The position numbers were made by a program, and so were the translations under genes. From positions 5,696,001 through 5,760,000 of the forward strand of contig OY762069.1 of the NCBI GenBank assembly GCA_963665095.1: 64,000 bases of DNA. Direction: 5' to 3'. The DNA comes from an uncultured Desulfobacter sp. (GTDB lineage: Bacteria; Desulfobacterota; Desulfobacteria; Desulfobacterales; Desulfobacteraceae). Below the pieces are notes generated by a model. The model was given only the letters and a program-made list of their open reading frames with translations, did not search any database and was not told the DNA's origin. Position 1 is the first letter of the stretch. The number at the start of each line of letters is the position of its first letter. Shown here one piece after another: positions 1-64,000 of the stretch.

Positions 1-5
1 AATTA

Positions 6-389
6 ATGAAACAGGCTGTATTGGTAAGCAAAGAGAAAGATCAGTTCCAGGAACTATCGCAGATGTTGAACCGGAACAACATTGATATGAAGTGGGTTGA
101 CTCAGGAAAAGCGCTATTATCCCAGCTTTCAGAAATGCCTGCCGGACAGTGGGTGGATCTTGTAGTGACTGAAGAACAGTTGGCAGACATGGATGCCAAA
201 GCGCTTGTTGAGGCGGTGATTGCCCAAAGCCCCATGACCAATTGTGCAGTGGCGGGCACCATGGAGAAAAAAAAGTTCCATGATGTATATGAAGGATACG
301 GCGTCCTCATGCAGCTGCCGCCCACGCCAGGACAGGCGGATGCCGACCTGCTCGAAGACCACTTGAAAAAAATCAGAGTGATAGGCTGA
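6..389 (+). CDS. CheY-like atypical (pseudo-)receiver domain protein
   Basis: 127 aa with receiver-like pattern (DSGKALLSQL..DLVVTEEQLADMDA) but Glu at the expected phospho-Asp position and no conserved Lys. Confidence 0.55.
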   Translation: MKQAVLVSKEKDQFQELSQMLNRNNIDMKWVDSGKALLSQLSEMPAGQWVDLVVTEEQLADMDAKALVEAVIAQSPMTNCAVAGTMEKKKFHDVYEGYGVLMQLPPTPGQADADLLEDHLKKIRVIG

Positions 390-425
390 TCTGCAACGAA
401 TTTATCCGGCAAGGAGAGTAAATAT

Positions 426-1280
426 ATGATTATCAGCATTGCCAGCGGAAAAGGCGGCACAGGGAAAACCACTGTGGCCACCAACCTTTGCGCAAGTCTG
501 GGTGCAGACCTGACGCTTTTGGACTGCGACGTTGAAGAACCCAATGCCCATCTTTTTTTAAATCCTGTTATCACCGACGAACAAAAGGTGAATGCACCGG
601 TACCCAAAGTGGATGACACCCTTTGCACCTATTGCAGGAAATGCATGGAGATCTGCAGGTACTCGGCCATTGCCGTGGCAGGAAAGACGGTCGTGACCTT
701 TCCGGAACTGTGCCACTCCTGCGGCGGCTGCGCAGTTGTCTGTCCTGAAAAGGCCATCACGGAAGTGGAGCGGTTTATCGGTACGGTGGAAACAGGTGAC
801 CTGTCCACCGGCGCATCATTCGGCCGGGGACTTTTGGATATCGGCCAGGTCATGGCCCCACCGGTGATCCGGCAGGTAAGACAGCTTGAAGGCAAAAAAG
901 AGCTGACCATCATTGACGCCCCTCCCGGCACCTCCTGTCCGGTGATTGCAGCCATGAAAGGGACTGATTTTGTCCTGCTTGTCACCGAACCCACCCCATT
1001 CGGACTGCATGACCTGAGCCTGGCTGTGGAAGCAGTAAAGCTTTTAGGCATTCCCTATGGCCTTGTCATCAACCGGGCCGGCCTTGGCAATGATGATGTA
1101 AAAACCTATGCCAAAAAAGAAAACCTGCCCATCTTGATGGAGATCCCCTTTGACAAGCGCATTGCCATGGCTTATTCAAAAGGCGAACTTCTGATAGAGG
1201 CCCTGCCCGCATACAAAGAGATGTTTAAAACCCTGTATGAGTCCATTAAATCAATCGTTAACCGGAAAGGGGCTGCCTGA
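426..1280 (+). CDS. MinD-superfamily P-loop ATPase with inserted 2x[4Fe-4S] ferredoxin domain
   Basis: SGKGGTGKT Walker A, DCDVEEPN, CxxCxxCxxxC twice, DAPPGTSCP, VTEPT. Confidence 0.92.
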   Translation: MIISIASGKGGTGKTTVATNLCASLGADLTLLDCDVEEPNAHLFLNPVITDEQKVNAPVPKVDDTLCTYCRKCMEICRYSAIAVAGKTVVTFPELCHSCGGCAVVCPEKAITEVERFIGTVETGDLSTGASFGRGLLDIGQVMAPPVIRQVRQLEGKKELTIIDAPPGTSCPVIAAMKGTDFVLLVTEPTPFGLHDLSLAVEAVKLLGIPYGLVINRAGLGNDDVKTYAKKENLPILMEIPFDKRIAMAYSKGELLIEALPAYKEMFKTLYESIKSIVNRKGAA

Positions 1281-2179
1281 TGAAAGAACTTGTTATTTTA
1301 AGCGGGAAAGGCGGAACCGGAAAAACCAGCATTACATCAGCTTTTGCAAGCCTTTCCGACAGCATGATGCTTTGTGATGCCGATGTGGATGCAGCTGACC
1401 TGCATCTGATTATGGCCCCGGATGTCCGTGAGACCCATGATTTTGCCGGCGGCTATGAAGCTGAAATTATCCCTGATGCCTGCATCGGCTGCGGCCAGTG
1501 CATGGAGCTGTGCCGGTTTGGCGCGGTGAGCCAGGTGGAAGGGCAGGAGATCTATTACATTAACGGCATTGACTGTGAAGGATGCGGGGTCTGCGCAGAC
1601 CTGTGCCCTGAATCCGCTATTAAATTCGAAGAAAAAATCTGCGGCCAGTGGTTTGCCTCCGACACCCGGTTCGGCCAGATGATCCATGCCCGTTTAGGCG
1701 TTGCCGAAGAGAACTCCGGCCGTCTTGTGGCCCTGGTCAGGGAAGAGGCCCGCAAGAGAGTCCTGGCCAACCGCATTGATCTTCTGATCACAGACGGCCC
1801 TCCGGGTATCGGCTGTCCCGTCATTGCCTCCATGGGCCAGGCCAATGCCGTTCTCATTGTAACGGAACCAACCGTTTCCGGCATCCATGACATGGAGCGC
1901 GTGGCCCAGCTGGCAGCCCATTTCAAAATTCCTGCCATGATCTGTGTCAATAAATATGACCTGAATCCGGAGCAGGCAAAAGCCATTGAAGCCATTGCAG
2001 AAAAACGGCAGTTGAACTTTGTTGGAAAAATTCCCTTTGATCCGGCATTTACAAAAGCCATGGTTCAGGGTAAATCCATCATGGAAACTCATGCGGACAG
2101 CCCGGCGGCCATGGAAATTAAAAACATATGGAACCGGGTCATGGATCATCCGGCCATGAAGATGGACCGGCTGTGCTGA
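1280..2179 (+). CDS. MinD-superfamily P-loop ATPase with inserted ferredoxin domain (paralog)
   Basis: SGKGGTGKT, DADVDAADL, two CxxCxxCxxxC, DGPPGIGCP; start overlaps the upstream TGA. Confidence 0.92.
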   Translation: MKELVILSGKGGTGKTSITSAFASLSDSMMLCDADVDAADLHLIMAPDVRETHDFAGGYEAEIIPDACIGCGQCMELCRFGAVSQVEGQEIYYINGIDCEGCGVCADLCPESAIKFEEKICGQWFASDTRFGQMIHARLGVAEENSGRLVALVREEARKRVLANRIDLLITDGPPGIGCPVIASMGQANAVLIVTEPTVSGIHDMERVAQLAAHFKIPAMICVNKYDLNPEQAKAIEAIAEKRQLNFVGKIPFDPAFTKAMVQGKSIMETHADSPAAMEIKNIWNRVMDHPAMKMDRLC

Positions 2180-2263
2180 TAAAAATGGAAATACGCAAAA
2201 CAAAAAAGGAATCCGTTTCTTTTTAAATTTATATCCATCAAGTAAAAGGAGTAATTAACAATC

Positions 2264-2650
2264 ATGGAAAACGGTAGAATTGCAATCCCCTCCAACGGTG
2301 AAGGCGGCCTCAACGGCACCCGCGCCGGTCATTTCGGACACTGTGACGTATTTACCTTTGTAGATGTCAAAGACGGAAAAATTGAAAATGTATCAACGCT
2401 CCCCAACCAGGAACATGTTCAGGGCGGCTGCATGGTGCCTGTCAACCTCCTGGCCGAGCACCGGGTCAACGCACTGATCGTGGGCGGCATCGGCATGCGT
2501 CCGCTCATGGGCTTCCGCCAGGTGGGCATTGATGTCTATCATGATGACCAGCGTCCGGACATCGAACCGGTTGTTATGGATCTGATTGCAGGCAAACTCA
2601 CCCAGATTAGAAATGACCAGGTCTGCGGCGGTGGCGGCGGCCAAATGTAA
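2264..2650 (+). CDS. NifB/NifX-family (FeMo-co biosynthesis-like) protein
   Basis: RIAIP, GHFGHC, GGIG, C-terminal CGGG; RBS AAGGAG. Confidence 0.85.
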   Translation: MENGRIAIPSNGEGGLNGTRAGHFGHCDVFTFVDVKDGKIENVSTLPNQEHVQGGCMVPVNLLAEHRVNALIVGGIGMRPLMGFRQVGIDVYHDDQRPDIEPVVMDLIAGKLTQIRNDQVCGGGGGQM

Positions 2651-2678
2651 CTTCACGTTTCACCATCAGGATAAAACC

Positions 2679-3038
2679 ATGAAAATAGCCATTACATCAA
2701 CAGGAAAAGACCTTGATGCCCAGGTGGACCCCAGATTCGGCCGTGCGGCCTACATCATTGTGGTGGACATCGACACCCTGGATTTTGAGGTCATTGACAA
2801 CTCTGAAAATAAAAATGCCTTCAAGGGTGCCGGCATTACAGCGGCATCCTCGGTCTGTGACAAAGGTGCCAACGTGCTGATCACAGGCTTTTGCGGCCCC
2901 AATGCATTTAAAACCCTTGACAGTGCCGGCGTGAAAGTAGCCAACGATGCCACCGGCACCATCAAAGATGTCATTGAGGACTATAAAGCCGGAAAGTTCA
3001 TCTTTGCCGAAGACGCCAATGCCGAAGGCCACTGGTAA
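2679..3038 (+). CDS. NifB/NifX-family protein
   Basis: MKIAIT..DPRFGRA..GAG..G(F)CGPNAF; ATG at 2679 preferred over the ORF-track start. Confidence 0.88.
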   Translation: MKIAITSTGKDLDAQVDPRFGRAAYIIVVDIDTLDFEVIDNSENKNAFKGAGITAASSVCDKGANVLITGFCGPNAFKTLDSAGVKVANDATGTIKDVIEDYKAGKFIFAEDANAEGHW

Positions 3039-3159
3039 ATTGTAATTTGGAGAGCATCCTGTATTGGTGGCATCTTTTTACCCCTATCTTACCCCCGTCT
3101 CATTTAAAAAGGTGCTGCCAGTACAGGGTGTTCTCCAATAAGTACAAAAAGGAGGCACC

Positions 3160-3414
3160 ATGCCTTTGTATGATTTCCACTGCCCGGAATGCAACCGGAT
3201 TGTTGAACTGCTCATGACCTCCCGGGATGACCAGGCGGTCTGCCCTGAATGTGGTAGTACCGGACTTAAAAAGCTCATGGCAGCCCACTCCAGCTTGTCA
3301 GGCAAATCCGGCAGTTCCATGCCCGGCCCCAATGATACCGCCTGCTGCGGGTCCCGGCCCGGGGAAAAAAGCGGATGTGCCGGCCCTGGTTCCTGCTGCG
3401 GCAGAACCTTTTAG
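3160..3414 (+). CDS. FmdB-family zinc-ribbon protein
   Basis: MPLYDFHCPEC..CPECGS, Cys-rich tail; RBS AGGAGG. Confidence 0.88.
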   Translation: MPLYDFHCPECNRIVELLMTSRDDQAVCPECGSTGLKKLMAAHSSLSGKSGSSMPGPNDTACCGSRPGEKSGCAGPGSCCGRTF

Positions 3415-3441
3415 CCCGGTGTTTTCAATTATATTTAAACC

Positions 3442-4710
3442 TTGCCCGAAGCAATTCATAAAAAACCAACCGCCTTTGAAAAACGGGTCAAACGCCGTAT
3501 TTCAGGGCGACCCCATGTTTTTTTTGCCGTATGTCCCCCGGGGCTTGGCCGCATCTGTGAAGCTGAAATTAAAGGTATCAGTGCCAACGCCGCTGAAGAT
3601 GCCTCCTGCAATTACGCCATTACGGATATAAAACAGCTTCCCGGGGGCCTCGAATTCACCACAAGGCTGGATACTGCCTGTCTGATCAACCTGTTATCCG
3701 GCTCTGCCACCCGGATTCTTATGCGAGTGGCTGCATTTAAAGCGGATAATTTCCATAGGCTTGAACAGCAGGTTAAGGGCATTGACTGGGAATTATGCCT
3801 GCCCCGGGATGTCCAACCCGATATCCGGGTAACTACCCATAAATCAAGACTCTACCACTCAGACGCCATTGGTGATCGGATCCATGCCTGGGTTTGTGAA
3901 AAGCTGCAAACTCAAGGGGCTGCAACTGCATCCGGGAAATCCACCCCAAAAGATCTTTCAAAGCCTTGGAATCCGGTTCCCCAGATTATAACGGTACGTG
4001 CAGAAAATGACCGGTTTGAACTCTCCCTGGATATGTCCGGCATCCCTTTATACAAGCGCGGCATTAAAACCCACATTGTCAAAGCCCCTTTGCGTGAAAC
4101 CCTGGCCTTTGCCATACTGACCCGCTTAAACCTCTCCCCAAAAGACACGCTGGCAGACCCCATGTGCGGTTCCGGCTCTTTCAGCTTAGAAGGGGCCATG
4201 ATCCAGCGCAGTCTGCCCCCGGGGATATTTAGAACCTTTGCCTTTGAAGCATGGCCGGGATTTAAAAAAAAGGCCTTTGAGTACGCCAGATCCAGACTTT
4301 TAGACTATGCAGAAAACTGCATTGACACAGATAGCATCCCGCCCATACTGGCCCGGGATCTGGATCAGACCGCTATCAACCACCTGTCTGACACCACCCG
4401 TTTTCACGAAGCATTCCACCGTATCCAGCCGGAATGCGGTGATTTTTTTGACATGAGACCTGAACAGAAAAAAAACGGAGTAGTGGTTTTAAACCCGCCC
4501 TATGGCATCCGGCTTGATAAAGATGAAGACATCACCGGGCTGTACAAAGAGATCGGCCGGAAACTGAAAACAGATTTTAAAGGATTCCGTGCCGGCATTA
4601 TCTGCCCGGACAAAGACAAATTAAAGGCGCTGGATATAGGCCTGTCCCCCATGCCGCTTTTCCACGGCGGCCTGGATCTTTATGCGGCCATCGGCGTGAT
4701 CGGCACATAA
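3442..4710 (+). CDS. THUMP-domain RNA methyltransferase (RlmL N-terminal type)
   Basis: APLRETLA, DPMCGSGS, NPPYG motifs; start codon uncertain. Confidence 0.85.
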   Translation: MPEAIHKKPTAFEKRVKRRISGRPHVFFAVCPPGLGRICEAEIKGISANAAEDASCNYAITDIKQLPGGLEFTTRLDTACLINLLSGSATRILMRVAAFKADNFHRLEQQVKGIDWELCLPRDVQPDIRVTTHKSRLYHSDAIGDRIHAWVCEKLQTQGAATASGKSTPKDLSKPWNPVPQIITVRAENDRFELSLDMSGIPLYKRGIKTHIVKAPLRETLAFAILTRLNLSPKDTLADPMCGSGSFSLEGAMIQRSLPPGIFRTFAFEAWPGFKKKAFEYARSRLLDYAENCIDTDSIPPILARDLDQTAINHLSDTTRFHEAFHRIQPECGDFFDMRPEQKKNGVVVLNPPYGIRLDKDEDITGLYKEIGRKLKTDFKGFRAGIICPDKDKLKALDIGLSPMPLFHGGLDLYAAIGVIGT

Positions 4711-4872
4711 GCCCGCTTGATCAAATCCGCTGATTTTATTATATTCGCTTAAAAATGATTCCTGCGGCTTTGCGCACCTGGTCAAGAGCAGGATTTTGTA
4801 AAATAGTCTACTCTTCCGGATACGGAAACAAGCCGCCCGGTTTATTAATCTGCTGTGTAGGAGTAAATTGTC

Positions 4873-5340
4873 ATGACATTGATGGACGGCAGTCTGGATG
4901 AACTTGAAACTCAGATTATACTGGCCCTTCAGGAGGATGCCCGTAAATCATACAAAAGCATTGCCAAAGAACTCGGGGTTGCCGAGGGCACGGTAAGCAA
5001 CCGGGTCAACCGCCTGATCCAGCAGGGCATACTCAAACTTGAGGCCCGGGTCAACCCCTTTGCGCTTTCCAATAAAGTAGCGGCCATTTTAGGCATCAAC
5101 ATCAAGCGGCAGTTCCATGCCAAGGCCGTCAGCGAGATCATGGCACTTCCCAACGTCAATGCCGTATGGGTGACCACAGGCAAGTATGATATTTTTGTGG
5201 AGGTGATGGCAGACTCCATCAAGGAACTCAATATCTTTATATTTGAAGAAGGGTTGAGTAATGTGGAGGGAATTGAAGCCACTGAAACCCACATTATGCT
5301 GCATTCAGACAGCAAATTTTTTAAAATTAGCCCGCCGTAG
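4873..5340 (+). CDS. Lrp/AsnC-family transcriptional regulator
   Basis: LQEDARKSYKSIAKELGVAEGTVSNRV HTH; TGKYD. Confidence 0.92.
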   Translation: MTLMDGSLDELETQIILALQEDARKSYKSIAKELGVAEGTVSNRVNRLIQQGILKLEARVNPFALSNKVAAILGINIKRQFHAKAVSEIMALPNVNAVWVTTGKYDIFVEVMADSIKELNIFIFEEGLSNVEGIEATETHIMLHSDSKFFKISPP

Positions 5341-5593
5341 GGGGGAGAATCGGATCCAAGCCAGATCAAATTAACTCACATTCACTCTTATTGAAATCTG
5401 CCCAATAAAATTTCTTGTTTTTAAAATGGTGTATATTTGTATCATTTTTAATACGTTCTTTGTCGAACCACATCTAATTCGTTTGAATCTGTAATTTCGT
5501 ATAGCCGCTTGTCATGGAAAAAATGGATTGTTTTTACCGCAATTTTCATATCAGAAGATTTGCGTTTGGAAGAGAACGACTTTTTTCTAAAAA

Positions 5594-7151
5594 TTATAAT
5601 CCGTTCAAACTGGGGGCCTCTGACAGGTCCAGCGCCTTCTGGGCTCCGGAAGCGGCCGATTCCGCCTGTTGAGCAGACAGCTTGCTTGAGTAGTTGAGTT
5701 CTTCCACGGTAGTGTTGGTCTGCTGTACTGCCGATGCCTGCTGCCGGATCACAGCTTCCTGCTCCGTCACTGAGGTGGTAATCTGTGCGGAGGAGGAAGA
5801 CAGAATGCTGATAATCTGGTTCAAAGGCCGGCTGACGGTTCTGGCAAAAAGAATACCTATGCCCAGCACACCTAACCCGCCGGTGACACCGAGAACCATC
5901 ATGGCATTTCGCAGGTCATAAAAGGATTCAAAGGCCTCTGCCTCACCAATGGTTGTCACAACTGCCCATCGGGTGCCCAGGGTATCTAAAGGCGCATAGC
6001 CGGCAATAACTTGGACGCCCCGGTAATCAGTGGTGACGCCAACGCCTTCTTCTCCCTGTAATGCAGCATGGACCACGGGACTGTCATAGGGAAGAATGCC
6101 AATGGCGGATTGTTGGCGGTTGACCTGATCAATGGTTGCCTGATCCACCCCTGCGGCTAAAAGCTGTTTTGCCAGCAGCTCCGGGGCCTGGGCAAAATGC
6201 CGCGAGGAGGATCGAAATTTCATATCTGGCCCAATGAGCAGGTTTTCTCCGGTTTTTCCCAATCCCATGCTTTGCCATTTATGGTTATTGGTCATGATGT
6301 TATTAATACCTTCAATGGAAACCTGAAAAATGATCGCACCAAGGATTTTTTCTTTTTCAAAAACAGGGGCGGCAATGAACGCCGCCGGTTTATTATATAA
6401 TGGCGGGTAGGGTTTAAAATCAGCAAAAAAAGTGGTCCCTTCTTGTTTTGCGGCCACAGCCTGTTTATATACACCGGCAATATTGGTATTGGCATAGGGT
6501 CCTGTGAGCAGGCTGGTGCCAAAATCAACTGCTTTGGTCACCGAATAGCCAATGTTCCCGGTTTCAGCGTTCACCAGAAAAAGATCACGGGTACCAAAAT
6601 TCTCCACAAAACTGCGGTATACAGGGTGATAACGGCTATGAATTACAGAGTAGGAACTCTTATCGTCAGCTTTATCCAGTTTTTGTTTTTCATTGACGGG
6701 AAAAGGATTGTTTGCAATATACCGGTACTACAGATATTGAACTGACCAAGACCTGGGGCCACCACAGGGAAAGCGCATCAGGCGGGGCATTAATGGTATT
6801 GGACTGCTGATAGACATACCTGGCTTTCAGCCGGGAGTTGACCAGGGATTCCTCAGCGTAGAACGCGTGTTGTTCAGTCCTGTTGAACGACTTGAATCCC
6901 ATGGTTAAACGATCCATGGCATCAATGGTCATGATGTTTTGGGCCTGGGTCACCACCTGGCGCCGGACGGTATCCAGGTACAAGGCAATGGTTTCCTTTC
7001 GGCTTTCCTCCAGAAAAGAGAGCTGATCCATGGTCTTTTTTCTCAGTGCAGACTTTGAATTGAAAAATGCATAGGTGCTGATGGGACAAAAGGGCGTCAG
7101 GCCGATAAGTATAAATAAACCGATGAGTTTATGGAATAGTTTAAATTTCAT
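5594..7151 (-). pseudogene. Cache-domain methyl-accepting chemotaxis protein, disrupted
   Basis: TM-Cache-TM then start of the MCP signalling domain (EQ..QQASAVQQT); frameshift near 6745, in-frame TAG at 6728-6730 (L*YRYIANNP), signalling domain truncated near 5615. Confidence 0.8.
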
Positions 7152-7484
7152 GACATTTGCTCCCGGTGTGTTAATTCGTAATTTTATGGTTCACCACCAG
7201 CATGCCGTCGGTAAGGATATGCTTCAGATCAACTATTCATTTTAAAAATTCTGCTGAAAAAACGGGGTGTCTAATCATATTACCCTGGCAATCAAAAATA
7301 GAAGAATGAAATTCTTTGAAATCTATATGAAAATTTTTCAAAATACGAATCGCATCCGGACCAATACGATTATGCGATCCTTGTTTTGTCCCCAACCGCC
7401 TTGATTACTTAAGCGTGCTTATTTATTAGAGTTTTGTCAATATAAGATGTCGACCCAATATATATTATGGTGCCTGTACGAAAC

Positions 7485-9710
7485 CTAACGTGTTCGGACT
7501 TTCAGGGGCCGGGCCGCACTGGCCACGGCCGTCAATGTAATCAGGTTATGAATCAGTGCTCCCGCAAAGGGCGAAATAATGCCGGTGAGCATGAGCAGCA
7601 GGGTTGCACTGTTCAGGCCAATGGCCAGGGAATAGCTTTTGCGGATCACTGACAGGGCATGCTGCCCTAAGTCCAGGGTATCTGCCACACCACCAAGGCC
7701 GCCGTGCTGCAGAACGACATCCGCACATTCAAGGGTTAAATCTTCACCTGCCTCACCCACGGCAAAACTTAAGTGAGACCTGGAAAAGGCCGGGGTGTCG
7801 TTGATCCCGTCCCCTGCCATGGCAATAACGGCAAGGGGATTTTCCTGTTTTTTACCTGCAATCCATTCAGCCTTGTCTTCGGGCGACATCCCCCAGTGAA
7901 CCTCGTCAAAGGCAAGGCGCGCAATTAAATCCCGGGTGCCCTCCCGGGTATCTCCGGTGAGGAGGATGATATGCGAAATGCCCATCCGGCGCAGCCGGTC
8001 CAGGGTGTCGGCGCCGGCATCAGACCGGATCACATGGGTCGCATGGATGCATCCTAAAATATGATCATCAAAGGCCACATAGACAACTGAATCTGACGGA
8101 TATGCGTCGGCACGGCCCCGGGCCTTATGGGCCCCAGATCCGGGTGCACAGGACTCAGGCAGTTTCACACCCCTTTCGGCCATGAATTTGCCGGAACCGG
8201 CCAGAAGGGTGCGCAACCCGGTTCCGGTCCGGATATTTGCTTCAACCCCCTGGCCCACAACCAGTTTCCGGGTATCGCAGGAGGGCAGGTCCAGATCCAG
8301 CTCATGGGCTTTGACGGCCACAGCCCGGCTTAAGGGGTGGTTCCAGGTGGCAAGTGCGGCCGCAGCCAGCTTTAAAATGGTATGGTCCTTATAACGGCGG
8401 TCCACCGCCACCACCCGGGTCACTCGGGCCGTGTTTTCAGTCAGGGTGCCGGTTTTATCCAAAACCAGCATATTGACCCGGCCGGCGGTTTCCACATGGG
8501 AGCCGCCCTTGATCAGAATTCCTTTGGACGCTGCCTGGCCCATGGCGACAGACACAGCTGTTGACGTAGACAGACGAAGGGCACAGGGACAGGTCACCAT
8601 GATGGTGGCAATGGCAAGGAACAACGACCCGGTCATTAAAAAGGCAACCCCGGCCAGGGCCAAAGAGACGGGCACCATGTACTGGGAAATTTTCAGGCTG
8701 GCCCGGCCCATCTCCCCTAAATCGGTCTGGGCAGACTCAATGAGCCGGATAATGGAAGCCATCCGGGTCTGGTCCCCGGTCTTTTCCACCGCCACCCACA
8801 CATGGCCATCCTCCACCAGAGTACCGGCCAGCACCGTATGGTCAATATCTTTTACCACAGGCAGGCTTTCCCCTGTCATGACCGCCTCGTTGACAAGGGC
8901 AGTGCCTTTGACCACCCGGCCGTCCACCGGCACGGTACTGCCCTGGCAAAGAACGATGGTGTCACCGGGAAGAAGATCTTCAATACCCACCCGCACTTCC
9001 ACCCCCTCCACCAGTTTCCAGGCATGTACCTGACGTCCTGTCAGCATATCTGAAACCATTTTTCGCGTATGCTGCCGGATCCGCGATTCCATCCAGCCGG
9101 ACAGGTTATAAAGCCAGGCCACCACAAGTGCCGTAAGAATATTGCCGGTAATAAGTGAGAGATAGAGCAGGCCGGTGGAGATAAAACTCATGTCCATGCG
9201 CCCGGTGGTTTTAAAATTTTCCACGGCCTGGCGCTGGATGGGCATGGCCAGCCACAGGGTCAGCGCCACGGGCAGGCTGACCAGGCGGGCCAGAAGCGTG
9301 CCGGCGGTGGGCATCGGCGCAAATATCCGCTTGATGACCAGCCATCCAATGTAGATGCCGGATACGATCAGGGTGGCGCCGGATACGTGACAGGATTTGT
9401 CCGCATCCGGAGTTTTAAGGGAAAACGCGCCGGAACCACCGGCCGCCGCCTTTTGGATTTTCAATTTTTCAAGCGCAGCTGCCTGGCCGGATATCTGCCG
9501 GATCAGGGCGTTGAGATCCGGCACCCGCTCCGGGTGAACCAGAACAACGGAACCTGTCCCGGGCCGGACCTCAACAGAATGAAAACCACCCTGGTTTTCA
9601 AGCAGAGATTGGACATGGGTACAGCAGGCCGGCTGGTGCCGCAACCCCGGAAACTGAATCCGGGTCCGAAAAGATGTGACCTGCCTAAGTTTAAACCGCA
9701 TCCCGTCCAT
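7485..9710 (-). CDS. P1B-type heavy-metal ATPase (TCPC / HNxxT), fez-cluster paralog
   Basis: TGES, DKTGT, GDGIND; TM4 TCPC, TM6 HNLIT; N-terminal degenerate HMA with RxR and CC. Confidence 0.88.
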   Translation of the reverse strand: MDGMRFKLRQVTSFRTRIQFPGLRHQPACCTHVQSLLENQGGFHSVEVRPGTGSVVLVHPERVPDLNALIRQISGQAAALEKLKIQKAAAGGSGAFSLKTPDADKSCHVSGATLIVSGIYIGWLVIKRIFAPMPTAGTLLARLVSLPVALTLWLAMPIQRQAVENFKTTGRMDMSFISTGLLYLSLITGNILTALVVAWLYNLSGWMESRIRQHTRKMVSDMLTGRQVHAWKLVEGVEVRVGIEDLLPGDTIVLCQGSTVPVDGRVVKGTALVNEAVMTGESLPVVKDIDHTVLAGTLVEDGHVWVAVEKTGDQTRMASIIRLIESAQTDLGEMGRASLKISQYMVPVSLALAGVAFLMTGSLFLAIATIMVTCPCALRLSTSTAVSVAMGQAASKGILIKGGSHVETAGRVNMLVLDKTGTLTENTARVTRVVAVDRRYKDHTILKLAAAALATWNHPLSRAVAVKAHELDLDLPSCDTRKLVVGQGVEANIRTGTGLRTLLAGSGKFMAERGVKLPESCAPGSGAHKARGRADAYPSDSVVYVAFDDHILGCIHATHVIRSDAGADTLDRLRRMGISHIILLTGDTREGTRDLIARLAFDEVHWGMSPEDKAEWIAGKKQENPLAVIAMAGDGINDTPAFSRSHLSFAVGEAGEDLTLECADVVLQHGGLGGVADTLDLGQHALSVIRKSYSLAIGLNSATLLLMLTGIISPFAGALIHNLITLTAVASAARPLKVRTR

Positions 9711-9771
9711 TCACACCAAATCAAAAAGCGTTAAACTTTTTTAAATAAACCCTAAAATAACCATCTTTGCC

Positions 9772-9896
9772 GTATTTGGACGCAAAGTGGTTCAGATGCA
9801 AGGCGCAGGAAATGTTGCAACCGGAGCAACCTTAAGGTTGTGAGGATTGTAACTTTTCCTGCAACGCCGCAGGTGGGCCGCTTTGGGTTCAAATAC
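9772..9896 (+). repeat. ~125 bp inverted-repeat (MITE/REP-like) element, copy 1
   Basis: GTATTTGGAC...GTTCAAATAC termini; core CAGATGCAAGGCGCA..GTGAGGATT..GCAACGCCGCAGGTGG shared with copies at 37171 and 58690. Confidence 0.85.
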
Positions 9897-10252
9897 TATT
9901 TTTTGCCTGCTGCTTCTGCTTCTACCTCTGCTTTAGCATCTTCAAACTTTTCCTTGATTTCCTCAACACCGGCGGATGCTGCTGCCACACACTTGGAAAA
10001 AGTTTTGACCACGGCTTTCTGTACCGTTTCATTGGTTACCAGAAGGGCCACGCCCGCCCCTAAAACGGCGCCCTTCCAAAAGGTGGCGGAGGTGGCATCA
10101 AGGCCCAAAAAAGAGGTGGCCGGGGCCTGTGCCACCTGCTGGGCCGCATAGGCCGGTTGCTGGACCTGGGCTGCTGCCGCTGCCGGGTCCTGATTCTGGG
10201 CAGATGCCTGATAATAGACCTGCTGGGTATTGGGATCAACATAGTAGCTCAT
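9896..10252 (-). CDS. Small Gly-zipper membrane protein with C-terminal helix (FezA/YtxH-like)
   Basis: FWKGAVLGAGVALL TM, EEIKEKFEDAKAE helix, N-terminal DPNTQQVYY. Confidence 0.7.
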   Translation of the reverse strand: MSYYVDPNTQQVYYQASAQNQDPAAAAAQVQQPAYAAQQVAQAPATSFLGLDATSATFWKGAVLGAGVALLVTNETVQKAVVKTFSKCVAAASAGVEEIKEKFEDAKAEVEAEAAGKK

Positions 10253-10363
10253 AGTTTTTCCTTCTTATATGGAAATTAAATAACTTAACTGGATTAATAT
10301 CATTGCTTTGCTGCAGGCCGTACCCGGACAGATATCTGCTCCGAATATTGGCCATGGCCGTTA

Positions 10364-10789
10364 TCAGGAAACAATGCGGTGAATCAGGTAGCTGACGCCC
10401 GTGGCAGCGGCCACGGTAACTGCTAACCCTGCGACACCCCCGCTGGTCAGGCCGGCTGCGGCTGCTGTGGCGCAGGCTGCTGCCGTGCCGCCGATGGCTC
10501 CTTTGGCAAGGCTGTCCCCGGCGGCCTGCCCCAGGGTCATTTCACCTTTGCCCACCTTGTTGAGGTTGGCGCCCATGGTGCCGGTGGATACCACAATAAA
10601 CCCGAAAATCCCGGCGCCGGCTGTTTGCGATGCAGCAGGGACAGAGGCCTTTGCCGGATAATTCGCGGTGGACATTTTCACAGGTGCGGCCGGATAAACC
10701 TGCACCGGGACAGCCTGGACATTGCTGTACTGGTGCAGCGGTGTGGTCTGATGGGCCGGGGTATGGGTGGAACTTGACGCATTTTCCAT
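10364..10789 (-). CDS. Gly/Ala-rich membrane protein, MamC-like
   Basis: GTMGANLNKVGKGEMTLGQA..LAKG; paralog of 18784..19203. Confidence 0.6.
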   Translation of the reverse strand: MENASSSTHTPAHQTTPLHQYSNVQAVPVQVYPAAPVKMSTANYPAKASVPAASQTAGAGIFGFIVVSTGTMGANLNKVGKGEMTLGQAAGDSLAKGAIGGTAAACATAAAAGLTSGGVAGLAVTVAAATGVSYLIHRIVS

Positions 10790-10816
10790 GGGGTAACTCC
10801 TTATATATGATAGCTT

Positions 10817-11503
10817 TTATTTTTTATCCGGATCCATATCCGGGGAAGGCGTCTGGGCCTGGGTCGCTTTATTCCCGAAAAGACTGCCAAACGTCTTTCC
10901 CATGCCTTTGCGCACGGATTCACTGGTCAAAAGAACGGTTGCAGCCGCCCCTACAATGGCTCCCTTCCAGAACTGGTCGTCCTGGGCGGTTTCCGAATAG
11001 AGCGTCTTTACGACATCCGCCACAGAGGCATCCCCTTCGGCAAAATCTTCAACCGATTTAATGATATTGGAAAAATCGGGCTGACGGGCAGCTTCCTGGG
11101 CCGGATCCTGAATTGGGATCTGTCCGGGGGCCGCCTGCTGGGCGCCATAAAAAAACTGGCTGCCGGGTGCCGCCATCTGCACGGGCTGTCCCTGGAAACC
11201 CGGGGCATAGTACAACTGGCCCGTGGCCGGGTCCATTAAAATATTGGGCTGATACGGTGCCTGCTGACCCGTTCCCTGGGCCTGGGCGTCCTTTGCCGGA
11301 TCTAACGTCTGCTGTTCTGAGCCAGAGGCCCGTGATGACATACCCTGATCTGCCAAATCCGGTTCAGGCATGCTGTCTGCCGCAGATTCCGGGTTGGAAG
11401 AAGCAGCGCCCCGGGCGCTGTTTTCCATGCTTCCGGTTCCAGTCTCCGGGACCTGAGAAGCCTGGGCGCCATCCACAGAAGACTGATTATCGTGGGATTC
11501 CAT
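10817..11503 (-). CDS. Gly-zipper membrane protein with long disordered acidic/Gln-rich N-terminus
   Basis: DPATGQLYY and FWKGAIVGAAA shared with 9896..10252; RBS AGGAGG. Confidence 0.7.
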   Translation of the reverse strand: MESHDNQSSVDGAQASQVPETGTGSMENSARGAASSNPESAADSMPEPDLADQGMSSRASGSEQQTLDPAKDAQAQGTGQQAPYQPNILMDPATGQLYYAPGFQGQPVQMAAPGSQFFYGAQQAAPGQIPIQDPAQEAARQPDFSNIIKSVEDFAEGDASVADVVKTLYSETAQDDQFWKGAIVGAAATVLLTSESVRKGMGKTFGSLFGNKATQAQTPSPDMDPDKK

Positions 11504-11615
11504 CTATTCCTCCTAAAGGGGATATAAGTGTTATGTTAATCTAACATTTGGTATGTTTTTCAGAAAAAGAGCGCTCTTTTTTAATACCGAAAACAGCTCT
11601 GATTCTCAAGCTTTT

Positions 11616-12164
11616 TCAGGGAATCGGATCTGCAGAAGGGGTTCGTGCAAATTCTCCTTTACCTGAAATATCCACAATGTCTCTTACGGTCAGAAACAAA
11701 AGGCGCGGTGCCTTAAGCCCGTAGGCCCTGAATGACCACTTAAAATCCAGGTCAATGGAAAACCCTGATCCGTTCCGGGTGATCATGAAGTTCAAAGGCA
11801 GGCGGCGCCGGGCACCTATGAATTCCAGGGCAGCCTGCACACTGACCTGATACCGCGACTCATCCAGGCGTGAAAATCCTGTCTGTTCAATCATTTCAAC
11901 GCTGGCTTCAGGGTATTTATCAACCTGCATATACTCAAACATGGCCCGGTTGCGGTCATCAAACCCGGTATCAAAATGCCGGGTCTGGGCAACCGCCCGG
12001 GCATGGGTTAAAAGGCCTGAATGAAAATTAATTTCCATTTCCGCTTCCACCCCCTGACAGGTCCAGCCTTTAAAGGTATGAAGGGGGGCATATGCGATGA
12101 AACGAACGTCGTAGCCGCTGTTTAATGTATAGGTGTCAACAATTTCTTTAGTTTCGCAATTCAT
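11616..12164 (-). CDS. YceI-like lipid/polyisoprenoid-binding protein
   Basis: HTFKG, FDTG..DRN, KYP, YGLKAPRLLFL.V.D.V YceI pattern; overlaps the end of the upstream ATPase. Confidence 0.75.
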   Translation of the reverse strand: MNCETKEIVDTYTLNSGYDVRFIAYAPLHTFKGWTCQGVEAEMEINFHSGLLTHARAVAQTRHFDTGFDDRNRAMFEYMQVDKYPEASVEMIEQTGFSRLDESRYQVSVQAALEFIGARRRLPLNFMITRNGSGFSIDLDFKWSFRAYGLKAPRLLFLTVRDIVDISGKGEFARTPSADPIP

Positions 12165-14460
12165 CTTGGTCTTCTGACGGCTTTCCAGCCTTTTGTTCTA
12201 ATTTATGTCCCACAGGTTTCATGGGCTCACAGGGCGGTTCCCAGGAGAGAAGACGACCCGAATTGACCAGTATTCCTGCTGTATGAAAGATGTGAATCAT
12301 TCCGGCCATGACCGGAGAGAGTATTCCCAGCATGCCTAAGGCGGCACCTCCCAGGTCAGTAGATACCGCAAAATAGTGATTCTGGTCAATAACCTTCATG
12401 GTCTGGTGGCTTAAATTGCGCACTTTAATTAACCCTTCCAGGTTGGAATCAGCCAGGGCGATGTCGGCGGCTTCCAGGGCCACTTCGGCCCCACCGGCGC
12501 CTATGGCCACCCCGATGTCGGCCCGGGCCAGAGCCAGGGCATCGTTGACCCCGTCACCCACCATGACCACGCGATGCGCTTTTCGCAGTTCGTCCACCCG
12601 GTCGGCCTTTTCTTCGGGCAGCAACGGGGCCCGGCAATCGTCAAAGGGGAAGATATCCATCATGGTCCGGGCCACTTTTTCGCTGTCCCCGGTCACCAGA
12701 TGAATGGCCCTGACCCCGTCTTTTTTAAGACCCGAGAGCACTCTCACCGTTTCCGGACGGATGGGATTGGCGATCCCCATCATGCCCACGGCGCTGCCGT
12801 TCCTCGCCACATACACCACGGTGCGGCCCCTTGAAATTTCCCGGGCGCATATTTCGTCAAACCAGTCCGTCTCCACATCATTGTCAGACATAAATGCCTG
12901 GTTGCCCACCAGGACAACATCCTCGCATCCGATATTGCATGACACACCGCGGCCGGCCTGGAATTCACACACGGCATGAGCCCTGACATCCAGGTGGCGC
13001 GCCTTGGCCTCCTCCAGAATGGCCCGGGCCATGGGGTGCTGGTTGTGGGATTCTGCGGTGGCCGCCAGACTTAAAACATCATCTTCGGTCAGGTCAGGGT
13101 CCCGGCTTTCAATGGTCATGATCTGGGGGACATCACAGGTCAGGGTCCCGGTTTTATCAAAACAGTAGACATCGGTCTGTCCCACCAGCTCCAGATAGTA
13201 CCCGCCCTTGATCAAAATGGAGTGACGGGCCGCATTGGCCAGGGATGCGGTGATGGCGGATGATGCGGCCAGAACCGTGGCGCAGGGACAGGACATGACC
13301 AGCATCACGGTGAGTGCTCGCAACGGATCCAGTGTAAAGACCAGGGTGGCCAGGGTGGCGGCCAGGCCGATTTTCAAGAGTCGTGCGGCAAGCTCGTCCG
13401 CTTTCTGTTCCACCGGGGCCCGGTTGGCCAAAGAGTCCTCCACCAGACGCATGATACCGGCAAGATAGGTATCCTGTCCGGTTTTCATGGTGCGGATAAA
13501 CAAGGTTCCCTGGGAGATAATGGTTCCGGCGTATACCTTGTCGCCGATCTCCTTGAATACGGCTTCTGACCGGCCGTTAATTGTGGCCTCGTCCACCAGG
13601 GCGTCCCCGTCCAGGATAATCCCGTCCACAGGAATCTTCTCTCCGGTATGGGCTGCCACCACATCATCCGGGCGGATATCCGCCACCGGGGTCTCCACCT
13701 CCATACCGTCCCGCATTACATAAGCATTGGCCGGGGCCACCTCCAGGATGTTGCGGATGGCTTTTCTGGACCGCTGGGCCACATAGTCTTCGGTGAGCTC
13801 GGCCACATTGTAAATCCACAGAATCTGGATGGCGGAAAAGGCTTCCCCCATCATAATGGTGGCAATGGATCCGGCGGACAGGAACGGTTTGACCGTCACT
13901 TTTCTCTTTTCCGCCGTATCTTTGACAGCCTCTTTGATCAGAGGAATGGTGCCGGATATGGCGGCCAGCCCGAGAAAGGAAAGGGGGGTCTGGGCAAGGG
14001 CAAGGCCAAATACCCATTTGCGGATCAGGGCATAGACCATCACCCCAGAGAGCCAGCCCACCCGCCGGGCCTTGGATGAAAACGTAGCCGGCGTATCCAT
14101 TTCACACCGGCAACGGGTGCAGGCAGTGTTCTCATTTTCATTCTCAACATCACAGGTATCGGGAAAGGCCCTGGGGTTGGCCACCTGGATCAAAACAGCT
14201 GTAAGCAGGCCTGTAACATCTGCCTTTTCAGGATTAAATACAAGAATAACTGATCCGCTTGAGGGCCTGACATCAGCCTGGATGACGCCGGCATGAACCG
14301 CCATTACTTTCTGCATCCAAGCCGATTTTTGTTTGTTCTGACGGCAGACCGTCACTTGAACCCGCATCCTGCCCGGCATATACTGCCGGACCCGAATCCC
14401 GTTTTTTTTCAACAGGCCCGGGTTTAAAGGCCGGATTTTTCCATTTATCTTATTAGTCAT
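12148..14460 (-). CDS. P1B-type heavy-metal ATPase (SCPC / HIFHT), with NGRS in place of TGES
   Basis: DKTGT, GDGVND, HP; GRMRV N-terminal HMA-like domain, CTRCRC linker; ATG 14460 likely (ORF extends to 14523). Confidence 0.88.
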   Translation of the reverse strand: MTNKINGKIRPLNPGLLKKNGIRVRQYMPGRMRVQVTVCRQNKQKSAWMQKVMAVHAGVIQADVRPSSGSVILVFNPEKADVTGLLTAVLIQVANPRAFPDTCDVENENENTACTRCRCEMDTPATFSSKARRVGWLSGVMVYALIRKWVFGLALAQTPLSFLGLAAISGTIPLIKEAVKDTAEKRKVTVKPFLSAGSIATIMMGEAFSAIQILWIYNVAELTEDYVAQRSRKAIRNILEVAPANAYVMRDGMEVETPVADIRPDDVVAAHTGEKIPVDGIILDGDALVDEATINGRSEAVFKEIGDKVYAGTIISQGTLFIRTMKTGQDTYLAGIMRLVEDSLANRAPVEQKADELAARLLKIGLAATLATLVFTLDPLRALTVMLVMSCPCATVLAASSAITASLANAARHSILIKGGYYLELVGQTDVYCFDKTGTLTCDVPQIMTIESRDPDLTEDDVLSLAATAESHNQHPMARAILEEAKARHLDVRAHAVCEFQAGRGVSCNIGCEDVVLVGNQAFMSDNDVETDWFDEICAREISRGRTVVYVARNGSAVGMMGIANPIRPETVRVLSGLKKDGVRAIHLVTGDSEKVARTMMDIFPFDDCRAPLLPEEKADRVDELRKAHRVVMVGDGVNDALALARADIGVAIGAGGAEVALEAADIALADSNLEGLIKVRNLSHQTMKVIDQNHYFAVSTDLGGAALGMLGILSPVMAGMIHIFHTAGILVNSGRLLSWEPPCEPMKPVGHKLEQKAGKPSEDQDELRN

Positions 14461-14610
14461 ATTATTATCTTCAAAAGGGTTAATCTGGCCTGCCAAACTA
14501 TCACACCTCATTAGCCATTTCAAACTTTTATTTTATTTCTAATATTTTTTATAAAATAAATTTTAATTGTGAGTCTGCTCTAAATATTACATAGCTTAAA
14601 AAATTAATAC

Positions 14611-14639
14611 TTGACTATAAGATTAGTTGAAACTAATAT
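14611..14639 (+). promoter_or_regulatory. sigma70 promoter overlapped by a palindromic operator
   Basis: TTGACT-17 nt-TAATAT; perfect ATTAGTT-GA-AACTAAT at 14622-14637. Confidence 0.6.
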
Positions 14640-14676
14640 GCCGTGACAATATATCAATTGCTTTTATGGAGGAGAT

Positions 14677-14817
14677 ATGGCACCCTTTATTCCAATCGCT
14701 TGTGGTCTTGCCACCGTACTTACCTGTGCCCTTGCCGTGGAAACAGGCAAGGGGACTAAAAAAACCATTGAACGCAGAAAAAGAAGAAATGCCAGAAAAA
14801 CTGGATCCCGAAGTTAA
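14677..14817 (+). CDS. 46-aa small membrane protein (not in the ORF track)
   Basis: GGAGGAG RBS; MAPFIPIACGLATVLTCALAVETGKGTKKTIERRKRRNARKTGSRS*: hydrophobic N-terminus, basic tail. Confidence 0.65.
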   Translation: MAPFIPIACGLATVLTCALAVETGKGTKKTIERRKRRNARKTGSRS

Positions 14818-15028
14818 AAAAGAGATCGCTAAAATCACCATGACCGCCAGTTTAGGCGTGACCGTGATCACAGCGCCTTTTTTAAAAAAGAACAAAACTC
14901 TGAAAAATATCCATACCGGTGCCGGGGTATTGCTAGTGGGCAGTGCCCTGTGGCATCATTTTCTTTACCACTCTGAAAAAAAAGCAAAAAAGGCGATTCC
15001 TGCAGAACCGGAAACAAAAAAAGCCTGA
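14789..15028 (+). CDS. Small 2-TM His-containing membrane protein
   Basis: TM1 ASLGVTVITA, TM2 IHTGAGVLLVGSALWHH; ATG 14789 overlaps the small ORF. Confidence 0.65.
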   Translation: MPEKLDPEVKKEIAKITMTASLGVTVITAPFLKKNKTLKNIHTGAGVLLVGSALWHHFLYHSEKKAKKAIPAEPETKKA

Positions 15029-15284
15029 CGATTCTCCCGGCCCACTGATTCATGGTCAAAAATACTGTCCCTTGGGCTGGTTCGGCCGTTCCCTGATAAA
15101 TCTGGTACCAGGTGCCATGTCGGACCAACCCTTTAAAATTTCATACAGGTATCTGCATGTGAGCACCCGGATGTCATGATGCGGCTTTTTAACTTAGTTT
15201 AAAAAATAAAACTAGCAATCACAGACATTTATAAAAAATCAGCCCATGTTAGCGGTGATTAAAATATATAATAAAATTAACGCG

Positions 15285-15313
15285 TTGACAAATAAGATGA
15301 CGGGTTTTATGAT
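15285..15313 (+). promoter_or_regulatory. sigma70 promoter
   Basis: TTGACA-17 nt-TATGAT upstream of 15387. Confidence 0.7.
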
Positions 15314-15386
15314 ATTGATCATGGGAAATATCCCTTTGGTAATTTCCATGAGTCAATAAAAAGATGTCAAGACAAAGGAGGAAATT

Positions 15387-15569
15387 ATGTTTTATCTGCC
15401 ATTGACAGCATCTCCCCTTGGCTGGATCATCCTTGGAGCCGGCGGGTACGCCCTTTATAAAGCCGGCAAGAGAAAAGGCCAGGATGAAGCAGCTGCATCC
15501 CAGATCACGGAAATTCCAAAAGAGGATGATAAAACCAAAACCACCACAGCCAAAGGAGCTAAATCATGA
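15387..15569 (+). CDS. Small Gly-rich membrane protein (FezA-like)
   Basis: PLGWIILGAGGYALYKAGK; RBS AGGAGG. Confidence 0.7.
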   Translation: MFYLPLTASPLGWIILGAGGYALYKAGKRKGQDEAAASQITEIPKEDDKTKTTTAKGAKS

Positions 15570-15835
15570 GTGTACCTGTAGTTGCGCATCCCTTGGGATG
15601 GATTGTTCTCGGCGCCGCCGGCTTTCTCACCTATAAGGCAGGAAAAAAAGCCGGTCTGGAAAACAGCCAGGATGTCACCAAAACCAGTTTGTCCGACCGA
15701 ATGGTCAAAGGAGCAATGAAAACCGTTTATAAAACCCAGAAAAATGTTTCCGAGGCCTTTGGAAAAACAAAAGAAAAATACGGCACCATGTGGTCAGAAG
15801 CCAGGGAAGAAGCAGAGGCAAAGCCAGCCAGCTAG
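15566..15835 (+). CDS. Small Gly-rich membrane protein with C-terminal amphipathic helix (FezA-like paralog)
   Basis: PLGWIVLGAAGFLTYKAGK; ATGA coupling; WSEAREEAE. Confidence 0.72.
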   Translation: MSVPVVAHPLGWIVLGAAGFLTYKAGKKAGLENSQDVTKTSLSDRMVKGAMKTVYKTQKNVSEAFGKTKEKYGTMWSEAREEAEAKPAS

Positions 15836-15933
15836 AAATTTGGCATGCTTGAGTGCTGATCTCCCCAGAAATAGAGCTTAGCACCCCCCTGCGTTTGAAC
15901 GGCTCGCAAGAGAAGTTCATGCCCACAACATTT

Positions 15934-16686
15934 TCAGGCAGTCCGGACGATGACTGCGCCAGCCTTTTCCGGCGTAAGAAAAAGGCGCAGTCCTCCCGGG
16001 CTTGATATGGTCACAGGTTCAGTATCAGGCCCGTGACCCTGAAGAGAGGTTGCCTGATCAATGGATTCCAGATACAGAGAAACACCGACCTTCACCCCAT
16101 GGGTCTCCAGATGCTGAACGCTTCTGGGACCGCCCATCAGCTCTGTCACTTCAAAGGCCACGCCTTTTTTTGCAAAATAGAACTGGGTCAGACCCTGGTT
16201 GGGATAATTGCCCCAGATTTTGGCCGCCTCCCCTTCTGACAGCCGGGTTCTTTCCCGGCCGTTGATCAGGGTCACATAATCCATATGCGGCATGGACCGG
16301 ATAAAACGGATATTTTCGTCATCAGGCAGGCCCAATCGCTCCAGGGCTTTTTCAAGAAAGCGACCCCCGGAATGGATCTCAATATGGCCCTTCTGGCCTT
16401 TTTCCATTTGTGCCAAAGGAATTTTTTCGCCGGATTCCAGATGTATATATAATTTCATCACAAGACCTGCGGGAATAATCACATCCCCCTTGGTCCCGTG
16501 CACCCGCACTGAATAAAAGTTGACTTCCTGGTCATGGCGAATGATCTTTGCCCCGGGAAACAGCCCCATATGTTTCAGCCATTTCTCCACATGGGAGTTG
16601 GTGACCTGGAGCAAAACAAGTTCGGTGTTTACCGGTGCATCAATCAATGACGAATAGATATTTCCATCTTTAGGCATGGTGATCAT
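15934..16686 (-). CDS. Multi-domain FeoA-family protein
   Basis: Three FeoA-like units (LKHMGLFPG, LERLGLPDD, LETHGVKVG; LSEGEAAKI, LTPEKAGAV); overlaps the ATPase end. Confidence 0.75.
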   Translation of the reverse strand: MITMPKDGNIYSSLIDAPVNTELVLLQVTNSHVEKWLKHMGLFPGAKIIRHDQEVNFYSVRVHGTKGDVIIPAGLVMKLYIHLESGEKIPLAQMEKGQKGHIEIHSGGRFLEKALERLGLPDDENIRFIRSMPHMDYVTLINGRERTRLSEGEAAKIWGNYPNQGLTQFYFAKKGVAFEVTELMGGPRSVQHLETHGVKVGVSLYLESIDQATSLQGHGPDTEPVTISSPGGLRLFLTPEKAGAVIVRTA

Positions 16687-18787
16687 TGTCCTGTTTTGTA
16701 GTTTCCGGAATCATGGCCCGCTGCTCCCTCATTGCGGCATAGCCCAGAATCCCCACGGTGCTTGCATTGTGCAGAATAGCAGCGGCCACAGGTTTGAGCC
16801 ACCCCAAAGAGGCCATCAGCAGAAATGACGAATTCAGGGAAACTGCCGATACAAAGGACTGTTTAATGGTTCCCTGGCAGCGCAGTGCGATCAGGCGCCC
16901 GGTGAGCAGGCAGTTCAGGTCCTCCTTGAGCAGAATCACCTGAGCCGACTCCTTGGCAAGATCCGCCCCCGATGGCAGGCAGATGCCCACATCCGCCGAT
17001 ACCAGGGCAGGCGCATCATTCACCCCGTCTCCGGTAAAGCCTAGGATACAGCCTTCCTCCTTGAGCCGGGCAACAATATCAGCCTTATCCTCGGGCCTGA
17101 GATCTGCGTACACGTCGTCCACATCCGGCAGATATTGGGCCAGGGCCTTTGCCGTACGTTCCGTATCCCCGGTCAGAATTACTATTTTCTTAATGCCTGC
17201 GGCCTTGAGCCCGGAAAGCACGCTACACGCTTCCGGTCGAAGCTCATCCCGCAGACCCAAGACCCCTTCGAGCATCCCGTCCCGGGCCACATAAAGCAGG
17301 CTTTTTCCCTCCTCTTCAAAGGCCTGGGCCTCTTTGTCTGCGCCGGAACAGTCAATGCCTTCGTCGTCCTCTATGAAATGGCGGCTTCCCACCAGGACGT
17401 TGAGATCGTCAATATAGGCAGAGACACCATGTGCCACGATAAAGTCCACCTGGCTGGTGGGAGAAAATTCCAGATGTCTTTCCCGGGCCGCACCCACCAC
17501 GGCCGCTGCCACGGGATGTGCGTAATGCTCTTCCGCAGAGGCAGCCAGTGCCAGCAGCTGATCACTGTCAAGCCCGTTGACACTGACCACGTCCGTCACC
17601 TGGAGTTTGCCTGAAGTCAGGGTACCGGTTTTATCAAACACCAGGGTGTCCACCCGGGCCAGACTGTCCATGGCCTGGGCACCCTTGAGCAGCACCCCCT
17701 GCCGGGCCGCCGTGTGCATGGCCACCCGCACAGCCACGGGGCTGGACAGTTTAATAACGCAGGAGTAGTCCACGGTGAGTACGGCAGCTGCCTTTTCCAG
17801 ATCACGGGTAAGTGCAAACAGACCCACACCCAGCCCGAAAGTAACAGGCACCAGCTTATCCGCCAGCTCATCGCTTCTCTTCTGGGAATCGGATTCATAC
17901 CGCAAAGAGTCTTCCAGGAACTTTGAAATCCTGGCCACTGAAGTTTCCGCACCTACACGCACGGCCTCAAATATGATACGTCCCTCTTCAATCACGGAAC
18001 CGGAGATCACCTCATCCCCGGGTTTGACATGAACCGGCACAGACTCTCCGGTCACAGAACTCTGGTTGACAGCCGCCTCGCCTTCCAGGACCCGGCCGTC
18101 CAGGGGAATCATCTCGCCGGGCCCCACCACCACCCGGTCACCAATGCCGGCCTCTTCAAAGGGGATCTGGATCTCCTGCCCGTCTTTTTCGATCCATATT
18201 TTATCAACCTGGGGCTTTAACAGGCTTTTAAGCAGGCCCGTGGTCCTTGTTTCACTAATTTTTTCAAAATACTCGCCCAGGGCCAGGAGAAAGACAATGG
18301 AGGCTGCGGTAAAATAGTCCCGCCGCCATAAAGAAAAGGAAACCGCAGCCGCATCCAGCACCTCCACCTTAACCTGCCGGTTCCAGAGACAGGCCACCCC
18401 GTCAATGATCACCGGGGCCGACAGCATCAGGGCCAGGGGTGCACCAAAGAGTTTGGGAAGAAAAAAACAGGCCAGGGCCAGGGCGCCTTTTGCCGTCAGG
18501 CCAAGAAGGGACGGCGGCGCCTTTCTGTCGTTTTTTCCGTTAAAGACATCCAGAGGCAGATCCTGGATGCAGCCAAGCACAGCAGACCGGGTCTCTTTAC
18601 GGCTGTCATATTGGATAATCAGGGAGGAGGCACGACTGTTGAGCCGGGCCGATTCCACACCCGGAATAATCTCCAGGGTGGCTTCCAGGTAGTCGGGGTC
18701 TAGGTCCGGATCTCGCAGGAACCGCCCTTTCAGCCGCATTCGGTTCGGCAGTTCGCTGACAATGGTCAAGGGACGGGTCAGGCTCAT
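16670..18787 (-). CDS. fezB: P1B-6-type ATPase, ferrosome FezB-like
   Basis: TM4 DYSC-xxKL, TM6 HNAST, N-terminal RMRL, TGES, DKTGT, GDGVND: the signature described for ferrosome P1B-6 ATPases. Confidence 0.8.
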   Translation of the reverse strand: MSLTRPLTIVSELPNRMRLKGRFLRDPDLDPDYLEATLEIIPGVESARLNSRASSLIIQYDSRKETRSAVLGCIQDLPLDVFNGKNDRKAPPSLLGLTAKGALALACFFLPKLFGAPLALMLSAPVIIDGVACLWNRQVKVEVLDAAAVSFSLWRRDYFTAASIVFLLALGEYFEKISETRTTGLLKSLLKPQVDKIWIEKDGQEIQIPFEEAGIGDRVVVGPGEMIPLDGRVLEGEAAVNQSSVTGESVPVHVKPGDEVISGSVIEEGRIIFEAVRVGAETSVARISKFLEDSLRYESDSQKRSDELADKLVPVTFGLGVGLFALTRDLEKAAAVLTVDYSCVIKLSSPVAVRVAMHTAARQGVLLKGAQAMDSLARVDTLVFDKTGTLTSGKLQVTDVVSVNGLDSDQLLALAASAEEHYAHPVAAAVVGAARERHLEFSPTSQVDFIVAHGVSAYIDDLNVLVGSRHFIEDDEGIDCSGADKEAQAFEEEGKSLLYVARDGMLEGVLGLRDELRPEACSVLSGLKAAGIKKIVILTGDTERTAKALAQYLPDVDDVYADLRPEDKADIVARLKEEGCILGFTGDGVNDAPALVSADVGICLPSGADLAKESAQVILLKEDLNCLLTGRLIALRCQGTIKQSFVSAVSLNSSFLLMASLGWLKPVAAAILHNASTVGILGYAAMREQRAMIPETTKQDNDHHA

Positions 18788-19203
18788 TGGGCCTGCCCTT
18801 CCGGGGTATCACAGGAAGATTCCGGTGCCTTTTTCATTATCCGGTCAATCATGTACCCGGCCCCGGCCAGGGCTGCGGCGGTAAGCCCGATGTCCAGAAG
18901 GGTTTTCTTCTCGGTCAGGGAGAGAATCACGGTGGCAGCCACCCCTTTGGCCAGGCCATTGGCCACGGCGGCGGATTTGCTCAGGGTGCCGTTTTGCACA
19001 TCCACCATATTTGAGCCGAGGGTGGCGGCAGAGGCGATGGTCACGGTGATGGCTGCAAACTCCCAGGCGGGAAACTGCTCCCGGGGTATTGGAATGGGGG
19101 CAAAAAGTGCCGGTCCTGGAACCGGGGTTACGGGTATCGGTGTTGTGTCTGCAGCCAGGAAAGGATGCTGAACCGGTGCCTGAACCGGGGATTGTATATT
19201 CAT
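18784..19203 (-). CDS. MamC-like Ala/Gly-rich membrane protein with Pro-rich N-terminus
   Basis: ATLGSNMVDVQNGTLSKSAA..LAKG; ATGA-coupled to the fezB-like gene. Confidence 0.6.
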   Translation of the reverse strand: MNIQSPVQAPVQHPFLAADTTPIPVTPVPGPALFAPIPIPREQFPAWEFAAITVTIASAATLGSNMVDVQNGTLSKSAAVANGLAKGVAATVILSLTEKKTLLDIGLTAAALAGAGYMIDRIMKKAPESSCDTPEGQAQ

Positions 19204-19329
19204 TATGATCTGCCTTGTATTTGTTTTCCTGAAGATTATAAGCCATTGCTTAAATCAGGAAATATATTACGACAGACAACCGGCGTAACGCAAGACAAAA
19301 TCAACTATTCTTTACACAAAGAACTATCT

Positions 19330-19596
19330 CTACTTTAACTGACTATCTTTACTCCCTCTTCTATTAATGCCGGTTGACGCTGTCCGGGAGGCCTCATGCT
19401 CGGTCTGGCAGTCCACGCACAACCTCACCCCGGGCAGCGCCTTTCTGCGACCTTCCGGGATCTCTTCTCCGCATATCTGACAGTGGGTGAGGCTTTCACC
19501 TTTAGGCATCCTGCTCCTGGCAAGGCTTACGGCGTCTTCCACACCCGCATCAATCTGTTCCTGTACGGCCCCGTCCCGGGCCCATCCAACAGCCAT
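19330..19596 (-). CDS. DksA/TraR C4 zinc-finger protein (YbiI-like)
   Basis: MAVGWARDGAVQEQID..CQICGEEIPEGRR..LCVDCQ..NRRGSKDSQL. Confidence 0.92.
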   Translation of the reverse strand: MAVGWARDGAVQEQIDAGVEDAVSLARSRMPKGESLTHCQICGEEIPEGRRKALPGVRLCVDCQTEHEASRTASTGINRRGSKDSQLK

Positions 19597-19609
19597 AATT
19601 CCCTTCCTA

Positions 19610-20572
19610 TCAGGACATGTTGTCCCAGAATGACCGGCTCTGATCTTCCATTGATCCTGCATTGGCCTGTCTGCCGGAGGATCTGTTATCGTTTTTCGTC
19701 CAGGCGGCGCCTGTGGACACGCCTGCACTCCGAATGCCGGTAAGCCGGGCCACCCGGTCCTCAATGGATGGATGGGTGGAAAAAAGGTTCATCATCTGCT
19801 TTCCGGTCAAAGGATTGACAATAAACATATGGGCTGTGGAGGGACTGGCATCCACCTGGGCACCCCTGCGGCTGAAACCGCCCAGCTTTGACAGGGCGGA
19901 CGCAAGGCCGTTGGGATTGCCGGTGATGCTTGCTGCCGTGGCATCGGCCAGGTACTCCCGGGACCTGGAAACCGCCATCTGGACAATCATGGCGGCGATG
20001 GGCGCAATCATGGAAACCACCAGCACGCCAATGAACCCAAGGCCGCCCTCGTCATCATCCCGCCCACCGAAAAAGGCAGAAAACCTGGCAATGGACGCGA
20101 TCCACATAATAGCGCCGGCCAGGGTGGCCACAATGGTGGAAATCAGGATATCCCTGTTCTTCACATGCCCCAGTTCATGGGCAAGGACCCCTTCAAGCTC
20201 TTCCTGGTTCATCATGTTCAAAAGGCCCTGGGTAACTGCCACCACGGCATGTTCCGGGTTTCTTCCCGTGGCAAACGCATTGGGCGCGCCATCAGGAATC
20301 AGATAGACCTTTGGCATGGGAAGGCCTGCCTGCCGGGCCAGACGCGCCACAGTATCATACACCCCCGGGGCATGGGACCGCTCCAGAGGCTGAGCCCGAT
20401 ACATTTTCAACACCATTTTATCCGAATACCAGTAACTGGTTATATTCATCACACCGGCAAAGATCAGGGCGATGAACATGCCGGTCTGACCGCCCAGCAG
20501 ATATCCTATAAACAAAAACAGCCCGGTCATGATTATCAGCAACATGCCGGTTTTAAACTGATTTGCCATCAT
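19610..20572 (-). CDS. htpX: Zinc metalloprotease HtpX (M48)
   Basis: PNAFATGR, HELGH, SRSREYLAD, STHP. Confidence 0.93.
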   Translation of the reverse strand: MMANQFKTGMLLIIMTGLFLFIGYLLGGQTGMFIALIFAGVMNITSYWYSDKMVLKMYRAQPLERSHAPGVYDTVARLARQAGLPMPKVYLIPDGAPNAFATGRNPEHAVVAVTQGLLNMMNQEELEGVLAHELGHVKNRDILISTIVATLAGAIMWIASIARFSAFFGGRDDDEGGLGFIGVLVVSMIAPIAAMIVQMAVSRSREYLADATAASITGNPNGLASALSKLGGFSRRGAQVDASPSTAHMFIVNPLTGKQMMNLFSTHPSIEDRVARLTGIRSAGVSTGAAWTKNDNRSSGRQANAGSMEDQSRSFWDNMS

Positions 20573-20807
20573 ATTTCTCCAACCTTGTTCTTTGTTATAT
20601 ATAAATCATTTAATCCAAAGATGACCCCCATGAATATAAAACCGGCAATAAAAAAATCAACCAAGTGCAAGACAAATACGTGCCGGGAATCGTCAGGCCG
20701 GGCCTTAGGCTGTTACATAAACAGCCGGTTCCAACACCAGTGACCAGATTAATGTGAAAAAATATTCCTGTTTAAACAGGTAAAGTATAATCTTTCCAGA
20801 CAATAAA

Positions 20808-20860
20808 AAGCCATGGGTAATAATTCCAGCAGTACGGAATTTTAGTCATACCCATGGCTT
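20808..20860 (-). terminator. Hairpin/terminator downstream of the 20955 gene
   Basis: AAGCCATGGGTA...TACCCATGGCTT with U-tract on the minus strand. Confidence 0.55.
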
Positions 20861-20954
20861 CGATTCAAAAACTGATGTTTTCAGATTACTTTTTTAACCT
20901 TCTGCAAACAGTCCTTGAGTTCAGCAGAATTGAAATCCGGTTTCCGATTAAGCT

Positions 20955-22496
20955 TTATTGAACAACCACGACGTTACCCACGATGGGCAGTGCATCCGGT
21001 TCATTCTCCGGGTCTGTAACCGCTCTTACAACTACGATATAGTTACCGTTAAAAGGAAACGTAATATCGCAGGTATTCGCAGTGGAATACTCCTGTACCC
21101 TGTTCCACGTATCATCGGCACCCGAAATCCCATAATTTGCCTGATAATAGAACTCATAATAAATCGGATCGGAGGTGCTGTTGGATGCGGTTGCCGTAAA
21201 GGTCACTGTGTCACCGGCACTGATGGTGCCCGTTGCATTGGATGTGAGACTGCTAATGTTTACATGGGATCCGCTTCCTACAGTGACGACGCCTCCGATG
21301 ATCGGCAGGGCCTGGGGTTCATCGTCCGGAGAGGTTACGGTCCTGACAACCACAATATAGTTGCCTTCTGACGGGAATGTATAATTGCAGGTATTACTGG
21401 TGGAATAATCCTGCACCACGGTCCAGGGAGTACTGTCGTAACCGGAAGTGCCGTAGTTGGCGCAGTAATAATATTTATAGTAGACATCGGAACCGTCCAG
21501 GTTGCCCGCATTGACGGTGACCGTCATTGAATCCCCAGGGCTGATATTCCATGTTGCGTCAAAGCTAATGCCAATAATGTCCGGATTTGCGGACAGCACC
21601 CTGTAAGCAACAATGGTCTCATCAAGGTCCGGGACAAGGAGAAGATTTAAATAAGGGGAGTAAGAAATGTCAGCCAGCCATGTATATCCATCCCCTGCAA
21701 CAAGGGGCTCGGTAGTGTTATCCGGTTTCAATACACCAACAGTCATGCCGTTGGAATAAAAACAGTTTGAATAATTATCCCCGAAGATACCATCAACATA
21801 ATCTATGCCTGATACGCGGGTTGTAACTTCCAGGGTTGTGATATCCACAGAGGCGATACCGCCGTCGGTTCCCACGATAAGTTTTCCATCTTCCACATAT
21901 AATCCATTTGGATTTGGCACATCCGCACGGGCACTCAGCCACTCCCTCATGGCTGAAGCTCCGTCTTCCAATATATATATATTGCTGAAATTGGCATCAC
22001 TGGCATAAATATTTCCCGATGCGTCCACGGCAAGGCCATTCAGATTGGATCCTTCTACGCCGGTCTCGAAAATATCGGTAATCTCGCCGGTGGAAAGATT
22101 AACCGCCGTTAGCTGATCCCCGTCACCCACATATAATGTTCCACCTGTTACCGTGTTCTTTACAACCATGCCCAAAGGATCATTAAAAATTCCGCCTCCG
22201 GAGGATGTCCCTGCCCACTCTGCAGTATCGACAGTGCCGTCCGTATTAATTCTTGAAATATAGCCGTCCCCTTCTTCACTCCCGTTTAAGTTGGAGGCAT
22301 AAATATAATTGGTCACAGGATCATAGACAACAGATTCAGTATGTTGAAAACCAGTAGTTGTCCAAGCCTCGGTTACATTGTACAAGCTATTGGCAGAAAC
22401 GCCCTGACAAATAACAAACCCGCCTAAAAGGGCCAGAATCCATTGCATCAGGCCGGAATAAAAGATAAAGCCGTACCGGGGATTTTGTTTCTTCAT
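20955..22496 (-). CDS. Secreted SMP-30/gluconolactonase-like beta-propeller with two C-terminal Tyr-rich (Y_Y_Y-like) repeats
   Basis: Signal-like N-terminus; HTES, DGYISR, PLGM, LNGL, PNGL, DGI; two ~100-aa repeats (YY.ANYG..W..VQ.YST..FP..GNYIVVVR). Confidence 0.7.
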   Translation of the reverse strand: MKKQNPRYGFIFYSGLMQWILALLGGFVICQGVSANSLYNVTEAWTTTGFQHTESVVYDPVTNYIYASNLNGSEEGDGYISRINTDGTVDTAEWAGTSSGGGIFNDPLGMVVKNTVTGGTLYVGDGDQLTAVNLSTGEITDIFETGVEGSNLNGLAVDASGNIYASDANFSNIYILEDGASAMREWLSARADVPNPNGLYVEDGKLIVGTDGGIASVDITTLEVTTRVSGIDYVDGIFGDNYSNCFYSNGMTVGVLKPDNTTEPLVAGDGYTWLADISYSPYLNLLLVPDLDETIVAYRVLSANPDIIGISFDATWNISPGDSMTVTVNAGNLDGSDVYYKYYYCANYGTSGYDSTPWTVVQDYSTSNTCNYTFPSEGNYIVVVRTVTSPDDEPQALPIIGGVVTVGSGSHVNISSLTSNATGTISAGDTVTFTATASNSTSDPIYYEFYYQANYGISGADDTWNRVQEYSTANTCDITFPFNGNYIVVVRAVTDPENEPDALPIVGNVVVVQ

Positions 22497-22979
22497 GTTT
22501 CGTCTCCTTAAAGCAATTTCACTCAAAAATTTCTATTTAGTTAACTATTATTGACCGTCCCAATTCAAAAATTTTCATCAACTTTTTCCGCCATTTTTCA
22601 AGTTTCCGACAGGGCGGTTCATCCTTTTGCAACATCTTGGAAATGCAAGGTGCATCGTAAAAATCAAACCCATTTAAAAGAGCAAGGTCCAGCTGAAAGG
22701 ACAATTCTTACAAATTTTGGGATTAAATATACTACAGTCCGCTATTTCCTCTGAATTCTCATGGTTGTGTTTGACTGATTGAAGTTTAAAAAAAACAATA
22801 TAAAAGGGCTTTCCATTTGTCAAACTGATTGAACTTTATTCAATTGTTTTCTTTTTGGATTTACGAACGGGGCGATGTGCTTATATTAGATAAAAAAGGC
22901 CTAATAGCCAGGGTCCGCAAACTTGTAACAAAACATAGCAGATTGACCATATAACCCGACAAACAGAGGAGGCGTCCCA

Positions 22980-23957
22980 ATGAAAACCAGAATCACCAAA
23001 CTATTCGACATTCAACATCCGATTATCCAGGGAGGCATGCATTATGTGGGACTGGCCGAACTTGCCTCAGCTGTTTCCAATGCAGGCGGTTTAGGCGTCA
23101 TTACAGCGCTTACCCAGAAAACCCCTGAGGCGCTTTCCAAAGAAATTGATAGATGTAAAGAGATGACGGATAAGCCGTTCGCAGTCAACTTAACCTTCCT
23201 GCCCACGGTAAACGCTCCGGATTACCCCGGATACATAAAAGTCATCATTGACAATAAGGTGCCGGTGGTGGAGACCGCCGGACGGAACCCGGCACAATAC
23301 CTGCCCATGCTCAAGGATGCCGGCATAAAAGTAATCCATAAATGTACCTCGGTGCGCCATGCATTAAAGGCCCAGAAAATCGGCTGTGATGCCGTATCCG
23401 TGGATGGATTTGAATGCGGCGGGCACCCCGGCGAAGATGACATTCCCAATATGGTGCTTCTGCCAAGAGCTGCTGAAGAGCTCTCCATTCCCTTTGCGGC
23501 ATCCGGTGGTATGGCTGATGCCAGAAGCCTTGTGGCCTCCCTGTCGTTGGGTGCCGACGGCATCAATATGGGCACCCGCTTCATTGCCACAAAAGAGGCC
23601 CCGGTCCACGACAATGTCAAGCAGGCTATCCTTGCGGCCAAGGAGATTGACACCCGCCTGGTCATGCGTCCACTGGGCAATACCGAACGGGTGCTGAACA
23701 ATCTGGCCACGGAAAAACTTTTGGAAAAAGAGGCGCGTCTGGGAAAGGATATTAAATTTGAAGATATCATTGAAGAGGTGGTGGGGGTCTATCCCAAAGT
23801 GATGACCGAAGGCCTGGTGGATACCGGTATCTGGTCCTGCGGTATGGTGGCAGGGCTCATCCACGACATTCCCACATGCCGCCAGCTTATTGATCGGATC
23901 ATGGCAGAGGCGGAAAAAATTATCCGGGACAGGCTGACCATTATGCTGGACCGATAA
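22980..23957 (+). CDS. Nitronate monooxygenase / FabK-like flavin oxidoreductase
   Basis: HPIIQGGM, SNAGGLG, GFECGGH, ASGG, MGTRF. Confidence 0.9.
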   Translation: MKTRITKLFDIQHPIIQGGMHYVGLAELASAVSNAGGLGVITALTQKTPEALSKEIDRCKEMTDKPFAVNLTFLPTVNAPDYPGYIKVIIDNKVPVVETAGRNPAQYLPMLKDAGIKVIHKCTSVRHALKAQKIGCDAVSVDGFECGGHPGEDDIPNMVLLPRAAEELSIPFAASGGMADARSLVASLSLGADGINMGTRFIATKEAPVHDNVKQAILAAKEIDTRLVMRPLGNTERVLNNLATEKLLEKEARLGKDIKFEDIIEEVVGVYPKVMTEGLVDTGIWSCGMVAGLIHDIPTCRQLIDRIMAEAEKIIRDRLTIMLDR

Positions 23958-24011
23958 AGCTGGAGGGGCTGGTTTTATAGGAGGTATCCGGACCCCAATT
24001 CCACACTACGG

Positions 24012-25007
24012 TTAAGGTACCCGGATTTTAAGATTGGCCGCCGGCTGACCGTTTTCAGTTATATCAATGATTTTTTTGGTGCCGATTTTTTCCATGATCT
24101 CTTTCATGGATTCGGTGTAGAGCAACTCCCATGCGGCCCCACCCTTTTCCCCGGCCTGGGCCAGAAGATTATTAAACCGCTGGGTTTTACCCTCTGCCGT
24201 TAAAATAACCTCCTGTTTATATCCCCTGGCCTGTTCCAGGGTCTCCATGGCGTCGGCTTTGGCTTTGGGCATGACTTCATTCCGATAGGACTCTGCCTCA
24301 TTGATATTTTTTTCCCGGTCAATGGAGGCTTTGACCACCTCGGAAAAATACTGGGCCACCCTGCCCGGCGGACTGATGTTGTTTATTTCCACAAAAGAGA
24401 CGCTGATGCCGGTTTCCAGCTGATCCAGCTTTGCCTGCAAGGCCTGCCGGATAAAACGTGCCACGGTCTGCTTGCCCCGGGTTAAAATCTCGTCAATGGG
24501 CATTCTTGCCATGCAGTGCAGAATGGTTTTGCAGGCAACATCCGTGAGCATGGTATCCGGATCTTTCACACAGAACAGATATTCATGGGGATTGAGCACT
24601 CGATACTGGATCACGCAGCTGACCATGGCCAGATTATTGTCCCCGGTAATGCAGTAGGAATCAAGACCCGTAGCCGCCTTAAAGCTGTCAGGGGACAGGT
24701 TCAGCCCCGTTGATTTTGTCACTTCCCAGAACGCCTCAATGGCCATGCGTTTAACCTGCCGGACAGCCACCTTTTCCACCTGGTCAACCGGCCAGGGCAG
24801 CCTGTAATGGATCCCGGGCTGAACAGTCTCATTGATAATGCGTCCGCAGCGCAGGTGTACACCGATCTCATTCTGGGAGACCGAATAGATCCCGGACAAA
24901 AGGTAGAGCAGAACAAGCCCTGCAAGAACCACCCTGGAAAAGATCCAGGCATGGCCAAGGGCCAGGTGAAAGGTACTGAGGAAAAAACCGGATTTTGCTT
25001 CATTCAT
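24012..25007 (-). CDS. HflK-like SPFH protein
   Basis: TM then PGIHYRLPWPVD, TGDNN, I.PP..V..F..V..A, INEAESY. Confidence 0.85.
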   Translation of the reverse strand: MNEAKSGFFLSTFHLALGHAWIFSRVVLAGLVLLYLLSGIYSVSQNEIGVHLRCGRIINETVQPGIHYRLPWPVDQVEKVAVRQVKRMAIEAFWEVTKSTGLNLSPDSFKAATGLDSYCITGDNNLAMVSCVIQYRVLNPHEYLFCVKDPDTMLTDVACKTILHCMARMPIDEILTRGKQTVARFIRQALQAKLDQLETGISVSFVEINNISPPGRVAQYFSEVVKASIDREKNINEAESYRNEVMPKAKADAMETLEQARGYKQEVILTAEGKTQRFNNLLAQAGEKGGAAWELLYTESMKEIMEKIGTKKIIDITENGQPAANLKIRVP

Positions 25008-25917
25008 GGCCAGGTTTATCCTGTAAATGTTTCAGCCGTCTGAAAAGATCGGAATCCGTGGACATGATTACCGTGCTCCTGTCATCCAGAATATCCTTGT
25101 ACAATTCCATGGATTTTAAGAACTCAAAAAATTCCTTATCCTTGGCATAGGCTCGGGCATAAATTTCAAGGGCCTTTTGATCCCCTTCCCCTTTCAAAAT
25201 TTCGGCCTGTTTAAAGGCTTCGGCCAGAATTTCTTTGGCCTGGCGGTTGGCTTTGGCCCGAATTTTTGTGGCCTCTTCCTTGCCTTCGGCCCTGAATTTT
25301 CGGGCCTCTTTTTCCCGTTCCGAGCGCATGCGGTTGTATACGGCGTCGGCCACCACAGCAGGGTACGCCAGTCTGCGCACGCCGATCGCAACCACCTCAA
25401 CCCCGTATCTTTCAGTGGCACTGGCATTGGTATTGCCCAGTATCCGCTGTTCCAACTGCTCAAGCTTTACCTTTGACGGGTCAGTATTGATGATATTGTC
25501 CAGCTTAAACGCACCTAAAACATTGCCCATCTGCGAATTCACCATGTCCGACAGTTTCTGAGTGGCAATCTGGCTGCTTAACAGCGACTGAAAAAACAGC
25601 AACGGATCTTTAACCCGCCAGCAGATATAACAAGTAATGATGATAGGATTTTTATCCCCAAGCAGCAGTTGAATGGGCTTGGTGTTAAAAATATGCGTCC
25701 GCCGTTCAATACGGTTCACGGTTTCAAGAAACCCGGGCCGTTTCAGGTGAAGTCCTGTGGCACTCATGGTTGCCACGGGTTTGCCGAACCGTGTGAGCAC
25801 CACATACTCCCGCTGGGATACCGTATATGTACAAAGCCAGGTCATCAGCAACGCAACAACAACCATGCCGAAAACCATATATTTGATTCTACCTTTTTTC
25901 ATGTTGGGTATGTCCAT
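25000..25917 (-). CDS. HflC-like SPFH protein
   Basis: TRFGKP, YGVEV, RMRSERE.EA..RAEG, GEGD, AY.KD.EFF.F.KS. Confidence 0.88.
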   Translation of the reverse strand: MDIPNMKKGRIKYMVFGMVVVALLMTWLCTYTVSQREYVVLTRFGKPVATMSATGLHLKRPGFLETVNRIERRTHIFNTKPIQLLLGDKNPIIITCYICWRVKDPLLFFQSLLSSQIATQKLSDMVNSQMGNVLGAFKLDNIINTDPSKVKLEQLEQRILGNTNASATERYGVEVVAIGVRRLAYPAVVADAVYNRMRSEREKEARKFRAEGKEEATKIRAKANRQAKEILAEAFKQAEILKGEGDQKALEIYARAYAKDKEFFEFLKSMELYKDILDDRSTVIMSTDSDLFRRLKHLQDKPGHE

Positions 25918-25938
25918 TCATTGATAGTCATTAACCAA

Positions 25939-27678
25939 TTACCGGATAAACTCTTCACCAAAATCCATCCAGACATCCGGGGTGCCCGCATCAGGATCTA
26001 CAATGATCTTGGTTTTATTTTTAAGCGCATCCATCATGGTTTCATGATAGATCCGTGACATGGATATCTGCTTTTCGGCCCGGGTGGACGGCAGGCGCAG
26101 TTCAAACCGTGTGGCCTTGCCCAGGGCCTGACTCAAGCGCATGACACTGTCTGCGGCGGCTGTCTGAACCTGGTTTTCCGCCCGGCCCCGGGAATCAGGC
26201 AATACATTGTTGGCATAGCTGATGGCCTGATTGATCAATTCCTGTTTTTTCTGAAATCCTGCCACCACATTTTCAAAGGATTTGGCAATGGAGATGGGCG
26301 GATGGATGTCTTTAAAATTGACGCTGATCAGCTCTATCCCGCTTTTGTTCTGATCCAGTACCGCCTGAATGGTCTGTTTCATTTTCTCCTGCAGTGTTCC
26401 GCGCTCGGTGGTGGCAATATCGTAAAATGTCTTTTTTGCAAAAAGGGAGACAGCCGCCCTGTGTCCGGTTTCATTTAGAAACATCCGGGCATCCGAATAA
26501 TTGTATAAATACAGGTATGGGTTGCTCACCCGGTAATGAAGAATAATGTACGGGTAAAAAAAATTATTGTCCCCGGTTAAAAACGCCTCCTCACTGCCGT
26601 GCTTAAGGGTCCAGATAAAGGCATTTGCTTCGTCACTGCTGACATTGCCGATGCTCAGCTTCTCAATGGTGAATGTAGAGACCTTAAACACCTTGTCCAC
26701 CGGCCAGGGCAGTTTCAAATGAAAACCCGGCAACACGACAGCCCCCTGATTCAATGGCTGACCAAACCGTTCAACAATGGCGGATTCATTGACCGCCACC
26801 GTATAACAGGCGGTTGATCCGTAAAGGCCGACCAGCACAACAAGCGGGGCGGTAAGGATGGCCCTGTAAAGCAGGGTCCCCTTCCGGCTGCCACCAAAAA
26901 TGCGGACCAGGAGCTGATGAAGCTGTCCGGACAGCTGTCGAAGAGTCTGCCTGCTGAACACAGACAGCAGCGCGGTTAGAAACCGGTATGAGTGAAGGGA
27001 AGAACCGTTTCTATCCCGGTACACCCGGTAGGCATTGACAAAGGTATCAAGGGCCAGACAAAGTATGATAAACCCGATGATCCCGGCCATCCATTTATCA
27101 AGGTTCACGCCCATGGCATAAAGAATCAGGCTGAATCCTGTCAAAAGACTTGCAAACATATCTGCCTTGGCATGCATACCGTCGGAGACCAGTCCAAGTG
27201 AGGCCTGGGCTCTACCGATATGTGTCTCAAAGGTGGAGACCAGAAATGAGGCAATGGAAAAAATGATAAAAATGATACCGGAGAGCAACGGATTTCGAAT
27301 AATGATCTCCCGGGAGACCAGAACCTCTTTAAATACCAGGCAGGAAATCCCGAGAAGCAGAAGGCCGATACATACCGAGGCGGCAATTTCCATACGGCTT
27401 ACGGGCGTGGCACAGGCCTGCTCACAATCAGTTTCAGCGGTTGCCCCCCTGGACCTGCCGGAAACCAGAATGGCAATACAAACCAGTGCACTGGTGGCAA
27501 TATCGGTAAAGCTGTGCCAGGCCTCGGCCAGGACTGCCAGGCTGCCGGACAGCCAAAAGACAACAAATTTGAGCCCGGCAAGAACAACATTCAAGCCAAA
27601 GACAATGGCTGCTGCTTTGGATGTACTCGACCACCTTTCTGAAGATCCTTGCACTATTTCACCATTATTACCCGCCAT
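25939..27678 (-). CDS. Cation diffusion facilitator TM domain fused to an HflK/SPFH domain
   Basis: N-terminal SGSLAVLAEAWHSFTD and SDGMHAKAD; C-terminal ERFG, PGFHLKLPWPVD, LTGDNN, IHPP. Confidence 0.85.
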   Translation of the reverse strand: MAGNNGEIVQGSSERWSSTSKAAAIVFGLNVVLAGLKFVVFWLSGSLAVLAEAWHSFTDIATSALVCIAILVSGRSRGATAETDCEQACATPVSRMEIAASVCIGLLLLGISCLVFKEVLVSREIIIRNPLLSGIIFIIFSIASFLVSTFETHIGRAQASLGLVSDGMHAKADMFASLLTGFSLILYAMGVNLDKWMAGIIGFIILCLALDTFVNAYRVYRDRNGSSLHSYRFLTALLSVFSRQTLRQLSGQLHQLLVRIFGGSRKGTLLYRAILTAPLVVLVGLYGSTACYTVAVNESAIVERFGQPLNQGAVVLPGFHLKLPWPVDKVFKVSTFTIEKLSIGNVSSDEANAFIWTLKHGSEEAFLTGDNNFFYPYIILHYRVSNPYLYLYNYSDARMFLNETGHRAAVSLFAKKTFYDIATTERGTLQEKMKQTIQAVLDQNKSGIELISVNFKDIHPPISIAKSFENVVAGFQKKQELINQAISYANNVLPDSRGRAENQVQTAAADSVMRLSQALGKATRFELRLPSTRAEKQISMSRIYHETMMDALKNKTKIIVDPDAGTPDVWMDFGEEFIR

Positions 27679-27970
27679 GTTTTAAAGTTCCTGATAAACA
27701 CCGTTTCCGGTATTCAATTGAATTGTATTCCTGACAGAACAAACAACATCGTATATCATCTGTCAAAATTTTTATCATCCAAGCTAACAAAAGTGTTTCA
27801 GCCTGTATATAGGCGTAAATAATTTTTATCTTTTTCCTGCAAAGTACGGCCTTCCCAGCTAAAACATGCTTGACATCCTGTCTGTCTATGTACTAAAGGA
27901 CCCTTAAATCCTCCACCCAGAAGGGTGGAAAAAATTTAAAAAACAGCATTTTTTTCATAAATAACTGACC

Positions 27971-28023
27971 AACGGCCACGAAGGCTTTGCAATGTATTTG
28001 CAGATTCTTCGTGGCCGTTTTTT
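27971..28023 (+). terminator. Leader terminator-like hairpin just before the ABC operon
   Basis: 13-bp stem AACGGCCACGAAG/CTTCGTGGCCGTT plus T-tract, ~17 nt before ATG 28040. Confidence 0.6.
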
Positions 28024-28039
28024 ATTTGGATATCGTGTC

Positions 28040-29080
28040 ATGAAACCCGACCATACAAGAAAACTTAACGTGTCAGGGGCCGGTTCAGGGATTCTTTTTA
28101 TCATTCTGGTTGCCACCGGTCTGTTCTGTCTTCGGGCCGGCTCATGCCAGGTGCAGTCCACCATGTTATTAAAAACCATTTCATCCCACCTTTTTCACTG
28201 GCCGGCCCCTGACACTATTCCCGCACTGAACCACACCATCATCTGGGAGATCCGGCTTCCCCGGGTTCTTTTGGCAATAGCTTCGGGTATCTGCCTGTCT
28301 GTTTCCGGTGTGGTGTTCCAGGGCTGTTTCAGGAATCCCCTGGTGGAACCCTATGTGCTCGGCGCCTCTTCAGGCGCTGCATTTGGCGCAGCCCTGGGTA
28401 TTGTTTTTCCCTCCTTTTTCCTCTCTGTACAGATCATGGCCTTTTTGTTTGCGGCCCTGGCTGTGAGCATGGCCTATGCCATGGCCCGGACCGGCCCTGA
28501 CACCCCGGTGGTGACACTGGTGCTCTCCGGCATTATCACAGGCTCGGTGTTTTCCTCCCTGGTAGGTCTGCTCAAATATCTGGCCCAGGATACAGCCCTG
28601 CGGGAGATCGTATTCTGGCTCATGGGCGGATTTTACTATGCGGGATGGCAGGAGGTGGGCATTCTGTTTGCAGTGGCAGCCGTGGGATTAAGCGTCATCT
28701 GGACCTCCGGTTGGAAACTCAATGTCATGTCCATGGGAGAGGAAGAAGCCAGAAGCCTTGGTATCCATCCGGGCAGAACCCAGCTGCTGCTCATCGGCCT
28801 TTCCACCCTGATGACGGCCGCAGCCGTGGCATCCACCGGTATCATCGCCTGGGTGGGCCTGATGATCCCCCATGCGGCCCGGATCATTGTAGGCCCGGAT
28901 CATCGCCGGGTGGTACCGGCTGCTGCACTCATGGGGGCAATCTATCTTATTCTCTGCGACACCCTGGCAAGAACCCTGACCTCTGCCGAAATCCCCATCG
29001 GCATCATCACCTCCCTGGCAGGCGCCCCCTACCTGTTTTACCTGGTCAGAAGCCGGGGCGGCCAGATGTTTGGAAGATAA
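28040..29080 (+). CDS. FecCD/BtuC-type ABC permease
   Basis: IRLPR, FRNPLVEP..LG.SSGA, EARSLG, GII.WVGL..PH..R, D.LART. Confidence 0.93.
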   Translation: MKPDHTRKLNVSGAGSGILFIILVATGLFCLRAGSCQVQSTMLLKTISSHLFHWPAPDTIPALNHTIIWEIRLPRVLLAIASGICLSVSGVVFQGCFRNPLVEPYVLGASSGAAFGAALGIVFPSFFLSVQIMAFLFAALAVSMAYAMARTGPDTPVVTLVLSGIITGSVFSSLVGLLKYLAQDTALREIVFWLMGGFYYAGWQEVGILFAVAAVGLSVIWTSGWKLNVMSMGEEEARSLGIHPGRTQLLLIGLSTLMTAAAVASTGIIAWVGLMIPHAARIIVGPDHRRVVPAAALMGAIYLILCDTLARTLTSAEIPIGIITSLAGAPYLFYLVRSRGGQMFGR

Positions 29081-29912
29081 CATGCTCAAAGTTGACCAGC
29101 TGACATTCTCATACGGCAAAAGCCTTCATCCGGTGCTTAAAAACATCAGCTTCCATATTCGCCAAGGGGAGTTATGTGCTCTTTTCGGCCCCAACGGAAC
29201 CGGAAAAACCACGCTGTTCAAATGCTGTCTGAAACTGCTTGTTCCGGACAGCGGCACAGTTTTCATCAATGGGAACAATACCTGCCGCATGAGTCCAAAA
29301 GAGATGGCCCGGAGGGTGGCCTATGTGCCCCAGGCCCACCAGTGTGCGTTCCCGTTTACTGTGCACCAGATGGTACTCATGGGCCGGACACCCCATCTGA
29401 ACCGGTTCTTCACCCCTTCAAAAAAGGACCGGGACATTGCCAGGCAGGCCATGGAGACCCTGGGGGTTACCCCTCTTTCAGAGACCCCCTTTAACCAACT
29501 CTCCGGCGGACAGCAGCAGATGGTGCTCATTGCAAGGGCCATTGCCCAGGAGACCGGACTGATCTTCCTGGATGAACCGGCTGCGGCCCTGGACTTTAAA
29601 AACCAGGTCAGCCTCTGGCAGACGCTCCAGGATATTGCTGCCCGGGGCACGGCCATCCTGGCCTGCACCCATGATCCCAACCATGTCTCCTGGTTCTGCC
29701 ACACCACCATGGTGTTAAACGACGCAGGCCTTCTTGCCAAAGGCTGTCCCGGGCAGGTGATGGACCAGCAGATGATGGATCAGATTTATGAAAACACCTG
29801 CCGGGTCAAAGATGTAGACGGACTTAAAATCATGATTCCCAAGGGGGTGACCCAAAATAGAGGCAAGATTGTTGACTTCCCCAAAGGACCGGAAAGGAAA
29901 AAGCACAAATGA
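29070..29912 (+). CDS. ABC ATPase (iron/cobalamin family)
   Basis: GPNGTGKT, LSGGQ, LDEP, THD. Confidence 0.93.
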   Translation: MEDNMLKVDQLTFSYGKSLHPVLKNISFHIRQGELCALFGPNGTGKTTLFKCCLKLLVPDSGTVFINGNNTCRMSPKEMARRVAYVPQAHQCAFPFTVHQMVLMGRTPHLNRFFTPSKKDRDIARQAMETLGVTPLSETPFNQLSGGQQQMVLIARAIAQETGLIFLDEPAAALDFKNQVSLWQTLQDIAARGTAILACTHDPNHVSWFCHTTMVLNDAGLLAKGCPGQVMDQQMMDQIYENTCRVKDVDGLKIMIPKGVTQNRGKIVDFPKGPERKKHK

Positions 29913-30778
29913 ACTATACGGATATCGACTGGAATAAGGCATGGGCCACAGAAACCGAGTTGTGGAACCAGTCTGCAGGGAAACCCTGCCAGGGATTCTG
30001 GGAGGATAAACAATCCGCCGAGGTCTTTGCAAAAAAAGATATTGAGCAGCACAGAGACAGACTGGAAAAGACCCTGGCCCATCTGACCATCACGCCGGAT
30101 ACAAAGGTGCTGGATATCGGGGCTGGCCCCGGCAACCTGGCCATTCCCATGGCCAAAAAAGCGGCATGGGTCACAGCTTTAGAGCCATCCCCCGGCATGA
30201 ACGAGGTTATGGCGGACCAGATTGCCGAGCACTGCGTTACCAACATCACCCAGATCCGGGCGGCCTGGGAGGATGTTCCAATGGAGGACCTTGTCCCGCC
30301 CTATAACCTGGTGGTGGCGTCTCTGTGTCTTGGCATGCCCGACCTTGCCGGGGCCATTGAAAAGATGAATCAGGTGTGCTGCGGCGAAGTGGCCCTTTTC
30401 TGGCATGCGGGCATCCCGGAATGGGAGAATATGCCACGGGCCCTGTGGCCGGATATTTTGGGCCGGCCCTATCACGGCGGCCCAAAATCAGACATTATTT
30501 TCCAGCTCCTTTATCAGATGGGCATTTACCCGCAGGTCAGTGTCTTTTCCAACTCCTTTTGCGAAATTTTTGATTCCATGGAAACGGCTGTGGGCTTTTA
30601 TGCCCGCAGATTCCAGATTCTTGCCCCGGAGCATGCGCCCATTGTGGAAGCCTATCTTGACCAGCACTGCAAACGGGATGAGCGGGGCCTGGTTCACCAG
30701 TTCACCCATCACATCATGAAACTGTCCTGGCAGCCCGTTGAGCGCTCTGTCACCAGCACCAGAGGAGATAAACCATGA
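29909..30778 (+). CDS. Class I SAM-dependent methyltransferase
   Basis: VLDIGAGPG, LEPS; translationally coupled. Confidence 0.85.
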   Translation: MNYTDIDWNKAWATETELWNQSAGKPCQGFWEDKQSAEVFAKKDIEQHRDRLEKTLAHLTITPDTKVLDIGAGPGNLAIPMAKKAAWVTALEPSPGMNEVMADQIAEHCVTNITQIRAAWEDVPMEDLVPPYNLVVASLCLGMPDLAGAIEKMNQVCCGEVALFWHAGIPEWENMPRALWPDILGRPYHGGPKSDIIFQLLYQMGIYPQVSVFSNSFCEIFDSMETAVGFYARRFQILAPEHAPIVEAYLDQHCKRDERGLVHQFTHHIMKLSWQPVERSVTSTRGDKP

Positions 30779-32004
30779 CACCATACAGAATAAAGGCCCC
30801 CCTTTTCCAACTACGAAGATGGCGTACAGCTGCGGCAATCCTAATACTGATCTTTACAACCGGAATTCAGGTGCAGGCATCCCAAGAGGAGGCCTTCACC
30901 ATAACAGACTTCCATGGCCGCCGTGTTAAAATTCCAGCCCAAATCAACCGCGTGGTCACCATCAGTGACGGCATGATCGCAGGCGTCATGACCTGCCTGG
31001 GCGAGGCAAAAAAAATTGTGGGGATCGGATCGGCCTGCCTGCCGAAAATCTGGGAGTATGACATTCCTTCTACCATGGGCGCCAGCCATGAATACAGACA
31101 GGGCATGAATCCTGTATTCTTCCTTAATCCATTTTTGGCGGACCTGCCTCTGGTCAGCCAGTTTGGATCCGGAATCAACTTTGAGGCGGTTGCAGGTCTT
31201 AAACCGGACCTGATCATCATACGCACCGGCTCCTGCACCCTCTCCTATTCCGAGGATATTCTGGAAAAAAACATCCGGCTGCTGGCGTCGCTAGGGGCGC
31301 CCTTAGTGGTGCTTCACGGTCCCAATACCTTTGGCAAACCTGACATTGCCACGTTAAGCCGGGAAATTGAACTTTTAGGCAAAGTTTTTCAGAAAGAAAG
31401 ACGGGCCAAAGAGGTGGCGGATTTTCTTTTTCACACGGTCAGCGACATCAGGTCCCGCACCGCAGACATTGCCCCGGAAGCACAGAAGCGGGTATTAATG
31501 TTAGGACTCTCCCCCACGGCAAGGGAAAAAGGCGGGGCCGGCCATGTCAAAGGGGAAAAAACCATTCAGACCTATCTGCTCAATGAATTTGCCCATGCCC
31601 GCAATGCCTACTCCGGAACAGGGGCCTGGAATATTCTCAATGCAGAACAGCTCATCGCCCTGGACCCGGATCTCATTGTCCTTGTGACCGCCTGGGGCTA
31701 CCACCCCCCGGAAGAACTCTATGAAGCCCCCTATTATAAAAATCTGCAGCACCTGCGGGCCGTGAAAAACCGGGCAGTCACCGCGCTGCCCTGGACCCCG
31801 TGCAATTGTGAAAAACGGCTGGAATACCCCATTGATGTCATGGTCATGGCCAAGGCAGTCTATCCGGAAAGGTTTGAGGACATCGAGCTCTGTTCCTGGC
31901 TGACACAATTTTACATAAAGGTTTACGGCGTGGACTCAAAGACGGCTCAGGAACTGGTTGCCTGTCAGTGGATGGACTGGGCCTGCAAAGGAGATAACAA
32001 ATGA
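30775..32004 (+). CDS. Periplasmic substrate-binding protein (helical-backbone metal/cobalamin family), Cys-rich
   Basis: TD..GR.V.IP....RVV, N.E....L.PDL twice, WTPCNC. Confidence 0.85.
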   Translation: MTPYRIKAPLFQLRRWRTAAAILILIFTTGIQVQASQEEAFTITDFHGRRVKIPAQINRVVTISDGMIAGVMTCLGEAKKIVGIGSACLPKIWEYDIPSTMGASHEYRQGMNPVFFLNPFLADLPLVSQFGSGINFEAVAGLKPDLIIIRTGSCTLSYSEDILEKNIRLLASLGAPLVVLHGPNTFGKPDIATLSREIELLGKVFQKERRAKEVADFLFHTVSDIRSRTADIAPEAQKRVLMLGLSPTAREKGGAGHVKGEKTIQTYLLNEFAHARNAYSGTGAWNILNAEQLIALDPDLIVLVTAWGYHPPEELYEAPYYKNLQHLRAVKNRAVTALPWTPCNCEKRLEYPIDVMVMAKAVYPERFEDIELCSWLTQFYIKVYGVDSKTAQELVACQWMDWACKGDNK

Positions 32005-32630
32005 ACGAGTTATACGAACAGCGTAAGGAATTTTTCAACCAACGGGCCGCCGGATGGCTGGACAACCATTATAAAGGGCCTGAAACAGGCAATTATGACC
32101 TGTATGCAGACCGGATAAAAGAGATTGTGGCGGCCCTGGCGCTGAGTGCCCACAGCCGGGTGCTGGATGCCGGCTGCGGATCCGGGGTTCTTGTGCCCTA
32201 TCTTCTCGACCGGTTAGGCCCTGACGGCCGAATCATTGAGATGGATTTTGCCGAAGAGATGATCCGGGAAAACAAAAAACACCATACAGACGACAGAATC
32301 TCCTTTATCTGCTGTGATGCGGCCCGGATGGAGATGAATAAAGCAAGTCTGGATGCCGTGATATGTTTTGCAGCCTTTCCCCACTTCAGTGCCCCTGAGG
32401 AAGGTCTTAAGCGCATGTCCAACGCGTTGAAATCCAAAGGCCGACTGGTCATTGCCCACCTGATGTCATCCAAGGAACTGGCTGACCACCATCACTCCTT
32501 CACCCCGGTCAGCAACGACAGGCTTCCGGAAAAAGAGGTGATAACAGCATGGATCACCGCCTGCGGGCTTCGCATCGACACTTTTGAAGACCGGCCAGGC
32601 CTCTATCTGCTGGCCGCGGTCAAACCCTGA
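32001..32630 (+). CDS. Class I SAM-dependent methyltransferase
   Basis: VLDAGCGSG, FPHF, LVIAH..S, HHH. Confidence 0.85.
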   Translation: MNELYEQRKEFFNQRAAGWLDNHYKGPETGNYDLYADRIKEIVAALALSAHSRVLDAGCGSGVLVPYLLDRLGPDGRIIEMDFAEEMIRENKKHHTDDRISFICCDAARMEMNKASLDAVICFAAFPHFSAPEEGLKRMSNALKSKGRLVIAHLMSSKELADHHHSFTPVSNDRLPEKEVITAWITACGLRIDTFEDRPGLYLLAAVKP

Positions 32631-32661
32631 ATTGCAACCTGAAAAAGGAGAAAGAGAAATT

Positions 32662-34620
32662 ATGACACACCACTATCTTCGTTGTTTTCTGATCTTTGCC
32701 CTGATGTTCCTTATGACGGTTCCGCCATTGGCTTTAGCGGACGAAACCGACAAGGATGTCACGGTGCTTGAAGATCTCACCATTACAGACCGCCCCATTA
32801 TCCAGGGCAACATAACCGACACCTATGGCAGTATGAAAACCGTGATCACCCAGGAACAGCTGGATGACCTCAATGCCCAGGATCTTGAAACCGCGCTTAA
32901 AACCACCCCGGGGGTGAGCATGTCCCGGTACAATCCTGTGGGATCATTTGGCGGTGCAGACGGCGGCGGTGTATTCATCCGCGGCATGGGCTCCAGCCGT
33001 CCCGGCGCGGAGATCAAAACCATGGTGGACGGGGTTCCCATGTTCATGAGTGTCTGGAATCACCCCCTGCTGGACCTGATGTCCATTGACTCCTCCCAGG
33101 CCATTGAGGTGTATAAAAGCCCCCAGCCCCAGTATTTTGGCAATGCCGTGGGCCTGATTAATATTGTACCGAAGCGGATTTCCCAGCCGGGCTTTTTTAC
33201 CTCAGCCCAGGCTGCCATAGGCAGCTATGACACCCACATCATCAAGGCGGAACATGGTGGAAATGTGAATGGGTGGGATTATTACATTGGCGGCGGGTTC
33301 CGTGAATCTGACGGTCACAGGGACCATGCTGACGGTGAACTGAAAAATATCTATGCCCGTATTGGCAGAAAATTCTCCGACCACTGGGATTTCAGCGTTT
33401 TCACCATGGCAAATGACAACTGGGCCAATGATCCGGGCGCTGAAGATGCAGATATCTCAGAACGCCAGGGTACCTATGAAACCCGCGTTTTTATGGGTAC
33501 GGCCACCCTTGCCCATGAGTATGAAACCGCCAAAGGGGAGATTAAACTGTATCGCAGCAGTGGCGAAGGGGACTGGCTGGACCAGCCCACAAGCACCGCC
33601 GGCGTGACCGAGGATCTGTTCAATGATTTCCTTTTTTACGGGGCAAAGGTCAAGGAGACCCTGACCTTTGGCAATGGTCTGTCGCTTCTGGCCGGAGCGG
33701 ACTGGGACTACACGGAAGGGGATTATACCCAGGAATACAGTGACGGGGCCTTTGATGAATGGGACGGGGAGCATTTTGACATTCTGTCTCCCTATGCCGC
33801 GCTCTCCTGGAGAATCGATATGGGCAGTGCTGTCATCACCCCGTCACTGGGAACCCGGTTCTATTCCCACAGCCAGTATGATGATGAATGGGCACCCCAT
33901 GCCGGACTGAAGGCATCCTTCGGACGGTTTGAGGCCCACATGGGATACTCCCGGGGCGTGGTCTATCCCGGACTTGAAGTGGCGGTCATGTGCCAGGATG
34001 TTCTGCCGATTCTTGGGGACTCCTGGAAGGATCTGGACCCTGAAACCGTGGATCATTACGAGGTTGGCGTTTCCGTCTCCCCCACCCGGCAGACCCTGCT
34101 GGACCTGGTTTTCTTCTATGAGGACGGGAAAAACCGGTATGTGATTGTGCCCTATGCCAGTGGCGTCATGCCCCATTATGACAACGTGGAAGAGTTTACC
34201 ATCAGAGGCCTTGAAGCCACTGCCACCTGGCAGCCAGTTTCAGACTTCTCCCTGTTTGCCGGTGTGACCCTGCTGGATCCGGACCCCGGGGATCTTCCCT
34301 ATGCACCTGAAACCACGGTAACCGCCGGGGCAAACTATAAATTCCTTGAACGGTTCAAATTCAATTTAAACGCCTCCTATGTATCATCCATGCATGTCAG
34401 CGCCCAGATCCGTAAAAAAGGGGATGACAACAGCACCACTGTGGACAGTTTCTTTCTTGTAAATGCAAAGCTCACCTATGACCTGCCTGTAAAAGGTGCT
34501 GATTACAAGGTCAAGCTGTTCCTGGCCGGTGAAAACTTAACGGATGAAGATTATGAATACCAGTCCGGATATCCCATGCCGGGCATCAACTGCATGGCAG
34601 GCATCCAGTTTTCCATGTAA
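32662..34620 (+). CDS. TonB-dependent outer-membrane receptor
   Basis: Signal peptide, plug (L...PGV, IRG, VDGVP, IEV.K), NLTDEDY, C-terminal aromatic residue. Confidence 0.9.
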   Translation: MTHHYLRCFLIFALMFLMTVPPLALADETDKDVTVLEDLTITDRPIIQGNITDTYGSMKTVITQEQLDDLNAQDLETALKTTPGVSMSRYNPVGSFGGADGGGVFIRGMGSSRPGAEIKTMVDGVPMFMSVWNHPLLDLMSIDSSQAIEVYKSPQPQYFGNAVGLINIVPKRISQPGFFTSAQAAIGSYDTHIIKAEHGGNVNGWDYYIGGGFRESDGHRDHADGELKNIYARIGRKFSDHWDFSVFTMANDNWANDPGAEDADISERQGTYETRVFMGTATLAHEYETAKGEIKLYRSSGEGDWLDQPTSTAGVTEDLFNDFLFYGAKVKETLTFGNGLSLLAGADWDYTEGDYTQEYSDGAFDEWDGEHFDILSPYAALSWRIDMGSAVITPSLGTRFYSHSQYDDEWAPHAGLKASFGRFEAHMGYSRGVVYPGLEVAVMCQDVLPILGDSWKDLDPETVDHYEVGVSVSPTRQTLLDLVFFYEDGKNRYVIVPYASGVMPHYDNVEEFTIRGLEATATWQPVSDFSLFAGVTLLDPDPGDLPYAPETTVTAGANYKFLERFKFNLNASYVSSMHVSAQIRKKGDDNSTTVDSFFLVNAKLTYDLPVKGADYKVKLFLAGENLTDEDYEYQSGYPMPGINCMAGIQFSM

Positions 34621-34661
34621 CCGCCCCAGACATTCAGACCTGATGCATTTTTAAACCCGTT

Positions 34662-34703
34662 GCCCCGTTCCCGTAGCCGGCCGCTGTTGGAACGGGGCCT
34701 TTT
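34662..34703 (+). terminator. Rho-independent terminator
   Basis: GCCCCGTTCC/GGAACGGGGC followed by CTTTT. Confidence 0.65.
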
Positions 34704-34935
34704 GAGGCATGCTGGATATGAAAATAACATTAATCTCCTTTATAAACTCAGCCCAATCCTTCCCGGACTGAAACGCGTTATGAGATTTAAGCAGATTAAA
34801 TTCATCTATTAAAATTTTTATGGGGTCACGGTAAATTTGTTCTAATAAGCATTGCAGTGTGCGTGGCTATTTCTGCTCAATTTTAGATAGTCGAAGACGG
34901 CCCTTATATTCAAAAGCAGTTGCCGCATTTTCTGA

Positions 34936-35817
34936 ACCTGGATCCGTGAGACAGTTGATGCACTTCGCCCAAGCATAGCGAGTATGTCCAGCACCTGCCC
35001 GTTTGATCCGTCAATTTGTGGCGCAACTTCGTGCGTAACACACCAGTTCAGTAAAGTTCGCCAGCGGTCACGCAACGGCACAGCTGCCGGTGAAAAAGAG
35101 ACATTCTCGCGCCGCCTGTATGTCCACATTTATTATTCCCCCGACAATGAAGCCAAGAAAGAGCTCGCCTTTCGCAAGGATTTGATAGACCTAAAGAAGC
35201 TGATTGAAGAGAACACAACAGAATTTACGGAATCAGCGCAAAGAAAAATAGACAAGTACCTGACAAGTTTCAGAAAGGGGGCGTGGGGGACAGTTGAAGG
35301 TTGGGTTCAACGATGAGGCCATTGCCGAAGCAAAGACATATTTTGGCTATTTCGCCCTTGTCAGCAATCAGGCTATGGACACATTTACAGCGCTTGAAAA
35401 CCACCGGCTGCGTGAAAAAATTGAAGAACTTTTTGCCGTGCAAAAGGGGAGATTCGACGGCGCTCGGCCGCGCACATGGTATCCTGACACTTTGCATGGG
35501 AGACAATTTACACAATTTATCTCTCTGGGTTATCATTGTTTTTTGACAAAAAAATAAAGGAAATACAATCCAGGCTGAGGGAAAAAGAATCCGGGAAAAC
35601 CCAATCACTTATCAAACTCGAAAAAAAGCTGGAGAACTGGATTACACAACGTTCGCTTTCTCAGATTTTGAATTGGTTTGACGGTATCGAAACCACAAAG
35701 ATACAGACTGCCATGGGAAATTATCGATGGTCCACCGAATCAGTAGCCAGAGATAAACTGTTTTTGAAGTATCTGGGGGTACGCCCCGAATAGTGTACGC
35801 TTTATACGACTTTCAGG
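34936..35817 (+). mobile_element. IS1634-like transposase remnant (5'-truncated, frameshifted)
   Basis: Three overlapping ORF fragments with LYVHIYY, GYFALVSN, R.REKIEE.F...K, G..F..FI; probable right end CGACTTTCAGG. Confidence 0.7.
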
Positions 35818-35892
35818 ATATCATTCAGATAGCAATGCCGCAGGTTGACAAGACCCTGAATCATATTATCTTCCGGGGTTTATTATAATCTA

Positions 35893-37110
35893 TTGGGAGA
35901 TGCTCATTTGGCCACACAGAAATACCTAAACGATAAAACAATGCTCATGCTGCTGGCACTGATCAGTGCCTTTGTGCCGCTTTCCACTGATCTTTACCTG
36001 CCGGCCCTGCCGGGAATGGTAAAAAGTTTTGCAACCACGGAAGCGCATTTAAACTCAACATTAACGTTGTTTTTTATTTTTTATGCCGCAGGTATTCTGT
36101 TCTGGGGGCCCATGACCGATAAATTCGGGCGAAAACCCATACTGACAACTGGCCTGATTATTTATACCCTTTCCAGTGCCGGATGCGCCATGTCCGGCAG
36201 TATCAGCACGCTCATTGTTTTCAGGATCTGCCAGGCGGTGGGCGGCGGTGCATCAACCGCTGTGTCAACGGCTGTGGTCAAGGACTACTACTCCGGCGAA
36301 AAAAGGGAAAAAGCCCTGGCCCTGATCATGACCATGGTGACAGTGGCACCGGTGGTGGCGCCATTGATCGGCGGGTTTTTGCTTCGTTTTTTTTCCTGGC
36401 ATGCGGCGTTCTGGGTTCTTACAGGATTTGGCACCGCAGCCCTGGCGTTCTCCACGCTTTTAGGCGAAACCCTGGCCCCGGAACACCGTTCCCGGGGAAG
36501 TGTTCCGTCAGCCCTGCTGCGGTTGATTGTGGTGATGAAGAATCCGGGGTTCTGTATCCTGTTTTTTCTTTTTTCCACCCTTACCATGCCGATGATGGGC
36601 TTTATCGGGTCGGCCTCCTATGTCTATATCCAGAAGTTCGGATTGAGCGAGCAGACGTTTTCCTACTTTTTTACCTTTAACGCCCTGTGCGCCACGTCTG
36701 CCCCCTTGTTCAGCATTCATGCCTCCCGGCGTTTCGGTAATTTTCCCGTCATCATGGCCTGTTATCTCTACATATGTATCACCGGCATTCTGGTGCTGTT
36801 TGTGGGCGGTCTTTCACCGGTGCTGTTTGCCCTGCTCATTGCCCCTGTGACATTTTTTCTCATGCTTGTCAGGCCCCTGGGGGTCAACCTCATGCTGGAT
36901 CAGCAGGAGCGGGATACCGGTTCCGCTTCGGCCCTGATTAACTCCGGCGGCATGATCATGGGCAGCCTGGGCATGGCCCTGGTGTCAACGGAGCTGTCAA
37001 AAATGATGCCGACCCTGGCGTATATTCAGATTTTTGTGGGACTTGCGGGCGGATTGGTCTGGCTGGCCAGCCGCAACAGGGACTTTCTCCACCCTGGGAA
37101 TAAGAGATAA
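35893..37110 (+). CDS. Bcr/CflA-family MFS efflux transporter
   Basis: PLSTDLYLPALP, GPMTDKFGRKP, AP..APLIGG; 12-TM pattern; start uncertain. Confidence 0.9.
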   Translation: MGDAHLATQKYLNDKTMLMLLALISAFVPLSTDLYLPALPGMVKSFATTEAHLNSTLTLFFIFYAAGILFWGPMTDKFGRKPILTTGLIIYTLSSAGCAMSGSISTLIVFRICQAVGGGASTAVSTAVVKDYYSGEKREKALALIMTMVTVAPVVAPLIGGFLLRFFSWHAAFWVLTGFGTAALAFSTLLGETLAPEHRSRGSVPSALLRLIVVMKNPGFCILFFLFSTLTMPMMGFIGSASYVYIQKFGLSEQTFSYFFTFNALCATSAPLFSIHASRRFGNFPVIMACYLYICITGILVLFVGGLSPVLFALLIAPVTFFLMLVRPLGVNLMLDQQERDTGSASALINSGGMIMGSLGMALVSTELSKMMPTLAYIQIFVGLAGGLVWLASRNRDFLHPGNKR

Positions 37111-37170
37111 AACGGGTAAAAGATATTACATAAAAAATGTATACTTTCAGAAAACTTTAATAGAATAGGG

Positions 37171-37296
37171 GTGTTTGGACGCAAAGTTGCCCAGATGCAA
37201 GGCGCAAGCAAAACTTAAACCGGAGCGTACTTCAGTACGTGAGGATTTAAGATTTGTGCAGCAACGCCGCAGGTGGGTGACTTTGCGTCCAAACAC
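37171..37296 (+). repeat. ~125 bp inverted-repeat element, copy 2
   Basis: Perfect 17-bp TIR GTGTTTGGACGCAAAGT/ACTTTGCGTCCAAACAC; lies between convergent genes. Confidence 0.9.
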
Positions 37297-37297
37297 G

Positions 37298-39109
37298 TTA
37301 GAAGACCATCCAGGTGCCCTGGATGGTTGTCCCATGCCCGGGACTTGAAATAATATCCAGACTGCCGTTGCACAGTTCCGCTCTCTCCCGCATGGAGTCA
37401 AGCCCCAGGCCCCGGTTCAACTCCCGTGAAGAGAGTACTTCCTCCAGGTCAAACCCAATCCCGTTGTCCTTGATTTCCAGTACCAGGCGGTCCTCCTTTT
37501 TTTCAAGGGCTAAAAAGATATGGTTCCCTTCACAGTATTTGGCGGCATTGTTGAAGGCTTCCTGAATGATCCTGAAAACAGCCGGTTTCAGCTGGTCCAT
37601 GATCATTTCCTCTGTGACCGTTACCCGGGTTTCCAGGGTGATGTGATTGTAAATGGAGCGAAACTCCCGGCAGAACCAGGTGATGGTGGCAATGATGCCT
37701 AACTCGTCCAGGATGCGCGGCCGCAATTCCACCTGCATGCGCCGGACATCGGCAATGCTGTCTTTGATAATGCTGGAGGCTGTCCGGATGGCCTCTTTAA
37801 TATCCACCCGGGGATTGTCCAGGTTTAAAAGGATGCTGTCCACACTGAATTTCACAGCAGTGAGGGACTGGCCGATGCCGTCATGGAGCTCCACGGCCAG
37901 CTGCTTGCGTTCCTCTTCCTGGGTGAGGATCAGTTTTGATGACAGATGCTGCAGCCTGGCTTCGGATGCCTGTAACGCCCTGGATATCTGTCCCTGGATT
38001 GTGTGCGCCCTGACCAGGCGCAGGTTCTGGTATGCCATTTCAGAAATCAGGTTGGCAAATAGAAACAGGGAGTGGCAGATTCGGTGAAAATGCAGATAGG
38101 ATATGACCGGCACCTGGTGGTAGGCTTCCATGAAGACATCCGGGTCCGCCCCAATCTCCAGTGCATACCCGACCAGTTTTTTTTCGTCCACCTTGTCGGA
38201 AAGCCGGACCTGCCCGATCATCCAGTTTGCCACGTGCTTGTCACCAATGATGATACTGGTTCCGCAGTCCCACAGTCCGGCACTCAGGCAGGGCCTGAGG
38301 GTGGGGCCGTTGGGGTTGGGTTTGCCGATGAAGGCATCGGACTGGATGCAGTTGGCCAGGCCCTTGGGGGTTTTTCGGATAACTTTGCTGCACAGGGTGC
38401 AGAAATTTCTTGCCCGTGTGATGGGACGGCCGTCAGGCATGGTGATGATGGAGCCCACATTGGTGATTTTGGTAAAGGCTTTCTGGATGTTTTCCAGCTC
38501 GTTAATGGTGAAAAGATCGGTGAACGTGACGTCCTGATTATCAAGTTCCTGGTCTTCCATGCGGCGGGACCGGGAAAATTCACGGTTGGCTCTTTTTTTT
38601 ATGTCAGCCAGGCTTTTGTTAATGGATTTGTCAACAATGGTGGTGGATTCCGGATAGGAGATACTGGCCTCTTTCATGTTCATCTTTTTTTTCAGAAACA
38701 CGAGCTTCGTATCTTTATCTTCCTGCAGTGTGGAAAAGGAGATGACCCGGTTGGGGCCCAGCCGGAAGACGGTGATGTTGAACAAACCGACAAATACGCC
38801 GTTTGTATGATAGTAAACCCCGTTGTAGGTCCATTTCTTCCCGGTTTTGATGATCTGTTTGTAGCGGAAGGGCACCACTGATTCGGCAATATTGGGAAAG
38901 GCTTTTTCCAGGAGCTGGCCTTCCAGGGGGGCGTGGGTCATTTTGAAAATATGGTCGGCCGCCGGATTGGCCTTGACAAAAATCAGCCGGTTGTCCGGTG
39001 TCAGATCAAAAATCCTGCATGCAATGGGCAGTTGATCCACAAACACCATAAATTGTTCGGCAGAGGTGTTTTCCAGAAGCGAGTGCATCATATTTGTGTC
39101 TTTGACCAT
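37298..39109 (-). CDS. Soluble sensor histidine kinase: PAS + PocR sensor + HisKA_3 + HATPase
   Basis: NFC.LC...IR....G..NC..SD, C.SAGLWD....I......A.W..GQ (PocR); ELHDGIGQ, LRP..LD.LG, QEA.NN, DNG.GF. Confidence 0.9.
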   Translation of the reverse strand: MVKDTNMMHSLLENTSAEQFMVFVDQLPIACRIFDLTPDNRLIFVKANPAADHIFKMTHAPLEGQLLEKAFPNIAESVVPFRYKQIIKTGKKWTYNGVYYHTNGVFVGLFNITVFRLGPNRVISFSTLQEDKDTKLVFLKKKMNMKEASISYPESTTIVDKSINKSLADIKKRANREFSRSRRMEDQELDNQDVTFTDLFTINELENIQKAFTKITNVGSIITMPDGRPITRARNFCTLCSKVIRKTPKGLANCIQSDAFIGKPNPNGPTLRPCLSAGLWDCGTSIIIGDKHVANWMIGQVRLSDKVDEKKLVGYALEIGADPDVFMEAYHQVPVISYLHFHRICHSLFLFANLISEMAYQNLRLVRAHTIQGQISRALQASEARLQHLSSKLILTQEEERKQLAVELHDGIGQSLTAVKFSVDSILLNLDNPRVDIKEAIRTASSIIKDSIADVRRMQVELRPRILDELGIIATITWFCREFRSIYNHITLETRVTVTEEMIMDQLKPAVFRIIQEAFNNAAKYCEGNHIFLALEKKEDRLVLEIKDNGIGFDLEEVLSSRELNRGLGLDSMRERAELCNGSLDIISSPGHGTTIQGTWMVF

Positions 39110-39132
39110 TCAGGCTCAGGCAAAAAGAATTA

Positions 39133-39792
39133 TCATGCGTTAAGGATAATTCCGTTCTTAAGGGCAAAATCCCTGACTTCCCTTGCGCTGTGAAGATCAA
39201 GTTTGCGCATAAAGTTGGTGCGGTGTTTGTCCACGGTTTTGGGTGAAATAAAAAGCAGGTCTGCAATTTTCTGGTTGGTGCCGCCTTCCGCCACCAGCTG
39301 GAATACCTCTTTTTCCCTCTGGGTGAGACAGCCTAAGGGATCTGACACGGTGCCGGCTTCGGGGTTGATGACCGTGTCAATGAGTTGGCCGGAGAGTTCG
39401 GAACTTAGATAGGCTTTTCCGTTCATAATGGCCTTTATGGCCATAAACAGCTCCTGGGGTTCATCTCCTTTAAGCAGGTAGCCGTCTGCGCCCTCCTTGA
39501 GGGTGGGGATCAGGTAGTCCTGGGAGGCGTGCATGGTAATCACCAGAATTTTGACCCGGCTGCTCTCTTTTTTCAGCTGCCGCATGGTGGCAAGTCCGTT
39601 CATCTTGGGCATGGAGAGATCAAGCAGAATCAGGTCCGGGTTATACTCTCTGTTCAACTGCAGTGCTTCAAGACCGTTTTCAGCCTCTGCCACCACCTCA
39701 AAATCAGGTTGGGATATGATTAAGGACTTCATCCCTTTTCGTACCAGAGCGTGATCCTCAGCAATCAGTATTCTTATCGGTTCTTTGACCAT
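39133..39792 (-). CDS. NarL/LuxR-family response regulator
   Basis: AEDH, LLDLSMP, LTQRE.EV..L.A.G..N..IA..L.IS.KTV..H. Confidence 0.93.
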   Translation of the reverse strand: MVKEPIRILIAEDHALVRKGMKSLIISQPDFEVVAEAENGLEALQLNREYNPDLILLDLSMPKMNGLATMRQLKKESSRVKILVITMHASQDYLIPTLKEGADGYLLKGDEPQELFMAIKAIMNGKAYLSSELSGQLIDTVINPEAGTVSDPLGCLTQREKEVFQLVAEGGTNQKIADLLFISPKTVDKHRTNFMRKLDLHSAREVRDFALKNGIILNA

Positions 39793-40001
39793 GGCCGGTA
39801 TCCATAATTGTTATTTTTTGTAAAATTTTTTATTATTTTTATGGCGGGTTTTACAATTGCCAGATTCGGGTAACCTCCTAATCATTCACAAAAATTATCT
39901 TAATTTTTAGTAAAAGTATACCCCTGATCGTCATTCGTATAAATCAGACGATCTACACCCCAGAAAATTTCGTAAGCCACCCCATAATCTATCTGGCAGA
40001 C

Positions 40002-40017
40002 ATGGGGAACTCCCCAT
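40002..40017. promoter_or_regulatory. 7-2-7 inverted repeat, candidate site for the NarL-type regulator
   Basis: ATGGGGA-AC-TCCCCAT; related half-sites at 39919, 39956 and 39978. Confidence 0.5.
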
Positions 40018-40028
40018 TGAAAATAGAG

Positions 40029-40497
40029 ATCCGCCTGCCTGGAATATGGAGTCCCTGCCTGATTGTTTCCGACGGCGGATTCCGGTTAGGCTGTTTCAGG
40101 TGTTGGGCCCTTGCCCGAAGCTGTCGATTTTACCTGTTGGAGGGTCGCTGCAGTGGAGAACCATCTGCATCAAATGTGGCACCGGTTATCTGCCAGGTCT
40201 CTATCAAATATAGAGGCCCCTGATTCCCGGTATCAGTTCAGGATCTGGAAATTTGTCCGGGAGGTGGGTCAGGGCCGTATGCTGGATCAGCGTGACCCTA
40301 AGAAAAATACAGTGGACCTTAGTATGAGTTCGGGAGCAGCCTTAACTGAGAACAGGGGGAAGGCCTTATTTACCGCAATATAAGGTCAGCAGTAACATAA
40401 TCTGGCCCTAACAGAATATTGGGTTTTCTTTAGTTCCGGCCGGCAACGTGCAGGCCGGTAATAACCATGTACAGCGCCGGAAATTTGGCCGCTGTCA
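40029..40497 (+). ncRNA. Candidate long structured leader / ncRNA upstream of pduA
   Basis: About nine hairpins in a stretch with no convincing ORF; no known riboswitch consensus recognised. Confidence 0.4.
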
Positions 40498-40517
40498 CTA
40501 ACAAAGGAGTATTGAAA

Positions 40518-40820
40518 ATGGTTGGAAAAGAAGCATTGGGTATGGTTGAGACCAAAGGTCTCGTAGCCAATATTGAGGCGGCCGATGCCATGGTTAAAGC
40601 AGCCAACGTGACTCTGGTTGGTTATGAAAAGATCGGCTCCGGTCTGGTCACCACCATGGTTCGCGGTGACGTGGGCGCTGTGAAAGCTGCCACTGATGCC
40701 GGTGCTGCTGCAGCTGCCAAAGTTGGAGAGGTGATCTCTGTTCATGTCATTCCCAGACCCCATACGGAAGTGGAAGCCATCCTGCCCAAGGGCATTGGTG
40801 AAACCGCTACTCTGGATTAA
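40518..40820 (+). CDS. pduA: BMC hexamer shell protein
   Basis: [48 protein letters not shown]. Confidence 0.93.
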
Positions 40821-40852
40821 CCTGTAAGGATTAGGAAATAAAGGAGATTACC

Positions 40853-41659
40853 ATGCAGGAAGATATTATCAATGCAGTAATGCAGGAAGTTATGAAACGG
40901 GTTGACACCTCAAAGGAAGCCCCGGCAACTGCCACCGCCAATTGCGATGCCCCTTCTGTAGGCGCTGCAGCCGGCCTGACAGAATTTGTCGGTGTGTCTG
41001 AATTCGGTGAAACCCAGGGTATTGTTATTGCCAACCTGGACCAGGCCATTCATCAGATTATGGGCTTTGACAAAAAATACCGTTCCATCGGTGTTATCGG
41101 TGCCAGAACCGGTGCCGGTCCCCAGTTGATGGCAGCGGATGAAGCCATTAAAGCCACCAACACTGAAATCCTTAAAGTGGAACTGCCCCGTGATACCAAG
41201 GGCGGCGCAGGTCACGGCTGTTTGATTGTGTTTGGTGCGGAAGATGTATCCGATGCCAGGCGTGCAGTGGAGGTCACTCTGGATAACGTGCCCAAGTTCT
41301 TCGGTGATGTCCATGCCAATGACACAGGCTATCTTGAGCTGCAGTACACGGCCCGTGCCTCCAAGTGTCTGTCCACTGTTTTCGGCGCTCCCGAAGGAAA
41401 GGCCTTTGGTCTGATCCTTGGTGCTCCTGCAGTTATCGGTATGCTCATGATTGATGCGGCTGTTAAATCTGCTGATGTGGATGTCCTGGACTATGGATCA
41501 CCTGCCCACGGCACCTCCATGACCAACGAAGTTTTCATCACCATTTCCGGTGATTCAGGTGCTGTCCGCCAGGCCGTCATTGCCGGACGTGAAGTAGGTA
41601 AACCCCTGCTTGCCGCTTGGGGTCAGCCCAGTGCGTCCGCCTATGTTCCCTACATTTAG
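40853..41659 (+). CDS. pduB: BMC trimer shell protein
   Basis: LTEFVG, GARTGAGPQ, PRDTKGGAGHG, QYTARAS; N-terminal helix. Confidence 0.93.
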   Translation: MQEDIINAVMQEVMKRVDTSKEAPATATANCDAPSVGAAAGLTEFVGVSEFGETQGIVIANLDQAIHQIMGFDKKYRSIGVIGARTGAGPQLMAADEAIKATNTEILKVELPRDTKGGAGHGCLIVFGAEDVSDARRAVEVTLDNVPKFFGDVHANDTGYLELQYTARASKCLSTVFGAPEGKAFGLILGAPAVIGMLMIDAAVKSADVDVLDYGSPAHGTSMTNEVFITISGDSGAVRQAVIAGREVGKPLLAAWGQPSASAYVPYI

Positions 41660-41677
41660 AAAAAGGAGTGTGCCAAA

Positions 41678-43345
41678 GTGCAGAAACGTCAAAAGCGATT
41701 CCAGGTACTGGAAGAACGCGCCGTCAATAAAGACGGTTTCATAAAAGAGTGGGAAGAGGTCGGGCTGGTCGCAATGGACAGCAAGAATGACCCGGCTCCC
41801 AGTATTAAAATTGAAAACGGTATGATTGTGGAGATGGACGGTGTTCCCTGTGCTGATTTCTGCATGATCGATACCTTTATCGCCAACCACTGCATTGACG
41901 TGGAAGTGGCACCCAAAGCCATGGCCATTGATTCTCTTGAATATGCCAGAATGCTGGTGGATATCAATGTGCCGGGGGATGAAATAAAGAAACTGGTGCC
42001 GGGTCTTACCCCGGCCAAGATTCTGGATATTCTTAAAAAGATGAACGTGGTTGAGCTGATGATGGCCATGCAGAAACTGCGCTGCCGCAGAACCCCTGCC
42101 AACCAGGCTCATATCACCAATGTCAAGGACTCTCCTGCACTGCTGGCAGCGGATGCGGCCGAAGGCTCCTTCCGTGGTTTCCAGGAACTTGAAACCACCG
42201 TTGGTGTGGCCCGTTACGCCCCCATGAACGCCATTGCCCTTCTTATCGGCGGCCAGGTGGGCTGCAAAGGCACTCTGACCCAGTGCGCCGTTGAGGAGGC
42301 CATGGAGCTTCAGATGGGTATGAAAGGCCTGACAGCCTACGCTGAAACCGTATCTGTTTACGGTACGGATCAGGTGTTTGTTGACGGCGACGATACCCCC
42401 TGGTCCAAGTCTTTCCTGGCATCTGCCTATGCATCCCGCGGTATTAAGATGCGGTTTACCTCAGGCACCGGTTCAGAGGTTCAGATGGGTTTTGCCGAGA
42501 AAAAATCCATGCTCTACCTTGAGATCAAGTGCGTGATGATCACCAAGGGTGCCGGTGTTCAGGGCCTGCAGAACGGCTCCATCTCCTGCGTAGGTGTTCC
42601 CGGTGCGGTTCCCGGCGGCGTTCGTGCCATTCTGGCTGAAAACGTGGCCTCTGTACTGCTGGACCTTGAGGTGGCTTCCGGTAACGACCAGACCTTTACC
42701 CACTCTCCCATCCGTAACACCGCCAGAATGCTCATGCAGTTCCTGCCCGGTACGGACTATATCTTCTCCGGATACTCCGGGGTTCCCAACTATGACAACA
42801 TGTTTGCCGGCTCCACCCATGATTCCGACGATTTTGACGACATGCTCGTACTCCAGCGCGACCTGCAGTGTGACATGGCACTTCGTCCGGTAACCGAAGA
42901 AGAGGTTATTGCCGTCAGAAACAAGGCTGCAAGGGCCATGCAGGCAGTTTTCCAGGAAGTTGGTTTCCCTGCCATCACGGATGATGAGGTAGAACGGGCA
43001 ACATACGCTCACGGTTCCAAAGATATGCTTGACCGTAACCAGCCTGAGGATCTGCGGGCCATCGGAGAGTTCCTCAAATCCGGAAAAACCGGTCTGGATA
43101 TTGTCCGTGCGCTGTACAAACACGGATTTACAGACATTGCAGAAGCGGTTCTTAACATGCTCAAACAAAAGGTTTCCGGTGACTACCTGCATACCTCTGC
43201 TGTTGTTCTGGAAGACTTTAACGTGAAAAGTGCCGTGAACGACCGCAATGATTACCAGGGTCCGGGTACCGGCTATCGTCTTGAAGGCGAACGCTGGGAA
43301 CTGCTGAAAAATATTCCCCAGGCCATCAGCCCGGAAGATTTATAG
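41678..43345 (+). CDS. pduC: B12-dependent diol/glycerol dehydratase large subunit
   Basis: RAVNKDGF, RTPANQAH, ETT..VARYAP, DGDDTPWSK, SGNDQ, DNMFAGS. Confidence 0.96.
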   Translation: MQKRQKRFQVLEERAVNKDGFIKEWEEVGLVAMDSKNDPAPSIKIENGMIVEMDGVPCADFCMIDTFIANHCIDVEVAPKAMAIDSLEYARMLVDINVPGDEIKKLVPGLTPAKILDILKKMNVVELMMAMQKLRCRRTPANQAHITNVKDSPALLAADAAEGSFRGFQELETTVGVARYAPMNAIALLIGGQVGCKGTLTQCAVEEAMELQMGMKGLTAYAETVSVYGTDQVFVDGDDTPWSKSFLASAYASRGIKMRFTSGTGSEVQMGFAEKKSMLYLEIKCVMITKGAGVQGLQNGSISCVGVPGAVPGGVRAILAENVASVLLDLEVASGNDQTFTHSPIRNTARMLMQFLPGTDYIFSGYSGVPNYDNMFAGSTHDSDDFDDMLVLQRDLQCDMALRPVTEEEVIAVRNKAARAMQAVFQEVGFPAITDDEVERATYAHGSKDMLDRNQPEDLRAIGEFLKSGKTGLDIVRALYKHGFTDIAEAVLNMLKQKVSGDYLHTSAVVLEDFNVKSAVNDRNDYQGPGTGYRLEGERWELLKNIPQAISPEDL

Positions 43346-43357
43346 GGAGAGACAAAT

Positions 43358-44017
43358 ATGAAACTCACAGAAGATATGCTAAGGCAGATCATTACGGAAG
43401 TTATGGGGCAGATGCAGACTGGCAGTGCATCCGCACAGGCTTCTGCACCGGTTGCCGGCAGTATTGATGCTGACAGCCCTCTGAATTTTATTGAAAAGGG
43501 GTCTGCCGCAGTTGGAACCAATCCTAAAGAGGTCGTTGTCGGACTTCCTCCGGGGTTCGGTATTACACCCACCAAAACCATCATTAATGTCCCCCACGCC
43601 AAGGTACTTGCAGAAGTTGCCGCAGGTATTGAAGAAGAGGGACTGATCCCGCGGTTTGTTAAAAACTACCAGACAGCTGATGTTGGCTTCCTGGCCCATT
43701 CCGCAGCCCAGTACAGCGGGTCAGGTATTGGCATTGGTATTCTGTCCAGGGGTACGACAGTTATTCATCAGAAAGATCTGCCCCCGCTGCAGAATCTTGA
43801 GCTGTTCCCCCAGGCCCCCCTTGTTGAGGCAGAGACCTTCAGGGCCATCGGCAAGAATGCCGCCAAGTATGCCAAGGGTGAGAACCCCTCTCCGGTGCCG
43901 GTAAAGAACGATCCCATGGCCCGCCCCCGGTATCAGGGTCTTGCCGCCCTCATGCACAACAAAGAGGTGCAATTCTTAAACCCTGCTAAAAAGGTGGTCG
44001 AGGTAGCTCTGGGTTAA
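43358..44017 (+). CDS. pduD: Diol dehydratase medium subunit with N-terminal encapsulation peptide
   Basis: AGIEEEG, SGSGIGIG, HQKDL.PL.NLELFPQAP, IGKNAAKYAKG. Confidence 0.95.
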   Translation: MKLTEDMLRQIITEVMGQMQTGSASAQASAPVAGSIDADSPLNFIEKGSAAVGTNPKEVVVGLPPGFGITPTKTIINVPHAKVLAEVAAGIEEEGLIPRFVKNYQTADVGFLAHSAAQYSGSGIGIGILSRGTTVIHQKDLPPLQNLELFPQAPLVEAETFRAIGKNAAKYAKGENPSPVPVKNDPMARPRYQGLAALMHNKEVQFLNPAKKVVEVALG

Positions 44018-44052
44018 TCCCTGACGCTGCGCGCATACCAAGGAGACAAATA

Positions 44053-44616
44053 ATGGCAAGTTTTACGAAAGATGAAATAGCAGACATCATAAAGACGGTC
44101 GGAAACGGCAGTTCCGCAGATTCACTGGAAAATGCCGTTAGAAACGTTCTGGCACGGCTTCAGGCTGAAGGGCTGACCGCTGCAGCACCAGCAGCAGGGG
44201 CAACGCTTACCGCAGATGACTACCCCTTAGGTGTTAAACGCCGGGACCTGGTGAAGTCCGCCACGGGTAAAACCCTGGATGAAATCACCCTGGACAAGGT
44301 CGTTTCCGGTGAGATTCAGTTTAACGACATCAAAACCCGTCCGGAAACGCTTGATCTGCAGAACCAGATTGCTAAAAGCGTAAACCGCCCCAACCTGGCA
44401 GCCAACCTGAGACGGGCTGGCGAAATGACTCAGATTCCTGATGAGCGGCTTCTGGAAATGTATAATTTCCTGAGGCCCTACCGTGCGACCAAACAGGAAC
44501 TGATTGCCATGGCTGATGAGCTTGAGACCAAGTACAACGCAATTGACTGCGGCAAGCTCGTACGTGAGGCAGCAGATGTTTACGAGAGAAATCATCGGTT
44601 GAAGGGTGACCGGTAA
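44053..44616 (+). CDS. pduE: Diol dehydratase small subunit
   Basis: DYPLG, TGK.LDEIT, N.RRA.E...PD...L..YN.LRPYR, REAA.VY. Confidence 0.95.
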   Translation: MASFTKDEIADIIKTVGNGSSADSLENAVRNVLARLQAEGLTAAAPAAGATLTADDYPLGVKRRDLVKSATGKTLDEITLDKVVSGEIQFNDIKTRPETLDLQNQIAKSVNRPNLAANLRRAGEMTQIPDERLLEMYNFLRPYRATKQELIAMADELETKYNAIDCGKLVREAADVYERNHRLKGDR

Positions 44617-44638
44617 TTAGACGCTTGAGGAGAGTTCG

Positions 44639-46450
44639 ATGCGAATCGCTGGTGTAGATATAGGAAACAACTCAACTGAAGTCGCCGTGGCAGAGATTGA
44701 ACCCGGAAGCATCCGGTTTCTCTCCAGCTCCCTGGTAAGGACCATCGGTCTTAAGGGAACCTTGAGAAATGCCATGTGTGTCATTGACGCTGTTGACCGG
44801 GCCATGGCCGCTGTTTCCATGACAAGAAAGGATCTTGATCTGATCTTGTTAAATAAGGCGACCCCGGTAATTGGCGATGTGGCCATGGAGACCATTACGG
44901 AAACCGTGATCACCGAGTCGGCCATGATCGGCCATAATCCGTCTACACCAGGGGGCTTAGGTTTGGGACAGGGAATCACCGTTGCTTTAGGTGACCTGGA
45001 CAGTTTCTCCGCCCAGGAGCCCTGTATTGTCGTAGTTGACGAAACCTTTGAGTTTGTCGATGTTGCCAGACTCATCAACGCGGCCCAGGCCCGAGGTGTC
45101 AAGATCACAGGCGCGGTTGTGAAGAAGGACGATGGTGTCCTGATTCACAACCGCCTGAATTCTCCCATCCCCATTGTCGATGAAGTTCATTACATAGACA
45201 AGGTGCCCCTGGGCATGCCTGCGGCACTGGAAGTTGCCCGGGTGGGCCGGGCCATTGAAAAGCTGTCCAACCCTTATGATATTGCCACCTTGTTTGATCT
45301 GAGCCCCGAGGATACCCGGCAGATTACACCCATTGCCAGGGCGTTAACCGGAAACCGGTCCGGGGTGGTGATAAAAACGCCGAAAGGGGATATTCAGGAG
45401 CGCAGGATTCCTGCCGGTTCCATCACCCTGATCGGAGAGAAAAATAAAGAAAAAGTCAGTATCGAAGACGGTGCTGACGCCATCATGGAAAAACTTGCCA
45501 GGGTGGCGCCATTGCAGGAAATTCAGTCCGAGGCAGGCACCAACGCGGGCGGCATGTTTGAGCGGGTCAGAACGGTTATGGCTGATCTTACTGACCAGCC
45601 GGTGAGCGAGATCCGTATTCAGGATGTCCTGGCGGTGGATACCCTCCAGCCCCAGAAGGTGCTCGGGGGACTGGCCGGTGAGTTTACGCGCGGCACGGCC
45701 GTGGGCCTGGCCGCCATGGTAATGACCCAGAACATTCCCATGCAGCGCCTGGCTGCCAAGCTTAAAGAGGAGACAGGGGTTCAGGTGGAGATCGGCGGCG
45801 TGGAGGCGGAAATGGCCATCCAGGGCGCTTTGACTACCCCCGGAACCGAGCCGCCCCTGGCCATACTTGACCTTGGGGGTGGTTCCACGGATGCCTCCAT
45901 TATCCACAAGGACGGCACAGTAAAGTCCATTCACATGGCCGGTGCCGGAGACATGGTGACCATGCTCATCAATACGGAGCTTGGCATCAACGATCTTGAC
46001 CTTGCCGAGGATATAAAATGCAACTCCCTGGCCAAAGTGGAGACTCTGTTTCACATGCGCCATGAAAGCGGGTCCGTGGAATTTTTTGATTCCCATCTTG
46101 ACCCGGTTCTGTTTGGGCGTGTTGTTATTTTAAAAGATGACGGGCCTGTGCCCATTCTCCACGATGTGAACCTGAATCAGATTGTCAATATCCGGCGCGG
46201 TGCCAAGGAAAAGGTGTTTGTCAGAAATGCCCTGCGTGCCCTGGAGCAGGTGGCTCCGGGCGGCAATATCCGTCTGATCGGGTTTGTGGCGTTAGTGGGT
46301 GGATCTGCCCTGGACTTTGAGATCCCGGGAATGATTGGAGATGCGTTGGCCGAGTACGGTGTTGTTCTGGGTAAAGGTAATATCCGCGGCACTGAAGGTC
46401 CCAGGAATGCTGTTGCAACTGGTTTGTGTCTCTCCAGGAAGGAGGGATAA
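44639..46450 (+). CDS. pduG: Diol dehydratase reactivase alpha subunit
   Basis: GVDIGN..TE, ETVITES.MIGHNP.TPGG, DLGGGSTDA, GPRNAVATGL. Confidence 0.95.
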   Translation: MRIAGVDIGNNSTEVAVAEIEPGSIRFLSSSLVRTIGLKGTLRNAMCVIDAVDRAMAAVSMTRKDLDLILLNKATPVIGDVAMETITETVITESAMIGHNPSTPGGLGLGQGITVALGDLDSFSAQEPCIVVVDETFEFVDVARLINAAQARGVKITGAVVKKDDGVLIHNRLNSPIPIVDEVHYIDKVPLGMPAALEVARVGRAIEKLSNPYDIATLFDLSPEDTRQITPIARALTGNRSGVVIKTPKGDIQERRIPAGSITLIGEKNKEKVSIEDGADAIMEKLARVAPLQEIQSEAGTNAGGMFERVRTVMADLTDQPVSEIRIQDVLAVDTLQPQKVLGGLAGEFTRGTAVGLAAMVMTQNIPMQRLAAKLKEETGVQVEIGGVEAEMAIQGALTTPGTEPPLAILDLGGGSTDASIIHKDGTVKSIHMAGAGDMVTMLINTELGINDLDLAEDIKCNSLAKVETLFHMRHESGSVEFFDSHLDPVLFGRVVILKDDGPVPILHDVNLNQIVNIRRGAKEKVFVRNALRALEQVAPGGNIRLIGFVALVGGSALDFEIPGMIGDALAEYGVVLGKGNIRGTEGPRNAVATGLCLSRKEG

Positions 46451-46453
46451 GCC

Positions 46454-46840
46454 ATGCCTTCCCCGTTAACGGAAGTGGCCCAGAAGCCTGCTGTCAATAT
46501 TATTATAGCAGGCCCGGTGGATGAAACCATGGTCCAGGCAGTGGAATATGGCCTGGAAGAAGAGGGTATTCCATATGAACGCCGGGCACCTTCCAACCCG
46601 GATAATGCCATGGCATCCGCCAGTCAGGGGGCCAAAGCCTCCCGGATCAATGTCGGCGTCTGTATCCAGTCAAAAAACGGTACGCTGACCGCAGTTTTGC
46701 ATCACAGGGATCTGGCGGAACAGAAGCCGTTGTTCATGCTTGAGCACAGCCAGATATCCATGGATGCACTGGACCGGATCGGCAGAAACGCAGCCAGGCT
46801 TGTGAAAGGCGATCCCTTTCTCATGGCGGATGCGCAATAG
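46454..46840 (+). CDS. pduH: Diol dehydratase reactivase beta subunit
   Basis: GLEEEGIP, S...VG, G.NAARLVKG.PF. Confidence 0.92.
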   Translation: MPSPLTEVAQKPAVNIIIAGPVDETMVQAVEYGLEEEGIPYERRAPSNPDNAMASASQGAKASRINVGVCIQSKNGTLTAVLHHRDLAEQKPLFMLEHSQISMDALDRIGRNAARLVKGDPFLMADAQ

Positions 46841-46904
46841 AACCGCAATAAATAAAAACGACCTGGAAGGAAAAGGGCTTTAGGCCTTTTAGGAAAGGTA
46901 AACA

Positions 46905-47723
46905 ATGACGCAGATAAAAAGTATAGGCCTGATTGAAACCCTGGGAATGGTAGGGGCTGTGGAAGCGGCGGATGCAGCTGTCAAAGCGGCCAATGTCACG
47001 CTTCTCGGGTATGAGCTCAACGGAGGCGGATACGTAGTGATCAAGCTGACCGGTGACGTGGCAGCTGTCCGGGCCGGTGTCAGTGCGGCTGTTACCACTG
47101 CCGGCAGACTGGGCAATCTTGTCTCCTCCCATGTGATCCCCCGGCCAACCGATCAGATAAATAATACCATTATTAAGAGTGGGGATAATGTGCCGCCCTT
47201 TGATGATCCAAAGGGTACACCACCGTCTAAAGGCAAAAAGCCGTCGCCCAAACCCAAACCATCGGCTCCTGCCAAGTCAGATGCGAAACCTGCGCCTAAA
47301 TCGGAGACGCCAGGTGCGGCAGCCAAGAAATCTGCTGACCAGGCCAAGACCCCTGCCAAACCACCGGAAAAGCAGGCCGAAACAAAGCCGGAACCGGCCA
47401 AGGCCCCTGAAAAATCCGCGCCTGAAAAATCCATCGAGGCAAAACCCATTGAGGAAAAACCGGCGCAGACCAAGGCGGAGACAGCCAAGCCGGCAGCAAA
47501 AAAGCCCGCCCCGGAAAAGAGTGAACCGGCTAAACCGGCTTCCACTAAAACTGAGCCGGCAAAGAAAGAGGCGGATAAACCTGCAGCGCCGGCTAAAACC
47601 GCTGAAACAAAACCGGCGGCAGAAATCAAACCTGCTGCTGCAGAAAAGGCCGATGATAAGAAAACGGCATCAGCGGATTCAAAACCTAAAACCAGTGGCA
47701 GCAGTTCAACCACCAAGAAATAG
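46905..47723 (+). CDS. BMC hexamer protein with ~170-aa Pro/Lys/Ala-rich disordered tail (PduK-like)
   Basis: SIGLIET.G..EAADAAVKAANV..GDVAAV..HVIPRP followed by K-P-A-E repeats. Confidence 0.88.
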   Translation: MTQIKSIGLIETLGMVGAVEAADAAVKAANVTLLGYELNGGGYVVIKLTGDVAAVRAGVSAAVTTAGRLGNLVSSHVIPRPTDQINNTIIKSGDNVPPFDDPKGTPPSKGKKPSPKPKPSAPAKSDAKPAPKSETPGAAAKKSADQAKTPAKPPEKQAETKPEPAKAPEKSAPEKSIEAKPIEEKPAQTKAETAKPAAKKPAPEKSEPAKPASTKTEPAKKEADKPAAPAKTAETKPAAEIKPAAAEKADDKKTASADSKPKTSGSSSTTKK

Positions 47724-47734
47724 GAGCTGATACC

Positions 47735-48340
47735 TTGGATACCCTTCGGGCATATGCGATTGTTGACCGGCTTCAGCCCCAGCTTGCAGGTATTGTGGCA
47801 GCTTCTTCAGCAGGTTTTCTACCCATAAGCGGTGAATCGGCACTGCTTGTTGAGGTGGCCCCGGGCGTCCTTATCAACCGGGCCATTGACCTGGCATTGA
47901 AGGCAAGCCCTGTGCGGATTGGAAAATCCTTTGTTGAACGTCATTTCGGGTATATGGAAGTCCATGCCGGCAGCCAGCAGGATGTACGTTTTGCCGGGGA
48001 GGCCGTTCTTAAAGGCCTGGGATTTTCACTATCGGACAGAACCCGGCCAACGGTACTGACTGCCGAGATTATCCAGAAAGTCAGCCCCTATCACGCCCAG
48101 ATGATGAATATTTTCAGGAACGGCTCTCTGCTGCTGCCAGGAAAGGATTTTTTCACCATGGAGTGTGAACCGGCAGCCTATGTTTTTTATGCGGCCAACG
48201 AGGTGGAAAAGCGGGTGGATATCACCATGGTGGACTGCAACGAGATCGGTGCGGCCGGGCGACTGACAGTCTCCGGGACACCGTCGGAAGTGCTGCAGGC
48301 AAAACGGGTGGCTGTTGAAGCCCTGGAAAACATGAAATAG
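47735..48340 (+). CDS. Permuted double-stacking BMC trimer (CcmP/CsoS1D-type)
   Basis: LR.Y..D.LQPQ.A, EVAPG, VER.FG..E.H, E.EPA.Y...AANE.EK, GA.GRL. Confidence 0.82.
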   Translation: MDTLRAYAIVDRLQPQLAGIVAASSAGFLPISGESALLVEVAPGVLINRAIDLALKASPVRIGKSFVERHFGYMEVHAGSQQDVRFAGEAVLKGLGFSLSDRTRPTVLTAEIIQKVSPYHAQMMNIFRNGSLLLPGKDFFTMECEPAAYVFYAANEVEKRVDITMVDCNEIGAAGRLTVSGTPSEVLQAKRVAVEALENMK

Positions 48341-48349
48341 GTGGCTGCC

Positions 48350-49210
48350 ATGTGTATGTCTGAAATAAATGAACTCATTGGTCAGTTCCGGAAAAGCCTT
48401 TCCCTGGACACGCCGGCAGATCCCCGCGTCTCTTTGTGGGCTGGTGTGGATCTTGGCACCGCCAATATTGTCACGGCCGTGGTGGACGAAAACGGGACAC
48501 CTGTGGCAGGGGTGACCACCCGGTCCGAATCCACGGTAAGGGACGGGCTGGTGTTCGACTACATGGGCACCATGAACATCTTAAAAAAACAGATTCAGAC
48601 CATACGCTCCCACGGATTCGAGATCATGGATGCGGCGGCTGCCTTTCCTCCGGGCACCATGGGCCGCAACCGCCAGGCATTCGGCCATATCCTCAACGGG
48701 GCCGGACTTGAGGCCACAGGGCTGGTGGATGAGCCCAGTGCGGCAGCCCTGGCCCTGGGCATTGATTCCGGGTGTGTGGTGGATATTGGCGGCGGTACCA
48801 CGGGCATCTCCATTCTTGAGGATGGAGAGGTAATCTACTCCGGAGACGAGCCCACCGGCGGTCATCACATTGACCTGGTTATTGCCGGATCCATGGGGAT
48901 ATCCATTGAAGAGGCGGAGTCCATGAAAAATAATCCGGCCCATCAGCCCATGCTTCAGTCCATTGTGATGCCGGTGTTTGAAAAGATGGGCACCATCGTC
49001 AGGAACCATATAAAAGGTTACACGCCTGGAACTATCTATCTTGTGGGCGGCACCTCAGGCTTTCCCGGAGCAGACCAGATTATTGCCAAAGAGACCGGGC
49101 TTCCTGTTTTTATGCCTGATGATCCCCTGCTTGTCACCCCCCTGGGCACGGCATTATACGCGGCCCGGCTGGCAGCGGCAGAAAAAGGGAAAAAGGAGAA
49201 GAAAAGATGA
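48350..49210 (+). CDS. eutJ: EutJ-like Hsp70/actin-fold chaperone
   Basis: GVDLGTA, VRDG...DY, PPGT, DEP.AA, DIGGGTTG, DEPTGG, VTPLG; start uncertain (48341-48356). Confidence 0.88.
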   Translation: MCMSEINELIGQFRKSLSLDTPADPRVSLWAGVDLGTANIVTAVVDENGTPVAGVTTRSESTVRDGLVFDYMGTMNILKKQIQTIRSHGFEIMDAAAAFPPGTMGRNRQAFGHILNGAGLEATGLVDEPSAAALALGIDSGCVVDIGGGTTGISILEDGEVIYSGDEPTGGHHIDLVIAGSMGISIEEAESMKNNPAHQPMLQSIVMPVFEKMGTIVRNHIKGYTPGTIYLVGGTSGFPGADQIIAKETGLPVFMPDDPLLVTPLGTALYAARLAAAEKGKKEKKR

Positions 49211-50055
49211 GTGATGTGACAACGACGCCTCCGGGCCTTGATAAGGCAGCATTTGAAGCCCTGGTGAAAAAGGTGCTTCACGCGGTGGGCGCTGCCATGT
49301 CCGCCCGAACCCCTGATCAGTACCTGCTCACAGTTTTTACCGGCGGTACCGCCGGGTTTAAACAGGCCCTGGCCGGCCTTGAATACCTGATGCTCAACGG
49401 CAGGCGCTTAAGGGTGCTTATGTCTGAAACCTCCGGCCAAATGTATGGAGATGTGGTTGAAAATAAAATTTTAAGCTGGCCCAATGCCTGTCCCATGAAA
49501 ACCGGCGACTGGTTTGCCCAGGTCCAGAAATGCACGGGCGTTGTAGTCCCCATGCTCTCTGTGGCGTCTTTGTCCCGGGTCTGCAGTCTGGCGCCGGATA
49601 CCCTGGCCACCAATATTATCCTCCAGGCACTTTTCATGGGTAAACCCGTGGTGACTGCCATTGATGGTGCTGCTCCGGGCGCTTCCGACCGGGCCGTTCT
49701 CGGGCTGGACAGGGGGACCCCGGCACTGAGTGCCGCCCTGGCCAAGCGTCTGGTTCAGTTATCCGATTTTGGCGCCCGGTTGGCCTGGAGCCATGATTTA
49801 GGGGTTGTCACCCTGGGCGCCCTGAACAAAGCAGACATGCCTGGTCCTGAAATAATTTCCCCACCCCAGCCTGTCGCAGATCCTGCAGCGGTTGCGCCAG
49901 TTTCAGGAGGTGCCATCCCGGTACAGCGGGTGGTGGATGCCAGCCATGTCAGAGTGGCAAAAAATACCGGAGGCGCGATTCACGCGGCCCCTGGTGCGAT
50001 TATTACCCCCCTTGCCTTTGAACTTGCAAAGGAATGGGGCATTGAGATCCGTTAA
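49207..50055 (+). CDS. BMC-associated flavoprotein-family protein with N-terminal encapsulation-like helix
   Basis: FEALVKKVLHAV, FTGG, ALFMGKPV, C-terminal IITPLA..LAKE.GI. Confidence 0.7.
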   Translation: MSDVTTTPPGLDKAAFEALVKKVLHAVGAAMSARTPDQYLLTVFTGGTAGFKQALAGLEYLMLNGRRLRVLMSETSGQMYGDVVENKILSWPNACPMKTGDWFAQVQKCTGVVVPMLSVASLSRVCSLAPDTLATNIILQALFMGKPVVTAIDGAAPGASDRAVLGLDRGTPALSAALAKRLVQLSDFGARLAWSHDLGVVTLGALNKADMPGPEIISPPQPVADPAAVAPVSGGAIPVQRVVDASHVRVAKNTGGAIHAAPGAIITPLAFELAKEWGIEIR

Positions 50056-50114
50056 GGCTTTTTTCATGGAGAGTTAAAACAACAACTCATCTGAGGACAG
50101 GGAAAGGATAGATC

Positions 50115-50387
50115 ATGATAATTGGCAAAATAGTTGGGACTGTTGTGGCCACAAGAAAACACGAAGCCCTTGTGGGTAGCAAAATCCAGGTTGTTCAGGT
50201 GCTCAATCCGGACGAGACTGTGGTTAAAGACCAGAGGATCGTGGCCATTGATACGGTGGGTGCCGGGCCTGGAGAGCTTGTGATCCTGACCACCGGAACC
50301 AATGCTGCCAAGGCGGCTGATAACCCTGATGTCCCTGTGGATGCAGCCATTACCGGCATCATTGATGAAATTGATCTGATTGAATAG
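50115..50387 (+). CDS. pduN: BMC pentamer vertex protein (EutN/CcmL/PduN)
   Basis: GKIVGTVVATRK, A.D.VGAG.GE.V, D.AI.GI.D. Confidence 0.92.
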   Translation: MIIGKIVGTVVATRKHEALVGSKIQVVQVLNPDETVVKDQRIVAIDTVGAGPGELVILTTGTNAAKAADNPDVPVDAAITGIIDEIDLIE

Positions 50388-50415
50388 ATCTAATTGAATA
50401 GAAGGACATTTTTCC

Positions 50416-50979
50416 ATGAGTATTTATACCGGCGGCGGAGACAAAGGCAAAACAAGCCTGCTTTCAGGGGAAAGGGTTTCAAAGATTGACCCCATGGTGG
50501 AGGCTTACGGCACCCTTGACGAGCTGACAGCCCAGCTTGGCGTGTGCCGGGCATATCTGGCCCAGGACGAGGCATGCGCCTCTTTTGTCAATGTTATTGT
50601 GGAAATACAAAGAGAACTGTTCCGGGCCGGCATGCAGCTGTCCAGTGTGCCCTCTCACTGGAAAAAACTGTCAGCACCCATTACCATGGACGATGTCAAA
50701 CATCTTGAAAAAATAGTGGATATTCTGGATGAGGCATCCGGACTGCCGCACTTTTTCGTCAGTCCTGGCCGTACCCTTGCCGGCGCTGCTTTTCATGTGG
50801 CCAGGACCGTGTGCCGCAGGGCGGAAAGACGAACCATTACCGCAGCTGCCGGGCACCCGGAGTATGAGTTTGTTTTAAAATATCTGAATCGCTTGTCCGA
50901 CCTCCTATTTTCCCTTTCCTGGGCGGTTGAGACCCGGATTCTCATTACCAGGGAGTTGTCCAATGGAAATCAGCGTTAA
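50416..50979 (+). CDS. pduO: ATP:cob(I)alamin adenosyltransferase (PduO N-domain)
   Basis: IYT.GD.G.T, AYGT.DEL, ARTVCRRAER, YLNRLSD. Confidence 0.93.
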   Translation: MSIYTGGGDKGKTSLLSGERVSKIDPMVEAYGTLDELTAQLGVCRAYLAQDEACASFVNVIVEIQRELFRAGMQLSSVPSHWKKLSAPITMDDVKHLEKIVDILDEASGLPHFFVSPGRTLAGAAFHVARTVCRRAERRTITAAAGHPEYEFVLKYLNRLSDLLFSLSWAVETRILITRELSNGNQR

Positions 50980-51532
50980 TATCAACAATGACCTGGCCCG
51001 GGTGCTGGCCCGCTTTGCCAGGGCAAAGGCCTGTGAAATCAAGGTCCCAATGGTGATCGCCTTTGCGGATGCTGTTGGCGGACTGGTTCATTTCCAGCGT
51101 ATGGACAAGGCATTGCCGGTGAGTTCCGACATTGCCAGGAACAAAGCCTTTACCTCTGCGGCTCTCAGGATTCCCACCCACGTGGTCGGGCCCCTGACCC
51201 AGCCGGGCAAGGAGCTTTACGGCCTTGAACTGACCAACCAGGGAAGACTGGTAATTTTCGGCGGGGGATTTCCCCTGACCTTTTCCGGCCGGGTCATCGG
51301 CGCCATCGGCGTCAGCGGCGGGTCTGTGGATGAGGACATGTCCGTGGCAAAAGCCGCCGTGGATGCCCTGGAACAGATGGAAAAGATCAGCGGCCCTCTG
51401 GCACGGGTGCTGCCTGACACGCCAGGTGAACAGATGCCTGATCTGGCGGTCAGGGTGGCCAAAATGGGGCTGCCCATGGGCATCAGTCCGGATATCATTG
51501 AAGGGGCGTTTTACCTGATAAGTAAATCTTAA
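50963..51532 (+). CDS. GlcG/HbpS heme-binding protein (PduO C-domain, separate gene)
   Basis: D..G......RMD.A...S..IA..KAFT, GGG.P, IGAIGVSGG...ED. Confidence 0.88.
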   Translation: MEISVNINNDLARVLARFARAKACEIKVPMVIAFADAVGGLVHFQRMDKALPVSSDIARNKAFTSAALRIPTHVVGPLTQPGKELYGLELTNQGRLVIFGGGFPLTFSGRVIGAIGVSGGSVDEDMSVAKAAVDALEQMEKISGPLARVLPDTPGEQMPDLAVRVAKMGLPMGISPDIIEGAFYLISKS

Positions 51533-51634
51533 AACTATATATATTCTGTTTGGGTAACTTCTCACTCAAACACAAAAAAGATCACCGGCGCCCCCTTTGA
51601 GGCAGATACGGTGTGATCGGCACAAGGAGAAAAC

Positions 51635-53083
51635 ATGAGTGAAAATTTAAGCAGCGTCAGCGTCAACGAAAACGTACTGGAAAAAATGATCACCAACGTA
51701 TTCATGGACATGATGAAGGAAAAGGTGAACGGAAAAACACCGGTTGCCGCCAAAGAAGGCAAGGTGTGTGACGGCCTGTTTGACACCGTTGATGAAGCGG
51801 TGGCCGCAGCCAAAGCAGCCCAGAAGCGCCTGGTTTCCCTCTCCCTTGAAAAACGGGAAGTGATCATTGGTGCTGTCCGCAGGGTGAGCCTGGAGAACAA
51901 CAAAGCCTGGGCCCAAGCCACTGTGGAAGAGACCACCTTCGGCCGTGTGGAGGACAAGATCCAGGAGAACATTCTGGCGGCCACAAAAACGCCGGGCACC
52001 GAAGATCTGGTGGCCTGGGCCAAATCCGGGGATTGCGGCCTGACGCTGGTTGAGTACGGTCCATATGGCGTTATCGGCGCCATCACGCCCACCACCAACG
52101 CCACCGGCACCCTGATTCACAACACCATCTCCATGATTGCCGGCGGAAACACCGTGGTTTACAATGTCCATCCCTCTGCCGTCAACATCAGTATTGAAGT
52201 GATAAAATGCCTTCATAAGGCCATTGTGGACGCCGGCGGACCTGAAGGCTGCATCGGCATGGTCCGCAAGCCCACCATGGACACGGCCTCAGAACTGATG
52301 CACCACAAGGATATTAAACTGCTGGCAGCCACCGGCGGTCCCGGTGTTGTCGATGCGGTGCTTCGCTCCGGGAAAAAAGCCATTGGCGCCGGGGCCGGCA
52401 ACCCGCCGGTTGTTGTGGATGAGACTGCCTGTATCCGCAGGGCAGCCGAAGATATCATCAACGGCCACTCCATTAACAACAACATCTTCTGCATCTCTGA
52501 AAAAGAGGTGCTTGCGGTGGATGAGATCGCAGACACTCTGATCAAGTTCATGGCGGAAACCGGCAAAGCTGCAATATTGACAGAAGAAGAAGCAGACCTG
52601 GTTACCAAACTCGTTGTCAACGGCAAGGAAATTAACAGAAAGTTTGTGGGAAAAAATGTTCAGGTGATCCTTGATGCTGCCGGTGTCACCCGGTTTTCAG
52701 GAAATGAGAAACTGCGCTGCGCCGTGTTTGAAGCAGATAAAAGCCATCCCCTGGTATGGATTGAACAGCTCATGCCTGTTCTGCCTGTGGTCCGGGTTAA
52801 AGATGTCTGGGAAGGCATTGATCTGGCTGTGGAAGTGGAACAGGGCAACCGCCATACTGCCATGATGCACTCCACCAATGTGGAACATCTGACAGCCATG
52901 GCCCGGGTGATTGAAACCACTATTTTTGTTAAAAACGGTCCCTCTTACAACGGCATCGGTTTCGGTGGCGAAGGCCATACCACCTTTACCATTGCAGGCC
53001 CCACCGGCGAGGGCATTACCTCTGCCAGGTCTTTCTGCAGGCAGCGCCGGTGTGTACTCAAAGACGGCTTCCGCATTGTTTAA
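51635..53083 (+). CDS. pduP: CoA-acylating aldehyde dehydrogenase with encapsulation peptide
   Basis: PYGVIGAI.P.TN, ATGGPGVV, GAGAGNPP, NNI.C..EK, E.LMP, TFTIA.PTGEG. Confidence 0.95.
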   Translation: MSENLSSVSVNENVLEKMITNVFMDMMKEKVNGKTPVAAKEGKVCDGLFDTVDEAVAAAKAAQKRLVSLSLEKREVIIGAVRRVSLENNKAWAQATVEETTFGRVEDKIQENILAATKTPGTEDLVAWAKSGDCGLTLVEYGPYGVIGAITPTTNATGTLIHNTISMIAGGNTVVYNVHPSAVNISIEVIKCLHKAIVDAGGPEGCIGMVRKPTMDTASELMHHKDIKLLAATGGPGVVDAVLRSGKKAIGAGAGNPPVVVDETACIRRAAEDIINGHSINNNIFCISEKEVLAVDEIADTLIKFMAETGKAAILTEEEADLVTKLVVNGKEINRKFVGKNVQVILDAAGVTRFSGNEKLRCAVFEADKSHPLVWIEQLMPVLPVVRVKDVWEGIDLAVEVEQGNRHTAMMHSTNVEHLTAMARVIETTIFVKNGPSYNGIGFGGEGHTTFTIAGPTGEGITSARSFCRQRRCVLKDGFRIV

Positions 53084-53120
53084 GGTTTAGGTACGAGTCA
53101 CCTGTGAAAGGATTCATCCA

Positions 53121-54467
53121 ATGACACATCCGCTTGTGGAAAAAATAAAGGCTGCCGGCGTGGTGGGCGGTGGCGGCGCGGGATTTCCCACCCATGTGAA
53201 GGTGAATGCCAAGGCAGACACGGTTCTGATCAACGGTGCCTCCTGCGAACCTTTGCTGGAATCCGACATCTATCTGATGGAAAACTTCGGCGACCAGATG
53301 ATCCAGGGCCTTGCCCTGGTCATGGACGCCGTGGGCGCAGATACCGGCAAGATCGGCATCAAGGCCAAGCACGAAAAGGCTGTGGCCATTCTGGAAAAAC
53401 ATGTAAAAAACAAGAGCCTTACCCTGGGCCGCAATATCACTGTATTCCCCATGAGGGATTTTTATCCGGCAGGGGATGAACATGTTCTGGTCAATGAGGC
53501 CACCGGACGTATCGTCCCCCAGGGCGGTCTTCCCCTGGAAGTGGGCGCCGTGGTCTCCAACTCCGAGTCCATGTACAACATTTTTCATGCATCCAGTGAC
53601 GCACCTGTTACGCACAGGACCCTGAATGTGGCAGGAGAGGTCAATAAGCCCATTGTGTTACGGGTGCCGGTTGGGACCCCGATTGCTCATGTGATCAAAC
53701 TTGCCGGCGGCATGCGCCGCCCCGGCTGCCGGGTGATTGACGGCGGTCCCATGATGGGGCATGTGCTGGATGACCCGGACAAGGCCTTTGTCACCAAGAC
53801 CACCTCCGGCATTATTGTGCTTCCGGCAGATCATAATGTAATCAAGGGCAAGGTGACAGATATCAGTCAGCTTCTGCGCATCACGGATCTTGCCTGCTGC
53901 CAGTGTACCCTTTGCACCGAGCTTTGTCCGCGGTATCAGCTGGGCCATAATCTTCATCCCCATCTGATCATGCGCTCCATTGCCCTGCCCGATGACCACC
54001 CCATTAAAAAGCAGGCGCTGCTCTGCTCTGAATGCGGGATCTGTGAAAAATGGGCCTGCCCCCTTGGCCTCTCCCCCAGGGAGGTCAACCGGGCCATCAA
54101 GCGGTCCCAGAAAATCCGCCCCAATGAAGTGGGCGGGGCAAACCTTGACCGGCATCCGTTTACAGACATGCGCAGGGTACCTGTGCAGCGGCTTCTGGCA
54201 AAGCTCGATCTTCTGGCTTATAAGGTCCATCCCACGCCGGTGACAGAGGTTGAGGAGCCTGAGCTTGTGGGCCTGTATTTAAGACAGCACATTGGCGCGC
54301 CGGCTGTTGCCATTGTTAAACCTGGCGATGCGGTCACCTGTGGCCAGGTGGTTGCCGAAATACCGGAAAAAGCGCTGGGCGCCAGGATCCATGCATCAGT
54401 GACAGGACAGGTTGTTGACGTGGATGCGGAAAAGATTCTTGTGAAAAAGGAGAATACCAATGTTTAA
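53121..54467 (+). CDS. pduS: Cobalamin reductase / RnfC-like Fe-S flavoprotein
   Basis: AGVVG.GGAGFPTHVK, N...CEP, GGPMMG, two 4Fe-4S motifs, QHIGAP. Confidence 0.92.
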   Translation: MTHPLVEKIKAAGVVGGGGAGFPTHVKVNAKADTVLINGASCEPLLESDIYLMENFGDQMIQGLALVMDAVGADTGKIGIKAKHEKAVAILEKHVKNKSLTLGRNITVFPMRDFYPAGDEHVLVNEATGRIVPQGGLPLEVGAVVSNSESMYNIFHASSDAPVTHRTLNVAGEVNKPIVLRVPVGTPIAHVIKLAGGMRRPGCRVIDGGPMMGHVLDDPDKAFVTKTTSGIIVLPADHNVIKGKVTDISQLLRITDLACCQCTLCTELCPRYQLGHNLHPHLIMRSIALPDDHPIKKQALLCSECGICEKWACPLGLSPREVNRAIKRSQKIRPNEVGGANLDRHPFTDMRRVPVQRLLAKLDLLAYKVHPTPVTEVEEPELVGLYLRQHIGAPAVAIVKPGDAVTCGQVVAEIPEKALGARIHASVTGQVVDVDAEKILVKKENTNV

Positions 54468-55011
54468 GTCAATGGGGTTATTGGAACTCAACAGCGTGGC
54501 CAGGGGCATCCTCACTGCCGATGAAATGGTCAAGGAGGCCACAGTGGATCTGGTCATGGCCCGTCCTGTCTGCCCCGGGCGCTACCTGATCATGGTGTCA
54601 GGGGAGACGGCAGCGGTAAAGCGTTCTGTGGATAAAGGCAAGATCATGGCCGAGCAGTTCATCGCGGATTATTTTGTGCTCACCCATATTCACGAGGCTG
54701 TTTTTCCTGCCATCAGCGGCGCCACGATCATAGGCGAAATCAGTGCCATCGGCGTTATTGAGACCTACTCCTCCTCATCCGCTGTTGTGGCAGCGGACAA
54801 GGCTGTAAAAGCTGCCAATGTGGAACTGGTGAATATCCGCCTGGCATCAGGCCTTGCCGGTAAGGCCGTGGTGACGCTGACCGGAAAGATTGCGGCTGTA
54901 AAAGCCGCTGTTGAATCCGGCTGCAAGATGTTAGAGGAGACAGGGCTGCTTGTGGCGCAGTCTGTTCTCTCTTCACCCAGCGAAGAGATGAAAAAACAGA
55001 TTTTATTATAA
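54460..55011 (+). CDS. pduT: BMC trimer shell protein, Fe-S binding
   Basis: E..S.A.G....D.M.K, CPGRY, AD.AVKAANV, GLAGK. Confidence 0.92.
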   Translation: MFKSMGLLELNSVARGILTADEMVKEATVDLVMARPVCPGRYLIMVSGETAAVKRSVDKGKIMAEQFIADYFVLTHIHEAVFPAISGATIIGEISAIGVIETYSSSSAVVAADKAVKAANVELVNIRLASGLAGKAVVTLTGKIAAVKAAVESGCKMLEETGLLVAQSVLSSPSEEMKKQILL

Positions 55012-55022
55012 CAGGCTTAATT

Positions 55023-57269
55023 ATGATAGATTTAGACGCGCTTTTGGACCAACAGCTCAACGGGTTGCTTTCAACCCCGGGCAGCGTCAAACCGGTGATT
55101 GTTTTCCCCGAGGCCAATGACCCCAGGATCATCGCTGCAGCCTCGGGCCTTGTGAACCAGGCCCGGGTGGTACTTATCGGAGATATCGTTGAAATCCGGG
55201 CCCTGTGTGATTATAAAAGCGCTGAACTGCTCTGCCCCCGGGATAAGTTTTTCAATAAGGTGCAGGTGGTCAATCCGGGAACCAGTGACCTGGCCCCTGA
55301 GCTGGCACTGGGCCTGATTGAGGCCTCCAAAGGTCGGAAATGGGAATTTACGCCTGAAGAAGCAGCCAGAAAAATATTAAATCCGGTGTTCTTCGGGGCC
55401 ATGCTGGTACGCAAAGGATATGCAGATGCCTGTCTTGGCGGTGTGGCCAACTCCACCAAGGATTTTCTGGCCCCCTGTCTGCGGCTGATAAAATCCAATG
55501 GCACTGCCTTTGAGATGGGCCTGTTCTGCCTGCCGGACCAGGATCCCCAGTTGTGGGAAAACCATGCGGTGATGTTTGCCGATGTGGCGTTGAACCTGAA
55601 ACCGTCGGCCGAGCAGCTGGCTGATATTGCAGTAGGCGCCTGTAAAACAATGCGGGATGTGTTTCCTGTTTCGGTCTTGTCCGAAATCAACGGGGCCATG
55701 ATCTCCTACTCCACCAAGGGGTCAGGGCAGGGGCCAACGGTTTCAACCATCCGAGAGGCTGAACCGCTGGCCGCTGAGAAGCTGACTGCCCTGAAACAGG
55801 CTGATCCGGTGTACGACAGTATCTCCATTACCAGTGAACTGCAGATCTCCGTGGCCCTGTCCAGGGAGGCTGCTGAAGTCAAGCTCAAGAACCGGATCGA
55901 GGAATTCCAGGCCGCAGGCAAGGCCAATGTACTGATTGTGCCGGGGCTTGACGAAGGCAATATGCTCTACCATCTGTTCAACACCCAGTATCCCGCGGCC
56001 CAGAGTTCTCTCATCATGGGCGGCATGGACGGGCAGGTGCTGGATTACTCCCGGGGCTCCAGCGTGGTTCAGGTGATCAGGGGCGCAAAGCTTTTGCTGC
56101 TGACCCGGATCAAGGCTTCCAAGCCGCTGGTCAGGACCTCCCCGTTATTTCCCAGTCCCAGAATCCTGACGCTGAATCCCGGTTCCGTATCCACCCATGT
56201 GGCGGTGTTTGACGGCGAAATCACCATACTCAACACCGTGATTGAACATGCGGCCTCCCAGTCCGGTGACGGGGCTGATCCCTGCATCCGGGCCCGCGAA
56301 CGCTTAAAAGATGTCAAGATAGTGCTGGAGAAAAACCAGATCAGCCCGGACGCCTTTGCCATGATCATGTCCAGGGGCGGCATGCTGGCTGATGCCAGTG
56401 CCGGGGTATATGAAATTACCCCTGAGGTGCTGGTTGCCCTCAAAGATAATGCCATTGAGGATCATCCTGCCAATTACGGCCCGTTCATGGCAAGGCAGAT
56501 GTCCTGCCAGGGAACCATCCCCGCCTACATGGTGGACTGCCCCTCCATTAATGAATTGTCCGACGAGTACCGGCTGACCGGCATCAAGGGCCTTGAGAAG
56601 ACTCCCATCTGGCATGCATTGTCCCAGCGCCAGGCAGTGCGCATGTATGCGGATATGGCCAATGAAAGGGAACAGGACCTTAATCTGATTGTGGCCCACT
56701 TAGGATCGGGCATCTCCATCGGGTCCCACAAAAAGGGGCGGTGCATTCATGTGGAAAATGCTATTTTTGACGGTCCCATGGGGCCGTCCAGGGTGGGCAG
56801 CCTGCCGGTGGAAGCCGTTATTGAGCTGTGCTATGCCGGTATTGATAAAAATGTCCTCAAAAAGATGCTCAGCGGTGCCGGCGGTCTTTCCAGCTATTTC
56901 GGCACCCATGACATGAGACAGATTCAGGAGATGCTTCAGGCTGATCCTGAAGTTGACAAGGTTGTTTCTGCCCTGGCTGCGGGCATTGCCGCCCAGATTC
57001 TTTCCCGGCTCTCTGATTTTTCACCTGAAATCTGCGACCAGATTCTTCTGACCGGCCGCCTGTGCCTCTCTTCTCTCCTGCTGGATAAAATTCTTGAAAA
57101 GCTGACAGTGGTCTGCGACAAGATCACTGTCTTTCCGGGATCCTTTGAGGCCGAGGCGCTTAGAGATGCGGCCATGCGCGTGTACAAAGGTATTGAACAT
57201 GTGCATAAACTTGCTCCCATGGATAAAGTCGTATGGGAAGCATATAAGCGCCAATGCGAAAACATTTAA
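55023..57269 (+). CDS. Phosphotransacylase (PTA/PTB) - butyrate kinase fusion
   Basis: N half VFPE..D.R, FAD, SYSTKGS, ANVL..P.L..GN, D.SRG; C half NPGS.ST, RGG, HAL.Q, VAHLG.GIS, GP..P.R.G.LP. Confidence 0.85.
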   Translation: MIDLDALLDQQLNGLLSTPGSVKPVIVFPEANDPRIIAAASGLVNQARVVLIGDIVEIRALCDYKSAELLCPRDKFFNKVQVVNPGTSDLAPELALGLIEASKGRKWEFTPEEAARKILNPVFFGAMLVRKGYADACLGGVANSTKDFLAPCLRLIKSNGTAFEMGLFCLPDQDPQLWENHAVMFADVALNLKPSAEQLADIAVGACKTMRDVFPVSVLSEINGAMISYSTKGSGQGPTVSTIREAEPLAAEKLTALKQADPVYDSISITSELQISVALSREAAEVKLKNRIEEFQAAGKANVLIVPGLDEGNMLYHLFNTQYPAAQSSLIMGGMDGQVLDYSRGSSVVQVIRGAKLLLLTRIKASKPLVRTSPLFPSPRILTLNPGSVSTHVAVFDGEITILNTVIEHAASQSGDGADPCIRARERLKDVKIVLEKNQISPDAFAMIMSRGGMLADASAGVYEITPEVLVALKDNAIEDHPANYGPFMARQMSCQGTIPAYMVDCPSINELSDEYRLTGIKGLEKTPIWHALSQRQAVRMYADMANEREQDLNLIVAHLGSGISIGSHKKGRCIHVENAIFDGPMGPSRVGSLPVEAVIELCYAGIDKNVLKKMLSGAGGLSSYFGTHDMRQIQEMLQADPEVDKVVSALAAGIAAQILSRLSDFSPEICDQILLTGRLCLSSLLLDKILEKLTVVCDKITVFPGSFEAEALRDAAMRVYKGIEHVHKLAPMDKVVWEAYKRQCENI

Positions 57270-57284
57270 TTGAAAGTTGCAAAA

Positions 57285-58493
57285 ATGAAAGTACTTGTTA
57301 TCAATTCAGGCAGTTCCTCCCTGAAGTATAAAATGTTCGATATGGGTGGACCCAGGGTGATCTGTTCCGGCCTGATTGAACGCATTGGCAGTCCGGAAAG
57401 CTGCCTGACCCATTGCCGGTATACAGATGACGGCCCTGGAGAGAAAATCCAGATATTCGAAAATTTTGACAATCACACCAAGGCCATCCAGAAGGTGGCC
57501 TCTTTACTGATGGACGGGGATGATCCGCTGATCAAGTCAGCAGACGACCTGGCCGCCATCGGACACCGGGTGGCCCAGGGCGGTGAAATTTTCCACAAAA
57601 ATTGTATTGTGGACGCCAGGGCCATTGAGGGTATCCGGGACAATATTGTACTGGCACCGCTGCATAACCCGGCCAATCTGTCCGGCATTGAAGCGGCCAT
57701 GGAGATGTTTCCCTCAGTGCCGTCTGTGGCGGTGTTTGACACACTTTTTGCCAGCAGTATTCCCGATTATGTTTACCGGTATGCACTGCCGTCATCCTAT
57801 TACAGTGATTACAAGGTCAGGCGGTATGGCTTCCACGGCACCTCCCATGCATTTGTCACCCGTAAACTGGCACAGCTCATGGGAAAGCCTGTTGAAGAGA
57901 TGGACAATATCGTCTGCCACCTTGGCAACGGCAGTTCCATGACTGCGGTTAAAGGCGGGGTATGCCAGGAGACTTCCATGGGCATGACGCCGACGGCCGG
58001 CCTGATTATGGGGACCCGGTGCGGGGATATTGACCCTTCCCTGCCGGCGTATATTGCCTCATGTACCGACCAGACAGCCGCTGAAGTCCAGACCATTCTG
58101 GACCGGGAAAGCGGGCTTGCTGGGGTGTGCGGCATGAATGATATGCGTGATATCCACAAGGCCATGGCTTCCGGGGATGACAATGCCCGGCTGGCCTTTG
58201 AGATGCTTTGTCACGGCATTAAGAAGTTTATCGGTGCCTACTATGCAGTACTTGGCCGTCTTGATGCCATTGCCTTTACCGCCGGCATCGGTGAAAATGA
58301 CACCGAAGTCCGGGGCAAATCCCTGGAAGGGCTTGAAAATCTCGGGATCATAGTTGACCGGGAAGCCAATGCCGGCTTAAGGGGAAAGTCCGGCCGGATT
58401 TCAACCAAAGAGAGCGCCGTGGAAGTCTGGGTCGTGCCCACGGATGAAGAACTTGAGATTGCTTCCATCAGCCGGGACCTTGTAAATGCATAA
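57285..58493 (+). CDS. ackA: Acetate/propionate kinase
   Basis: INSGSSSLKY, GHR, APLHNP, VFDT, YGFHGTSH, HLGNG, GTRCGD, FTAGIGEN, PTDEE. Confidence 0.93.
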   Translation: MKVLVINSGSSSLKYKMFDMGGPRVICSGLIERIGSPESCLTHCRYTDDGPGEKIQIFENFDNHTKAIQKVASLLMDGDDPLIKSADDLAAIGHRVAQGGEIFHKNCIVDARAIEGIRDNIVLAPLHNPANLSGIEAAMEMFPSVPSVAVFDTLFASSIPDYVYRYALPSSYYSDYKVRRYGFHGTSHAFVTRKLAQLMGKPVEEMDNIVCHLGNGSSMTAVKGGVCQETSMGMTPTAGLIMGTRCGDIDPSLPAYIASCTDQTAAEVQTILDRESGLAGVCGMNDMRDIHKAMASGDDNARLAFEMLCHGIKKFIGAYYAVLGRLDAIAFTAGIGENDTEVRGKSLEGLENLGIIVDREANAGLRGKSGRISTKESAVEVWVVPTDEELEIASISRDLVNA

Positions 58494-58639
58494 ATTACCA
58501 AAAGGTCATACTGGGGTCATGTGACAGTTATATTGACGTGATAAAAGATAAGACGTTGCTGGATGTGGTAAAAAGCACACTGATTGTCAGAAGGCAATAA
58601 CCATATTAATTCAGCACTCTTTCTTCTTTTCTTTTCCTT

Positions 58640-58689
58640 CCCGGGGGGTGGTTGCACAGTAGGGTGTAACCACCCCCCGGGTTTGTTTT
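58640..58689 (+). terminator. Rho-independent terminator of the BMC operon
   Basis: CCCGGGGGGTGGTTGCAC/GTGTAACCACCCCCCGGG followed by TTTGTTTT. Confidence 0.75.
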
Positions 58690-58814
58690 ATGCTTGAACA
58701 GAAAGTTACCCGCCTGCGGCGTTGCATAATAGTTTACAATCCTCACAACCGGGAGGTTGCTTCGGTTGTAAACTATTATGCGCCTTGCATCTGGGCAACT
58801 TTCTGTCCAAACAC
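58690..58814 (-). repeat. ~125 bp inverted-repeat element, copy 3 (inverted)
   Basis: Reverse complement reads GTGTTTGGACAGAAAGTTGCCCAGATGCAAGGCGCA..GTGAGGATT..GCAACGCCGCAGGCGG. Confidence 0.85.
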
Positions 58815-58918
58815 CGGGCAGGGCGTAATTTGTGAAAAGCCGGTAAGTTTGGTGCCGGTAAGTTTGATGTTGGATAGATAATACAAAAATGTAGGATAAT
58901 GTGGGTGTTCAGGGTGTC

Positions 58919-59296
58919 TTACATTGTTCTGGCAAGGGCGAATCCGATCCATACGGCAATGAGTCCGGCGGTTAACTGAACAAGGCCGTTTAATAGCGCC
59001 ATGCCGGTCTGGCCGCTGCGGATATATAAAAACAGCTCGAATCCAAAGGTTGAGAAGGTTGTAAAACCGCCGAGAAAACCGGTAAATAAAAGCACCCTGA
59101 TCTCCGGGGAGAATATGTCCCGCGTGTCGGCAACTCCGCCTAAAAGCCCAATGATGAAACATCCCAGAACATTAACGGTAATGGTGCCCCACGGAAGCCG
59201 GGCATCTTTAAGTGCGATGACATACGCTTCATATACCATATATCGGCACATGGCGCCCATAGCACCGCCTAAGCCGACCATTGCTAATTTGATCAT
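58919..59296 (-). CDS. crcB: Fluoride efflux channel CrcB/FluC
   Basis: GGA.GA..RY, PWGT..VN..G.F, TGFLGGFTTFSTF. Confidence 0.95.
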   Translation of the reverse strand: MIKLAMVGLGGAMGAMCRYMVYEAYVIALKDARLPWGTITVNVLGCFIIGLLGGVADTRDIFSPEIRVLLFTGFLGGFTTFSTFGFELFLYIRSGQTGMALLNGLVQLTAGLIAVWIGFALARTM

Positions 59297-59502
59297 TTAT
59301 TCATTAACCTGTTGCTTTGAGTATTATCGTTTATGGTTTGCGCATAAGCCAATGTCACACAGCCATTTTTAAAATAAATCCAGTATGAATACCACCCTTT
59401 TATCAGTGTGCTTTGGGCCGCATTGTCTGTGGGTTGGAGAAATCATACAATTATGTATTTTATTGTATTCTGGAATGGTGATAGCTTCCTGTATTTTATA
59501 AT

Positions 59503-59540
59503 AAAAAACGCCGGAAAGGTCCAGAACCTTTCCGGCGTTC
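59503..59540 (-). terminator. Terminator after the 59605 gene
   Basis: AACGCCGGAAAGGT/ACCTTTCCGGCGTT with U-tract on the minus strand. Confidence 0.65.
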
Positions 59541-59604
59541 TTGTATTCAAGAATCCCCGGACAAATACAAGCATATCCGGGGGAACGTAATAAAGACTGC
59601 GGGC

Positions 59605-59805
59605 TTATCCGATTTTCAGCTGAATATTATGGGAGGCCATGGTACGGGTAACAGCCCGGTTCATCTCTTCAGGCGCCAGGTTTGATACATATTTCCCGTT
59701 CATTTCGCTGATCTCAATGCCATCAATGGTTTTGCGTGTCAGTTTAAGCAGTACACCAAGCCCAAAGGTCTTTTTTACCTCAAATACGTTTTTGTTGCTG
59801 TCCAT
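59605..59805 (-). CDS. Small hypothetical protein
   Basis: 66 aa, AAGGA RBS, own terminator. Confidence 0.6.
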   Translation of the reverse strand: MDSNKNVFEVKKTFGLGVLLKLTRKTIDGIEISEMNGKYVSNLAPEEMNRAVTRTMASHNIQLKIG

Positions 59806-60105
59806 TTTATATGTCCTTCATTTTGTGTTGATTACACCTATTGTGTTAAATTTTAAAAATATTAACAGCAAGTTGCGTACCATTGTATTGTAAATCAAAT
59901 TAAAAATTTTAAAACCCCTTTGGAACGGACTGTTTGAAAAACTATGTCCTTTTTTTATATCCCTTCTATTTTAAATTATCGGAAAAATTAGGAAAAAATT
60001 GACATTTTTGTGTCGTTTTTATTTGCGTTTTTAACGCAGCAGTTGACACAGGTTTACCTTTCCGGCTAAAGAAAGAATACAATACCACAAAATCAGGAGG
60101 GTCAT

Positions 60106-61605
60106 TTGGTTGAATCCGGTTTAAAATTTCCGGTTTTCAAAACCCTGCCGGTGAGAATTATCATTCCAGCAGCCCTGACTATTGCATTATTTGTGACAGC
60201 TATTTTCTGGTTTATTCTCCCCATGCTTGAAACCTACCTTATGGATGCCAAAAGGGAGGGGATACTTAATCTGACGGACAGTGCCTGGTCCATTCTGGCG
60301 TTGTACCATGAGCAGGAGCAAAGTGGGCAGCTTACAAAAGAAGCAGCCCAGGCAAGGGCCATTGAGCTGTTGTCCCATCTTCGCTATGGACCGCAGGGGT
60401 CTGATTATTTCTGGATTAATGATTACCGGCCGGTAATGATCATGCATCCCTACCGCAGGGATCTTGTGGGGAAATATGTGGGGTCATTTCAAGACCCGTC
60501 CGGCAAATACTTGTTTGTCCACATGGTTGATACCGTGGAAAAATCAGGGGCCGGATTTGTGGAATACCTGTGGCAGTGGAAGGATGATCCGTTGCACATT
60601 GCACCTAAACTTTCCTATGTCCGCGGATTTACCCCCTGGGGGTGGATCATCGGAACCGGCATTTACGTACAGGATGTTAAAGCACAAATCCATAAAGTGA
60701 CCCATACCCTGTTTCTTGCCTGTATGGGAATCAGCGCGGCAGTGGTGGTGCTTTGTATCTATATTATCTGGGCCGGTTATGTGGAGCAGCGGGCACGAAT
60801 TTCAGCCATTGAACAATCCAGACGTCGGGAGAAACAGCTTATCCAGGCAGACAAAATGAGCTCATTGGGGGTTATGGTGGCGGGGGTGGCCCATGAAATT
60901 AATAATCCGGCATCCACGCTGATACTCAATGCCACCAATTTGAAAAACATATTCCGGTCCTATGCCCCGGTGCTGGAAAGATATTTTGCGGCTAACCCCG
61001 GCGCCAGGGTCAGCAATATGGCCTATCCGGAGGCGCGGCGCCGTACGGAACTGATGCTGGAGGCCATGGCCGAAAGTGCAGAGCAGGTAAAAAAGATCAT
61101 TGCTGATCTCAAAGATTTTTCACGCCCCCCGGGCTCTGAAGCCACACAGCAGATAGATATGAATCAGGTGGTCAATAAATCAGTGGAACTGGTGAAATCA
61201 ATATTAAAGGATCGCACTGCCCGTCTGGTTATCCGGTATGGCGAGCATCTGCCACGAATACAGGGGGATTTTCAGAAACTCCAGCAGGTGCTGGTAAATC
61301 TGCTGGTGAACGCAGGCCAGGCCCTGGAAAATGATAATGAGACCATTTATGTCTCTACGTTTGCTGACCGGGAAAACGGCGTTGTGGGGGTTGAGGTGAA
61401 AGATACCGGTCCCGGTGTGCCGCAGGACCTGCTTGGCAAACTCACTGACCCGTTTTTTACCACTCGCAGAGACGAAGGCGGAACAGGGCTGGGGCTTTCC
61501 ATTTCCCAGAAAATCGTTAACGAGCACAATGGCAGTCTGATTTTTTCGTCAGAGCCTGGTAAAGGATTTACGGCAAAGGTGTTGATTCCCAGCCGGGATG
61601 TTTAA
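60106..61605 (+). CDS. Cache-domain membrane sensor histidine kinase
   Basis: LRY...YFWIND...MHP (single Cache), AHEINNP, NLL.NA, D.GPG, PFFTT, GTGLGL; TTG start with AGGAGG RBS. Confidence 0.92.
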   Translation: MVESGLKFPVFKTLPVRIIIPAALTIALFVTAIFWFILPMLETYLMDAKREGILNLTDSAWSILALYHEQEQSGQLTKEAAQARAIELLSHLRYGPQGSDYFWINDYRPVMIMHPYRRDLVGKYVGSFQDPSGKYLFVHMVDTVEKSGAGFVEYLWQWKDDPLHIAPKLSYVRGFTPWGWIIGTGIYVQDVKAQIHKVTHTLFLACMGISAAVVVLCIYIIWAGYVEQRARISAIEQSRRREKQLIQADKMSSLGVMVAGVAHEINNPASTLILNATNLKNIFRSYAPVLERYFAANPGARVSNMAYPEARRRTELMLEAMAESAEQVKKIIADLKDFSRPPGSEATQQIDMNQVVNKSVELVKSILKDRTARLVIRYGEHLPRIQGDFQKLQQVLVNLLVNAGQALENDNETIYVSTFADRENGVVGVEVKDTGPGVPQDLLGKLTDPFFTTRRDEGGTGLGLSISQKIVNEHNGSLIFSSEPGKGFTAKVLIPSRDV

Positions 61606-61634
61606 TATTGTGATGAATTGACATAAAGAGAGGC

Positions 61635-63023
61635 TTGAAAGAGATCATGGACTCCCCGAATCCTGAAAACCCCATATTTATTGTCGATGATGATCCCAAT
61701 ATCCTTGTTTCAATTGAAACAATGCTGTGCATGGCAGGGTTTGATAATGTTACCGCCATCAGCGATTCAAGGGATGTGATCCGCCACATGGAGCGCCGTA
61801 TTCCCGGTCTGGTTCTGCTGGATCTGAATATGCCCCATATCAAAGGGAACCGGATATTAAAAATTATCAGAAAAACATGGCCGAGAATTCCTGTCATTAT
61901 CCTTACCGGAAATATTGAAGTGGATACAGTGGTCAAATGCATGAAGATCGGCGCCATGGATTACATCCAGAAACCAGTGGATCCGGACCAGTTGGTTAAG
62001 GCTGTGAAGCAGGCCTTTGGCAGCGAAACAGAAGGGGGAATAAAGAAACCCGGACACCAGGAGCTGTTTGCCCAGGTGAAAAATCCAGCTGCATTCCGGC
62101 ATATCGTCACCCAGGACAGGCAGATGCATGCCATTTTTCACTATGTGGAGGCCGTCGCCCCCTCCTCCCAGCCCGTATTGATTTTTGGGGAGACCGGGGT
62201 GGGTAAAGAGTTGATCGGTCAGTGCATCCACAGTCTGAGCGGCCGTAAGGGAGAACTGGTAAAAGTCAATGTGGCCGGCCTGGACGATAATGTGTTTTCA
62301 GACACCTTGTTCGGCCATGTGCCGGGCGCCTTTACCGGTGCGGACAGGGCCCGGCCCGGCCTGATCCTGAAGGCGTCCGGCGGCACGCTGATGCTCGATG
62401 AGATCGGGGATCTTGCGCTCACCTCCCAGGTCAAACTGCTAAGGCTGCTTCAGGAAGGGGATTACCTGGCCCTGGGGTCTGATATCACCCGGCACTCGGA
62501 TGCCCGGATCATTGCCTCCACCAACCAGGATCTGTGGGCGCTTGAAAAAGAGGGTAAATTCAGGAAAGATCTGATATACCGGCTCTCCACCCACACCCTG
62601 ACCATACCGCCCCTGCGTGAGCGCCTGGTGGATCTTCCTCTGTTACTGGACCGGTTTGTATGCCAGGCTGCGGATGAACTGGATAAGCCGGTGCCGGATA
62701 TCCCTAAAAGCCTCATTGAAACCATGGAAACATATCCGTTCAAAGGAAATATCAGAGAATTAAAATCCATGGCTTACGATGCCCTTTCCAGATATAACGG
62801 CAATGACATTTCCCCGGAGTTATTCAACCTTCCGGGCCATTCCGGCCAGCGACCGCTCTCAGCCGGCGAAAAGTCTCTTCCCACCTTAAAGGAGGCATCC
62901 AATGCCCTGGTGGAAAAAGCCATGGCACAGTGCGATGGAAACCAGTCTGCTGCAGCCAGAATTCTGGGCATTTCACAGCAGGCCCTGAGCAAGCGTCTTC
63001 AAAAACTTCGTAAAGATACCTGA
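61635..63023 (+). CDS. sigma54-dependent response regulator (NtrC family)
   Basis: Receiver, GETGVGKE, GAFTGA, LDEIG, GNIREL, C-terminal HTH. Confidence 0.94.
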   Translation: MKEIMDSPNPENPIFIVDDDPNILVSIETMLCMAGFDNVTAISDSRDVIRHMERRIPGLVLLDLNMPHIKGNRILKIIRKTWPRIPVIILTGNIEVDTVVKCMKIGAMDYIQKPVDPDQLVKAVKQAFGSETEGGIKKPGHQELFAQVKNPAAFRHIVTQDRQMHAIFHYVEAVAPSSQPVLIFGETGVGKELIGQCIHSLSGRKGELVKVNVAGLDDNVFSDTLFGHVPGAFTGADRARPGLILKASGGTLMLDEIGDLALTSQVKLLRLLQEGDYLALGSDITRHSDARIIASTNQDLWALEKEGKFRKDLIYRLSTHTLTIPPLRERLVDLPLLLDRFVCQAADELDKPVPDIPKSLIETMETYPFKGNIRELKSMAYDALSRYNGNDISPELFNLPGHSGQRPLSAGEKSLPTLKEASNALVEKAMAQCDGNQSAAARILGISQQALSKRLQKLRKDT

Positions 63024-63028
63024 TTGCC

Positions 63029-63132
63029 TACAATTTTTTTGTATTTACAACCTTAGTTGTAGTTTGTCTAAGAGACGTTTCAGGACGCCCTGCCGGATGT
63101 TTCGTTTTAACGGCTTACAACTTCTGTTGTAA
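63029..63132. promoter_or_regulatory. Candidate upstream activator sequences
   Basis: TACAAC-N4-GTTGTA at 63046-63061 and 63116-63131, plus a degenerate TACAA-N5-TTGTA at 63029-63043. Confidence 0.7.
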
Positions 63133-63207
63133 ACACTGGTTGCCAAGTGCTTGATCGAATTTTAAGTATTCCATTTGTTATCAGGTGGTTATGATAATAT
63201 CTGTTTT

Positions 63208-63223
63208 GGGCACAGGATTTGCT
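63208..63223 (+). promoter_or_regulatory. sigma54 -24/-12 promoter
   Basis: GGGCAC-AGGAT-TTGCT with GG-N10-GC spacing. Confidence 0.75.
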
Positions 63224-63347
63224 CTATTTCTTATCGTATTTTTATTTAAACAATCAGCAGTAAAGCTTATCTCCACTTGCTACCTGAGGTGTGAGGACCA
63301 GCGACGGTCCGTGACTGTTACAAAAAGCAGACCCTAAGGAGGCCCTT

Positions 63348-64000
63348 ATGAGCGAATACATCTTCCATGCACCAGATATATATCGTAAAAATGCCTGGAT
63401 CAAATCAATGGATGAGTATAAGACCATATACCGGCGTTCTGTGGAAGATCCTGACGGCTTCTGGGGCGACATTGCAGAACAGTTTTACTGGGAAAAGAGA
63501 TGGGACAAAGTCAGGGAGTTTAATTACAGCATCTCCAAGGGACCGGTTTACCTTGAATGGTTTACAAATGCCAGAACCAATATGGCATATAACTGCCTTG
63601 ACCGCCATCTGGATTCCCGGAGTGATCAGCCGGCCCTGATCTGGGAGGGAAACCGGCCTGATGAAGATCTGGTGATTACCTACCGGCACCTTTATGACAA
63701 AGTCTGCCGGTTTGCCAATGCCCTTAAAGATCGTGGCGTGGGCAAGGGGGACCGGGTGGCTGTTTATACATCCATGATCCCGGAGCTGGCTGTAACTATG
63801 CTTGCCTGCGCGCGAATCGGGGCTATCCATGTGGTTATATCGGGCGGATTTTCCGCCCGGGACCTGGCCATCAGGATGATAGACGCTGCCTGTAAAGCCC
63901 TGGTCACTTCAGACGGGGCCATGTGCGGGGCCAAAAACATCCCACTTAAGGAGAATGCCAATGACGCCCTTGATATTTGCCGGCGCCGGGGGCATCCCAT
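63348..64000 (+). CDS. acs: Acetyl-CoA synthetase (partial; runs off the window)
   Basis: AGGAGG RBS; Y..SVEDPDGFW, N..YNCLDRH, ALIWEG, KGDRVA.Y, MLACARIGAIH, GGFS. Confidence 0.9.
   Translation, partial: MSEYIFHAPDIYRKNAWIKSMDEYKTIYRRSVEDPDGFWGDIAEQFYWEKRWDKVREFNYSISKGPVYLEWFTNARTNMAYNCLDRHLDSRSDQPALIWEGNRPDEDLVITYRHLYDKVCRFANALKDRGVGKGDRVAVYTSMIPELAVTMLACARIGAIHVVISGGFSARDLAIRMIDAACKALVTSDGAMCGAKNIPLKENANDALDICRRRGHP

Follow-up and report, generated by a model that had tools for sequence, protein, structure and literature searches.

The locus studied here raises the question of what a ferrosome-like gene cluster would do with three P1B ATPases. A sequence-only reading of the window, a stretch of 64,000 nucleotides of DNA from an uncultured, sulfate-reducing Desulfobacter sp., had proposed an elaborate ferrosome-like organelle, possibly for several metals or combining import with export. 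The ferrosome-like character is borne out by a pump in the FezB clade, by three families of small proteins that match a fez-type cluster and by the iron context. We put a probability of roughly 55% on a reading of these sequences in which the locus would be an iron ferrosome cluster whose loaders are two functioning pumps, the FezH-like pump being a stalled subunit for metal sensing or gating.

Organization of the locus

Three P1B ATPase genes lie on the minus strand where they had been noted, each scoring above the TIGR01525 cut-off in a profile search (Table 1). Their motifs are those named in the sequence-only reading: DYSC and HNxxT with an RxR motif in one pump, SCPC/HIFHT and TCPC/HNxxT in the others. 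Pairwise identity among the pumps is only 28-30%, and dN/dS values do not exceed 0.22; this rules out both a recent duplication and a decaying pump. All three are under purifying selection (dN/dS 0.07-0.10 for FezB, 0.09-0.16 for the FezH-like pump and 0.17-0.22 for the third pump). An assembly artefact is ruled out by synteny with related loci. Contigs from four public runs, one of which is maybe the source sample, span the locus with zero frameshifts in the three pumps.

Table 1. Features of the locus, with positions in the window
Feature	Position	Strand	Motifs or evidence
Third P1B ATPase, 741 aa	7485..9710	-	RTRIQ, TGES, TCPCALRLST, DKTGT, TM5 Asn, HNLIT
GxxxG membrane protein, 118 aa, putatively FezG-like	9896..10252	-	E 2.3e-20 to ORIO_RS21750; family alignment
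MamC-like two-helix membrane protein, 141 aa, putatively FezF-like	10364..10789	-	NF038051 E 0.0026; E 5.7e-6 to ORIO_RS21755
GxxxG membrane protein, 228 aa, putatively FezE-like	10817..11503	-	E 1.5e-10 to ORIO_RS21760
YceI-like protein, 182 aa	11616..12164	-	PF04264 E 1.2e-6
FezH-like P1B ATPase, 770 aa from likely start	12148..14460	-	ORF of 791 aa to 14523; RMRVQ, NGRSE for TGES, SCPCA, DKTGT, HP, GDGVND, TM5 Asp, HIFHT
Promoter TTGACT-17-TAATAT with palindrome TTAG-N6-CTAA at 14623-14636 between boxes	14611..14639	+	Candidate metal-repressor operator
46-aa gene absent from ORF list	14677..14817	+	Strong ribosome-binding site; conserved copies
DUF4405/FezC-membrane-like two-helix protein, about 79 aa	14789..15028	+	ORF finder start 14627; PF14358 below cut-off
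60-aa paralog of the 15566 protein	15387..15569	+	Paralog comparison; conserved promoter upstream
89-aa protein with PacL/FezA-like layout (homology not significant)	15566..15835	+	Hydropathy, sequence comparison
Protein with three FeoA-like repeats, 250 aa	15934..16686	-	PF04023 E 1.7e-9; repeat comparison
FezB, P1B-6 ATPase, 705 aa	16670..18787	-	RMRLK, TGES, DYSCV, DKTGT, GDGVND, HNAST
Small two-helix membrane protein, 139 aa, MamC-like, putatively FezF-like	18784..19203	-	Paralog of 10364; opens fezB unit

Known fez clusters include fezABC of D. magneticus, the six-gene operons of S. putrefaciens and R. palustris, and larger clusters with FezH (bioRxiv 10.1101/2020.01.10.902569). The locus shares with them a FezB with D[Y/F]SC, HNxxT and an R-rich N-terminus, a second R-rich P1B ATPase with other metal sites, several GxxxG proteins, DUF4405 and FeoA-domain genes, linkage to iron-homeostasis genes and an anaerobic host. 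It differs in its added third pump, doubled scaffold genes, YceI gene and 46-aa gene, in lacking a separate HMA-domain FezC/FezD and a DUF2202 ferritin-like gene, and in being split into three transcription units. The main text of the same preprint mentions no third pump, lost TGE glutamate or FezB-less cluster, while its supplements may list a third pump. That preprint was the only literature retrieved on FezH and ferrosomes, and a three-pump cluster or a lost TGE glutamate appeared in none of the titles and abstracts searched. Beyond the sequence-only reading, the present analysis adds the lost TGE glutamate, the rare clade of the third pump with its FezB-less loci, and an operator common to feoAB.

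Gene order recurs in related three-pump loci, and all three pumps were found in 14 of 161 genomes of the family. Other family genomes carry FezB with the FezH-like pump (five), the FezH-like with the third pump (two) or only FezB (one, 56% complete). The locus is also carried by Desulfobacter curvatus DSM 3379 and D. vibrioformis DSM 8776. Plasmids searched with FezH-like and FezB queries yielded no FezH-like or third-pump orthologue, only one fez-type reference and CtpC-type ones.

Relationships of the pumps

FezB is defined by D[Y/F]SC(A) in TM4 and HNxxT in TM6 (bioRxiv 10.1101/2020.01.10.902569). The DYSC pump has DYSCV and HNAST, the fifth residue of the TM4 motif being V and not A, and falls inside the FezB clade of an IQ-TREE tree (SH-aLRT 100). 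The FezH-like and third pumps each belong to a clade of their own with the same support. In two trees the three pumps group with R-rich FezB/CtpC-type pumps apart from CopA and ZntA, and a 99%-supported clade unites them with a DUF1490-linked CtpC-like pump. None groups with ordinary Cu/Zn exporters. AU tests, with groups defined after the first tree had been seen, rejected placing the third pump with ZntA-type pumps (p 0.004) or CopA (p 0.004) and the FezH-like pump with ZntA-type pumps (p 0.021), while a clade of third pump and FezB was not rejected (p 0.116). The sister group of the third pump is of DYSCG type in one tree (support 91) and, weakly, CtpC-like in the IQ-TREE tree (89); given this disagreement, we make no claim about its origin.

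Like CopA (P1B-1) and ZntA (P1B-2), the three pumps share the P1B fold and have intact DKTGT, HP and GDGxND motifs, and two of them have CPC. They differ from these exporters in lacking CxxC domains, in other TM5/TM6 ligands and, in the second pump, in the absent TGE glutamate. Their N-termini carry RMR, RMR and RTR motifs, with HMA_2 matches in two. Separate CopA-type and FCPC/GCPC-type pumps are encoded elsewhere in the genome.

An arginine at the dephosphorylation motif

The FezH-like pump has NGRSE where TGES is expected, a feature missed by the sequence-only reading. Of 120 homologs, 118 have arginine where the TGE glutamate should be, as do all 37 distinct locus copies; none of the 25 covered HxxH-type representatives has Glu at this position. 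The family keeps DKTGT and GDGxND, with invariant ATP-binding and phosphorylation motifs and an invariant metal site that includes Asp in TM5 and HxxHT in TM6. A structure model (pLDDT 82.7) has the full P1B fold and supports the fold only. The pump matches the description of the second R-rich P1B ATPase with distinct TM metal sites in larger fez clusters; the name FezH is assigned here by genomic context and not by reference sequences.

A review assigns the TGE glutamate to every pump (PMC10654040), and TGE is described as the motif for dephosphorylation. Because arginine replaces this glutamate while the phosphorylation motifs are intact, the FezH-like pump is predicted to stall phosphorylated rather than pump. 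With the catalytic glutamate missing from the second pump, it is improbable that all three pumps work, each on a metal of its own.

It is unlikely, in our view, that this protein pumps fully by another dephosphorylation chemistry. In that version Arg would steady the phosphate as it leaves, the rest would fall to a different base or to simple hydrolysis, and all three pumps would be active. The invariant motifs, the rich metal site and a dN/dS near that of FezB would fit such a pump, as would a Glu at +2 from the Arg in 117 of 120 close homologs. Distant members lack this Glu (they have SVP, AAP, SLP, SLQ, PDL, SSP or TLP), so it was rejected as a general substitute catalyst; the description of the TGE glutamate as universal also speaks against an alternative chemistry. 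A TGE-intact partner accompanies the FezH-like pump in 21 of 21 family genomes. The FezH-like pump occurs in 19 of the 20 family genomes that bear FezB, as the sole second pump in five. Four drafts outside the family carry it with neither a FezB nor a third-pump orthologue. This favors a working pump and argues against a strictly dependent subunit.

Small membrane proteins and accessory genes

The sequence-only reading had counted about eight small Gly/Ala-rich membrane proteins with three paralog pairs. Eight genes and three pairs are indeed present, seven genes from the ORF list and the 46-aa gene from its ribosome-binding site, but not all products are Gly/Ala-rich, the 14627 protein having 13% G+A. 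The pairs are 9896/10817 (33% identity, E 4e-10), 10364/18784 (26%, E 5e-7; 18784 matches the 10364 family HMM at E 4e-8) and 15387/15566 (44%, E 1e-11); family HMMs agree.

Three of the small-protein families match a six-gene fez-type cluster of an alphaproteobacterium (Cereibacter), itself uncharacterised, with E of 2e-20 and 1.5e-10 for the GAVLG and GAIVG membrane proteins, and the small genes precede a pump in the same order as there. The 9896 protein has a conserved acidic amphipathic C-terminal helix and matches only unnamed 'YtxH-like' clusters in a protein atlas; a predicted complex of its residues 48-118 with the N-terminal domain (1-85) of the third pump scored 0.22 against a mark of 0.32. 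Its paralog 10817 has a long Pro/Gln/Ala-rich N-terminus. The 10364/18784 family is distantly related to magnetosome MamC (NF038051), with homologs reaching E 2.6e-18 but all scores below the family cut-off. The locus has no other magnetosome gene; PF18509 (magnetochrome) had no match in the locus or in the genome, in a search that gave none in control genomes either. The 18784 gene precedes fezB in related three-pump loci.

Among the remaining genes, the YceI and multi-FeoA proteins of the sequence-only reading were both recovered. The YceI-like protein exceeds the PF04264 cut-off at 29.4 bits and has no hydrophobic segment in hydropathy analysis, so that it is likely, by sequence, a cytoplasmic lipid carrier; its gene comes after the one for the FezH-like pump in the majority of three-pump loci and is missing in one. 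The triple-FeoA gene comes after fezB both in two-pump and in three-pump loci. Pfam accepts one FeoA stretch, and profile comparison resolves three repeats (d1-d2 E 5e-6, d2-d3 E 6e-4, d1-d3 E 0.0025). The DUF4405-like protein scores below the PF14358 cut-off (E 0.045 here, 4.9e-5 in a homolog), and its conserved histidines recur in all homologs. FezC and DUF4405 are described as binding heme (PMC10979944), and the protein is likely a heme b cytochrome judging from its sequence. The 46-aa protein, hydrophobic in its N-terminal half and with a basic tail, has full-length copies 80-90% identical in 12 fetched loci, four of them repeat fetches of the same genomes. The 15566 protein combines one N-terminal hydrophobic helix with a C-terminal Glu/Ala-rich helix.

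This last layout recalls the mycobacterial effluxosome, in which PacL1-3 (DUF1490) accompany CtpC, CtpG and CtpV (PMC13043812, PMC13460109). An effluxosome-like platform, with small proteins clustering pumps in patches of the cytoplasmic membrane to export excess metal and no vesicles, seems quite improbable here. Both systems combine several related P1B pumps, whose R-rich N-terminal domains lack CxxC, with small one-helix scaffolds that have glycine grooves and Glu/Ala-rich helices. CtpC shares its CPC and HN site with the third pump, and the 99%-supported clade includes a CtpC-like pump. Against this, PacL homology of the small proteins was not significant: none has a DUF1490 profile match, HHalign probability is 1%, and the best value, for the 15566 protein, is a non-significant E of 0.031, whereas three match fez-type genes. 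Effluxosomes are described as exporting Zn/Cd at the plasma membrane, while the genes here include FezB, MamC-like and DUF4405-like ones and are linked to iron uptake. These links and a repressor-type operator fit induction by shortage, not by excess.

Iron context and regulation

Iron homeostasis is linked to the locus by its FeoA-repeat gene, by feoB and DtxR-family genes beside its relatives and by the operator that it shares with feoAB. As had been noted, the window is without feoB; both feoB genes of the genome lie outside it. In relatives, feoB adjoins four of six scanned loci with FezH-like and third pumps and without FezB, and DtxR-family genes head two distant three-pump loci. DtxR-family repressors are involved in manganese sensing as well.

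The TTAG-N6-CTAA palindrome is kept in nine of nine aligned loci with a variable spacer. Genome-wide, TTAG/CTAA palindromes occur at 11 sites with spacing 6, compared with 0-7 at ten other spacings. The site also stands before feoAB, a TonB receptor-PepSY unit and DUF2325; only three of the ten other operator sites precede iron-uptake-type genes, and about 3 of the 11 sites would be expected by chance. No exact site was found before the fezB unit, and exact Fur-box-like patterns had no match in the genome.

One or two metals

The third pump is catalytically complete by its motifs. Its clade is rare, with 81 close clusters followed by a score drop from 483 to 350 bits, and contains only Desulfobacterota where members are named. 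The TM4 site TCPC is conserved across the clade, and the CPC and HN site resembles that of CtpC, described as a zinc exporter (PMC13460109). TM5 and TM6 ligands are the same as in FezB, which has DYSC in TM4. Seven genomes carry the FezH-like and third pumps with no FezB orthologue found (best match at most 38%), and one has the third pump and scaffold genes with neither other pump; many such FezB-less genomes are fragmented drafts. In eight genomes without detected FezB, the third pump occupies the position of FezB beside the same scaffold genes, and it likely stands in for FezB in these relatives. Such replacement fits the same job as well as a second metal.

It is possible, if tentative, that the organelle serves several metals, as the sequence-only reading had allowed: iron would be loaded by FezB, while a second metal (Zn, Mn, Co or Ni) would enter that vesicle, or a sister one, through the third pump, and FezB-less relatives would make vesicles for the other metal. 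The TM4 difference would suit this reading. Selection also maintains FezB and the third pump together in 14 genomes, which makes pure redundancy a poor explanation, and genes of Co/Ni type (CbiM/CbiQ, CbiX, ZinT, ZnuA, HypF) flank some third-pump loci. Iron is favored instead by loci in which the third pump, adjoining feoB, replaces FezB among the scaffold genes that otherwise accompany it, and by the shared TM5/TM6 ligands. No metal riboswitch was found either: seven related loci had no Rfam match at gathering score, and the two matches in the window region were at chance level.

A model for the locus

In the reading with two iron loaders and a stalled FezH-like subunit, the locus likely makes ferrosomes, that is, vesicles filled with iron phosphate. 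Iron shortage would cause a DtxR-family repressor to leave TTAG-N6-CTAA, and part or all of the locus would be expressed with feoAB. By analogy with known fez and PacL proteins, those of GxxxG and MamC-like type may form membrane clusters that give vesicles their shape and retain the pumps through the R-rich N-terminal domains of the latter, with a DUF4405-like cytochrome setting the iron redox state and YceI maybe carrying lipid. FezB and the third pump would move Fe2+ from cytosol to lumen, probably differing in affinity or rate. P1B pumps are described as driving metal out of the cytosol (PMC10654040), so active export from the vesicle, and with it the earlier suggestion of import plus export by pumping, is unlikely. 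The FezH-like pump is predicted to bind metal at a Cys-Cys-Asp-His-His site, to be phosphorylated on the DKTGT aspartate and to dephosphorylate slowly or not at all, reporting or gating vesicle metal without bulk pumping. The three-pump locus would combine a FezB module with a third-pump module, each also existing alone.

A broader version seems doubtful, in which such organelles are modular, with interchangeable loaders on one scaffold set, a dispensable FezB and a CPC-type pump that builds FezB-less vesicles, possibly for a second metal, and FezH is a phosphatase-dead metal sensor or release gate for stored iron, held phosphorylated and lumen-open by its conserved Arg.

Significance

A 2026 review counts the release of ferrosome iron and the storage of further metals among the open questions (PMC13463818), and the locus makes both testable in cultured strains. 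Surveys using FezB as a marker would miss clusters that use the third pump instead. The family-wide arginine at a supposedly universal glutamate, kept under purifying selection, points to a naturally stalled pump or else to a new chemistry in P-type ATPase enzymology. Were the broader version with modular loaders and a FezH gate true, FezH would represent a P-type 'pseudo-pump' that has a function, and the mobilisation of ferrosome iron would have an explanation.

Gene content and pump phylogeny

Thirteen genes, arranged as three transcription units, make up the locus interval; the table gives them together with flanking features and related loci. All three pumps passed TIGR01525 in a profile search, at pairwise identities of 28-30%, and each has the metal-site motif assigned to it in the sequence-only reading. 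The three paralog pairs of small proteins claimed there were borne out by sequence comparison, and the window indeed contains no feoB, both feoB genes of this genome lying outside it. Five E1-E2 ATPase matches were found in the genome, three of them in the locus; the remaining two correspond to a GCPC/HNAGS pump and to one of CopA type that carries CxxC domains. Named close homologs belong to Desulfobacter.

Coordinates of the locus, its flanking features and related loci
Feature	Position	Strand	Content
Unit 1	19203 to 15934	minus	139-aa membrane protein, 705-aa P1B ATPase, 250-aa FeoA-repeat protein
First pump (FezB)	16670-18787	minus	DYSC/HNxxT
Unit 2	14677 to 15835	plus	46-aa gene, DUF4405-like gene, two paralogous small genes
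Unit 3	14460 to 7485	minus	second P1B ATPase, YceI, three small membrane genes, third P1B ATPase
Second pump (FezH-like)	12148-14460	minus	SCPC/HxxHT
Third pump	7485-9710	minus	TCPC/HNLIT
Small membrane genes (trio)	starts 10817, 10364, 9896
Promoter	14611-14639	plus
Palindrome	14623-14636		TTAG-N6-CTAA
Intergenic repeat	9790-9885		~100 bp, hairpin-forming
htpX and DksA/TraR gene	19330-20572	minus
ORF pair	5594-7151	minus	153 and 337 aa
Secreted-looking protein	20955-22526	minus	523 aa
Tandem duplicate (L039/L040)	G040:C1:285000-308300
Operon with third-pump-clade gene	L049:6923-15412
IDYSCG-clade genes	L060:7018-9237; L071:3197-5395; L170; L171
Second copies of plus-strand small genes	L036:956-1340; L037:487-1601; L041:206-481; L043:19495-19982; L085:11151-11987

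Trees were built with FastTree from the 95 of 150 rows left once near-copies were taken out, and with IQ-TREE (quick tree) from 43 chosen rows. In both, each pump formed its own clade (support 99-100), the three clades were nested, together with CtpC-like and DYSCG-type pumps, in a group with support 99, and the three pumps were separate from the ZntA and CopA of E. coli. AU tests rejected the third pump with ZntA-type pumps or with CopA (p 0.004 each) and the second pump with ZntA-type pumps (p 0.021); grouping of the third pump with FezB was not rejected (p 0.116). The ATPases therefore do not group with ordinary Cu/Zn exporters; such a grouping would have spoken against the sequence-only reading.

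The third pump's CPC/HN site matches that of CtpC, a zinc exporter in the P1B-6 neighbourhood according to the part of PMC13460109 available to us. For this reason, entry of a second metal via the third pump is the main rival to an iron-only organelle, though an unlikely one in our estimate. Ferrosomes of C. difficile contain ferrous phosphate, as stated in a 2026 preprint, in keeping with a loader of Fe2+.

The proline that follows CPC by six residues in most P1B pumps, and which basal third-pump relatives retain, is missing from both CPC pumps; ASS and STS replace ATP/STP. A separate R-rich P1B clade carries IDYSCG(V/I)RLSTA and HNxxT, has the RLST helix end also seen in the third pump, and adjoins an HMA_2 gene in loci L060 and L071. 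Six proteins of 1,600-1,700 aa (P0263, P0266, P0286, P0287, P0297, P0303) have an R-rich P1B-like part with degenerate TM4 cysteines, TGE also being degenerate in some; these are possible tandem pump fusions.

Loss of the actuator glutamate in the second pump

The second pump has NGRSE where P-type pumps have TGES, aligned to SGE of a solved CopA. Arg stands at the actuator position in 118 of 120 homologs; the two exceptions are a Gln and a Glu, the latter in a FezB-type sequence. Gly-Arg occurs in 37/37 distinct second-pump copies from fetched loci. Among the HxxH-helix representatives (28 of 150 at 50% identity), 23 have Arg, one Gln and one Asn, three are not covered at this position, and none of those covered has Glu. 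A 30-row alignment shows no variation in DKTGT, GDGxND or the metal ligands, and the AlphaFold model is a complete P1B fold (pLDDT 82.7). TGE-glutamate mutants of P-type pumps rest in a lumen-open state. In the portions available, PMC10654040 describes the actuator glutamate as present in all pumps and PMC5684295 assigns dephosphorylation to TGE. From its motifs, the second pump is predicted to become phosphorylated and then stall. Since the Arg is conserved and not drifting, a role is suggested, with the pump as a putative sensor, scaffold or gate. Full activity of this pump through new chemistry seems to us improbable, more so than a second metal.

Distribution and synteny

Among 161 Desulfobacteraceae genomes, the third pump was found in 16 (scores of at least 495 bits, against 291 for the next match), the FezB orthologue in 20 (threshold 55% or more) and the second pump in 21. 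Fourteen carry all three: within about 12 kb in 12, split over contigs in one and over 22 kb in one. Five family genomes have FezB and the second pump, two the second and third, and one, a 56%-complete draft, FezB alone. Two metagenome contigs also show the three-pump layout, with a third pump 45-47% identical. The third pump is uncommon: its homologs form 81 clusters before a gap in the scores, and of 400 genomes sampled from the phylum, 3 or 4 besides the source genome have it; one top match in that sample turned out to be DYSCG-type.

Outside the family, five genomes (G407, G353, G748, G751, G660) have the second and third pumps with no FezB orthologue found, and one (G499) has the third pump and scaffold genes alone; the FezB-less genomes are drafts of 85-100% completeness, in which "not found" does not equal proven absence. 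Four of the six scanned two-pump loci without detected FezB adjoin feoB. Four drafts have the second pump but no orthologue of FezB or of the third pump, which argues against obligate partnership. With dN/dS of 0.07-0.10 for FezB, 0.09-0.16 for the second and 0.17-0.22 for the third pump (ten pairs each), all three are under purifying selection.

The cluster is tandemly duplicated in L039/L040, either truly or as an assembly effect. One copy is complete; the other retains FezB and the third pump, its FezH-like pump is a 47-aa remnant, and the two plus-strand genes are missing. In L049, one operon combines a third-pump-clade gene with genes for an HMA_2 protein, a P2-type ATPase and cobalt uptake (CbiM/CbiQ).

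Small proteins

HMMs of the small proteins were built from related loci and searched with the size set at 100 sequences. On a Cereibacter plasmid, a fez-type cluster of six genes has three genes before fezB, and these are matched, in the same order, by the HMMs of the trio ahead of the third pump (E 1.5e-10, 5.7e-6, 2.3e-20). The trio precedes FezB in Cereibacter, whereas in this locus it precedes the third pump. We infer the names FezE, FezF and FezG from a figure legend in the available part of bioRxiv 10.1101/2020.01.10.902569. The middle trio gene is MamC-like in the profile search, scoring under the family cut-off. The 14789 gene retains the DUF4405-like histidines; according to PMC10979944, heme b is bound by both FezC and DUF4405. 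Several Desulfobacter genomes have extra copies of the 15566-, 15387- or DUF4405-like genes a few kilobases downstream from the third pump, where feoB also lies in loci L087 and L088.

Regulation and flanking DNA

In the plus-strand promoter, the -35 and -10 boxes flank the TTAG-N6-CTAA palindrome, which is retained in 9/9 aligned loci with a spacer that varies. The genome has 11 TTAG/CTAA sites at spacing 6 versus 0-7 at ten other spacings; three of the other ten sites precede feoAB, a TonB receptor-PepSY unit and DUF2325, and the rest unrelated genes. We take the palindrome to resemble DtxR/MntR-family boxes. Two regulators of this family are encoded in the genome, and such a gene heads each of two distant three-pump loci. 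The palindrome is a candidate operator.

The intergenic repeat, which separates the third pump from the 9896 gene, is REP- or MITE-like and matches 66 further sites in the genome. The fezB unit is immediately preceded, in the same orientation, by htpX and a DksA/TraR zinc-finger gene, neighbours that vary among relatives. The adjacent ORFs at the other flank resemble a single chemoreceptor-type dCache gene that has been split in two and truncated at its end. The secreted-looking protein matches the SGL beta-propeller and carries repeated Ig-like units at its C-terminus.

A proposed merged ferrosome cluster

The two modules, FezB with a FezH-like pump and the third pump with a FezH-like pump, occur separately in other genomes. 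We favour, at a probability of roughly 0.55, an iron ferrosome of two merged modules: the locus would have arisen by their merger, with FezB and the third pump as loaders and the FezH-like pump as a stalled accessory. Active pumping out of the vesicle, as the export half of the import-plus-export idea in the sequence-only reading would require, is unlikely given that P1B pumps carry metal out of the cytosol. An effluxosome-like platform, as in the available part of PMC13043812, appears still more doubtful than either a second metal or a fully active FezH-like pump.

The available text of bioRxiv 10.1101/2020.01.10.902569 defines FezB by D[Y/F]SCA and HNxxT and gives most fez clusters two to ten genes with GxxxG proteins, larger ones adding a "second uncharacterized P1B-ATPase (FezH)" and DUF4405 and FeoA-domain genes. 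Since cultured Desulfobacter carry the locus, the third pump may already be in the supplements of that preprint; the accessible part of PMC11672702 holds no mention of fez. The three-pump locus is real and conserved, and, as far as the parts of the papers covered go, it represents a new ferrosome-cluster variant.

Follow-up and report, generated by a model that had tools for sequence, protein, structure and literature searches.

A CDF metal transporter fused to an HflK-type SPFH subunit is encoded, together with HflC and HflK paralogues of its own, by three minus-strand ORFs that exactly occupy positions 24012–27678 of the window, i.e., the 64,000-nucleotide stretch of DNA analyzed here. Since elsewhere the same slot is filled by either of two unrelated metal transporters, namely, a P1B-ATPase for heavy metals or a Cu/Zn exporter of the SO_0444 type, what the operon specifies is likely a dedicated metal-pump cage, as opposed to the usual protease regulator. 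No published description of a CDF::HflK fusion was found in the literature.

The fusion protein and its operon

The fusion gene (25939–27678, minus strand) was delineated by profile matches and a structural model. In its 579-residue product, the Pfam profile Cation_efflux matched residues 25–218 (63.1 bits; cut-off 26.6) and Band_7 matched residues 293–485 (71.6 bits; cut-off 23.6), the latter domain being present in all three proteins of the operon. The hflK profile TIGR01933 (residues 292–563) scored 155.9, slightly below its cut-off of 159.4, while the CDF profile TIGR01297 scored 63.6, below its cut-off of 82.35. In the model (pLDDT 84), the six helices of the CDF transmembrane domain (residues 18–222; 27013–27627, minus strand) are followed by two short helices (residues 232–261), a seventh membrane helix equivalent to the HflK anchor (residues 264–288; 26815–26889, minus strand), SPFH strands and, finally, a long coiled coil. 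This HflK-type SPFH1/SPFH2 and coiled-coil region (residues 291–552; 26023–26808, minus strand), predicted to be periplasmic, contains W356-xxx-H360 and D457-x-H459-PP. In structure comparisons of the model, residues 14–224 aligned with YiiP (8f6k; Z 23.2, rmsd 2.6, 196 residues aligned) and residues 273–562 with HflK (7vhq_E; Z 17.3, rmsd 12.8, 265 residues aligned).

As claimed in the initial annotation, the HD-HD site (site A) is intact, with H55-xxx-D59 and H169-xxx-D173 both being read in the sequence. The replacement of the usual cytoplasmic dimerization domain by an extra membrane helix and an HflK-like SPFH/coiled-coil region, likewise claimed there, agrees with both profiles and model. 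Residues 223–290 form three helices, with SPFH coming next, and the canonical C-terminal dimerization domain is absent; the Pfam matches listed for the 579-residue protein include none to a CDF cytoplasmic domain, and the two short helices occupy the place of that domain. The "metal pump" proposed at that point is not an ATP-driven one, a CDF being a secondary transporter.

The hflC-like and then hflK-like genes reported behind the fusion gene both passed their profile cut-offs. The operon-specific hflC paralogue (25000–25917, minus strand; 305 residues) scored 177.5 against TIGR01932 (cut-off 134.4), and the second, unfused, operon-specific hflK paralogue (24012–25007, minus strand; 331 residues) scored 200.8 against TIGR01933 (cut-off 159.4). 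The product of the latter is without the two His residues of the fused subunit. A 21 bp gap separates the fusion gene from hflC, which overlaps the second hflK by 8 bp. On the other side of the fusion gene, the 313-bp divergent intergenic region (27679–27991) gave no Rfam riboswitch match and no promoter signals above chance. Next to it lies a plus-strand ABC/TonB operon (27992–34620) encoding a BtuC/FecCD-type ABC permease, an ATPase, two methyltransferases, a binding protein, and a TonB-dependent receptor. The divergent arrangement with an uptake operon was thus correctly described, but a functional link between the two operons is weak and was discarded, given that the ABC/TonB operon is kept in just one, the same-genus L167, of the three relatives that lie closest in the tree.

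Conservation and distribution of the fusion

Because 119 of 120 homologues among the matches listed (38–81% identical) contain both domains, and because the order fusion-hflC-hflK, called by tblastn, was found at 57 of 61 GTDB loci, i.e., at all 57 that could be read, the other four being cut by contig ends, the fusion is not an artefact. The operon is patchily distributed, being present in 9 of 121 family genomes. Eight related metagenome loci, and perhaps L124 as well, contain the fusion with neither hflC nor hflK following it. A plasmid copy in Aquibium adjoins a heavy-metal ATPase. Across 37 loci, identity-matrix correlations among the three operon genes were 0.48–0.74, values in which shared ancestry is uncontrolled. 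A single origin of all CDF::HflK fusions was rejected (p-AU 8e-5), with the group having been named after earlier trees were seen.

Exchangeable transporters and conserved His residues

The 120 long HflK-type proteins listed comprised 72 with a P-type ATPase, 31 with ArsP_1/SO_0444, 16 with a CDF, and one with none of these. At ten ATPase or SO_0444 loci, the order was X::hflK-hflC(-hflK), one locus being cut by a contig end. The presence of these two other metal-transporter families in the slot, together with conservation of HD-HD in 117 of 129 full-length 50%-cluster representatives, supports the metal-handling role suggested in the initial annotation.

The H459 column is His in all 24 window-type, all 14 ATPase-fused, 11 of 12 SO_0444-fused, and all three hmtA-operon-type first subunits, yet in only 2 of 32 canonical and none of 33 trailing HflKs. 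The WxxxH motif in the SPFH insert is present in window-type (24/24), ATPase-fused (14/14), and hmtA-operon-type first subunits (3/3), and was seen in 0/12 SO_0444-fused subunits, 0/32 canonical HflKs, and 0/33 trailing HflKs. A second CDF-fusion lineage is mostly without the His pair (H459 column, 3/8; WxxxH, 2/8). In the tree, hmtA-operon-type first subunits form a group with the window-type fused subunit (98/92), one in which long branches are involved.

Relation to housekeeping HflK/C and FtsH

The source genome contains a separate canonical hflKC and a second copy of the fusion operon which, considered with the patchy distribution noted above, indicate that this operon is distinct from the housekeeping FtsH regulator. 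The absence of ftsH and hflX from the vicinity, remarked upon earlier, was borne out: the nearest ftsH, in a genome with two, is 79 kb from the fusion operon and has an SPFH pair of its own, while hflX is found at 1.09 Mb. Having three genes, with HflK and HflC outside the canonical clades, the operon does not match the two-gene housekeeping hflK-hflC layout. All 24 metal-operon HflCs fell on one side of a branch (95/94), opposite 13 canonical HflCs. The ancestry of the fusion-operon HflK and HflC is separate from that of housekeeping HflK/C. An assembly artefact or an ordinary housekeeping hflKC is scarcely credible: carriers are indeed mostly metagenome-assembled genomes, but the fusion is a single open frame in more than 100 independent sequences, single-contig genomes included, and hflKC is found separately in the same genome.

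A specialized FtsH regulator, in which the zinc protease FtsH would still reside in the ring, with the CDF tuning local metal or being a regulated substrate, is improbable. All three subunits are HflK/HflC homologues and the genome offers two ftsH genes, but ftsH was found within the fetched flanks of only 1 of 61 and 0 of 77 fusion loci, and at least 30 of 50 carrier genomes contain a separate canonical hflK. The active site of FtsH is, moreover, cytoplasmic, hence on the wrong side for exported metal. The contact residues point both ways. The position of R185, reported as a contact of E. coli HflK to FtsH (PMC13220708), is occupied by Arg in none of the 24 window-type fused subunits, as compared to 26 of 32 canonical HflKs; in favor of the regulator, Arg is kept by 13 of 14 ATPase-fused subunits and partly in the trailing HflKs (8 R and 4 K of 22). 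The FtsH-contact residues R141/E142 are absent even from the canonical HflK of the source genome.

Proposed function

The reading favored here, with moderate confidence, is that CDF::HflK, its own HflC, and the plain HflK form a dedicated ring that holds the transporter in a membrane patch of its own and receives the metal on the periplasmic side. That metal would most likely be Zn2+, with Fe2+, Co2+, or Mn2+ being possible; it is not fixed, as HD-HD is reportedly the commonest CDF quartet, found in both Zn and Fe clades (PMC5703985). With seven helices, the SPFH part would be periplasmic, like that of HflK. HflC would alternate with subunits of the K type, the bulky fused one being diluted by the plain HflK. 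The ring may act as an oligomerization scaffold in place of the lost CDF cytoplasmic domain. The CDF would export metal into the chamber in exchange for protons, and the conserved H360 and H459 of the fused subunit might bind or relay it there. The system would serve to handle metal locally in the periplasm, and exported phosphatases would probably be supplied with it in one subclade. Precedent for SPFH cages enclosing transporters has been reported for stomatin (PMC13724742; PDB 9zd2). A predicted complex of the fused HflK part, HflC, and the second HflK with Zn scored 0.43, as compared to 0.65 for a control in which the second HflK was replaced; these scores weigh neither for nor against the ring.

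Post hoc, exported phosphatases were seen at 15 of 61 GTDB fusion loci (about 1 expected), and beside 14 of 16 fusion loci of one subclade. A pre-set test on new loci (77 loci, of which 29 were dropped as near-duplicates, leaving 48) failed, with one phosphatase, a short cytoplasmic-type enzyme, at 48 loci versus 0.55–0.7 expected; an exported phosphatase as family-wide client was hence rejected. Ten order/phylum hits coincided, by contig and position, with loci already in the set. None was found at ten ATPase/SO_0444 loci (24 of 48 ORFs scanned), and the window's own fusion locus has none. Metal delivery to exported phosphatases is offered as a lead only. A broader version, in which the SPFH cage with exchangeable CDF, P1B-ATPase, or SO_0444 and lining His residues would be a modular periplasmic "metalation chamber" that loads exported enzymes (alkaline phosphatase, 5'-nucleotidase), is unlikely; if true, bacteria would have an equivalent of the secretory compartments fed by ZnTs.

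Equally doubtful is plain metal detoxification, in which the CDF would export excess metal and the ring would only cluster, stabilize, or protect it, with no delivery. CDF and SO_0444 proteins both carry exporter annotations, a client gene conserved across the whole family is lacking, and both the patchy distribution, like that of an accessory trait, and the Aquibium plasmid copy beside a heavy-metal ATPase fit such a role. However, the source genome already has a standard CDF, it is specifically the transporter-bearing subunit that conserves the predicted periplasmic His residues, recurring neighbors include uptake genes (feoB, NicO, ABC permeases), and the related Pseudomonas cluster is reportedly induced by lack of zinc, not excess. 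Metal scavenging, whereby the chamber would trap periplasmic metal and a starved cell would take it up through the transporter, as has been proposed for HmtA, is improbable. In its favor are the grouping of the window-type fused subunit with hmtA-operon-type first subunits, which have the same His pair, the divergent uptake operon here, the recurrence of feoB, DtxR, and NicO nearby in some lineages, and the reported entry of Zn through one CDF (PMC6440370). Against it, CDFs are described as generally being exporters (PMC8341793), the grouping involves the long branches mentioned above, and the uptake neighbors are lineage-limited.

In the reading favored here, HflK/C-type cages would have a second job: the client is joined covalently to the scaffold, and three unrelated metal-transporter families have been swapped for one another as that client in evolution. 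The three-gene system is ready for cryo-EM and transport assays, and offers a lead on metal supply to periplasmic enzymes.

Comparison with known systems

The nearest published relative is the zinc-starvation cluster PA2435–PA2439 of P. aeruginosa (hmtA and three SPFH genes), which is unfused and probably corresponds to the PaFlo5-7 operon of PA14. In a znuA mutant, PA2437–39 are reported to be up 9–14-fold along with hmtA (PMC4542158), and their proteins are reported to rise in Zn depletion (PMC11761036), while PaFlo gene deletions reportedly gave no pronounced phenotype under the conditions tried (PMC13086221); the present system possibly explains this zinc-regulated triplet. The likeness consists of three SPFH genes with a metal transporter and a patchy distribution (PMC4542158; PMC11761036; PMC13086221), and the layout of the hmtA-type triplet (PA2437–39) is matched, i.e., a long membrane-domain HflK, HflC, and a second HflK with a metal transporter in one operon. 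In P. aeruginosa, however, a gene of its own encodes the transporter, an ATPase that is described as an importer, whereas that of the window is a CDF fused to the scaffold; because of this description of HmtA, transport direction would differ among members. Plasmid operons of hmtA layout (L217, L218, and L220), used as stand-ins for the PAO1 PA2437–39 sequences, likewise have the His pair of WxxxH and H-PP, and their HflCs group with metal-operon HflCs. The N-terminal membrane domain of the hmtA-type first subunit is not a recognized transporter; that it is a degenerate CDF was rejected, as the CDF profile was unmatched at the N-termini of three hmtA-type proteins.

The E. coli HflK/HflC cage around FtsH (PDB 7vhp, 7vhq, 7wi3, 9cz2, 9paw) offers the same SPFH1/SPFH2/coiled-coil fold and K/C pairing. 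By contrast, the window operon has three subunits, one of them transporter-bearing, which belong to separate clades, is unlinked to hflX/ftsH, and has lost the R185 contact in the fused subunit. With YiiP/FieF, ZnT, and other CDFs, the fusion has in common the six-helix fold (Z 23.2) and HD-HD site A; it differs in falling below the TIGR01297 cut-off, in bearing an SPFH subunit, and in being without the cytoplasmic dimerization domain, sites in which are reported to stabilize the YiiP dimer (PMC4995437). Finally, CDF-type ZnTs (human ZnT5-ZnT6/ZnT7) are reported to activate alkaline phosphatase (PMC5666860), and the TerC proteins MeeF/MeeY of B. subtilis to metalate exoenzymes (PMC10550928). 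Exported phosphatases flank one fusion subclade. These systems provide a functional analogy only: they are without an SPFH cage, while the phosphatase link seen here is genomic and limited to that subclade.

The operon and its fusion protein

The region spanning positions 24012 to 27678 is wholly taken up by three closely spaced ORFs on the minus strand. The first (25939-27678; 579 aa) contains the Pfam domains Cation_efflux (residues 25-218) and Band_7 (residues 293-485), both above cut-offs, and just misses the TIGR01933 hflK cut-off. The second (25000-25917) and third (24012-25007) score above the hflC and hflK profile cut-offs, respectively, in agreement with the initial annotation. A structure model of the fusion built from a 118-sequence alignment (pLDDT 84) presents six CDF helices and, at the place of the CDF cytoplasmic domain, two short helices; a seventh membrane helix then leads into SPFH strands, which are followed by a long coiled coil. 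As such, the Pfam domains and the model bear out both the proposed joining of a CDF membrane domain to an HflK-like SPFH region and the replacement of the CDF dimerization domain by an extra transmembrane segment. In a PDB structure search, the CDF half matched YiiP (Z 23.2, rmsd 2.6) and the SPFH half matched HflK (Z 17.3, rmsd 12.8); none of the matches listed joined the two. Since the CDF N-terminus is cytoplasmic and seven helices are modeled, the SPFH part is predicted to be periplasmic, as in HflK.

Conservation of the fusion

Homologues of the fusion comprised 219 proteins (E<=1e-20) among 8000 candidates. Among the matches listed, 119 of 120 homologues contained both Pfam domains (38-81% identity, the window's own excepted), such that the fusion is not an assembly artefact absent from relatives but real and conserved. 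The HxxxD/HxxxD sites (site A) were indeed intact: in 118 sequences (three listed proteins left out), H55, H169 and D173 did not vary and D59 hardly did, and all four residues were retained in 117 of the 129 50%-cluster representatives of full length (among 150 listed). Because these residues are conserved across homologues, the site is under selection.

Fusions were found at 61/65 GTDB loci, assigned to Thermodesulfobacteriota, Planctomycetota, Acidobacteriota, Verrucomicrobiota, Spirochaetota and others, in the order fusion-hflC-hflK at 57 of the 61, the other four stopping at contig edges. Of 77 metagenome loci, 41 presented the full order and 27 were cut, while one (L124) contained no hflC within 0.8 kb. 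At eight others, related to each other (L139, L140, L142-144, L146, L148, L150), a gene for a U32 peptidase, rather than hflC/hflK, comes directly behind a shorter fusion (~530 aa) that retains WxxxH and DxHP. At another fetched locus, an additional SPFH gene similar to the HflK part of the fused subunit lies behind the operon (L127:8909-9919).

Relation to housekeeping HflKC

The window's genome encodes a second operon copy (C1:1747158-1750854), whose fusion is 32-34% identical to that of the window, a canonical hflK-hflC pair (C1:2.025-2.027 Mb) and a standard CDF. As initially annotated, neither ftsH nor hflX is nearby: the nearest of two ftsH genes, accompanied by its own SPFH pair, is 79 kb away, and hflX is found elsewhere. 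A divergent SPFH gene pair (L078:7926-13017; G000:C1:5.638-5.643 Mb), with long branches in the SPFH tree, neighbors the second ftsH and a GGDEF-like gene. The fusion was detected in 9/121 family genomes, 7/20 in the genus, 1/300 order genomes and 9/400 phylum genomes (the last two counts with 3-4 candidates scored per genome). Flanking regions contained ftsH at 1/61 GTDB and 0/77 metagenome loci, and hflX at none of these. Given the separate canonical pair, the patchy distribution and the rarity of ftsH nearby, the operon is not the housekeeping FtsH regulator.

In the HflK tree, window-type fused (100/97), trailing (100/100) and canonical (97/91) subunits formed separate groups, with CDF fusions at more than one place. 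From 50 carrier genomes, the top hflK loci were fetched in 30 cases, and every one grouped with canonical HflK. In the unrooted HflC tree, all 24 metal-operon HflCs were split from 13 canonical HflCs (95/94).

An exchangeable transporter

A search for hflK in carrier genomes also yielded HflK-like frames of 700-1050 aa. The 12 regions fetched comprised five P1B-ATPase::HflK, five SO_0444/ArsP_1::HflK and two CDF fusions already in the set, followed by hflC and then hflK (one region was cut after hflC). Because ATPase and SO_0444/ArsP_1 fusions also precede hflC/hflK, the transporter slot is exchangeable. When the HflK part of one ATPase fusion served as query, which biases the counts, the best 120 of 124 long HflK-type proteins (553-1761 aa) included 72 P-type ATPase, 31 ArsP_1, 16 CDF and one multi-SPFH protein. 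A single chain with three Band_7 stretches was noted (P0358; 780 aa), as were small N-anchored ORFs without Pfam match directly behind ATPase::HflK operons (L205:2508-2969 and L208:2346-2834). Of 53 plasmid records, the five inspected contained one CDF::HflK-hflC-hflK operon that precedes a heavy-metal ATPase gene, three operons of the layout TM::HflK-hflC-hflK-ATPase and one canonical pair.

The H459 column of the SPFH part contained His in 24/24 window-type, 14/14 ATPase-fused, 11/12 SO_0444-fused and 3/3 first subunits of hmtA-operon type, in only 3/8 of the other CDF-fusion lineage, and in 2/32 canonical and 0/33 trailing HflKs. A WxxxH insert (H360) is frequent in the transporter-bearing subunit, whose histidines may bind metal.

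Neighboring genes

No neighbor apart from the three operon genes was conserved at the surveyed loci; feoB, DtxR, NicO, ABC-3 and MgtE genes of metal homeostasis recur nearby in some lineages. A metallophosphoesterase lay within 2.5 kb at 15/61 GTDB loci vs ~1 expected, a post hoc count over non-independent kin (135 of 179 cluster representatives scanned). Directly downstream of all six same-genus second-type loci was an alkaline phosphatase (2) or MetallophosN/C enzyme (4; two called by Pfam, two by likeness), while the genome's second copy stands behind a 5'-nucleotidase. In the 16-row second-type clade, 14 had a phosphatase-like neighbor, of four types, all with signal-like N-termini. With the criterion fixed in advance, only 1/48 new loci had such a neighbor; none was seen at ATPase/SO_0444 loci (10 loci, 24/48 ORFs scanned) or at the window's copy. 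Hence, metalation of exported enzymes, as performed by ZnT5/6/7 and TerC proteins, would be a lead for one subclade only.

Other surroundings were also noted. At L047, L050-054, L057 and L058, from Desulfatiglandales and Acidobacteria, a lipoprotein-like protein (230-270 aa; no Pfam match) accompanies the operon and exported phosphoesterases. At L012, L013, L015, L025, L041, L091, L095, L096, L113 and L129, the operon lies amid Nitro_FeMo-Co and MinD/Mrp-type 4Fe-4S ATPase genes. In the window, 3.4-12 kb from the operon (12148-20572, minus strand), are genes for two P-type ATPases with HMA_2 domains, an M48 (HtpX-like) protease and a FeoA-domain protein. A terminator/attenuator-like element (27970-28026, plus strand), consisting of a long inverted repeat and a T run behind it, overlaps the start of the ABC permease gene and has no Rfam match; it occurs at a single locus in the genome, with a similar one in L167.

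Possible function and known parallels

The operon encodes a dedicated triplet of HflK/C type whose built-in metal transporter is exchangeable, a real, conserved and undescribed variant; among the papers listed by literature searches covering few subscription journals, none describes a CDF-, ATPase- or SO_0444-HflK fusion. We lean toward the fused CDF exporting metal into a periplasmic chamber, where it would be handled locally. Plain efflux, with the cage merely structural, seems unlikely. An FtsH-linked role is quite improbable given how rarely ftsH flanks the operon; moreover, R185, the E. coli HflK contact to FtsH (PMC13220708), is Arg in 0/24 window-type fused subunits vs 26/32 canonical ones, although this is a weak argument since ATPase-fused subunits retain R185. 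Metal scavenging is likewise considered quite improbable.

Of known systems, a three-SPFH operon of patchy distribution could be deleted without pronounced phenotype, in a report whose main text does not contain the word ATPase (PMC13086221). Transporters enclosed by stomatin have been described (PMC13724742). In P. aeruginosa, PA2437-39, of the HflC/HflK family, rose 9.0-14.4-fold together with hmtA in a znuA mutant, with a weak Zur site being reported (PMC4542158), and the proteins increased under zinc depletion (PMC11761036).

Follow-up and report, generated by a model that had tools for sequence, protein, structure and literature searches.

The question raised by this locus is which enzyme recycles CoA in a PDU metabolosome that has no PduL. 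The window, meaning the whole stretch of 64,000 nucleotides analysed from an uncultured Desulfobacter sp. (assembly GCA_963665095.1, contig OY762069.1, positions 5,696,001 to 5,760,000), carries a B12 diol dehydratase, a reactivase, PduP and BMC-H, BMC-T and BMC-P shell genes, the set that marks a PDU metabolosome. A domain search of this locus found no PduL-type PTAC, and the locus also holds no alcohol dehydrogenase gene. The last part of the operon is instead a single gene in which a phosphotransacylase (Pta) is joined to a butyrate kinase (Buk), followed by an acetate kinase gene:

37298..39792, minus strand: genes for a PocR-domain sensor kinase and a LuxR response regulator, running divergently to the operon (domain search)
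40467..41659, plus strand: PduA-like and PduB-like shell genes (domain search)
41678..46840, plus strand: B12-dependent diol dehydratase (PduCDE) and reactivase (PduGH) (domain and subfamily searches)
46905..51532, plus strand: BMC-H with a long tail, BMC-T, EutJ, an ORF, EutN/CcmL pentamer, PduO adenosyltransferase and HbpS/GlcG-like protein
51635..53083, plus strand: PduP CoA-acylating aldehyde dehydrogenase (PRK15398, 638.6 bits against a cut-off of 403)
53121..55011, plus strand: PduS-like reductase and PduT-like tandem shell protein (domain search)
55023..57269, plus strand: Pta-Buk fusion ORF (P0001), 748 aa (single open frame, domain searches, AlphaFold2, Foldseek)
57270..58493, plus strand: canonical acetate kinase AckA (NSGSSSLK, HLGNG and FTAGIGEN intact)

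The sensor kinase and LuxR regulator likely control the operon, and PduP would be the source of acyl-CoA. Only 11 bases separate the PduT-like gene from the fusion directly downstream, and the gene order pduP-pduS-pduT-fusion-ackA recurs in all four of the Desulfobacterales loci seen.

An earlier note on this DNA had described one 748-residue ORF with Pta and Buk domains, three altered motifs and a conventional AckA alongside, and all of this is borne out. The frame is open from 55023 to 57269, PF01515 matches residues 23–353 (160 bits, cut-off 24), and the butyrate kinase model PRK03011 matches residues 380–728 (296 bits, cut-off 222). Both domains are folded in the AlphaFold2 model (mean pLDDT 91.3, pTM 0.87), and Foldseek matches the fusion to Buk2 (TMt 0.86–0.90) and Pta (TMt 0.79–0.86), with the Pta domains of MaeB also among the matches. 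The altered motifs are DYSRGSSVVQ (D341–Q350), ELQISVA (E272–A278) and NPGSVSTH (N385–H392), and AckA lies directly downstream. A private read-through under relaxed selection, or an assembly artefact, is ruled out by full-length conserved relatives and by purifying selection (dN/dS 0.07–0.16). The parts of the fusion discussed below are as follows:

55023..56108, plus strand: phosphotransacylase half, residues 1–362 (alignment to MtPta)
55032..55070, plus strand: N-terminal helix, the Pta fold's first, residues 4–16 (homologue comparison, hydrophobic moment, AlphaFold2)
56043..56072, plus strand: DYSRGSSVVQ motif (ORF translation, clade comparison)
56157..57206, plus strand: butyrate-kinase-fold half, residues 379–728 (PRK03011, alignment to MtAck)
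56175..56198, plus strand: PHOSPHATE1 loop NPGSVSTH, with Lys14 replaced by His392 (alignment)
57051..57062, plus strand: ADENOSINE motif TGRL, with Gly331 replaced by Arg679 (alignment)

The amphipathic N-terminus, previously taken for an encapsulation-like peptide, proves to be an ordinary first Pta helix. Its pattern, M-x-D-[LI]-x-x-x-[LI]-x-x-Q-[LI], recurs in the 82 fusions that lie outside the PDU clade, as it does in Pta forms that stand alone, so that the helix is common to homologues with no connection to BMCs. No linker separates it from the Pta core, it is modelled as ordered (pLDDT 93), and its hydrophobic moment is 0.38, against 0.55–0.70 for the encapsulation-peptide-like N-termini of PduB, PduD, PduE and PduP in the same locus. 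An encapsulation peptide is thereby ruled out, and because the fusion lacks one it may act outside the shell or at the shell.

The Pta half retains D341, S343 and R344 (D307, S309 and R310 in MtPta, numbered from the 1QZT alignment and two citing papers) together with Q274, K287, N313 and Y316, and the triad is invariant in all 18 sequences of alignment A2. Its changes are D316→Q350, R87→S102, R133→A150, and D246→S276 paired with K283→H317. Gln is found at position 350 in 19 of 19 PDU-clade sequences, and the general base Asp316 is thus missing throughout the clade; canonical Ptas have Asp at this position in 152 of 155 cases. The half also scores below the NCBIfam equivalog cut-offs (TIGR00651, 142 of 311 bits; PRK09653, 159 of 310 bits). 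In Porphyromonas gingivalis Pta, the Asp/Ser/Arg triad is essential and residual activity is 11% for D318A, 42% for R89A and 79% for R135A (PMC6461089), and the active Ptb of C. acetobutylicum has Thr at the Asp316 position (PMC9706017). The replacement of Asp316 by Gln probably slows the Pta half rather than killing it, and activity could be low because this Asp is near-universal in canonical Ptas and R87, R133 and K283 are replaced as well. The ELQISVA change is real, but it is not specific to BMC loci: it varies jointly with Lys283→His, the Ser/His pair is found family-wide in 89 of 101 fusions, and a BMC-specific or catalytic meaning is ruled out. By its spacing, the S276/H317 pair may correspond to the Asp217–Lys254 dimer bridge of CaPTB (PMC9706017).

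That the fusion replaces PduL, as had been proposed, gains support from its neighbors and relatives, and CoA recycling by the fusion in place of PduL appears likely. PF06130 is found in none of five related PDU-bearing genomes (G005, G091, G145, G216, G788), three of which carry the fusion, and its only occurrence in the genome of the window is in a fusion to an AckA elsewhere. In the colinear G145 locus, a canonical long Pta stands immediately after pduT. The acyltransferase slot is not obligatory, since in the colinear G216 locus pduT is followed by no acyltransferase of any kind. The genome of the window also encodes two canonical long Ptas, which could do the job as alternatives.

The kinase half keeps N385, S388, S390, R451, H481, D505, H531, H559, R590 and E709, the counterparts of MtAck N7, S10, S12, R91, H123, D148, H180, H208, R241 and E384, and its acyl pocket is Buk-like, with Gly at the Val93 position. 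On the nucleotide side, both Lys14 and Gly331 are replaced, by H392 and R679; among stand-alone Buk representatives these two positions are jointly changed in just 1 of 119. Position 211 is Ser562, which is ruled out as a diagnostic residue, with Ser present in 25 of the 119 ordinary Buks. In MtAck, G331Q lowers activity about 117-fold (PMC4390882, Table 1). The kinase half would therefore be poorly able to use ADP or ATP, and ATP formation has likely been lost. AckA, which keeps all nucleotide motifs in 4/4 loci, is the likely ATP-forming step. The idea that the fusion is partly catalytically dead finds support for the kinase nucleotide site but not for the Pta half. The Gly331→Arg679 replacement, the more telling change, is absent from the earlier note.

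The fusion has approximately 70 relatives in at least eight phyla. They are widespread outside BMC loci, which the earlier note had said would count against its reading: shell genes are missing from 38 of the 39 loci fetched, whereas the Desulfobacterales clade is found in PDU loci in 4/4 cases. The 101 distinct fusions include 28 with a canonical kinase but without the Pta triad, 29 with an intact Pta triad but without K14, and none that lacks both; in 43 both halves are canonical, all outside BMC loci where context was seen. In the 28, S309, R310 or both are gone, and a separate Ptb-like gene frequently lies close by. One further candidate (G135) was ruled out as two adjacent genes, pta then buk. 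Nine loci came out of a metagenome scan based on the PDU clade, none of them of that clade, so the context of its distant members rests on one record (P0067).

Within the PDU clade, the Pta half is 60–89% identical to P0001, while in 12 of 17 members the kinase half is just 15–47% identical, with R91, R241 and whole segments lost. Pta dN/dS is below Buk dN/dS in 4/4 pairs (0.071 against 0.126 for G091 and G005), and the kinase-half values of 0.13–0.16 indicate purifying selection similar to that on PduO. In the seven closest full-length members, a set that leaves out the truncated P0008 and the decayed P0009, none of the eight acyl-phosphate- and Mg-side residues varies, whereas over the whole half 146 of 350 columns are invariant, and R679 is invariant in 7/7; P0009 and farther clade members have lost R91/R241. 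The stem branch at the base of the clade is 0.71 for the kinase half and 0.39 for the Pta half. A single origin of the nucleotide-pocket change is ruled out by the AU test (p 0.0003; tests and trees on 33 of 101 rows, LG+G4), and three changes are needed on both the Pta-half tree and the kinase-half tree built without motif columns. A FastTree of the kinase half that includes the motif columns places all pocket-changed sequences together (support 0.40/0.89).

Several readings of the two halves can be weighed against this evidence. The earlier note had proposed a single-chain channel, with both halves active, from acyl-CoA to acid plus ATP, perhaps for hydroxylated acyl groups or ones longer than AckA takes. 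Most kinase catalytic residues are indeed kept, both halves are under purifying selection, the pTM suggests a fixed interdomain arrangement, and the acyl pocket is Buk-like. For the clade of P0001, this channel is nevertheless not supported, because Lys14 and Gly331 are both replaced, the latter by Arg, when even the smaller Gln costs MtAck about 100-fold; the adjacent gene is a canonical AckA in every one of the four loci, and the kinase half decays inside the clade. We consider it distinctly unlikely here, although it could apply to those 43 of the 101 fusions in which both halves are canonical. Slightly less likely than the channel is a non-catalytic Pta half that serves as an acyl-CoA sensor or scaffold, with housekeeping Pta doing the chemistry. 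The sensor Pta domain of MaeB is a precedent (PMC7902834), MaeB Pta domains are among the fold matches, D316, R87, R133, K283 and D246 are all replaced, and the genome has two canonical Ptas; against this, the essential triad is invariant in the clade, unlike the dead pattern of the 28 members without S309 and/or R310, and a sensor would require some output, whereas here it is the Pta half that is conserved and the kinase half that decays or vanishes.

The kept acyl-phosphate side and the changed nucleotide side, arising in two or three separate lineages, could also fit an acyl-phosphatase that passes the phosphoryl group to water, so that the fusion would be a net acyl-CoA hydrolase freeing CoA under limiting ADP. 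This would waste energy that the adjacent AckA would conserve, we know of no ASKHA precedent, and we regard it as very improbable. Alternatively, with an active Pta half, the kinase half could be a Pi/PPi-type kinase (acyl-phosphate + Pi → acid + PPi) convergent with the acetate kinase of Entamoeba, a reading that is possible but unlikely. The same pattern is present, with Lys14 lost, a bulky residue at Gly331, 211 as Ser and the acyl-phosphate side intact; the invariance of the catalytic residues and R679 in the seven near members and the long kinase stem branch are also in its favor. Against it, the ATP sulfurylase of a sulfate reducer is opposed by additional PPi. Support from an H+-PPase is ruled out: none was found in the genome of the window (97% complete) or in G788, G005 and G091 have one, and no pattern emerges among genomes. 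Ser at 211 is ordinary among Buks, and R91/R241 are lost in P0009 and farther members. In the Entamoeba enzyme, the only known PPi-ACK, K14 and N211 are both replaced by Thr and G331 by Gln, and K14 is missing from its putative bacterial relatives too (PMC5517563, supplement Fig. S2/S3); pocket closure brought about no switch to PPi use in MtAck or E. coli ACK (PMC5517563). The other marks of PPi-ACKs, an extra PHOSPHATE2 Gly and an Asp before Q323, are missing in the fusion, which reads HLGSG and TGRL.

Our preferred explanation, to which we give about an even chance as a whole, is that the Pta half fills the PduL role and AckA makes the ATP, the kinase half being an ADP-blind appendage. Acyl-CoA made by PduP, probably propionyl- or acetyl-CoA, would likely be converted by the Pta half to acyl-phosphate and free CoA, at a rate presumably lowered by Asp316→Gln, with ATP then likely formed by the adjacent AckA. 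The kinase half would most likely be a retained acyl-phosphate binder, non-catalytic or nearly so, inherited from a widespread ancestral fusion and under loss in parts of the PDU clade.

A retained catalytic role fits the kinase half better than a vestige does, because of the invariant acyl-phosphate-side residues, the invariant R679 and the purifying dN/dS; this argument counts against the non-catalytic part of the explanation just given.

The locus thus represents a sulfate-reducer PDU metabolosome with a Pta-type enzyme in the PduL slot, and the fusions an undescribed family in which, time and again, a single half is left working; the family is a natural series in which to ask what is gained by fusion and channelling. 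They also offer natural variants for two open questions, the weight of Asp316 in Pta and the choice between ATP and PPi in acetate and butyrate kinases, where reciprocal mutagenesis has so far been unsuccessful. If the kinase half does use Pi/PPi, it would provide a nucleotide-free pull on CoA recycling parallel to ATP-forming AckA, and would be a second solution beside Entamoeba ACK, with Lys14 lost and Gly331 blocked independently by a pocket change that arose two or three times in the family. It could then, though this is unlikely, be the first Buk-branch enzyme and the first bacterial microcompartment enzyme to use Pi/PPi instead of ADP/ATP.

Among known systems, Pta/EutD (PF01515; EC 2.3.1.8), the PTAC of EUT1 metabolosomes, shares its fold (TMt 0.79–0.86) and D307/S309/R310, Q244, K257, N279 and Y282 with the Pta half, and shows that a BMC locus can have a PTAC of the Pta type (PMC4784909). 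The Pta half differs in its roughly 30% identity, its long separate branch, the D316Q, R87S, R133A and D246S/K283H changes, the attached kinase and its PDU rather than EUT1 locus. PduL (PF06130) has the same inferred reaction and pathway slot, and PduL-Ack transferase-kinase fusions are known, with channelling proposed (PMC4784909); its fold is unrelated, and BMC PduL has the encapsulation peptide that the fusion lacks. PDU1D loci, catalogued in Proteobacteria including Desulfatibacillum (PMC8217296), share the B12 diol dehydratase, PduP, PduS/T and shell set with the window (Sutter et al. 2021), which differs, in a comparison with the catalogue text only, in lacking PduL and an alcohol dehydrogenase gene. 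The file of locus descriptions in that BMC catalogue nowhere uses the term "butyrate kinase" (PMC8217296). MaeB, a hybrid malic enzyme, likewise joins a Pta-fold domain to another enzyme and is the closest analogy for the 28 fusions without S309/R310, whereas in P0001 the Pta triad is intact and the altered domain is the partner. Butyrate kinase (T. maritima Buk2, 1SAZ/1X9J; PRK03011) shares the fold and most catalytic residues with the kinase half (E about 1e-57), which nonetheless falls below the TIGR02707 equivalog cut-off, though above that of PRK03011, and differs in K14→H, G331→R and its position behind a Pta domain. The PPi-dependent acetate kinase of Entamoeba histolytica (4H0O) is changed at the same three positions (14, 211 and 331) with the acyl-phosphate side kept, whereas the kinase half, for which PPi use is only a candidate activity, lies on the Buk rather than the Ack branch, has H/S/R in place of T/T/Q, and has neither the Gly insertion in PHOSPHATE2 nor the Asp in the ADENOSINE motif.

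A single forward-strand frame at window positions 55023–57269, free of internal stops, encodes the 748-aa fusion P0001, in which a PTA_PTB domain (residues 23–353; Pfam) precedes a butyrate kinase domain (PRK03011, residues 380–728, scoring above its NCBIfam cut-off). The earlier note's single long ORF joining Pta and Buk domains is thus borne out, and the three motif differences it claimed were all found in the sequence. By NCBIfam, the N-terminal half resembles Pta rather than Ptb. Among solved structures, T. maritima Buk2 comes closest (E ~1e-57), along with canonical Ptas at E 1e-31 to 1e-18, and in an AlphaFold2 model from a 65-sequence alignment (mean pLDDT 91.3, pTM 0.87) both halves match their own expected fold by Foldseek.

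The fusion is the penultimate gene of an operon-like run belonging to a propanediol (PDU) microcompartment (BMC) locus.

Contents of the operon-like run (window positions)
40467–58493, forward strand: shell genes, B12 diol dehydratase and reactivase, EutJ, pentamer, PduO, PduP, PduS, PduT, the fusion, AckA

Neither PduL nor an alcohol dehydrogenase (PduQ) was found by Pfam among the ORFs of 40467–58493; the lack of PduQ in the locus would fit full aldehyde oxidation, with electrons passing to respiration. The sole PF06130 domain of the window's genome is fused to acetate kinase at another place, and PF06130 occurs in none of five PDU-bearing relatives searched as whole genomes. PMC4784909 gives PduL as the phosphotransacylase of PDU loci and Pta in that role for EUT1 only. 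Among 401 sampled genomes of the order, a full-length fusion is present in three (the window's own counted) and the diol dehydratase large subunit in 12. The gene order with AckA behind the fusion is common to all four loci compared (the window, two other carriers and the Desulfobacteraceae MAG locus L005). Ten fusion-free genomes provided 13 regions, of which four have shell genes and two extend past pduT; a canonical long Pta follows pduT in fusion-free G145, and the G216 region past pduT contained no acyltransferase.

In all four loci the PDU-linked AckA (window positions 57270–58493) has HRVAQGG in place of HRVVHGG, and the His that would follow DTxF is missing. A 282-aa ORF at 49207–50055, with no Pfam match and a weak TIGR02536 match, keeps its position in all colinear PDU loci seen, and a BMC-H protein at 46905–47723 bears a ~170-aa C-terminal tail rich in Pro, Ala and Lys. 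By eye, positions 34800–35800 hold several short overlapping ORFs resembling fragments of a broken transposase. At G000:C1:43166-43995 (reverse strand) in the same genome, a solitary BMC-domain gene is followed by a small P-loop protein resembling, again by eye, EutP/PduV; the pair is possibly a satellite of the PDU locus.

The encapsulation-like N-terminal peptide proposed in the earlier note was rejected. The PDU clade is the fusion clade that includes P0001, and the 82 other fusions keep the peptide's pattern as well (for instance Leu/Ile at position 4 and Leu/Ile/Val at position 12, each in 82/82). The N-terminal helix of P0001 is ordered in the AlphaFold2 model and leads directly into the first strand; PduB, D, E and P have EP-like N-termini that precede Ala/Pro/Ser-rich linkers. 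The hydrophobic moment of the P0001 helix is 0.38, against 0.55–0.70 for those N-termini, and is not above that of six non-BMC homologues (0.38–0.67).

Pta-Buk-type relatives form the top 71 of the best 120 of 437 protein matches. A GTDB scan recovered at least 80 loci, at least 30 of them with a whole fusion, in at least eight named phyla, and a metagenome scan recovered nine further fusion loci. By tblastn with the window's BMC proteins, shell genes were found in one of 39 loci (30 GTDB, nine metagenome), an absence that is weak for the 8 of 30 GTDB loci under 10 kb. Because stand-alone Ptas of the same subfamily (372–376 aa) also exist, the family spans at least eight phyla and shell genes are so rare, the architecture is old and mostly without a BMC link, one clade having been recruited to PDU loci. 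The genomic context of distant PDU-clade members comes from a single record, P0067, a mis-called NCBI entry joining PduP, PduS, PduT and fusion pieces and labelled an ostracod protein, probably a bacterial contig handled by a eukaryotic gene caller. The stand-alone Ptas P0123–P0131, some on long contigs, are nested among fusions on the Pta tree, which reads as a putative complete loss of the kinase half. An IlvD-type dehydratase precedes the fusion in loci L140 and L141, the former also having an aldehyde:ferredoxin oxidoreductase and a class III aminotransferase.

Beyond the observed architecture, locus, residue pattern and selection, we propose a route in which PduCDE would convert diol to aldehyde and PduP aldehyde to acyl-CoA, from which the Pta half would form acyl-phosphate and CoA, AckA then yielding acid and ATP. 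Aligned with M. thermophila Pta (1QZT), the Pta half of P0001 keeps D307, S309, R310, Q244, K257, N279 and Y282; R87, R133, D246 and K283 are replaced across the whole fusion family. In all 19 PDU-clade sequences D316 is replaced by Gln, a residue found there in 2 of 82 other fusions. In P. gingivalis Pta, according to PMC6461089, D309A, S311A and R312A abolish activity, D318A retains 11%, and two Arg changes retain 42% and 79%; PMC9706017 gives Thr at the Asp316 position in C. acetobutylicum Ptb. We infer that the Pta half of P0001 may be active but slowed, although Asp at this position in 152 of 155 canonical Ptas counts against this.

The kinase half (MtAck numbering) keeps N7, S10, S12, R91, H123, D148, H180, H208, R241 and E384, and carries K14→His392 and G331→Arg679, a register verified against the neighbouring AckA and a published alignment. 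In 119 stand-alone Buk representatives, the K14 position is Lys/Arg in 116 and G331 is Gly in 97; one has both changed. K14 has a specific role in catalysis. MtAck activity is ~117-fold lower with G331Q (PMC4390882), and PMC5517563 states in general terms, with no specific role for K14, that PHOSPHATE1 residues matter. The favoured reading, with about an even chance, is that the fused kinase half would be unable to use ADP and is retained as an acyl-phosphate-binding or structural unit. A PPi-forming kinase is unlikely, though the most probable of the alternatives. In Entamoeba ACK, which depends on PPi, the changes are K14→T, N211→T and G331→Q; pocket closure alone did not confer PPi use, and PPi-ACKs are marked by an inserted Gly and by an Asp, both missing from P0001 (PMC5517563). 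H+-PPase is present in the related genomes G005 and G091 and absent from the window's genome and G788, and is therefore no help in deciding PPi use. An ATP-forming channel within the fusion is quite unlikely, a sensor role for the Pta half is improbable, and an acyl-phosphatase is the least probable of these alternatives.

Retention of the kinase half can be followed within the PDU clade, where the Pta half is 60–89% identical to that of P0001 and the kinase half falls to 15–47% in 12 of 17, several kinase halves lacking R91, R241 and 43–111 residues. In the seven closest full-length members, leaving out P0008 (truncated) and P0009 (decayed), 8/8 catalytic residues and R679 are invariant, compared with 146/350 columns overall. 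Nei-Gojobori dN/dS over four pairs, three near saturation, is 0.07–0.13 for Pta and 0.13–0.16 for Buk; the unsaturated pair gives Pta 0.071, Buk 0.126, AckA 0.083 and PduO 0.132. Residue invariance and dN/dS together indicate that the kinase half is under more relaxed selection than the Pta half, yet is not drifting.

Among 101 distinct fusions (six duplicates removed), both halves are canonical in 43, the Pta triad is lost with a canonical kinase in 28, K14 is lost with an intact triad in 29 (G331 also in 28 of these), and one is truncated; none of the 101 has lost both. These counts ignore kinship and members are not independent, so the reciprocal loss is a pattern rather than a test. The K14 label needs three changes on the Pta tree and also on a motif-free kinase tree (33 representative rows), and on these rows a single K14-lost clade was rejected (AU p 0.0003); a FastTree including the motif columns grouped the K14-lost fusions together. 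The PDU clade's sister on the Pta tree (100/99) is a both-canonical clade sitting after a molybdenum-enzyme operon in three loci. A three-gene molybdenum enzyme of the xanthine dehydrogenase family immediately precedes the both-canonical fusions in L002, L133 and L134.

The Geothrix-type fusions (L006–L008, L010–L030, P0068–P0071) have lost Pta S309 and/or R310 and keep a canonical kinase, which makes them, by analogy, candidate MaeB-like butyrate kinases that would sense acyl-CoA. Of 24 loci in this Pta-dead group, 8 have a separate Ptb-sized PF01515 gene close by (Pfam, 65 chosen neighbours scanned), and clustering places one near four further loci. In the non-BMC fusions P0042-44, P0047, P0052, P0053, P0061, P0063 and L135–L137 the PHOSPHATE1 loop is scrambled, mostly with Glu for K14, and G331 is changed, but R91, H123, D148, H180, R241 and E384 are all kept, which suggests that the pocket pattern arose once or twice more.

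The window's genome also encodes an acetate kinase–PduL fusion outside any BMC locus (G000:C1:1117922-1120333, forward strand; ~190-aa N-terminal extension) and, as its third transferase–kinase fusion, an 821-aa protein with a Buk-type then a Ptb-type domain (G000:C1:5005792-5008257, reverse strand). Ack–PduL fusions have previously been noted (PMC4784909). A full-text search of non-subscription literature found no paper on a Pta–butyrate kinase fusion by title or abstract, with or without microcompartments, and JGI names some members 'phosphotransacetylase/butyrate kinase'; the architecture is therefore annotated but, within the searchable literature, not studied. The BMC catalogue (PMC8217296) lists PDU1D loci in Desulfobacterales relatives, and 'butyrate kinase' is absent from its locus-description file. 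Both domains and the pathway are of kinds already known; the novelty lies in the fusion family, the reciprocal decay of its halves, its deployment where PduL would stand and a pocket resembling that of PPi-ACKs.
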